This document shows positions 1 through 24,325 of a DNA stretch of 24,325 nucleotides, in pieces. Source of the stretch: Terriglobia bacterium (GTDB taxonomy: Bacteria > Acidobacteriota > Terriglobia > UBA7540); the NCBI GenBank assembly GCA_030040295.1, contig JASHTZ010000549.1, positions 1 through 24,325 on the forward strand, written 5' to 3'. The notes under the pieces are model-generated. The model was not told where the DNA came from, did no database searches, and worked only from the letters and a program-made list of their open reading frames with translations. How positions within the stretch are numbered: the first letter of the stretch is position 1; every line of letters starts with the position of its first letter. The translations under genes and the position numbers were made by a program.

Positions 1-779
1 TGGATGGTTGCGGGAAGACAGATGGAGATGGTCGTGAAGAGGCCGTTGTATCGCGTTGTAGATGCGGTCCCAGTGTTTCCATTGGGGCCAAAATTGACGA
101 AGAGCGGGGCGGTATTAGTGTTGGTCAGGGTTAAGGTGGTGGAAGCGGTGGGCGTGGTCAAAGCGGAATCCGTAGCCGTCACAGCAACGGTGATGGGGTT
201 GGGTAGCGCGGCCGGGGCAGTATAGAGTCCGGAGGAGGAGATTGTCCCGATAGTGGAATTTCCCCCTGCCACGCCATTCACCGACCAGGTGGCGGCAGCA
301 TCCACCGTGCCGTTCAACGTGGCTGAATACTGCACGCTGGTTCCCACCGGAGTGAAAGAATTGACGGGAGCGACGGAGAGCACAGCATTCGTAGGCGGAG
401 GCGTGATGGTTACGGTCGCCGCTCCGAAGGGATAAGTCTCCGACTGGCTGATCGCCTCGACCGTGACAGTGGCCGGCGTGGGCACCGTCGCCGGCGCAGT
501 GTATAATCCCGTCGAGCTGACCGTTCCTACAGTGGAATCACCACCCTGAACGTTATTCACATCCCAGATAATCGTGGTGCTGAAGGACGTGACGACTGTA
601 GCGGTGAATTGTATCGTCCCGCCCGCCTGCACGGAGGCAGAAGTGGGCGCAAGACTCACCACCGGCAAGGCAACGTCGTTCCCGGTGCGGGTAACCGTGC
701 AGGAGGCCAGAAACATTCCAGTAGCCACAGCCGCCAGAAGGCTCGCCCGCGGGACCGCGGAGAGCTTATTTGCCCTCAT
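1..779 (-). CDS. DUF3443-family lipoprotein paralog C (5' part; truncated by window edge): lipoprotein signal, two Big_2-like Ig repeats, start of DUF3443 domain
   Basis: Hand translation from ATG at 779 (RBS GAGGAGG upstream) is open for 259 codons to the edge. It reads MRANKLSAVPRASLLAAVATGMFLASC (lipobox LASC), then two repeats of the type ..W.VN.V.GG.ST.GT.SS.GLYTAPA..P.P..V.V.A, then FVNFGPNG...YNGLFTTISICLP, which matches the N-terminal motif of paralogs B (YLGPTG...NGIFTSVTVCAP) and A (NNITTTVTVCVP). Absent from the supplied ORF track. Confidence 0.85.
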   Translation of the reverse strand, partial: MRANKLSAVPRASLLAAVATGMFLASCTVTRTGNDVALPVVSLAPTSASVQAGGTIQFTATVVTSFSTTIIWDVNNVQGGDSTVGTVSSTGLYTAPATVPTPATVTVEAISQSETYPFGAATVTITPPPTNAVLSVAPVNSFTPVGTSVQYSATLNGTVDAAATWSVNGVAGGNSTIGTISSSGLYTAPAALPNPITVAVTATDSALTTPTASTTLTLTNTNTAPLFVNFGPNGNTGTASTTRYNGLFTTISICLPATI

Positions 780-1239
780 TGCACCTCCTCAGGGGGCTTC
801 GGGACCCCAATCCCCCAAAGAGCTTTCCTGAACTTCCCGAATTCCAATCCGCGCCACCTTTCCTCAGTCACTCTGAATTGATAAGAAGCTTTACCCAACA
901 TGGCAAGACTAAACAAAATAGCACAGACTGCCTGAAGCCATCCAGTGCGGAGAAAGCTGGCTTGCTCCTGAGCGCTGCCGAGGCCCAACCAAAATCACTC
1001 GTCACCTAGATCACGTTCGTTGGCCGCAAAGACTTCGTGGCACGAGCATCTTGCCAGAGATCCTGACATGGCCTGGGAGGCTGTGTCACCATTGGGTTGC
1101 GGCTGCGATCTCTTTGGTAAATCAGGCCGTTGAACTTCGCAAGCTTTCCACCAAAAGGCACTGAACTATGATGCCCCGGTCGCAACCGTGGTTGTAGGTG
1201 TAGGAAAGAGAAGAGGGACGACCAACCGAAACCTGGAAG

Positions 1240-1283
1240 CGGGGACGCAAACCTTGGGGGCCGAAAAATCGGTCCTGCGCCCA
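1240..1283 (-). repeat. Palindromic element just downstream of the DUF3443-B stop (copy 2)
   Basis: Minus strand GGGCGCAGGACCGATTTTTCGGCCCCCAAGGTTTGCGTCCCC: outer stem GGGCGCA/TGCGTCC and inner hairpin CCGA-TTTT-TCGG. Near-identical to 3301-3345. Confidence 0.7.
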
Positions 1284-1300
1284 CGGATATGAACCAAAAC

Positions 1301-2725
1301 CTAAAACGCCCAATAGCCGTTGGGGGACGCCGTGCCCTCTGAGATCCCGACGTAGAGGGGGCGGCCAAAAAAGAATGGCAATCCCAGGTCCCAATAATCC
1401 GTCGCGGGGCTGCACGGAGAGGTTGAACTGGAAATACAGCTTGGGCCGCCCAAGTCATCGAAAGCGGCGTTGCCGGTGCCCACCAGCGACTCGGTGTTGG
1501 CAATGACGAGTGAAACGCTGGTGCTGGTGGAGTTGTAACCTGCCAGCCCCAACGGCAGGAGGTTCAGAGTCGAGGTCGGGCAATAGAAGCCGGCGAAATC
1601 GGAGCTGGTGCAATCCGTGGTGCCCAAGGTTCCGGCGTCAGAAACGTAAAGTGCATTCGACCCGCTATCAATGAAGGTTCCACCACTGTTGCTCGACGTA
1701 TAGGTGATGCTGTTATAAGAGGCTGTGGCGAAATTTCCATCTTCGTCCAGTTCGTAAATAGCGTGCGAACTAATTCCGTTGTTGCTTTCCGTGCTTATCC
1801 CAAAGGTCAGGGTGCCGCTGGCGGTAGCCGCTCCGTTGGCAGCGACGGACGGCAGTGAGATTTGTGTGCCGTTATTGTCCGCAGGAAGCGCCGAAACGAA
1901 ATTCCATACCTGATCCCCTTCGGGAGTGGTTCCGTCCACGATGCCTGCGCCAGTGCTGGCGTCGTAACCCATGTACATGCCGGTGACTTCGTCGGAGCAG
2001 TAGTTGGTGGTGGCCAGCACGCAGTCCTGCGGGAAGTTGCCGATTCCCAGAATGCCGTTGGCCCCCAGAGTGGACACCGTGTCGGCATCGGGTCCGCCTG
2101 AAAACGACTCATCGTTCGAGCCCGGAACAGTGAGGCAGGGATTGTTCGCTGTGCTCGCGCCGTATTGAATGGTTTGGGGAGGAGCGGCGGTGGTGATCAC
2201 CTGAATGGGAATTCCCGTATTGGCCGCAACTCCAGGAAGATTCGAAGACGTTTCCCCACCCACTGTAACCGTAGCCATTTCGACTGGACCCCAAGTATAG
2301 GACAAGTCCCCGTATTCAACGCATTCATACTCAGGTTCGCCGCTGGAAGGGTCCGTAACCTGTTTCAGGCCGAGGTTGCCAACCTGCGAGGCCGAAATGC
2401 CCTGCGCATTCGAGCCCAGCACGCGCAAGCCTACCGAGCCGGTATCCACCAGAACATTGGGGATGGTGGTGCAACTCGTGGTGCTGCCCGGCGCGCAGAC
2501 CGTTACGCTGGTGAAGATGCCATTATCGTAGTTTCCCGTAGGCCCCAGGTAGACATTCACCGTGACCGTGTCTGCCGAACTGCTTGAGGCTGTCGTGCTG
2601 GTGCTGCTGGTTGAGTGCGCGCCGCCGCACGCGGCCAAAACGATCAAGCTCGCGATGAGGCCTAGCAAACGGACGGATATCCCCACAAACTCGCCCTTTC
2701 CAGAAAAGGAGGCAATTTTCCCCAT
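1301..2725 (-). CDS. DUF3443-family lipoprotein paralog B, pepsin-like aspartic protease signature, 474 aa
   Basis: RBS AGGAG; lipobox LAAC33; Ser/Thr linker; motifs VLVDTGSVGLR, NGILGIG, WNFVSALPADNNG (DUF3443 NPV/DNNG-type motif), FIDSGSNALY, DLGLPFFFG; C-terminal NGYWAF. Confidence 0.85.
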   Translation of the reverse strand: MGKIASFSGKGEFVGISVRLLGLIASLIVLAACGGAHSTSSTSTTASSSSADTVTVNVYLGPTGNYDNGIFTSVTVCAPGSTTSCTTIPNVLVDTGSVGLRVLGSNAQGISASQVGNLGLKQVTDPSSGEPEYECVEYGDLSYTWGPVEMATVTVGGETSSNLPGVAANTGIPIQVITTAAPPQTIQYGASTANNPCLTVPGSNDESFSGGPDADTVSTLGANGILGIGNFPQDCVLATTNYCSDEVTGMYMGYDASTGAGIVDGTTPEGDQVWNFVSALPADNNGTQISLPSVAANGAATASGTLTFGISTESNNGISSHAIYELDEDGNFATASYNSITYTSSNSGGTFIDSGSNALYVSDAGTLGTTDCTSSDFAGFYCPTSTLNLLPLGLAGYNSTSTSVSLVIANTESLVGTGNAAFDDLGGPSCISSSTSPCSPATDYWDLGLPFFFGRPLYVGISEGTASPNGYWAF

Positions 2726-2729
2726 GGTT

Positions 2730-2781
2730 CCGACTCCTGAATAATTTTGCGTGCTGATTCCTGAATCCAGACTCCTGCTTT
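2730..2781. repeat. Degenerate 7-bp tandem array (CTGAWTC-like)
   Basis: Units ccgactc ctgaata (2730-2743) and ctgattc ctgaatc cagactc ctgcttt (2754-2781). Confidence 0.6.
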
Positions 2782-3083
2782 TATTCCACCACTTGGGGTT
2801 TGAGAGAGGTGGGAATCAAACTGGGTATCCGGGCGCGTAATGGAAAGCTCATCATTCGCCCGAAGTTTGCGAACTTGAAATCATTACTCTGAATGGTAAC
2901 GGTGCGCCGTGGAATCATTTGGATGCGCTTGCCCTCTGACAAATTGCAATATCCCAGCAACTGATGAAAATTGGGAATGGCGTGTGCTGAAACTCTGAAC
3001 ATAGTCCCGGCCGCGCAGAAGTATTCATTGCCCACGCCACTCCTCTTTCGGTGCAACATGCCTCCGCGAGCTTCGTTCCTCAT
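2781..3083 (-). pseudogene. 5'-truncated, degenerate copy of the DUF2844-like gene at 6246-6689
   Basis: NEYFCAAGTMFRVSAHAIPNFHQLLG...IPRRTVTIQSNDF...FGRMM...PSLIP aligns with the last 86 aa of the intact copy (about 48 identities by manual alignment). It has two 2-residue deletions, has lost both Trp residues, and has no signal peptide or N-terminal third. Confidence 0.75.
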
Positions 3084-3300
3084 TCCTGTTGTTGGACGGC
3101 GGCTCCGACATTAGGGGTTTCCTAGCGAAAGGTAAAGAAAGGTTAATAAAAAACCGGGTCTGGACTTATTGCTCAAATGATGTTTTAAAGTGACTTGTTT
3201 TCTTAGGTATAGGCGCGAGAAGGCGCCTCGCCGCTAGGGAAGGTGGAATCCTGTGCCTGCCACAACAGAATCCCGTCTCAATGAAGTTTGTAAGTGAAAT

Positions 3301-3345
3301 GGGGGCGCAAGCCGTGGGTGGCCGAAAATCGGTCCTGCGCCCCCG
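3301..3345 (-). repeat. Palindromic element just downstream of the DUF3443-A stop (copy 1)
   Basis: Minus strand GGGGGCGCAGGACCGATTTTCGGCCACCCACGGCTTGCGCCCCC: stem GGGGGCGCA/TGCGCCCCC and inner CCGA-TTT-TCGG. Confidence 0.7.
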
Positions 3346-3360
3346 CTTAAAGGGAGAACT

Positions 3361-5919
3361 TTAGAACGCCCAATAGCCGTTGGCGTACGGACCGTTTGGA
3401 TTCGACGGCGTGGAAATGCCGATAAATACGCCATTCGGTTGGCCGAAGAAGAACGGCAGGCCCAGATCGATGTAGTCTGGGCTGACGCCGTCGGAAGGTT
3501 GGCAGTCTGCTGAGCCGCCCTCGCAACTCGGTCCCGCGAAGTCGTTGAACGCGGCGTTATTTGTCGCACTCAGTGTGTCGTAATTGCCGAGCACCAATGA
3601 AAGCGTCGTGGAGGGGTTGTTGGTGCCCGAGGTGGTGTACCCCGTCAGGGTGAGGGGCAGCATGTCGAACGGTTCCGGCGTCGTACCCGTGGTGGGGCAG
3701 TACCAACCGATATCATTTCCGCTCACAATGCAGTCGCCCATGGTCACTCCGTTCGAGGTACCGAGCGTAGTTTCGTCCAGGATGTAAAGCGCGTTCGAGC
3801 CGCTATCGAGGAACGATCCACCGCTGTTCGCGGAGGTGTAAGTTATTCCATTATATTCGGCGGAGTTGAAGTTGCCGTCTGCGTCCAATTCATACACGGT
3901 CTGCGTGGTAATGGCATTATTGGTTTCCGTGCCGATTCCAAACGTCAGCGTGCCCGTAACCGACATCGCCCCGCTGGAAGGCACGGATGGCAGGTTGATG
4001 ATGGATCCGGTGTTGTCCACAGGGAAAGCGGAGACGGGATTCCAAGCCTGGTAATTAAGGGGTGTTGGTTCTACGAGATAATTGACAACTGTAGTGCCAA
4101 CTACTTCGCCATCTTCCTCTTCGTCGACCGTTTCTCCGGCGCTGTCGTACTCAAGATACTGCCCCGTCGTCGTGCTGATGTTTGTGCATTCGTTGGTATT
4201 CGCAATAGCGCAATCCTGAGGGAAGTTGCCGATTCCCAGAATTCCGTTTGACCCCAAGCCAGCGACTGTGTCAGCGTCTATTTGCGTCTCGTCGTCCTCA
4301 TACGTAGGACCTAGACAGGGGTTGTAGTATGCCACATCCTCGTAACCAATACCTTCCGGCGGGGTTTCATCGCTAATAATCTGGATGGGAATACCCCCAT
4401 TTGCTGTTCCGCCTGACGCTGCGGGGACTTGCGAAGCGGTTTCACTGCCCACCGTAACCGTGGCATATGCCATCTGCCCCCAGGTGTAGGACAAATCGCC
4501 GAACAGGACGCACTCATACAGCGGATAGCCGGTGGATGAGTCGGTAATCGTCGGCAGGCCCAGCGAGCCGACCTGCGCGCCCGCCGTTACATTTTCGGCT
4601 CCGGAAGAAAGCAACCGCAGTCCTACCGAGCCCGTATCCACCAGAACGTCGGGAATGGTGGTGCAAGTGGTCGTGTTCGGCACGCAGACCGTCACCGTGG
4701 TGGTGATGTTGTTGACATAGCCGCCCGACTGCCCGAGCAGCCCGAATGAAACGTTGAGGTCTGCGGTGTTGGAGGTCGGTGAGAAACCCGTTCCGGTCAG
4801 ACTGATGTTCTGGGTGCTGCCGGACACGCCGCCGGAATTATCCGTGATGGTCACTGCGGCACTCAGGGTCCCTGCAGCCTCAGGCGTGAAGTTGACATAC
4901 ACGGAGCAATTGGCGCTCGCCGCCAGGCTCTGCCCGCTATAGGTGCATTGATTCGTGCCGGTGGTCAGTGCAAAGTCGGAGCTATCTGTCCCACCGAGCG
5001 CGATGCTCGCAATGGTCAGCGAGGCGGTCGTAGACGTGTTGGTGATGGTCACCGATTGAGTCGCGGCCGTGGAGCCTTCCGTCGTGCTCGCAAAGGTCAG
5101 GCTGATGCTGGAAAGGCCCACGGTGCCGGTCGCGCCCGTTCCAGTCAAACTGATCGTCTGGGGGCTGTTGCCCGCATTGTCACTGACGGTGAGCGTGGCG
5201 GTGGCCGTGCCGCTGGCAGTGGGCGTAAAGGTGACATCGATCGTGCAAGTATTATTTGTAGTTGCTGCAAGTGTTGAACCGCTGGCCGGACAGGTGCTCG
5301 ATTGGATCGCAAAATCTCCGGCATTGGTTCCAGTTATCGACGGGGCGGAGGAAATGGTAAGGGGAACGGTGCCGGTGTTAGTGAGCGTGGCGGCCTGCGC
5401 AGAGCTTGAGCTGCCTATGCCCTGGGTCGAAAAAGTCAGGCCCGCGGCGGGAGTCAGCGTGGCCGTGGGAGCCGCCGCGGCTCCGCTCAGGCTCACCGTC
5501 TGCGTTCCCACATTATCCGCAATGCTCAGGGTCCCAGTCAGTCCCGATCCGGCGCTGGTGGACACGAACGTGACTGTCACCGTGCAGTTCGCTCCCGCGC
5601 TAATTCCCGTGCCGCAGGTGTTGGATTGGGTGAAGTCGCCGGAATTTGTACCGGAAATCGAAAAGCCGGTGAAGGAGAGTGAGGCGGAGCCGGAATCCGT
5701 AACCGTGACCGTCTGAAGAGAGCTGGCGCTGATCGGGGCCGCAAAGGTAAGGCTCGTGGCGCTAAGCGTAACGGCGGCAGTGGGCGTGCTCGTGCTGGAA
5801 CTGCTCGAACCACCGCCGCATCCGGCCATGATCGTCAAACCCGCGATGATGATGCTAACCCGCACCAGCATCATGCAGGAATCCTGCTTACTGGCGAAAG
5901 ACGATACTTTAGCGCGCAT
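3361..5919 (-). CDS. DUF3443-family lipoprotein paralog A with three ASH/choice-of-anchor-D-like Ig domains and a pepsin-like catalytic domain, 852 aa
   Basis: RBS GAGGAG before ATG 5919; lipobox MAGC34; three repeats LTF..........T(V/L/I)T(D/N)......L.......G....DF......C.......(N)C...V.F.......T.TL.(I/V).DN.....Q..SL.G; then VLVDTGSVGLR, NGILGIG, WNPVSAFPVDNTG, FLDSGSNALY, DLGLPFFFG, NGYWAF. Confidence 0.85.
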   Translation of the reverse strand: MRAKVSSFASKQDSCMMLVRVSIIIAGLTIMAGCGGGSSSSSTSTPTAAVTLSATSLTFAAPISASSLQTVTVTDSGSASLSFTGFSISGTNSGDFTQSNTCGTGISAGANCTVTVTFVSTSAGSGLTGTLSIADNVGTQTVSLSGAAAAPTATLTPAAGLTFSTQGIGSSSSAQAATLTNTGTVPLTISSAPSITGTNAGDFAIQSSTCPASGSTLAATTNNTCTIDVTFTPTASGTATATLTVSDNAGNSPQTISLTGTGATGTVGLSSISLTFASTTEGSTAATQSVTITNTSTTASLTIASIALGGTDSSDFALTTGTNQCTYSGQSLAASANCSVYVNFTPEAAGTLSAAVTITDNSGGVSGSTQNISLTGTGFSPTSNTADLNVSFGLLGQSGGYVNNITTTVTVCVPNTTTCTTIPDVLVDTGSVGLRLLSSGAENVTAGAQVGSLGLPTITDSSTGYPLYECVLFGDLSYTWGQMAYATVTVGSETASQVPAASGGTANGGIPIQIISDETPPEGIGYEDVAYYNPCLGPTYEDDETQIDADTVAGLGSNGILGIGNFPQDCAIANTNECTNISTTTGQYLEYDSAGETVDEEEDGEVVGTTVVNYLVEPTPLNYQAWNPVSAFPVDNTGSIINLPSVPSSGAMSVTGTLTFGIGTETNNAITTQTVYELDADGNFNSAEYNGITYTSANSGGSFLDSGSNALYILDETTLGTSNGVTMGDCIVSGNDIGWYCPTTGTTPEPFDMLPLTLTGYTTSGTNNPSTTLSLVLGNYDTLSATNNAAFNDFAGPSCEGGSADCQPSDGVSPDYIDLGLPFFFGQPNGVFIGISTPSNPNGPYANGYWAF

Positions 5920-5950
5920 AATTCACACTCCTCACCCACAAACCGGGGGC

Positions 5951-5972
5951 CTGAATTCCTGACTCCTGAATT
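5951..5972. repeat. Degenerate 7-bp tandem array upstream of DUF3443-A
   Basis: ctgaattc ctgactc ctgaatt, with weaker units continuing at about 6002-6050 (ttgactc tgactac). Same unit family as 2730-2781. Confidence 0.55.
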
Positions 5973-6245
5973 TTCTTTCCTCAATCCTAAGTTTCTTGGT
6001 CCTGAACTACGAGATCCTAAAATTTGACTCTGACTACCGAATGCTGCTGAAAATCTGCAACCGTTGCAGTTGCAATCCCTCGCCAGGAGGCTTTGGGCCG
6101 CAGGGCGAGGGCCACCCCTTACCTGTTATGTCGGCGGCCTCCCATCACCGGTCTGCGCTTGGAGAGCGCCGCTACAACCTGGGCGTGGGACGACCGCGAG
6201 GACCGCCCCATTTGCCGAACAGTTCCTCAATCCCGAATCCCGCCC

Positions 6246-6689
6246 CTATTGCACAGTGGCTGGCGTGAGGTTGGAGGGGATCAGGCTGGGCGCCCAGGCG
6301 CGCCCGTGAAAATTCATCATTCGCCCGAAGCTGGTCATGACAAAGTCATTCCCCTGAATGGTAACCGCGCGGCGCGGAATGACATTCGTGCGCTGGCCCT
6401 GCTGGAAATTGGTGAAATAATTCCCCAGCAATTGATGGAGGTTGGGAATGGAATGGCCTTTCCAGGAAACTCCGAACACCGTCCCCGATGGCGACACGTA
6501 TTCGTTGATCATGCTGCCGTCCTGCATCGTGATCTGGTGGAGATTGAAGCCCACCTTGGCAACCAACGCGTGCTGGCCGTTGAAAGCCTGCGCGTCTGAA
6601 TCGACGGAGGCGACGTTGCTGCCCAGCGCGGCCCAAGCGGGCACGCTGGCTATCGCGAGCGTAAACAAGATTGCGATAACTCTCTTCAT
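6246..6689 (-). CDS. DUF2844-family secreted protein, 147 aa
   Basis: Sec signal MKRVIAILFTLAIASVPAWA|ALG; motifs ALG, INEYVSPSGTVFGVSWKG..PNLHQLLGNYF, SFGRM..F.GRAW.PSL.P. Sits directly upstream of DUF3443, the pairing known from Burkholderiales. Confidence 0.8.
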   Translation of the reverse strand: MKRVIAILFTLAIASVPAWAALGSNVASVDSDAQAFNGQHALVAKVGFNLHQITMQDGSMINEYVSPSGTVFGVSWKGHSIPNLHQLLGNYFTNFQQGQRTNVIPRRAVTIQGNDFVMTSFGRMMNFHGRAWAPSLIPSNLTPATVQ

Positions 6690-7075
6690 AAATTTTCACC
6701 CTGCCTTTCCCGGAAAAGGTTTCCCCAGATTCAACTCGTAAGAAGCTATTTTGCCACCAAAGGGTTTGTTGCTGCTTGTTAAATAATTGCAAAATCCCTA
6801 GTTAGCTCGATGGGGCTTGCGTATTGTCCCACCGGCCATCACTTCGCAAGCCTTTGACAACCAGGTGCTGTAAACCTATGCCCTTCAAGAGCCTCCAACA
6901 AAATCGAACCGATGAGGGCACAGGGGTTCACGAAAATGTTCTTCGCTCTACTCCCCTATTAACACGAATCCATAGCGGAAGTTTCCGTCTAATGGGCAAG
7001 GGGTGGGAAGGTTCTTGAGGGGGATCAGTTCAAAAAGAAAAAGGGAGCGCGGATGCATGCGAGGTCAAAACGGTC

Positions 7076-7417
7076 TTACGCCGGGTTCATTCGCAGGTCA
7101 CGCAGTTCATTCATCAGTAGATTCACAGCCGCTTCCAGGCTTTTCAGCTTGGCTTCGGCATCCTGGAGTCTGTTTTCGCGGGCCAATTCCTCCACCGCGC
7201 GAGCGCTTTCATGCGCCAGGGGAGCGGCAATGTCCCCCGCGGCACCCTTCAGCGCGTGCGCGGCGCGCTCCAGCTTCGCTGCGTTTTGGTCCTGAACGGC
7301 TTGCCGCACATCGTCGAGAAGTTTGGGGCATGAATCGAGGAACATCTCAATGATCTCTTTCGCCAATTGCTCGTCACCCTCCAAGCGGTCGAGAAAACAG
7401 GCTTTGTCAAATATCAT
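7076..7417 (-). CDS. Stand-alone Hpt (histidine phosphotransfer) domain protein
   Basis: FD...LDRLEGDEQLAKEIIEMFL...LERAAHALKGAAGDIAA: canonical H-x-L-K-G Hpt motif in an all-helical 113-aa protein; GGAGG upstream. Confidence 0.9.
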   Translation of the reverse strand: MIFDKACFLDRLEGDEQLAKEIIEMFLDSCPKLLDDVRQAVQDQNAAKLERAAHALKGAAGDIAAPLAHESARAVEELARENRLQDAEAKLKSLEAAVNLLMNELRDLRMNPA

Positions 7418-7443
7418 GAGAGAAGTCTACCTCCGGGAAAAGA

Positions 7444-7478
7444 AGTCGTGAGTCGTCAGTTGTCAGTTTTCGGTCGTC
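7444..7478. repeat. Degenerate 7-bp tandem array (AGTYGTC-like), five units
   Basis: agtcgtg agtcgtc agttgtc agttttc ggtcgtc. Confidence 0.65.
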
Positions 7479-7651
7479 CGGGTTTCGATTCAGATCGAAC
7501 AACAAGCCTTCATCTCTTCTTTCGGCACGTTGCGCGAAAACTTGATGTGAGAATTTTTGGTTCTCAGTTCTGACCAAAGGAGATTCCTGGGCAGAGCCTG
7601 CGGCGCCTCAGGATGACAGTTTTGAGAGGTTTTTCCACAACCCTTGGGAAT

Positions 7652-8179
7652 TCAACGGGACGATTGAAAGCCGTTGAGGGGGGAGGCCGTGATAAAAGTA
7701 GGCGGCTTCAAGAGGTAATTGCGCACGGAGCCGCCAACGCCCACTCCGATGTGAACAGCCGAAGTCCAGCGCTCCAGGCTATGGTGGCCGCTGCGATGGA
7801 ATAGGTACGAAACTCCAATGGAGGCCGCCGTGCCGGCCAGCTCGATTCCCACAAATAGCGGCCGATCGTCGACGATGCGGTCCGTGAGCAGCCACTCATC
7901 ATTTCCCTGATCGCGCAGATGGCGGGTGGAAGCGTAATCCATCATGCGCGCGCCGGCCACACCCGCGAAAAGCCCCAAATTTTCGGCATCCCAGAATTTG
8001 TGGGCCGGCGGTTGGAATTTAGCGGCCGGCCTCGGCATCGCCGAGGCAGAGGCGGGCGCAATTGCTGGAGGATCCTCCTGTGCGCACAGACCTCCGCAAC
8101 CGCCAAGCAGCAATGTTGTCAATAAAAACGGATAAAGTTTCGACACCTGCGGGCATTTTATACAAACACGCCCGTGCAT
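7652..8179 (-). CDS. Hypothetical exported/membrane protein (start uncertain)
   Basis: Hydrophobic N-terminus with possible lipobox LLLGGC, Pro/Ala linker, then HKFWD..NL.LFAGVAGAR..DY.ST and hydrophobic segments ending RNY. Co-oriented, 18 bp after the upstream gene. Confidence 0.7.
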   Translation of the reverse strand: MHGRVCIKCPQVSKLYPFLLTTLLLGGCGGLCAQEDPPAIAPASASAMPRPAAKFQPPAHKFWDAENLGLFAGVAGARMMDYASTRHLRDQGNDEWLLTDRIVDDRPLFVGIELAGTAASIGVSYLFHRSGHHSLERWTSAVHIGVGVGGSVRNYLLKPPTFITASPLNGFQSSR

Positions 8180-8197
8180 GCCAGATATTTAGAAGTG

Positions 8198-8794
8198 CTA
8201 GCTCTCCGGCAGCGGCGGGCAGCCGGGGAATTCGGCCAGATAGGTGTTGCCGATATATTGGAGGTATTTAATTCCGATCTCAGGAGTAACAAACCCGTCG
8301 GTGGTGAAGTCGCGCAGCGAGGCGAAAAAATTTACACCCTGCCCGAGGGCAGGATCCTTGCGGGCGTTGTCGCGATAGGCGATGAGGTCCAACACCGCCT
8401 TCTGATCGGCGGCTGAGCAATCAAGGTAGACCTTGCCGTAGCGATCGCTGCACAGTGAATCGAGCCAGGCGATGCCGCCGCCCAGGGTCAATTGATAATC
8501 CTCATTCTCACTGGTTAGAAGGTCGATGAATTCCGGCGCGCCGGCTTCAATCGCCCCACCGGTTTCCGAGTCGGGCGGAATAATCGTCTGGCAGAGTGAG
8601 CGGAGAGTCTGGTAGGCGTGAGGGGTGAAAAACTTGGGCTTGTAGGCGCCATCGGGCGACTGCGCCCGCTCTTCGCTCACCATGCGGTGCGCAAGCTCCG
8701 CCGCCTGAAGGGGAATCAGCCGCAGCGACGAGCCGACTGTAACTCCCATGGCTAGATTTTTCAAAACATCGCGACGAGATATATTCGTAGGCAT
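8198..8794 (-). CDS. Gluconate 2-dehydrogenase subunit 3 family protein (Tat-exported small subunit)
   Basis: Tat motif SRRDVLK; PKFFT...TL..L...IIP......GA..AG..EFID; FF..LR..T..GF.T.EIG...L.Y.GN; RBS AAGGAG; follows the GMC gene. Confidence 0.88.
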   Translation of the reverse strand: MPTNISRRDVLKNLAMGVTVGSSLRLIPLQAAELAHRMVSEERAQSPDGAYKPKFFTPHAYQTLRSLCQTIIPPDSETGGAIEAGAPEFIDLLTSENEDYQLTLGGGIAWLDSLCSDRYGKVYLDCSAADQKAVLDLIAYRDNARKDPALGQGVNFFASLRDFTTDGFVTPEIGIKYLQYIGNTYLAEFPGCPPLPES

Positions 8795-8823
8795 GAAAAA
8801 TGCTCCTTCATATGTCGTCGGTG

Positions 8824-8870
8824 GTAGCGGTGCTCTATGAGCGCCGTCGGCGGTCGCAGACCGCCGCTAC
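8824..8870. repeat. GTAG-type REP doublet (inverted pair)
   Basis: GTAG-CGGTGCTC-TAT-GAGCGCCG, then CGGCGGTC-GCA-GACCGCCG-CTAC. Each half is a GTAG tetranucleotide plus a short hairpin, the structure of RAYT-associated REPs. Confidence 0.75.
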
Positions 8871-8884
8871 AATGGCCACTGTCC

Positions 8885-10591
8885 TTAAACATTCCCCTTC
8901 TTTGCCTCGTCCAACAGATACTCCGACGCCCGCCAGGACAGCGCCAAAATCGAGAGCGTGGGATTTTTGTCCGGATCGGTCACAAAGCACGCGGCGTCGG
9001 TAACGAAGAGATTCTTTACATCATGCGCCTGGCAGAAGGAATTGAGGGCGGAGGTTTGCGGATCGTTCCCCATGCGCACCACGCCCGATTCGTGGATAAT
9101 CTCGCCTCCCGTCCGTATTCCGTAGGGAAAATCCCCGGTGGTCTGGGTCTCAGTCAGATAGGTTCCGCCCACCGACTCGACGATGGCGCGGAAGGTTTCC
9201 TGCATGTCCCGCGCCATTTTAATTTCGTTCTCCCCCCACTCGAAATGGAAGCGCAGCACGGGAATTCCCCACTCATCGACGGCGCTGGGATCGATTTCGC
9301 AATAAGAGTTGGGATTGGAAATCATTTCGCCGCGGCCCGCCAGATGAATGAATGCGCCATATTTCTGCTTGCAGCGCTGCTTGAGTTCCAACCCGTAACC
9401 CTCGTACTTGTGATTGACGCCGTTGAACATTCCCACGCCCGGCATGTGCCGCCCGCCGCCGAACTCAATGTGGTAGCCCCGCAGAAATTCGTTCTTCCGG
9501 TCAAACTTCCACCAGGGTATATACATGTGCATTCCGCCTGAGCCGTCGTGATTGTGAGGCGGCATTTTTTCCAGCACGGGGATATATCCCGAACCGTTGC
9601 TGCCCACCGAGTCCATCAGGTAGCGCCCCACCACGCCGGAAGAATTCGCCAGACCCTGCGGGAACAATCGCGATTTGGAATTCAGCAGCAGGCGCGCGGA
9701 TTCGCAGGAGCTGCCCGCCACCACCACTGCCTTGGCGCGCACCTGCTGGTCGGTTCGCGTCGCCTTGTCGATGTAATTCACGCCGGCAGCCTTGCCTTGG
9801 TCGTTCACCACAATTTCACGCGCCATGGCGCCGGTAATCAGGGTGAACCGCCCCGTAGCCTGGGCGGGAGGAATCATGACCTGGCTGGAGCTGAAGTTGG
9901 AAGCCGTCTTGCACCCGCGCCCGCACTGGTCGCAATAGTGGCAGGGCGGGCGGCCGTTCAGTGGTTGCGTTATGATGGCCTTGCGCGAGGGGACGCAAAT
10001 AATTCCCAGCTTGTCACACGCGCGCTTCACCAGAAGGTCCGTACAGCGCGGCTTGGGAGGAGGCTGAAAAATTCCGTCCGGGGCGCTGGGAATTCCCTCC
10101 TTCGTACCGAAGACGCCGATGTAGCGATCCACTTTATCGTAATAGGGCTCGAGATCCTGATAGGTGATGGGCCAGTCGTCGCCCCGGCCGTCGTGGGAGC
10201 GGACGCGGAAGTCCACCTCCGCAAATCGCAGCGCGATGCGGCCCCAGTGATTGGTGCGGCCGCCCACGATGCGCGAGCGGAACCACATGAATTTTGACCC
10301 CGGCGCCTTGGTGTAAGGTTCGCCCTCGATGGTCCAAGAGCCGTTGGGGGCCATGAACTCCGTGCGGCCGAAATCCTTGTAGCCGGCGCCGCCGATGCCC
10401 GCCCCGCGATGCGCCAGCTGGTAAGGCCAAACGTGCTCCTTGTAATCCGTGTCAGGATGCAGCATGGGTCCGGCTTCGAGCATCACCACGTTCAGCCCGC
10501 CCTCGCTCAGCACCTTGGCCGCCGCGCCGCCTGCCGCTCCCGAGCCGATGATGCAAACGTCATAAACTTTTCCCGTGCGTATGATTTCCAT
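8885..10591 (-). CDS. GMC-family FAD oxidoreductase large subunit
   Basis: YDVCIIGSGAAGG FAD-binding motif; GGRTNHWG; CHYCDQCGRGC Cys motif; ESARLLLNS; HESGVVRMG.DP..S.LN; NPTLSILAL. Start placed at ATG 10591 (MEIIRTG) rather than the ORF-track start 10627. Confidence 0.93.
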   Translation of the reverse strand: MEIIRTGKVYDVCIIGSGAAGGAAAKVLSEGGLNVVMLEAGPMLHPDTDYKEHVWPYQLAHRGAGIGGAGYKDFGRTEFMAPNGSWTIEGEPYTKAPGSKFMWFRSRIVGGRTNHWGRIALRFAEVDFRVRSHDGRGDDWPITYQDLEPYYDKVDRYIGVFGTKEGIPSAPDGIFQPPPKPRCTDLLVKRACDKLGIICVPSRKAIITQPLNGRPPCHYCDQCGRGCKTASNFSSSQVMIPPAQATGRFTLITGAMAREIVVNDQGKAAGVNYIDKATRTDQQVRAKAVVVAGSSCESARLLLNSKSRLFPQGLANSSGVVGRYLMDSVGSNGSGYIPVLEKMPPHNHDGSGGMHMYIPWWKFDRKNEFLRGYHIEFGGGRHMPGVGMFNGVNHKYEGYGLELKQRCKQKYGAFIHLAGRGEMISNPNSYCEIDPSAVDEWGIPVLRFHFEWGENEIKMARDMQETFRAIVESVGGTYLTETQTTGDFPYGIRTGGEIIHESGVVRMGNDPQTSALNSFCQAHDVKNLFVTDAACFVTDPDKNPTLSILALSWRASEYLLDEAKKGNV

Positions 10592-10639
10592 AATGAATTC
10601 CTGCTCCCTCTGTAACCCCACAGCCAAACAAGAACTCTA

Positions 10640-10703
10640 ACCACAGAGCACACAGATAGCCCCAGGGCAGTCCTCCTCTGTGTACCTCAGTGAACTCTGT
10701 GGT
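10640..10703. repeat. ACCACAGAG...CTCTGTGGT nested inverted repeat (dispersed REP-like element)
   Basis: ACCACAGAG (10640-10648) pairs with CTCTGTGGT (10695-10703); inner ACACAGA/TCTGTGT pair. Confidence 0.7.
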
Positions 10704-10799
10704 GAGAGCCCTTTCCTGGTCGCGGCGCCGCCGCGCTAATGAAACTACAAATTCTTCGCATACCCGTCAATGTTTATTTCTTGCCCCCTCTGCCTGCTC

Positions 10800-11552
10800 T
10801 CAGCGATGCTCACGCACCACGCGGAACCCGTAATCGGCATACTGGAATGCCGGAGGAATGCTGGAGCGCGCCGCCACGCGGCTCACCTTGATGTGATGCC
10901 GCCAGGAGCCCCCGCGCGAGGCGCGTCGCTCGCCCGAGGCGGGTCCCGTCGGGTTATGCTCGGGTGATTGCGCGTAATAGTCCATCTGGAACCAATCCGC
11001 GCACCACTCATGCACGTTTTCGCAAAGATCGTAAATGCCAAAGGGATTCGGGCGCCCACGTCCCACCGGCAAGGGTCCAGCCACTTCCCCGCCCCAGCGC
11101 TCACGATAGTCCGCGCGTGCCTGCGGTTCGTCGTTGCCCCAGGGATAGAGCCAGGCCTCCTGGCCGCCGCGCGCCGCGCGCTCCCACTCCGCCTCGGTGG
11201 GCAGACGGTAAGGGCGGCCCGCCGAATTCGTCAGCCACTCACAGTATTTCTGCGCCTCGAACCAACTGACGGAGACAACGGGGAATTCGGGGTCATCAAA
11301 GTGGCTCTGCCCCCAGTTGGGCGGGGAGGGATGTCCGGTGGCTCGCAGGAAGAGGGCGAAATCCCGGTTGCGCACCTGGTAGGCAGCCATCTCGAAGGCC
11401 TCAATCGTGACGCGATGCGCGGGCCGCTCCTCTTCGCGGCCTTGCTCCTCGCCCATCAGAAACTCCCCGGCAGGAACGCGGGCGCAAAGGGGTTCAGTAA
11501 ATCCTTCCATCGATTCAATGCGTGTGCGGATGCTCTGTAGGTCGGTCGACAT
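10800..11552 (-). CDS. FGE-sulfatase (SUMF1/EgtB C-terminal-like) domain protein, cytoplasmic, lacking FGE catalytic cysteines
   Basis: VPAGEFLMG..G..EERPAHRV, PVV.VSW..A..YC.WL, YRLPTEAEWERAARGG, N.FGIYDLCENV.EWC.DW, RGGSW, YGFR. Confidence 0.9.
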   Translation of the reverse strand: MSTDLQSIRTRIESMEGFTEPLCARVPAGEFLMGEEQGREEERPAHRVTIEAFEMAAYQVRNRDFALFLRATGHPSPPNWGQSHFDDPEFPVVSVSWFEAQKYCEWLTNSAGRPYRLPTEAEWERAARGGQEAWLYPWGNDEPQARADYRERWGGEVAGPLPVGRGRPNPFGIYDLCENVHEWCADWFQMDYYAQSPEHNPTGPASGERRASRGGSWRHHIKVSRVAARSSIPPAFQYADYGFRVVREHR

Positions 11553-11591
11553 CAGGGCGCCGGAGGCAAATCTCGCGCTCCGGGGTGTTGG

Positions 11592-13523
11592 CTACTCCGT
11601 CTGGTAGGAAGCCAGGAATTGTTTCATGCCGGCTTCGTTCAGTTTCAATTTGCCGGACCGGAGGAACTGCTCCTTGAGGTTCTGGCGATAAATTTCGAAC
11701 TCCAGGCTGCGCTTCTGGCTCAGCAATTCCTCCTCGATCTGGTCGCGCTGCGCGGCAAAATCCGCGTCATTGGCGGGCGTGTGGGAAACCACTTTGAACA
11801 AAACCTTATTGCTGCCCACGGTAATCACCTCGCTCAATTGTCCGGGGTTCAGCGTGAAAGCCCCGGTAAGTTGCGAACCGTTGCCCGCTCCTTCCACGTA
11901 TTCGTTCTGGCTGAAATCGTTGCTCAGCTTGGGCGTCAGGCCCAGGGACTTCGCCGCCTTGTCAAAATCCTCTGTCTTGGCCAGTTCCAGGAGTTTCTGT
12001 GCTTTGTCCTGAGCCAGAGTGATAGAGTCCTGGTGGCGAAAATCCTCTTCCACCTGGGGGCGCACTTCATCGAGCGTGGGAGTGTGCTCGGGCGAAAGTT
12101 GAATCAACTGAATGACGGCCTCGCCGCGGGGAACGGAGACTGGCCCGCCGACTTCGTTGAGTCGAAGCTGGAACGTGAGGTTCTCCAGTCCGTCGCTCTT
12201 GCCGAGGTCGGGCACAGGCTGGTTGTACTTGAACAGCGGCGTTTCTCTGGACACAAAACCCGCCTTGCGGACAATATCGTCAAACTGCTGAGGATTGGCC
12301 TTAAGCTGGGTCGCCAGGCTGGTGGTCAAGCTGTCCTGCAAATCGGCGATCCGCTGCTTCTCCAGTTCATCGCGGATGGAGCCCGAAACCTCCTCGAAGG
12401 TCTCGAGGTGCGCCACCTGCTTGTCCTCGACCTTGATGATGTGGATCCCGTACTCGGTCTTCACCAGGCCGCTCACTTCACCCGGCTTCAGGGAGAAGGC
12501 CGTGCTCTCGAAGTTCTGCACCGTCTGCCCGTGAACGATCCAGCCAAGCTCGCCTCCCGCCTGGGCCGTGGAATCCTCGGAATATCGCTTGGCGAGGTCG
12601 CCGAAGTTGGCGCCTGCGCGAATCTGATTCAGCACGTCCGCCGCGGTCTTCTCAATGGCCGCTATTTCCGCGGGCGTCTTGCCGGTGGTCTTGAAGAGAA
12701 TGTGCGCCACCTTGACGCGGTCGGGCACGCGGTAATCGGAAAGGTGCTGGGTATAGTAATCGTGCAGTTCTGCGTCCGTCACCGTCACCCGCGGCCGCAC
12801 GTCGTCCGTAGTAATCATTACGTAGCGCAACTGGCGCTGCTCGGGGAGCTTGTAGTGGTCGGGGTCCTTCTTGAAAAATGCCTCCAGCGCTTCCGGCGTC
12901 ACCTTGACATCTTTAATGGACTGGCTGGGATCCACCACCACATAATCGATTTTGGCCTTGTCATTGCGGCGGTGGAACTGCGCCATGACCTCGGCGGGCG
13001 TCACCTCTACCCCGTCAGTCACGATGGCGCGCATTTTATCCTGCAGCAGGCTCTCGCGGACCAGGGCTTCAAACTGCGGGAGCGTCTTGCCGGTATTCTC
13101 CGTAATCATCTGTGCGGCTTGGGCAGCACCCACAAAATTTCCGCCAGGGTATAGCCAGGGAATGCCTTGAAAGGCCGTCATCACCTCCGCGTCCGTCACG
13201 ACCACACCCATTTTCCCTGCCTGCTGCACCAGAATCTGGTCGATCACCATCTGGTCCAGAAGGCTCGGCGCGAACAAGGGGACCATTCGCGGGTCGAACC
13301 CCGAAGGTGAATTCCTGAACTGATCGCGCATCCTCGTATCCAGATCCATGGTGGTAATGCTCGCGCCGCCGACCGATGCAAGCACATTTCCCTGCGGAGT
13401 CGAGGTGTCCCCACCACCGATCGGCGCCATGACAATCACCATGCTGAGGCACACGATGCCCAGGAAGAAAATCATCAGGTATCTCTTGATCACGTCGTAT
13501 TTTTTGCGAAAAAATAAAAACAT
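11592..13523 (-). CDS. ppiD: PpiD/SurA-like membrane-anchored peptidyl-prolyl isomerase/chaperone
   Basis: N-terminal TM helix; SurA-N-like region; parvulin motifs VKVAHILFK, FGDLAKRYSED...GGELGW, FESTAFSLKPGEVSGLVKTEYGIHIIKV; 643 aa, typical PpiD size. Confidence 0.85.
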   Translation of the reverse strand: MFLFFRKKYDVIKRYLMIFFLGIVCLSMVIVMAPIGGGDTSTPQGNVLASVGGASITTMDLDTRMRDQFRNSPSGFDPRMVPLFAPSLLDQMVIDQILVQQAGKMGVVVTDAEVMTAFQGIPWLYPGGNFVGAAQAAQMITENTGKTLPQFEALVRESLLQDKMRAIVTDGVEVTPAEVMAQFHRRNDKAKIDYVVVDPSQSIKDVKVTPEALEAFFKKDPDHYKLPEQRQLRYVMITTDDVRPRVTVTDAELHDYYTQHLSDYRVPDRVKVAHILFKTTGKTPAEIAAIEKTAADVLNQIRAGANFGDLAKRYSEDSTAQAGGELGWIVHGQTVQNFESTAFSLKPGEVSGLVKTEYGIHIIKVEDKQVAHLETFEEVSGSIRDELEKQRIADLQDSLTTSLATQLKANPQQFDDIVRKAGFVSRETPLFKYNQPVPDLGKSDGLENLTFQLRLNEVGGPVSVPRGEAVIQLIQLSPEHTPTLDEVRPQVEEDFRHQDSITLAQDKAQKLLELAKTEDFDKAAKSLGLTPKLSNDFSQNEYVEGAGNGSQLTGAFTLNPGQLSEVITVGSNKVLFKVVSHTPANDADFAAQRDQIEEELLSQKRSLEFEIYRQNLKEQFLRSGKLKLNEAGMKQFLASYQTE

Positions 13524-13699
13524 TATTGTTCCGCCATTCCGGCCATCATCCTACTTGATTATAGAGGAGCATCCTCGATTGCGACAAGATAGGGAGATTA
13601 CGCCTGCCGCCGGATTGCGCCTCTTGATCGACCCGCATCGCAGGCCCTCCGCCTCCCTTGGGCAAGAGAGAGCGGCGGGCATCAATGTCAACTGCCTGC

Positions 13700-14827
13700 T
13701 TAATGTTTGGCGCGCAACGCATCATCAATGGCGTCAAAGTAAGCGTCCTCGGAAGGCAATCCCACAAGCCTTCGGCCGTTGATGAACAAGGTGGGAGTTT
13801 GATTCACGTCGAGGCGCTTGGCTTCCGCCATGTCGCGCTGGATTCGCGGATACGACGATTGAGCGTCCAAACAGCCGGCCAGCTTCACTCGATCCAATCC
13901 CACCTGCTCGCCGAAATTCAGCACCGTATCGCGCACATTGGTGATGTTGATTTGCTGCTGATTCCTGAAAATAGCGGTGCGCAAGGCCACGAAGGTGGAC
14001 GGATTCAGCTCATAAGCGCACTGGCAGCCGATGGCCGCCGTCTTCGACCATTCATGGAACGGCAGGGGATACTCCTTGAAAACAATTCGTATCTTGTCCC
14101 CGTAGCGCGGCACTATTTGCGTTTCCAGAAACTCGTTCATGCGGGCGCACGTGGGACACTCAAGGTCGGCATATTCAACGATCGTCACCGGAGCGGTGGC
14201 CGGCCCCTGCGTGGCCTCATCACGAAGTGAAATCTCACGCAGAGCTTGCTCCTGGGGATCGACCGATAAATTGAAGAGGTCGCTGACGATCAAGTGCTTG
14301 CCGTCTCGCGTCAGGAACAGCGTGTGCTCCTGGCCGTCTCCCATGCTGTAAGTCCCTTCTTGAAAGTCCGGGAAGTTCGAGGGTCTGAACCGCCCCACGG
14401 TCAACTTGGTCGTCGCAGCCATTTTGTACATCTGCCGGATGCGTTGTTCCACCTCGGCGCTGGAATTCGCCGTCTGGAGGTCAATGATCCCGCCGGAGGG
14501 CACGATCAGGTAACGATTATCCTTTGAAATCAAAACAAGCTGCGCCCCCGGCTTGTTGCCGTAGTCCACGTTCACAAGTGCCTGATTGAAATCGGGGGCA
14601 AGGGGGGAGGTTTGCGACGGTCCCATCGAGAGCTTCACGTTATCAGGAACCGCAAACTGAAGCCGGATGTAATGGATGACTTTCTCGCCCGTGGCCTGAC
14701 TCAACTCTGCCCCTTGCGAGGCCGGCTGCGCGTGCGTCGCCACCCAGGGAATTCCACCGCCGACCGCAAGGACCAGCAATGCGGCGGGCAAACTGAACTT
14801 ATTCTTACTTTCCTTCAAGCAATCCAT
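13700..14827 (-). CDS. DsbA/Thioredoxin_4-type periplasmic disulfide oxidoreductase with two N-terminal DsbC/DsbG-N-like repeats
   Basis: Signal peptide; G..TAPVTIVEYADLECPTC; FKEYPL..HEW; cis-Pro loop QTPTLFINGR. The start may be TTG 14818, given RBS spacing. Confidence 0.88.
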   Translation of the reverse strand: MDCLKESKNKFSLPAALLVLAVGGGIPWVATHAQPASQGAELSQATGEKVIHYIRLQFAVPDNVKLSMGPSQTSPLAPDFNQALVNVDYGNKPGAQLVLISKDNRYLIVPSGGIIDLQTANSSAEVEQRIRQMYKMAATTKLTVGRFRPSNFPDFQEGTYSMGDGQEHTLFLTRDGKHLIVSDLFNLSVDPQEQALREISLRDEATQGPATAPVTIVEYADLECPTCARMNEFLETQIVPRYGDKIRIVFKEYPLPFHEWSKTAAIGCQCAYELNPSTFVALRTAIFRNQQQINITNVRDTVLNFGEQVGLDRVKLAGCLDAQSSYPRIQRDMAEAKRLDVNQTPTLFINGRRLVGLPSEDAYFDAIDDALRAKH

Positions 14828-14998
14828 CCCCTTTCGCCAGCAACTCTGCTTAAGCCTTCTCGAATTTTAGTCAATTCACCGCGCACAATGCAAACCCCAA
14901 TTTCATCGTCTTACTGCCCAACTTCCCTTTGGTCTTGCGCGTGCTATAGCATAAAATGCTGCGGTGCGATTCGCCATTCTGAACATCGGAGAGACTCA

Positions 14999-15808
14999 AT
15001 GAAAAGACGTGGATTCTTGGTTTCCTCGCTGGCCGCCTCAGCGTTGACAGGAACAAATTCTCCCGCGGAGCCCTCCCCCGCCCAGCGAGGACGAGGTGCG
15101 GGCGGCCGGGCCGTCTATGAATTGCGAAAATACATTCTGCGGCGCGGCCCACAACCCCAGATGGTCATCGATTATTTCCGTGATGCCGCCATTCCGGCGC
15201 TGAACCGCCTGGGGGTGACACAGGTGGGAGTGTTTAACACCACCATCGGCGCCGAAAGCCCCACCCTCTACGTCCTTACACCGTTCGAATCTCTGGAAAC
15301 CGCCATGACCATTCCCGGCCGGTTGGCCGCCGACCCCGAGTATCGAAAGGCCGGTGCGGCCTATAATGACGTCACCGCCAGCGAGCCGGCTTACATGCGT
15401 ATGGAAAGCTGGCTGCTGCTCGCCTTCGAGGGAATGCCCAGTCTGGAATTGCCCGCCAGCGCCGCCACCAACCAACCGCGCATCTTCGAACTGCGCACGT
15501 ACGAAAGTCACAGCAAGAAGGCCAATCACACGAAGATTGAAATGTTCAATAAATCCGAAATTCCCATCTTCCGCCGCACCGGTCTACATCCGGTGTTTTT
15601 CGGCGAGACGCTGGTGGGAGCGGGCCAACCCAGCCTGACCTATATGCTGACTTTCACAGACATGGCGGAGCGCATGACCAATTGGGGCATCTTCGTCGCC
15701 GACCCCGAGTGGAAAAAACTCAGCTCCACGCCCGGAAACACCGATGCGGAAATCGTTTCCAACATCACCAATGTAATTCTCACGCCCGCGCCGTGCTCGC
15801 AGATTTAA
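14999..15808 (+). CDS. Tat-exported tandem NIPSNAP-domain protein
   Basis: True start ATG 14999 (GGAG upstream), MKRRGFL Tat motif; two NIPSNAP-like repeats (VYELRKY... and IFELRTYES...F...E..IF.R.GL..VFFGE...G...P.LTYML.F). Confidence 0.88.
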   Translation: MKRRGFLVSSLAASALTGTNSPAEPSPAQRGRGAGGRAVYELRKYILRRGPQPQMVIDYFRDAAIPALNRLGVTQVGVFNTTIGAESPTLYVLTPFESLETAMTIPGRLAADPEYRKAGAAYNDVTASEPAYMRMESWLLLAFEGMPSLELPASAATNQPRIFELRTYESHSKKANHTKIEMFNKSEIPIFRRTGLHPVFFGETLVGAGQPSLTYMLTFTDMAERMTNWGIFVADPEWKKLSSTPGNTDAEIVSNITNVILTPAPCSQI

Positions 15809-15814
15809 GAGGGC

Positions 15815-15865
15815 GTAGGGGCGGTTCGCGAATCGCCCCCGGGGCGCGTCGCAATGCGCCCCTAC
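15815..15865. repeat. GTAG-type REP doublet
   Basis: GTAG-GGGCGGTT-CGC-GAATCGCCC, then GGGGCGCGT-CGC-AATGCGCCC-CTAC; lies between convergent genes. Confidence 0.75.
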
Positions 15866-16024
15866 ACGTTCCCCCTCTTGATACGATGACATTGGGATTT
15901 CCAGGCAGCAATCCCGGCATTGGGCAGGGAGGAGTGTCTTCGCCCATGGAAGCGCCAATCAGAGGTTCCCGAAAGCGGAGAATCCTGCGCTATACGAACC
16001 TCTGATTACAACAACTGAGTAGAT

Positions 16025-16519
16025 TCACGACCCCGGCAGCGTGTATTCGCCGTCCGCCTGGCACGCGAAGCCACCCGTTCCAGGATGACAGTTGAGCGTC
16101 CCGCCGCCCTTCAGCCCCTGGAATTTCCCCGTCCCCGGTTCGAAAGTCCATTTCGCCGTGGAGCTACGAAATCGCAAGTTGTCAAATTCCGCCGTGCCCT
16201 CACTGCGTGCGTAGACGCTGTCACCGTTGGCCATCAAAAAAACGTGGAACCATCGATCCGTTCCCTTGCCTGCGTCCATCTCGATGAAGCCGGTGGAGTG
16301 GTGCTCCTTCACGGCCACGCCGCCGATCTCCAATACCGGGTCCTCCTTGCAGTCCGTTTGCTCGATGCGATACACGTGGCCGGGATGATCCCCAACCTGA
16401 ATGGTGTATTCCGCCGTCGGCCGGCCGCACTGCTCGGAAACAGAAATCTTGGTCTGCGCCTGCGCCACGCCGGCAACCACCAGAATGGCCACCGCCACGG
16501 CCCAAGTGTGATTTTTCAT
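16025..16519 (-). CDS. Secreted beta-rich hypothetical protein, possibly allene-oxide-cyclase/dirigent-like barrel
   Basis: RBS GGAGG; signal peptide ..VAGVAQA|Q; alternating beta pattern; WTFEPGTGKFQGLKGGG resembles the GGTG.F.G..G motif of AOC-like barrels. Confidence 0.7.
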   Translation of the reverse strand: MKNHTWAVAVAILVVAGVAQAQTKISVSEQCGRPTAEYTIQVGDHPGHVYRIEQTDCKEDPVLEIGGVAVKEHHSTGFIEMDAGKGTDRWFHVFLMANGDSVYARSEGTAEFDNLRFRSSTAKWTFEPGTGKFQGLKGGGTLNCHPGTGGFACQADGEYTLPGS

Positions 16520-16578
16520 GGAAAGCCTCCTGCCCGGGATTGCGATGCGGGGAATTATACACCCGAGGAAAGCGTGCT

Positions 16579-16637
16579 GTAGCGCGTGTCCCCACCCGCG
16601 ATTCGTGATTCAACGCGGGTGAGGACACCCGCGCTAC
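16579..16637. repeat. GTAG-type REP doublet overlapping the stop codon of the 739-aa gene
   Basis: GTAG-CGCGTGTCCCCACCCGCG ... CGCGGGTGAGGACACCCGCG-CTAC, with flanks extending the inverted repeat (gctGTAG/CTACagc). Confidence 0.75.
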
Positions 16638-18853
16638 AGCACCTCAAGCTTTCCCGTTGATGCGTCCTTCGCAACCTCAAGCGGTTTCCACACCACGGTA
16701 TTGCGGCCGGCAGTATCAACGGTCGAGACTCGCAACCGATACTTTCCGGGATGGGTAATATTGAATTTCAGGCGAACGTCCCAACCGGCGTCTCGCCCGG
16801 CGTGGGTGGGCTTTTCAGCGGTTAGAAACTGATGGTTCTCAGGCTCCGGGCCGTAAAGCTCGCCCATCACCATGTTGTTGTAAACGATTCCGTCGCGTGC
16901 GTGGCCGACCGTGTAGTAGACGGGCGACGTTGTCTCGACCACGTGTGCGAGCGCGGAAATCTCCAGGCCGCCTTCTGACGCGGCTTCCGCCAACGTAACG
17001 CTCAATTCCGGCGGAGGACCCGGCGCGCGCGGCGGGACTCGGGGTCCATTCAAAACCTCATGCTTCCCTTCCGACTCCACTTCCACTTTCCCGTCTTCGC
17101 GAATACGCACAATTTCGTGGTAGCCTCCCAAATCAATCCCGGGCAAGTTCCAAAGCGAATCGAAGCTTTCGCCAAGCTTGATGCTGCGCTCGACCTCCGT
17201 GAAAAAGTTGCTCATCACTGTACGGTACTTCATTCCACGCTGGTTCTCCCGCTCCAGGTTGAGTTCATGCAGCCCCCAGAGAGGTCCTTTACCCATATAA
17301 ACATGGCCAAGCGTGTACCCGACTGGTAAAAGGAGAGCCTTCGTGGCATTTCGTGTGAGGGTATTCGGGTCCCGCCGTGGATGTGTTTCGGCATAAGCAT
17401 GCAGATGCCGAGCAAGTTCCAGAATCTCCCCGTGCGGAACCGCGGCCAAGCCTCCATTGTCCCAAAAGAAAAACCGCGTTGCGCCCAAATCGTACGCGTG
17501 CGTCAGCCAGAAGGGCGAATCCTCCGGCTGCACCTGGCCGTAAATGCTCACGCCCCAGGTCTTGTGCGTCGCGCGCGCAGCGCCGCGCAGAAATCCGTAC
17601 AGAATGTCGGTGAACGCGAGGGGATCGTCGGGTGGAATTTGCACTCCGTACGTCATATCCATTTCCGGCAGGGTGCGCCGTGTGCCGATGTGGCCGGGGG
17701 GCTCGAAAACAAAGGCTTCAGGGACCTGCGAGTCCTGCGATAGTTCGTAGTCCGCGGTGGCCACCATGGTTTCCCAAGAGAACAGATTTTCCTGAGCGAA
17801 ATGCATGTCCCCAAGCTTCACGTCCGGCCTTGCCGCGAGTTCGCGCATCAGCTCGTAGGGCGCACCCTTGAGGGCATCGGCATAATGAGTGCGGAAGGCT
17901 TCGAATGCCGCCTGCGGATTGATGCTGCGTCGAAACGCAACGTCCTTCTGAAGGCGCGGGCGCAGGACATAATCGCGCGTACCGACTGCAGGCTCGTCCA
18001 GAAAGATCGTGGGGCCAAGATACTGGCTGCGATAAAGCGACTCGGGAAATTTCAGCACCGCGCCGCCGCCCCAGTAGTAAAGGCCCAGGTCATCCGCCCA
18101 CGGCGCCTGTTCAGCATTCACTTGCACGCAGTTGATTCCCGCCTTCGCCATCTCGCGGTAATCATCCTGCGTCAGCTTAACGTATTCGTAGTCGGAGCCG
18201 TCGTAGCGGCGGGTTTCGTCCTTTTGACGGAGATTGCTCTCCTGCCCGACCAGGACGTCCGGGCGAAGCAGAACCACTTTCGCGTCGGGAGGAGCGGCGG
18301 CCGCGCCCTGGCTGAGCGACTGGCGCGTGTAAACCAAACCGAGGTAGCGTACCTCTTCCGGGAATGGCTCGGCTGCTGAGGATTCGCGCGTCGATCTCGG
18401 AAACAGGAATTCCCAGCCGCCCATGGCGGGAAGTTCTGCCCGACCCGTGAGCGCGTTGCGATATTCCCGCGCCAGAGATGAACCTTCCTGAAAAATGTAC
18501 CGAAATGTTGCAGCCCGCGCGGCCTTCAGCGTGAGGGGTGGATAGCCGGCGCTCAGCAAATAAAATCTGAATCGCTCGCCATCCGCTTTCGTGGCGCTCA
18601 GGGAAATCCACTGGCGGCCGCCCGCTGCTGATTTTTCAACCTCGCCCAATGCCAAAGTAAAGGCTTCAACGATTGAGCCCGCCGCAGTGCCCTCCTTTAG
18701 ATAATAAGAAGCTGTCTCCCCGGGCGGGCCGATAATTCCAGGGCTCATTGCGGACGTCGCCGGAAAATCCGCGGGGTGCTGGGCTTGAACTCCAAAAAAG
18801 CTCAGCAGGACAGCGCCGACGAATGGAATAATCCTCATGCTAGTCGTAAACAT
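16634..18853 (-). CDS. Large secreted hypothetical protein, possible glycoside-hydrolase-like TIM barrel
   Basis: Signal peptide ..FFGVQA|Q; long clean ORF; EMAKAGINCVQV, TIFLDEP, AYDLGATRFFFWD, then ALLLP.GY and a C-terminal beta-sandwich (GKYRLRVSTVD.AGR). Start is 18853 or 18838. Confidence 0.75.
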   Translation of the reverse strand: MFTTSMRIIPFVGAVLLSFFGVQAQHPADFPATSAMSPGIIGPPGETASYYLKEGTAAGSIVEAFTLALGEVEKSAAGGRQWISLSATKADGERFRFYLLSAGYPPLTLKAARAATFRYIFQEGSSLAREYRNALTGRAELPAMGGWEFLFPRSTRESSAAEPFPEEVRYLGLVYTRQSLSQGAAAAPPDAKVVLLRPDVLVGQESNLRQKDETRRYDGSDYEYVKLTQDDYREMAKAGINCVQVNAEQAPWADDLGLYYWGGGAVLKFPESLYRSQYLGPTIFLDEPAVGTRDYVLRPRLQKDVAFRRSINPQAAFEAFRTHYADALKGAPYELMRELAARPDVKLGDMHFAQENLFSWETMVATADYELSQDSQVPEAFVFEPPGHIGTRRTLPEMDMTYGVQIPPDDPLAFTDILYGFLRGAARATHKTWGVSIYGQVQPEDSPFWLTHAYDLGATRFFFWDNGGLAAVPHGEILELARHLHAYAETHPRRDPNTLTRNATKALLLPVGYTLGHVYMGKGPLWGLHELNLERENQRGMKYRTVMSNFFTEVERSIKLGESFDSLWNLPGIDLGGYHEIVRIREDGKVEVESEGKHEVLNGPRVPPRAPGPPPELSVTLAEAASEGGLEISALAHVVETTSPVYYTVGHARDGIVYNNMVMGELYGPEPENHQFLTAEKPTHAGRDAGWDVRLKFNITHPGKYRLRVSTVDTAGRNTVVWKPLEVAKDASTGKLEVL

Positions 18854-19056
18854 CCCTCAGGCAGCGAGTCCGCTTTGGCGCGGACGCCCATCCCCTGAAA
18901 GCCCGAGGATGGACTGGCCATGCTCTTGAGCGCGGTGCGGGAGAGTATATACCGAAGCCACGGCATTGCTTCTCGCACGTGAGTTTGTTTGCCAGACATT
19001 TTTTCCCCTTCGGTGGGGATTTGGGCTATAAATAGGTCAAAGCGCAGGAGGTAACC

Positions 19057-20187
19057 ATGAGTTTGACACGTCGCGGGTGTTTGAAAGCCATCAGCAAAGG
19101 TGTTGCGGCAGGGCTTGTGACCGGAGGGGGCGGAATGGCGTGGGGAGCGCGCACGGATTCGAAGACCGATCCGACCAAACTCGGCATGCCGGGACTTTAC
19201 CCCGGGCGCGTTGTTTCGGTGGAGAATCCCTCTGTGCTGGTCTCCGGCCACTATCAGGCCGAGCAGGTCCAGAAGATGATGCGGCGCGGCATGATGGAAC
19301 TGACCGGCGCGGATGGCTGGGCGGACGCCTGGCGGCAATTCTTCGAGCCCGGCGATGTGGTGGGCATCAAGGTGAACCCGGTGGGCCAGCCTCTGGTGAT
19401 CTCCGACGCGACAGTGTTGCACGAAATCGTCGCAGGCCTCGAGGTGGCGGGTGTGAAGCGCCAGGACATTGTGGTCTACGACCGCTACCGGAAGCAATTC
19501 TACAGCGGCGGATTTGACAAGTGGCTTCCTGAGGGCGTTCGCAATTCCTGGGCCGCGGAAGACGTGGACAACGTGCAGCAGAACATCTCGGGCTACGACC
19601 CCGACCATTACATGGAGATGGCCTTGACGCTGCCGGGCTACAGCCTGGATGACCCCGCGGCGCGGCGCTCCTATGCGGCGCTGTTCATCACCAAGCAGGT
19701 AAACAAGCTCATCAATCTTCCCGTGCTGAAGGATCACCAATCGGCGGGCGTGACCCTGTGCCTGAAAAATCTCTCGCACGGCCTGGTGAACAACGTCAAC
19801 CGCAGCCACTCAAGCCCAAGCCTGAACGTTTGTAATGAGTTCATTCCCACTGCCGTGTCGATACCGATCATCCGCAGTAAAGTGGTGCTGAACATTCTGG
19901 ACGGCGTGAAAGGCCTTTACAACGGCGGTCCGGGCGCGCGGCCGGAATTCGTGTGGGAACACAACACCCTGTACTTTTCCACCGACCCTGTGGCTACGGA
20001 CCACATCGGCTGGGAAGTGATTGACGCCAAGCGCCAGGCGATGGGAATGAAGATTCTGGTGGAATCGCAGCCGGACAAAATCAGCACCTTCGTCCACCGC
20101 CAGCCCGAGCACGTGGAAATCGCCGGCGCGCTGGGCCTGGGCGTGTGGGACCGCAAGAAAATCGATTTACGCGAATTCAAAGTTTGA
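19057..20187 (+). CDS. Tat-exported DUF362-domain protein
   Basis: RBS AGGAGG; TRRGCLK Tat motif; PGDVVGIKVN; KLINLPVLKDH..AGVTLCLKNL.HG; STDPVA.D. Confidence 0.85.
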   Translation: MSLTRRGCLKAISKGVAAGLVTGGGGMAWGARTDSKTDPTKLGMPGLYPGRVVSVENPSVLVSGHYQAEQVQKMMRRGMMELTGADGWADAWRQFFEPGDVVGIKVNPVGQPLVISDATVLHEIVAGLEVAGVKRQDIVVYDRYRKQFYSGGFDKWLPEGVRNSWAAEDVDNVQQNISGYDPDHYMEMALTLPGYSLDDPAARRSYAALFITKQVNKLINLPVLKDHQSAGVTLCLKNLSHGLVNNVNRSHSSPSLNVCNEFIPTAVSIPIIRSKVVLNILDGVKGLYNGGPGARPEFVWEHNTLYFSTDPVATDHIGWEVIDAKRQAMGMKILVESQPDKISTFVHRQPEHVEIAGALGLGVWDRKKIDLREFKV

Positions 20188-20393
20188 AGTCGTGTGATTA
20201 ACGTAAAGTGCAGAGTGACGGCGCGCCCTCCGCGCAAAAGCATTCACAGCCCATCCAGGCAAGGCCACGCGCGTACAACCACCTTCCGATAGCCCCGAAA
20301 AATCTGCATCCACCGCGGGAAGTTTTACCCAATGTGACCCACGATTAGTGTCGCAAGCCGTGCGTAATCAACATCGAAATTCCGACTGGCCTT

Positions 20394-20409
20394 TGGGCGC
20401 GGCCTTGCA
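20394..20409 (+). promoter_or_regulatory. Possible sigma54 (-24/-12) promoter for the 20454 gene
   Basis: TGGGCGCGGCCTTGCA has the GG-N10-GC spacing with TTGCA, 45 bp before the ATG. The CACG core of the consensus is not matched. Confidence 0.35.
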
Positions 20410-20453
20410 TACTCCCAACAACATGCCGAGACCAAACACCCGGGAGGTGTTCA

Positions 20454-20792
20454 ATGAAGCAAAAATTCGTCGGGCTGGCGCTCTGGGCACTGGCCATCGC
20501 CGTGGGGATAACAGTCGTTACTCCCATGCGGGCGCAATCCCAGAATCCAGCCCCGAGTCAGCAACAGGAACAACAGGCACAAACGCAGCAGAAGAGTGGC
20601 ACCTTCGTCGGAGAAATCGTCAAAACCAGCAACGGACAGTTTGCACTGCTGACCGATAAGGACCACGGCAGGGGCTTCTTTCTGGATAACCAGGAAAAAG
20701 CCAAACAATTTGAGGGCAAGGCTGTGAAGGTGACAGGCGTTTTGGACGCCTCGACAAGCACGATTCACGTCACCGATATTGTGCCTGCGTAA
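20454..20792 (+). CDS. Small secreted OB-fold-like protein (DUF5818-like)
   Basis: RBS GGAGG; signal peptide; Gln-rich linker; TFVGEIVK..GQFALL.D......LDNQEKAKQFEGK.VKVTG.LD....IHV..I. Confidence 0.75.
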   Translation: MKQKFVGLALWALAIAVGITVVTPMRAQSQNPAPSQQQEQQAQTQQKSGTFVGEIVKTSNGQFALLTDKDHGRGFFLDNQEKAKQFEGKAVKVTGVLDASTSTIHVTDIVPA

Positions 20793-20867
20793 TTCATTGG
20801 CCCAATCGTCCGCCCCCTACTGGTCACGGGAGAAAGGTCCTTTCCCAAGGCGGCCGGTTGAAAATTT

Positions 20868-20947
20868 AGGATGAAGTGTGAAGGACGCGGATTAATATGA
20901 TGATTGCTATCAACTCAAAATCCCGTTCATCCTTCGCCCTTCATCCT
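20868..20947. repeat. Inverted 7-bp repeat arrays between convergent genes
   Basis: aggatgaa (20868-20875) faces ttcatcct tcgccct tcatcct (20926-20947); the right arm overlaps the TGA stop at 20941. Confidence 0.55.
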
Positions 20948-21654
20948 TCCTTAAGTTTGGTTTGCATCGTCAGGTTCATGAGCGGCGTGACCTCGTGGAA
21001 TACGGCGAGCATAGACTCAACAAGGTCAACACCCGTCGATCCGAGTACCTCCTCTTCCGTCATTGGGAAATAGAGCTGAAATCCCGCCCAGTGGTTTTTC
21101 GGTGCGGCGGCCAATAAGCGGCGCACTTGCACCACTCCGGGAAAGTTTTTCTTGGAAAACCGCGCATTCTCCGTTTCCCAGCTCCCCGCGTAAAGGCTGA
21201 ATCCTTCACGCCGAACTAAGCGGCGCAATTCGCGCTCGATCGCGCTGCCTGGCCGCAGACCCTTGATTAGCCGGTGCCAATCCCAGTCCCGGCGCAGCTC
21301 GCACGCACGAAACGTGCGTGGAGCCTTCACGTATCCGCGCTCAATCTGCAACCCGCACTGGAAAATCTTCTCTTCGGTGTCAACGGAAATGAAAAACTTG
21401 GAACAGCCGAAGCTGACGTGGAAAGAAAGCGGCTTGGCTTCGCGATTGGCGCGTGGAAGGAAGGCGATCCAATGCCAGAATACGCCGCGCCCCCAGCGCT
21501 CCGTCACGAAACCCTGGCCGTAGCGTGCTTCCAGCCCCAGCTTCAGGATGCGTGTGATGCGTTCGTTTTCTTCCAGGTTTCCCACGCGAATGCCGCGGTG
21601 GAAATCCAGAAATTCCGGCCGGAAGCCGATCGCTGACGTGGGCAAGGGGCGCAT
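20941..21654 (-). CDS. Cytoplasmic hypothetical protein, 237 aa, weakly DUF2461/YktB-like
   Basis: Start placed at ATG 21654 (GGGAGG upstream); basic, Trp-rich; KFFIS.......F.CGLQIE; C-terminal helix DLVESMLAVFHEVTPLM. Confidence 0.7.
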   Translation of the reverse strand: MRPLPTSAIGFRPEFLDFHRGIRVGNLEENERITRILKLGLEARYGQGFVTERWGRGVFWHWIAFLPRANREAKPLSFHVSFGCSKFFISVDTEEKIFQCGLQIERGYVKAPRTFRACELRRDWDWHRLIKGLRPGSAIERELRRLVRREGFSLYAGSWETENARFSKKNFPGVVQVRRLLAAAPKNHWAGFQLYFPMTEEEVLGSTGVDLVESMLAVFHEVTPLMNLTMQTKLKEG

Positions 21655-21862
21655 GAGGGTTGACCTCCCAGGCGGCATCACTGCGCCTCGTGGGGCGGCG
21701 CGATTCTATCAGCGATTGCTTCGATTTGCACCCGGCGGATTCAAGAAGACTCCGCCTCCGGCTCGGATTAAGGGCCTCCCGCCCTCACGATAATCCGGAC
21801 GCATTGCGTGATAAAATTCACTCGACGTTCAATGCCTGGGTTTTACCCGAGGAGACTGTTCG

Positions 21863-24100
21863 TTGAAGAATTTTCTGATTCTCGCGATTGTGGCAGCCCT
21901 CTCAAGCGTACCCGCAATGGCCCGTGCCAGCGATCCCCCGAACTCGATCGTTGATCTTTCTCAATGCGCGTGGCAGACCTCAGTGGGCGCGCAGTTCACA
22001 ACGGGCGGTAATGAATTTGATCTTGAGGTCAAGTCCCTTCCTGAAGCCGCACCGCGCGCCGCGGTATGCTGGGCCCCCTTGCCGGGAAGCGGAGCCATGG
22101 AAGTTCGTGGCCTGCACCACGGCGCCGTGACCGAGCAAGGATGGACGTTTGCGTTTGAGCGAAGCACCGGCGAGCGGATTGACCTCTACCGCGGCAGCCA
22201 GGAACGCGAGTTCGCCTTCCCCGTCCCGACCGCCTGGGAGCACGACCGGCGAATTGGAATCGTCATCGGCATTCCGGGTGATAATCCCGGTTACCTGCAC
22301 CTCCGCGACTTGCGCTTGCAACCCGCCGAGAATATTTCCTTCTCTGCTCCCGTGCTGATCTCTCCTGCGGAAGGTCAGGATGTTACCGCACCGGCTGCGG
22401 ATTTTCTGTGGTCGTGCCCGCATCCCGGGCAAGTGGCGGGGTACGATTTGGAATGGGAGCGCGAAGGGGGTGAACCGCAAAAGGCGCGCATCGCGGCATT
22501 TTTCTCAAGCGATGCGCAGGGTTACTGGCCCAGCGACTGGCTTTCTCCAGGGAAATACTCCTGGCGAGTGCGCGCGCTGAATCTGGCTGGCAGTTTCGGA
22601 CCATGGTCCGAGATGAAATACTTTATTGTCCGCGAGGAAGAACCCTCGCGACCGTTGGACATTGTTCCCAGCACAAGCCGACCCGTCACTATTTTGAATT
22701 TGCCCTACGATGATGTGAAAGGCGCATGGTCGCTGGTCCCTGCGGACCTTCGTTCCAGCTTTTTGTTTCGCACCGGCGGCGCGCGGCCCTACATTGCCAA
22801 AATCCTGGCTGCCGCCCAGGCGGCGGGCGCGCCGATTGCGCTGCAAATGAACGGTCCGCACAACATCATCGCCGGTCGGTGGGACCGCGTTCCCCTGGCG
22901 ATGATCGAGAAATGGGCGCACGAATATTCTGCACTCAAGGCGTTTTACATCTGCGAGCAGCAGGTGCAGGGCGGCGTCAACAATCCGGAAGTCGCCAGCT
23001 ACCTGAAACACCTAATTGCTTTGGCCTCGGAGATGGGGCGGCCGGTTTTCTGGGCCGACGCCAATTGGGGAAGGAACATCTGGCTGGAAGTGGAAGCCCA
23101 CCCGGATTTCCGGAATTTCATGAAGGAACATTACGGCTACGTTTATCCTTTGTGGAAGATGAACGGCGGTGACGCGCCTTACCTTGCACCCGCCGGGCTC
23201 CTGGGACTCTGGCTCAGCCATACCGTGGCGGGCTGGGGCGCACAGCCGGAGAGCTACTACTGGACCGAAGCCGGATTCACCACCTTGGGAAATCAGCTCG
23301 ACTACAAGCAAGGCATCCGCACCGACGCTCCGCCCGTCATCTTTCAGGAACTGGCGCTGCTCGGAGCTTCGGCCGGCGCGCAGATTTATTCCTTTGAGCC
23401 CGCGAATGACTATTGGGACCCAAACCCGCCGCACGCCGACCTGGTAAACCTCATCTGGCCGTTCTTCCGAATGTTGGATGACTCGGTGATTCCCACTTTG
23501 CCGGAGGTGCAAGCGGCGACAATGGATGAACGGACCGTGGATTCGGCAGATCTGGTTTTTCGCAGCGAATACACCCCATCCATCAAGCAACTCTTTACCC
23601 GAACATTGGGAATCGGATATCCCTTTGAAATGGTTCCGGAATCGGGAAGCTGCTATTGGATTCCTTTTCTTCCACCCGCCAGCAACACTTCCGCAAGTAA
23701 ATTATCCTGCCTGCCTCCCGAACCCGGCAAGGCGGCTGTATTTAAGGCGGGAAAATCGATCTTTGTCTTCAATAGCCGCGTGAACTGGAATGAAGACCAA
23801 TCATTTTCCCTGAATCTTGCCGGCGCGCACGTATCCGGCGAACTGGGAACAAACGGCTGGGTAACGGTTCGCGAAGAAAATAACCGTCAGGCACGGCTGT
23901 GGTTCTTCGCGCGCAAAGGCTCGCATCTGGTGATGGATTTTGACCACCCGGTGGCGTGGCGGGCACTCGATGATGCGGATTCTTACCAGCCTTCTGACGA
24001 TTCGCAAGGGGAGGCGAAGGGCTGGTCAGGCGCGGTCCGGCACGTCGACTTTGCTGCTGACCAACAAACCTGGGATGTCAGTCTCCGGTTGGCCCCGTGA
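21863..24100 (+). CDS. Secreted GH98-like glycoside hydrolase with N-terminal beta-sandwich and FN3-like domains
   Basis: GAGGAG 8 nt before TTG; signal peptide; FN3-like PVLISPA...W......Y...GKYSWRVRA.N.AG..GPWSE; catalytic-like FYICEQ, GWGAQPESYYW, GAQIYSFEP; GH98C-like YWIPFLP and FVFNSRVN.NEDQ. Confidence 0.7.
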   Translation: MKNFLILAIVAALSSVPAMARASDPPNSIVDLSQCAWQTSVGAQFTTGGNEFDLEVKSLPEAAPRAAVCWAPLPGSGAMEVRGLHHGAVTEQGWTFAFERSTGERIDLYRGSQEREFAFPVPTAWEHDRRIGIVIGIPGDNPGYLHLRDLRLQPAENISFSAPVLISPAEGQDVTAPAADFLWSCPHPGQVAGYDLEWEREGGEPQKARIAAFFSSDAQGYWPSDWLSPGKYSWRVRALNLAGSFGPWSEMKYFIVREEEPSRPLDIVPSTSRPVTILNLPYDDVKGAWSLVPADLRSSFLFRTGGARPYIAKILAAAQAAGAPIALQMNGPHNIIAGRWDRVPLAMIEKWAHEYSALKAFYICEQQVQGGVNNPEVASYLKHLIALASEMGRPVFWADANWGRNIWLEVEAHPDFRNFMKEHYGYVYPLWKMNGGDAPYLAPAGLLGLWLSHTVAGWGAQPESYYWTEAGFTTLGNQLDYKQGIRTDAPPVIFQELALLGASAGAQIYSFEPANDYWDPNPPHADLVNLIWPFFRMLDDSVIPTLPEVQAATMDERTVDSADLVFRSEYTPSIKQLFTRTLGIGYPFEMVPESGSCYWIPFLPPASNTSASKLSCLPPEPGKAAVFKAGKSIFVFNSRVNWNEDQSFSLNLAGAHVSGELGTNGWVTVREENNRQARLWFFARKGSHLVMDFDHPVAWRALDDADSYQPSDDSQGEAKGWSGAVRHVDFAADQQTWDVSLRLAP

Positions 24101-24106
24101 TTTAAA

Positions 24107-24325
24107 TTACTGCGGCTTTTGACCCTTGATGATCCCGGCGCCCTCTTTAATGGTCAAAAACTGGTTGGCTTCAACATTGGAAAACCTCTCCACTTTCCGA
24201 GTGGTGGGCCAAGTCACCTCGATCGAATCAATTCGTTGCGTGGTCCCCAGCCCGAAATGCAGGCGCAAATCGCTCTGCGACATCACGCTGGCGCCGGAGT
24301 GAACCTCGTCAATCTGCGCGTGCTG
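24107..24325 (-). CDS. C-terminal ASPIC/UnbV domain of a CRTAC1-family protein (truncated by window edge)
   Basis: Hand translation: QHAQIDEVHSGASVMSQSDLRLHFGLGTTQRIDSIEVTWPTTRKVERFSNVEANQFLTIKEGAGIIKGQKPQ*, matching the ASPIC/UnbV pattern SQ....LHFGLG......IEV.WP. Confidence 0.88.
   Translation of the reverse strand, partial: QHAQIDEVHSGASVMSQSDLRLHFGLGTTQRIDSIEVTWPTTRKVERFSNVEANQFLTIKEGAGIIKGQKPQ

Follow-up and report, generated by a model that had tools for sequence, protein, structure and literature searches.

The window, a 24,325-nucleotide stretch that makes up the entire contig C227, carries an array of five minus-strand units in the order DUF2844, DUF3443-A, truncated DUF2844, DUF3443-B, and DUF3443-C. 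With moderate confidence, we read it as one representative of a genus-wide cassette array in which acid-active aspartic peptidases are accompanied by a trans-acting basic partner; A and B would descend from a cassette duplication, the partner gene of one cassette would have decayed, and C would be catalytically impaired.

The five co-oriented units described in the original prediction were recovered by Pfam hmmscan and in the translations, C by way of its orthologue. All of them lie on the minus strand. The intact type-I DUF2844 gene (positions 6246 to 6689) and a 326-bp spacer delimited from the open reading frame list (5920 to 6245) are followed by DUF3443-A, encoding an 852-aa lipoprotein (3361 to 5919; Pfam and NCBIfam), by the decayed DUF2844 of 100 codons (2781 to 3083), by DUF3443-B, encoding a 474-aa lipoprotein (1301 to 2725), and by the N-terminal 259 residues of DUF3443-C (3 to 779), which is cut by the contig end. 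In this order, the units are separated by gaps of 326, 277, 55, and 521 bp. A and B matched DUF3443 (PF11925; gathering cutoff, 25 bits) with 219 and 264 bits, and both DUF2844 copies matched PF11005 (cutoff, 22.4 bits). C by itself gave no DUF3443 match in hmmscan, since only about 35 domain residues are present before the contig end; these residues carry the same domain-start motif as the other DUF3443 units, as had been claimed from the sequence. The lipoboxes proposed for all three proteins can be read from the translations as IMAG-C34 in A (Cys codon, 5818 to 5820), VLAA-C33 in B, and FLAS-C27 in C. The N-terminal stalks are indeed unlike: A has three choice-of-anchor D Ig-like domains (about 4795 to 5772), which Pfam matches as Cep192_D4/ASH Ig-like domains and NCBIfam as three choice-of-anchor D stretches; the stalk of B is just a Ser/Thr linker leading directly into the pepsin-fold domain; and C has two Big_2-like repeats. 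A promoter and terminator scan of the region returned none that could be assigned, and a search for RNA runs containing this stretch found none.

The AF2 model of B (pLDDT 78.7, pTM 0.81) predicts a two-lobed pepsin-like fold. Foldseek comparison of this model with the PDB yielded 402 matches at E ≤ 0.001; the 50 matches listed are all A1 peptidases, with endothiapepsin as the best (1.9e-11, probability 1.00). In VIA-align, residues 50 to 474 of the model align to nearly the whole A1 peptidase chain, including both lobes (Z of 22 to 23, rmsd of 3.2 to 3.7, 280 to 296 residues aligned), and the identity in these structural alignments is 13 to 22%. In A, the DUF3443 match covers residues 382 to 852, which corresponds to the pepsin-fold domain at 3364 to 4776. 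Both proteins retain the two catalytic D-[TS]-G-S motifs, DTGS and DSGS, in the sequence and with codons checked: D428-T-G-S (4627 to 4638) in the N-lobe and D705-S-G-S (3796 to 3807) in the C-lobe of A, and the motifs starting at D94 (2435 to 2446) and D353 (1658 to 1669) in B. The alignment column of the N-lobe motif of A is invariant; among 50 homologues, D94, T95, S97, G99, and G355 (B numbering) never vary, and D353 is found in 90% or more. Both A and B are nearly devoid of basic residues, as pepsin is, and the 819-residue mature chain of A contains no Lys, one Arg, and no His. The sequence route to pepsin was tried and abandoned, as a PDB profile search gave no aspartic peptidase at E ≤ 10, and Pfam hmmscan matched neither Asp (PF00026) nor TAXi nor any other aspartic-peptidase model at E ≤ 0.1; the link to pepsin therefore rests on the predicted structure and the short motifs. 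A literature search for the biochemistry of DUF3443 or DUF2844 members found no paper.

The intact DUF2844 protein has 147 residues, begins with a Sec signal peptide ending AWA-A in the translation, and covers profile positions 1 to 128 of PF11005 with 117 bits. Its mature form of 127 residues is basic (pI 9.5), and its dN/dS against an orthologue is 0.13. The family has a conserved Q-Q-G / P-R-R loop, and the AF2 model (pLDDT 81) consists of eight strands and two helices. Searches with Foldseek against the PDB, VIA-align, and the AlphaFold DB clusters revealed no confident relative of known fold and no recognizable inhibitor fold: the best Foldseek match has an E value of 0.017 and falls among BLIP-like/DUF2874 periplasmic proteins, VIA-align reaches a Z of 6.2 at best, and the cluster search returned DUF2844 only. 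The BLIP-like resemblance of the model may thus serve as a lead only. Most DUF2844-DUF3443 pairs in other genomes have abutting or overlapping stop and start codons; the spacer ahead of A measures 326 bp here and 237 bp in a related genome, and it matches no Rfam family.

Complex prediction of mature DUF2844 with A gave an ipSAE of 0.91, compared with 0.00 for the best of three controls. Of 80 solved complexes, 58 attain this ipSAE mark, as do 2 of 110 mismatched pairs, a calibration that holds only roughly because our own alignments were used. The predicted interface involves domain residues 54, 56 to 58, 97 to 103, 331, and 333 to 335 and takes in both catalytic motifs and the flap of A, so that mature DUF2844 is predicted to occupy the active-site cleft.

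The 259 residues of C are 84% identical to the N terminus of a 638-aa DUF3443 protein from a related metagenome-assembled genome (P0225; 288 bits), and the DUF3443 tree places C, as a type-II paralogue, in an older second-cassette clade that extends through the whole genus, with orthologues at corresponding array positions. P0225 keeps DTGS, and N-S-R-L replaces DSGS. C orthologues as a group carry N-S-R-[LS] at this site, with Asn for the second catalytic Asp, and have no DUF2844 upstream. Since its orthologues lack the second catalytic Asp, C is probably not a working protease. The original view of the array as a battery of candidate aspartic proteases is supported for A and B by the predicted fold and the motifs and probably fails for C. 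The catalytic motifs of C itself fall beyond the contig end, and a search of the assembly for the remainder of the gene did not find it. The genome has a fourth DUF3443 paralogue outside the array, on contig C265; this fragment was considered as the missing end of C and rejected, as it shares only 40% identity with the C orthologue and 84% with another paralogue, a protein of about 1,200 aa whose gene has no partner.

Pairing is conserved in the family, as had been expected: a full, same-strand DUF2844 lies upstream of 71 of the 84 DUF3443 genes counted at 80 loci from other genomes. Within the genus, cassettes usually stand in tandem, two or three to an array, and the DUF3443 and DUF2844 trees mirror one another. 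In the DUF3443 tree, A belongs to clade I and C to clade II; A and B sit close together in a well-supported clade of seven members, the DUF2844 partners of which are alike. These trees trace A and B, and the DUF2844 copy that accompanies each, to the duplication of one complete type-I cassette. The proposed history of duplication is thus retained for A and B as recent whole-cassette duplicates and is revised for the array as a whole, which did not originate in a single local burst, C representing an old clade.

The second DUF2844, already called degenerate in the original prediction, aligns only to profile positions 42 to 128 (25.6 bits) and is without the signal peptide and approximately the first 45 profile residues. 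DUF2844 remnants were found neither upstream of it in any frame, nor before C, nor in the DUF2844-A spacer. In the DUF2844 tree, it is the sister of the intact copy in the window, with support of 100/95 and a long branch. Its dN/dS is 0.74 to 0.82 in three pairwise comparisons, versus 0.18 to 0.24 for the adjacent B, and conserved DUF2844 residues have been lost differently in each of three genomes. These substitution patterns indicate that the truncated copy drifts nearly neutrally and that B is under purifying selection; the copy is probably a pseudogene. B could accordingly have dispensed with DUF2844 and mature independently of any partner, with the intact copy serving A only. We regard this as a possibility of some substance, though not the likelier one: purifying selection persists on B despite the decay of its own partner, the Ig stalk has been lost from B as well, and A and B are only slightly more alike at the predicted interface (63% identity) than elsewhere (55%), a difference too weak to settle whether the partner is shared. 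Their close paralogy and the similarity of the partners in their clade point the other way, and nothing bears on the matter directly.

A second alternative, which we think rather unlikely, concerns the role of DUF2844, which might assist folding or sorting as a chaperone, form a stable noninhibitory subunit, or be the substrate or pro-protein of the enzyme instead of an inhibitor or prosegment. The tight gene coupling and the predicted binding would suit any stoichiometric partner, and no inhibitor fold is recognized in the protein; however, the predicted interface spans both catalytic motifs and the flap, the opposite charges of the two proteins mimic pepsinogen, and the partner gene is absent exactly where the second Asp has been lost, although this one clade counts as a single evolutionary event. 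We continue to favor a partner that would act on the active site of the enzyme.

It is also conceivable, although we consider it improbable, that DUF3443 proteins are noncatalytic binding proteins that reuse the pepsin fold, with DUF2844 as their ligand or coreceptor. The fold has such users, for instance, the plant xylanase inhibitor TAXI-I and the pregnancy-associated glycoproteins. Both canonical motifs are present in 80 of the 102 unique DUF3443 domains, and the 22 that depart from them imply that catalysis is not universal in the family; whole clades of array paralogues carry DTSS, DTDS, or N-S-R, and the lack of a match to the Pfam Asp model agrees with a binding role as well. Against this, the first Asp never varies, most members (A and B among them) retain the second, the near absence of Lys, Arg, and His suits an acid-active enzyme, and the departures are concentrated in the extra paralogues, as if enzymes were decaying into pseudoenzymes. 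Catalytically competent A and B accompanied by an impaired C remain our preferred interpretation.

The DUF3443 family occurs in 22 of 24 genomes of the genus and in none of the 16 genomes sampled outside it within the same order or class, and it is also found in Paraburkholderia and one Verrucomicrobiia metagenome-assembled genome. This patchiness might suggest that the paralogues were acquired separately by horizontal transfer, or the array might be an assembly chimera of similar genes, but either is highly improbable, because related genomes contain syntenic orthologues of A, of B, and of C, paralogue clades track array position across the genus, and unitigs from four runs span the junctions. 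Synteny and the paralogue phylogeny suggested by the earlier analysis contradict this reading. As for the assembly, the junctions at 574 to 1589, 2204 to 3135, 2754 to 3438, and 5858 to 7000 are each spanned by separate unitigs with zero or one difference, and unitigs reach 199 to 288 bases beyond position 1 of the window. The four peat-metagenome runs come from one study and may include the sample behind the assembly of the window, so this support is not independent; judged from the unitigs, neither the array nor the truncated DUF2844 looks like an artifact of assembly. The family comprises about 2,650 clusters at 50% identity, occurs in peat metagenomes, and is plentiful among Acidobacteriota of peat and soil. 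The host of the window is itself an acidobacterium from peat soil.

The mechanism that we propose is as follows. Each cassette would encode a small, secreted, basic DUF2844 protein and then a lipoprotein with a two-lobed pepsin fold in its C-terminal 430 residues or so. A and B may be acid-active aspartic endopeptidases that are tethered to one of the envelope membranes and break down protein in acidic peat. DUF2844 could act in trans much like a basic pepsinogen prosegment or a dedicated periplasmic inhibitor, holding the enzyme latent or aiding its folding until release, perhaps at low pH. B would borrow the partner of A or need none any more, and C, as a catalytically impaired relative, might have a binding or regulatory role. 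A more specific version, which we put forward only tentatively, is a pepsin-type zymogen split into two genes, in which a lipid-anchored acid protease has its cleft closed by a basic, folded, secreted plug that low pH sets free; the arrays would then record duplication, loss of plug genes, and an Asp-to-Asn pseudoprotease that needs no plug.

Novel here are the history of the array, the decay of one partner, the paralogue that is probably dead, and the predicted binding in the cleft. The array illustrates duplication followed by decay of an enzyme-plus-partner cassette and offers natural experiments, namely, a putative enzyme that persists although its partner has decayed and a paralogue that, judging by its orthologues, has lost both the second catalytic Asp and the partner gene. 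DUF3443 would constitute an exported, lipid-anchored family of predicted pepsin fold with a partner gene of its own, for which Paraburkholderia provides culturable carriers. If active, these proteins would be candidates for the acid proteases through which nitrogen is acquired in acidic soils and would represent a new route to the control of an aspartic protease in trans.

To our knowledge, pepsin-type proteases are regarded as essentially eukaryotic. With family A1 (endothiapepsin, rhizopuspepsin, polyporopepsin, pepsin, renin, and BACE; MEROPS A1, PF00026), DUF3443 shares the predicted two-lobed fold, one D-[TS]-G-[ST] motif per lobe with a downstream hydrophobic-hydrophobic-Gly element such as ILG, and the extreme acidity of pepsin. 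Unlike A1 peptidases, DUF3443 proteins are lipoproteins with Ig-like stalks, have a separate small partner gene in place of an N-terminal prosegment, and show no similarity to that family detectable by HMMER. According to Rawlings and Bateman (2009; PMC2761423), shewasins A and D and their relatives are bacterial A1 members by sequence; they carry no signal peptide, and an intracellular location and activity at neutral pH are predicted for them. Like them, DUF3443 proteins would be bacterial homologues of two-lobed aspartic peptidases, as judged from the predicted fold. They differ in being acidic, partnered, predicted to be exported and lipid anchored, and in forming a separate family. AprI/Inh of the serralysins, the staphostatins, and the Ascaris pepsin inhibitor PI-3 are small, beta-rich inhibitors that are produced together with, or for, a single protease and bind its active site, and periplasmic protease inhibitors protect the producing cell. 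DUF2844 resembles them in being small, beta-rich, encoded beside its putative protease, and predicted to bind the active site, whereas no fold or sequence relationship to them was found and its gene comes first, usually with overlapping stop and start codons. The pepsinogen prosegment is a basic N-terminal extension lying in the cleft of an acidic aspartic peptidase. DUF2844 is likewise basic and predicted to lie in the cleft, and the opposite charges suggest release at low pH; in contrast to the prosegment, it is a separate, folded, secreted protein of 127 residues.

The five-unit array that the original prediction had read on the minus strand, with a lipobox in each DUF3443 protein, is confirmed: five open reading frames (ORFs) share one orientation, Pfam and NCBIfam assign both families as expected, and every array junction is bridged by unitigs with 0 to 1 differences in four peat-metagenome runs of one study, which may include the source sample of the window. 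An intact DUF2844 gene (6689-6246, minus strand; 147 aa, Pfam 117 bits), whose translation has an ordinary signal peptide ending AWA↓A, is followed by DUF3443-A (5919-3361; 852 aa), in which three choice-of-anchor-D Ig-like domains precede the DUF3443 domain (residues 382-852, 219 bits). Next come a truncated DUF2844 (3083-2781; 100 aa), which scores 25.6 bits over just positions 42-128 of the profile, DUF3443-B (2725-1301; 474 aa, 264 bits), and DUF3443-C (779-3; 259 aa), which is cut by the contig end; the lipobox cysteines read from the translations are Cys34 (A), Cys33 (B), and Cys27 (C). A 326-bp spacer separates the intact DUF2844 from A (5920-6245; 237 bp in one related genome), unlike most family members, in which the DUF2844 stop and DUF3443 start codons very often abut or overlap; it was searched for an ORF remnant and an RNA family, and none was found.

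The window is all of contig C227 (24,325 bp) of a metagenome-assembled genome (MAG) that is 82% complete; the closest named relatives of the window, MAGs labeled "Terriglobia bacterium", come from peat and forest soil, and peat-metagenome runs contain this stretch. A related genome (L107) shares the synteny upstream of the array (7076-10627), in the order GMC oxidoreductase, gluconate 2-dehydrogenase subunit 3-like protein, a 163- to 175-aa protein without a Pfam match, and an Hpt-domain protein, then DUF2844 and A. Farther away, two minus-strand ORFs (16634-18853, 739 aa; 18835-19809, 324 aa) match no Pfam family at E ≤ 0.001, and a plus-strand ORF (21863-24100, 745 aa) resembles the middle domain of GH98 only below threshold (PF08306; E = 4.3e-4, 20.1 bits versus a cut-off of 23).

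The reading of DUF3443 as an aspartic protease proved largely right as to fold. With 50 homologues as input, AlphaFold2 modeled B at pLDDT 78.7 and pTM 0.81, leaving the signal peptide and linker as the sole long disordered stretch. Foldseek returned 402 PDB matches at E ≤ 0.001, headed by endothiapepsin (1.9e-11); all of the 50 matches listed are pepsin-family (A1) aspartic peptidases, and the Swiss-Prot models gave the same outcome. In VIA-align (Z 22 to 23, RMSD 3.2 to 3.7 Å, 280 to 296 residues aligned), residues 50-474 of B align along almost all of the target chain, so that the correspondence extends to both lobes. B carries D94-T-G-S and D353-S-G-S, the pair expected of a two-lobed aspartic peptidase, and A carries D428-T-G-S and D705-S-G-S. 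Among the 50 homologues, D94, T95, S97, G99, G355 (B numbering), and eight cysteines are invariant, and D353 is kept in at least 90%. Mature A (819 residues) contains no Lys, one Arg, and no His, and mature B (442 residues) contains one Lys, two Arg, and two His, a composition resembling that of pepsin, which is likewise poor in these residues. The modeled fold can thus be called pepsin-like with high confidence, and we consider catalysis by DUF3443 fairly likely.

Within the genus, DUF3443 occurs in 22 of 24 genomes and DUF2844 in 20 of 24, typically as arrays of two or three cassettes; neither family turned up in the 16 genomes sampled from other genera of the same order or class. In a maximum-likelihood tree, the catalytic domains fall into three well-supported clades that match array position (clade I, first cassette; clade II, second; clade III, third). 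A and B both belong to clade I, within a seven-member clade (support 100/98), whereas the C orthologues fall in clade II; the proposed duplication of a two-gene cassette therefore holds for A and B, C belonging to an older clade. The DUF2844 tree mirrors this topology: the truncated copy pairs with its orthologue in a related genome (100/93), and this pair is sister to the intact copy of the window (100/95), with branch lengths of 0.46 and 0.56 versus 0.10 for the intact copy. Both trees argue that the whole type-I cassette was duplicated in the lineage of the window and that the second partner copy decayed afterwards.

Sequence comparison makes that decay clear. The truncated DUF2844 has lost its signal peptide together with some 45 residues of its N terminus, of which no remnant was found in any frame; its dN/dS is 0.78, 0.74, and 0.82 in three pairwise comparisons among three genomes, against 0.18 to 0.24 for the adjacent B at similar dS; and conserved residues are lost differently in each of the three copies, the P-R-R segment being deleted in one and reading P-Q-R in another. 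All three genomes keep its frame open, which leaves a slight chance of a residual role. In two relatives (L025, G013:C6; L026, G002:C33), array copies of both families are split into several frames with internal stops, as a result of real decay or of a faulty MAG assembly.

The part of C inside the window has the lipobox and two Big_2-like repeats and breaks off ~35 residues into the DUF3443 domain, before both catalytic motifs; the remainder was searched for in the assembly and not found. It is 84% identical to the N terminus of a 638-aa DUF3443 protein of a related MAG. The C orthologues (G024, G009) keep DTGS and have N-S-R-[LS] in the DSGS position, and their next relative (G002) has N-S-S-S. 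This three-member clade (99/93) lacks an upstream DUF2844, unlike most of clade II, which would fit a dead enzyme needing no plug, although the loss of Asp and partner is one evolutionary event, an anecdote rather than a statistic. Judged by these orthologues, C is probably inactive as a protease. The B-C gap of the window (780-1300) lacks about 1.1 kb of extra DNA present in a related MAG, where it holds a 232-aa ORF without a Pfam match (L006:2759-3457). Both canonical motifs are present in 80 of 102 unique DUF3443 domains, and it is mostly the extra paralogues that carry variants (DTSS, DTDS, DYGS, DSSA, DTAQ, and others). Clade-III proteins of relatives' arrays (L007-L024) all share V-Q-V-D-T-G-S-S as first motif and have a degenerate second one (DSSE, DTAQ, DSGQ, DSGG), yet an intact DUF2844 lies upstream. 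The source MAG holds a fourth paralogue as a separate gene without a partner (G000:C265:1-834, L003), its N terminus cut off and DSGS kept in the fragment; its orthologues (L041:56-3685, L037:182-3688; about 1,170 to 1,210 aa) have many Ig-like domains (Cep192_D4, Big_2, CARDB-like) and no upstream DUF2844. Another ORF (G000:C147:627-1364, minus strand) resembles the Big_2-like stalk of the C orthologue (36% identity over residues 14-250), with no DUF3443 domain within the match.

The proposed neighborhood survey bore out the pairing of the two families: a full DUF2844 lies just upstream on the same strand in 71 of the 84 DUF3443 genes whose upstream flank was long enough, from 80 loci of other genomes (several orders of Acidobacteriota, Paraburkholderia, and one Verrucomicrobiia MAG). 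The mature intact DUF2844 is basic (pI 9.5), and its model (pLDDT 81) has two similar halves with eight strands and two helices. No confident structural relative was found in the PDB (best Foldseek E = 0.017, among BLIP-like/DUF2874 periplasmic proteins), by VIA-align (best Z = 6.2), or among AlphaFold DB clusters, where it matched only DUF2844 itself. For the A catalytic domain with mature DUF2844, the one complex predicted, ipSAE was 0.91 in three runs, and the best of three controls scored 0.00; among 80 solved complexes, 58 attain this mark, as do 2 of 110 mismatched pairs, a calibration that is approximate here, as our own alignments were used. The predicted interface on A involves the DTGS motif (domain residues 54 and 56-58), the expected flap (97-103, the strand preceding the conserved S-Y-T-W-G), and the DSGS motif (331 and 333-335), and that on DUF2844 spans residues 77-86, 95-111, and 119-130, including the nearly invariant Q96, Q97, G98, R106, and R107. 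DUF2844 is thus predicted to sit in the active-site cleft of A. The catalytic domain begins right after the linker in B and right after the Ig stalk in A, neither having an N-terminal prosegment; the predicted cleft placement and the opposite charges of A and DUF2844 would fit DUF2844 acting in trans as a prosegment-like inhibitor or chaperone.

Among 1.84 billion cluster representatives, a profile search matched DUF3443 to 2,650 clusters at E ≤ 0.001, of which 2,216 also pass E ≤ 1e-10. Our literature search returned no paper that mentions DUF3443, DUF2844, or PF11925 by name. Specific to the window are the dated duplication of a whole cassette, a partner remnant evolving nearly neutrally beside a still-constrained enzyme, a paralogue lineage that has lost the catalytic Asp as well as the partner, and the predicted seat of the partner in the cleft. 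According to PMC2761423, the bacterial pepsin homologues that have been described belong to A1 proper, have no signal peptide, and are predicted to be intracellular. DUF3443 shares the fold and motifs of A1, but the Pfam scan gave it no aspartic-peptidase family match at E ≤ 0.1 and its family profile matched no PDB sequence; for this reason we file it outside A1, as a family with a pepsin fold and a probably A1-like mode of action.
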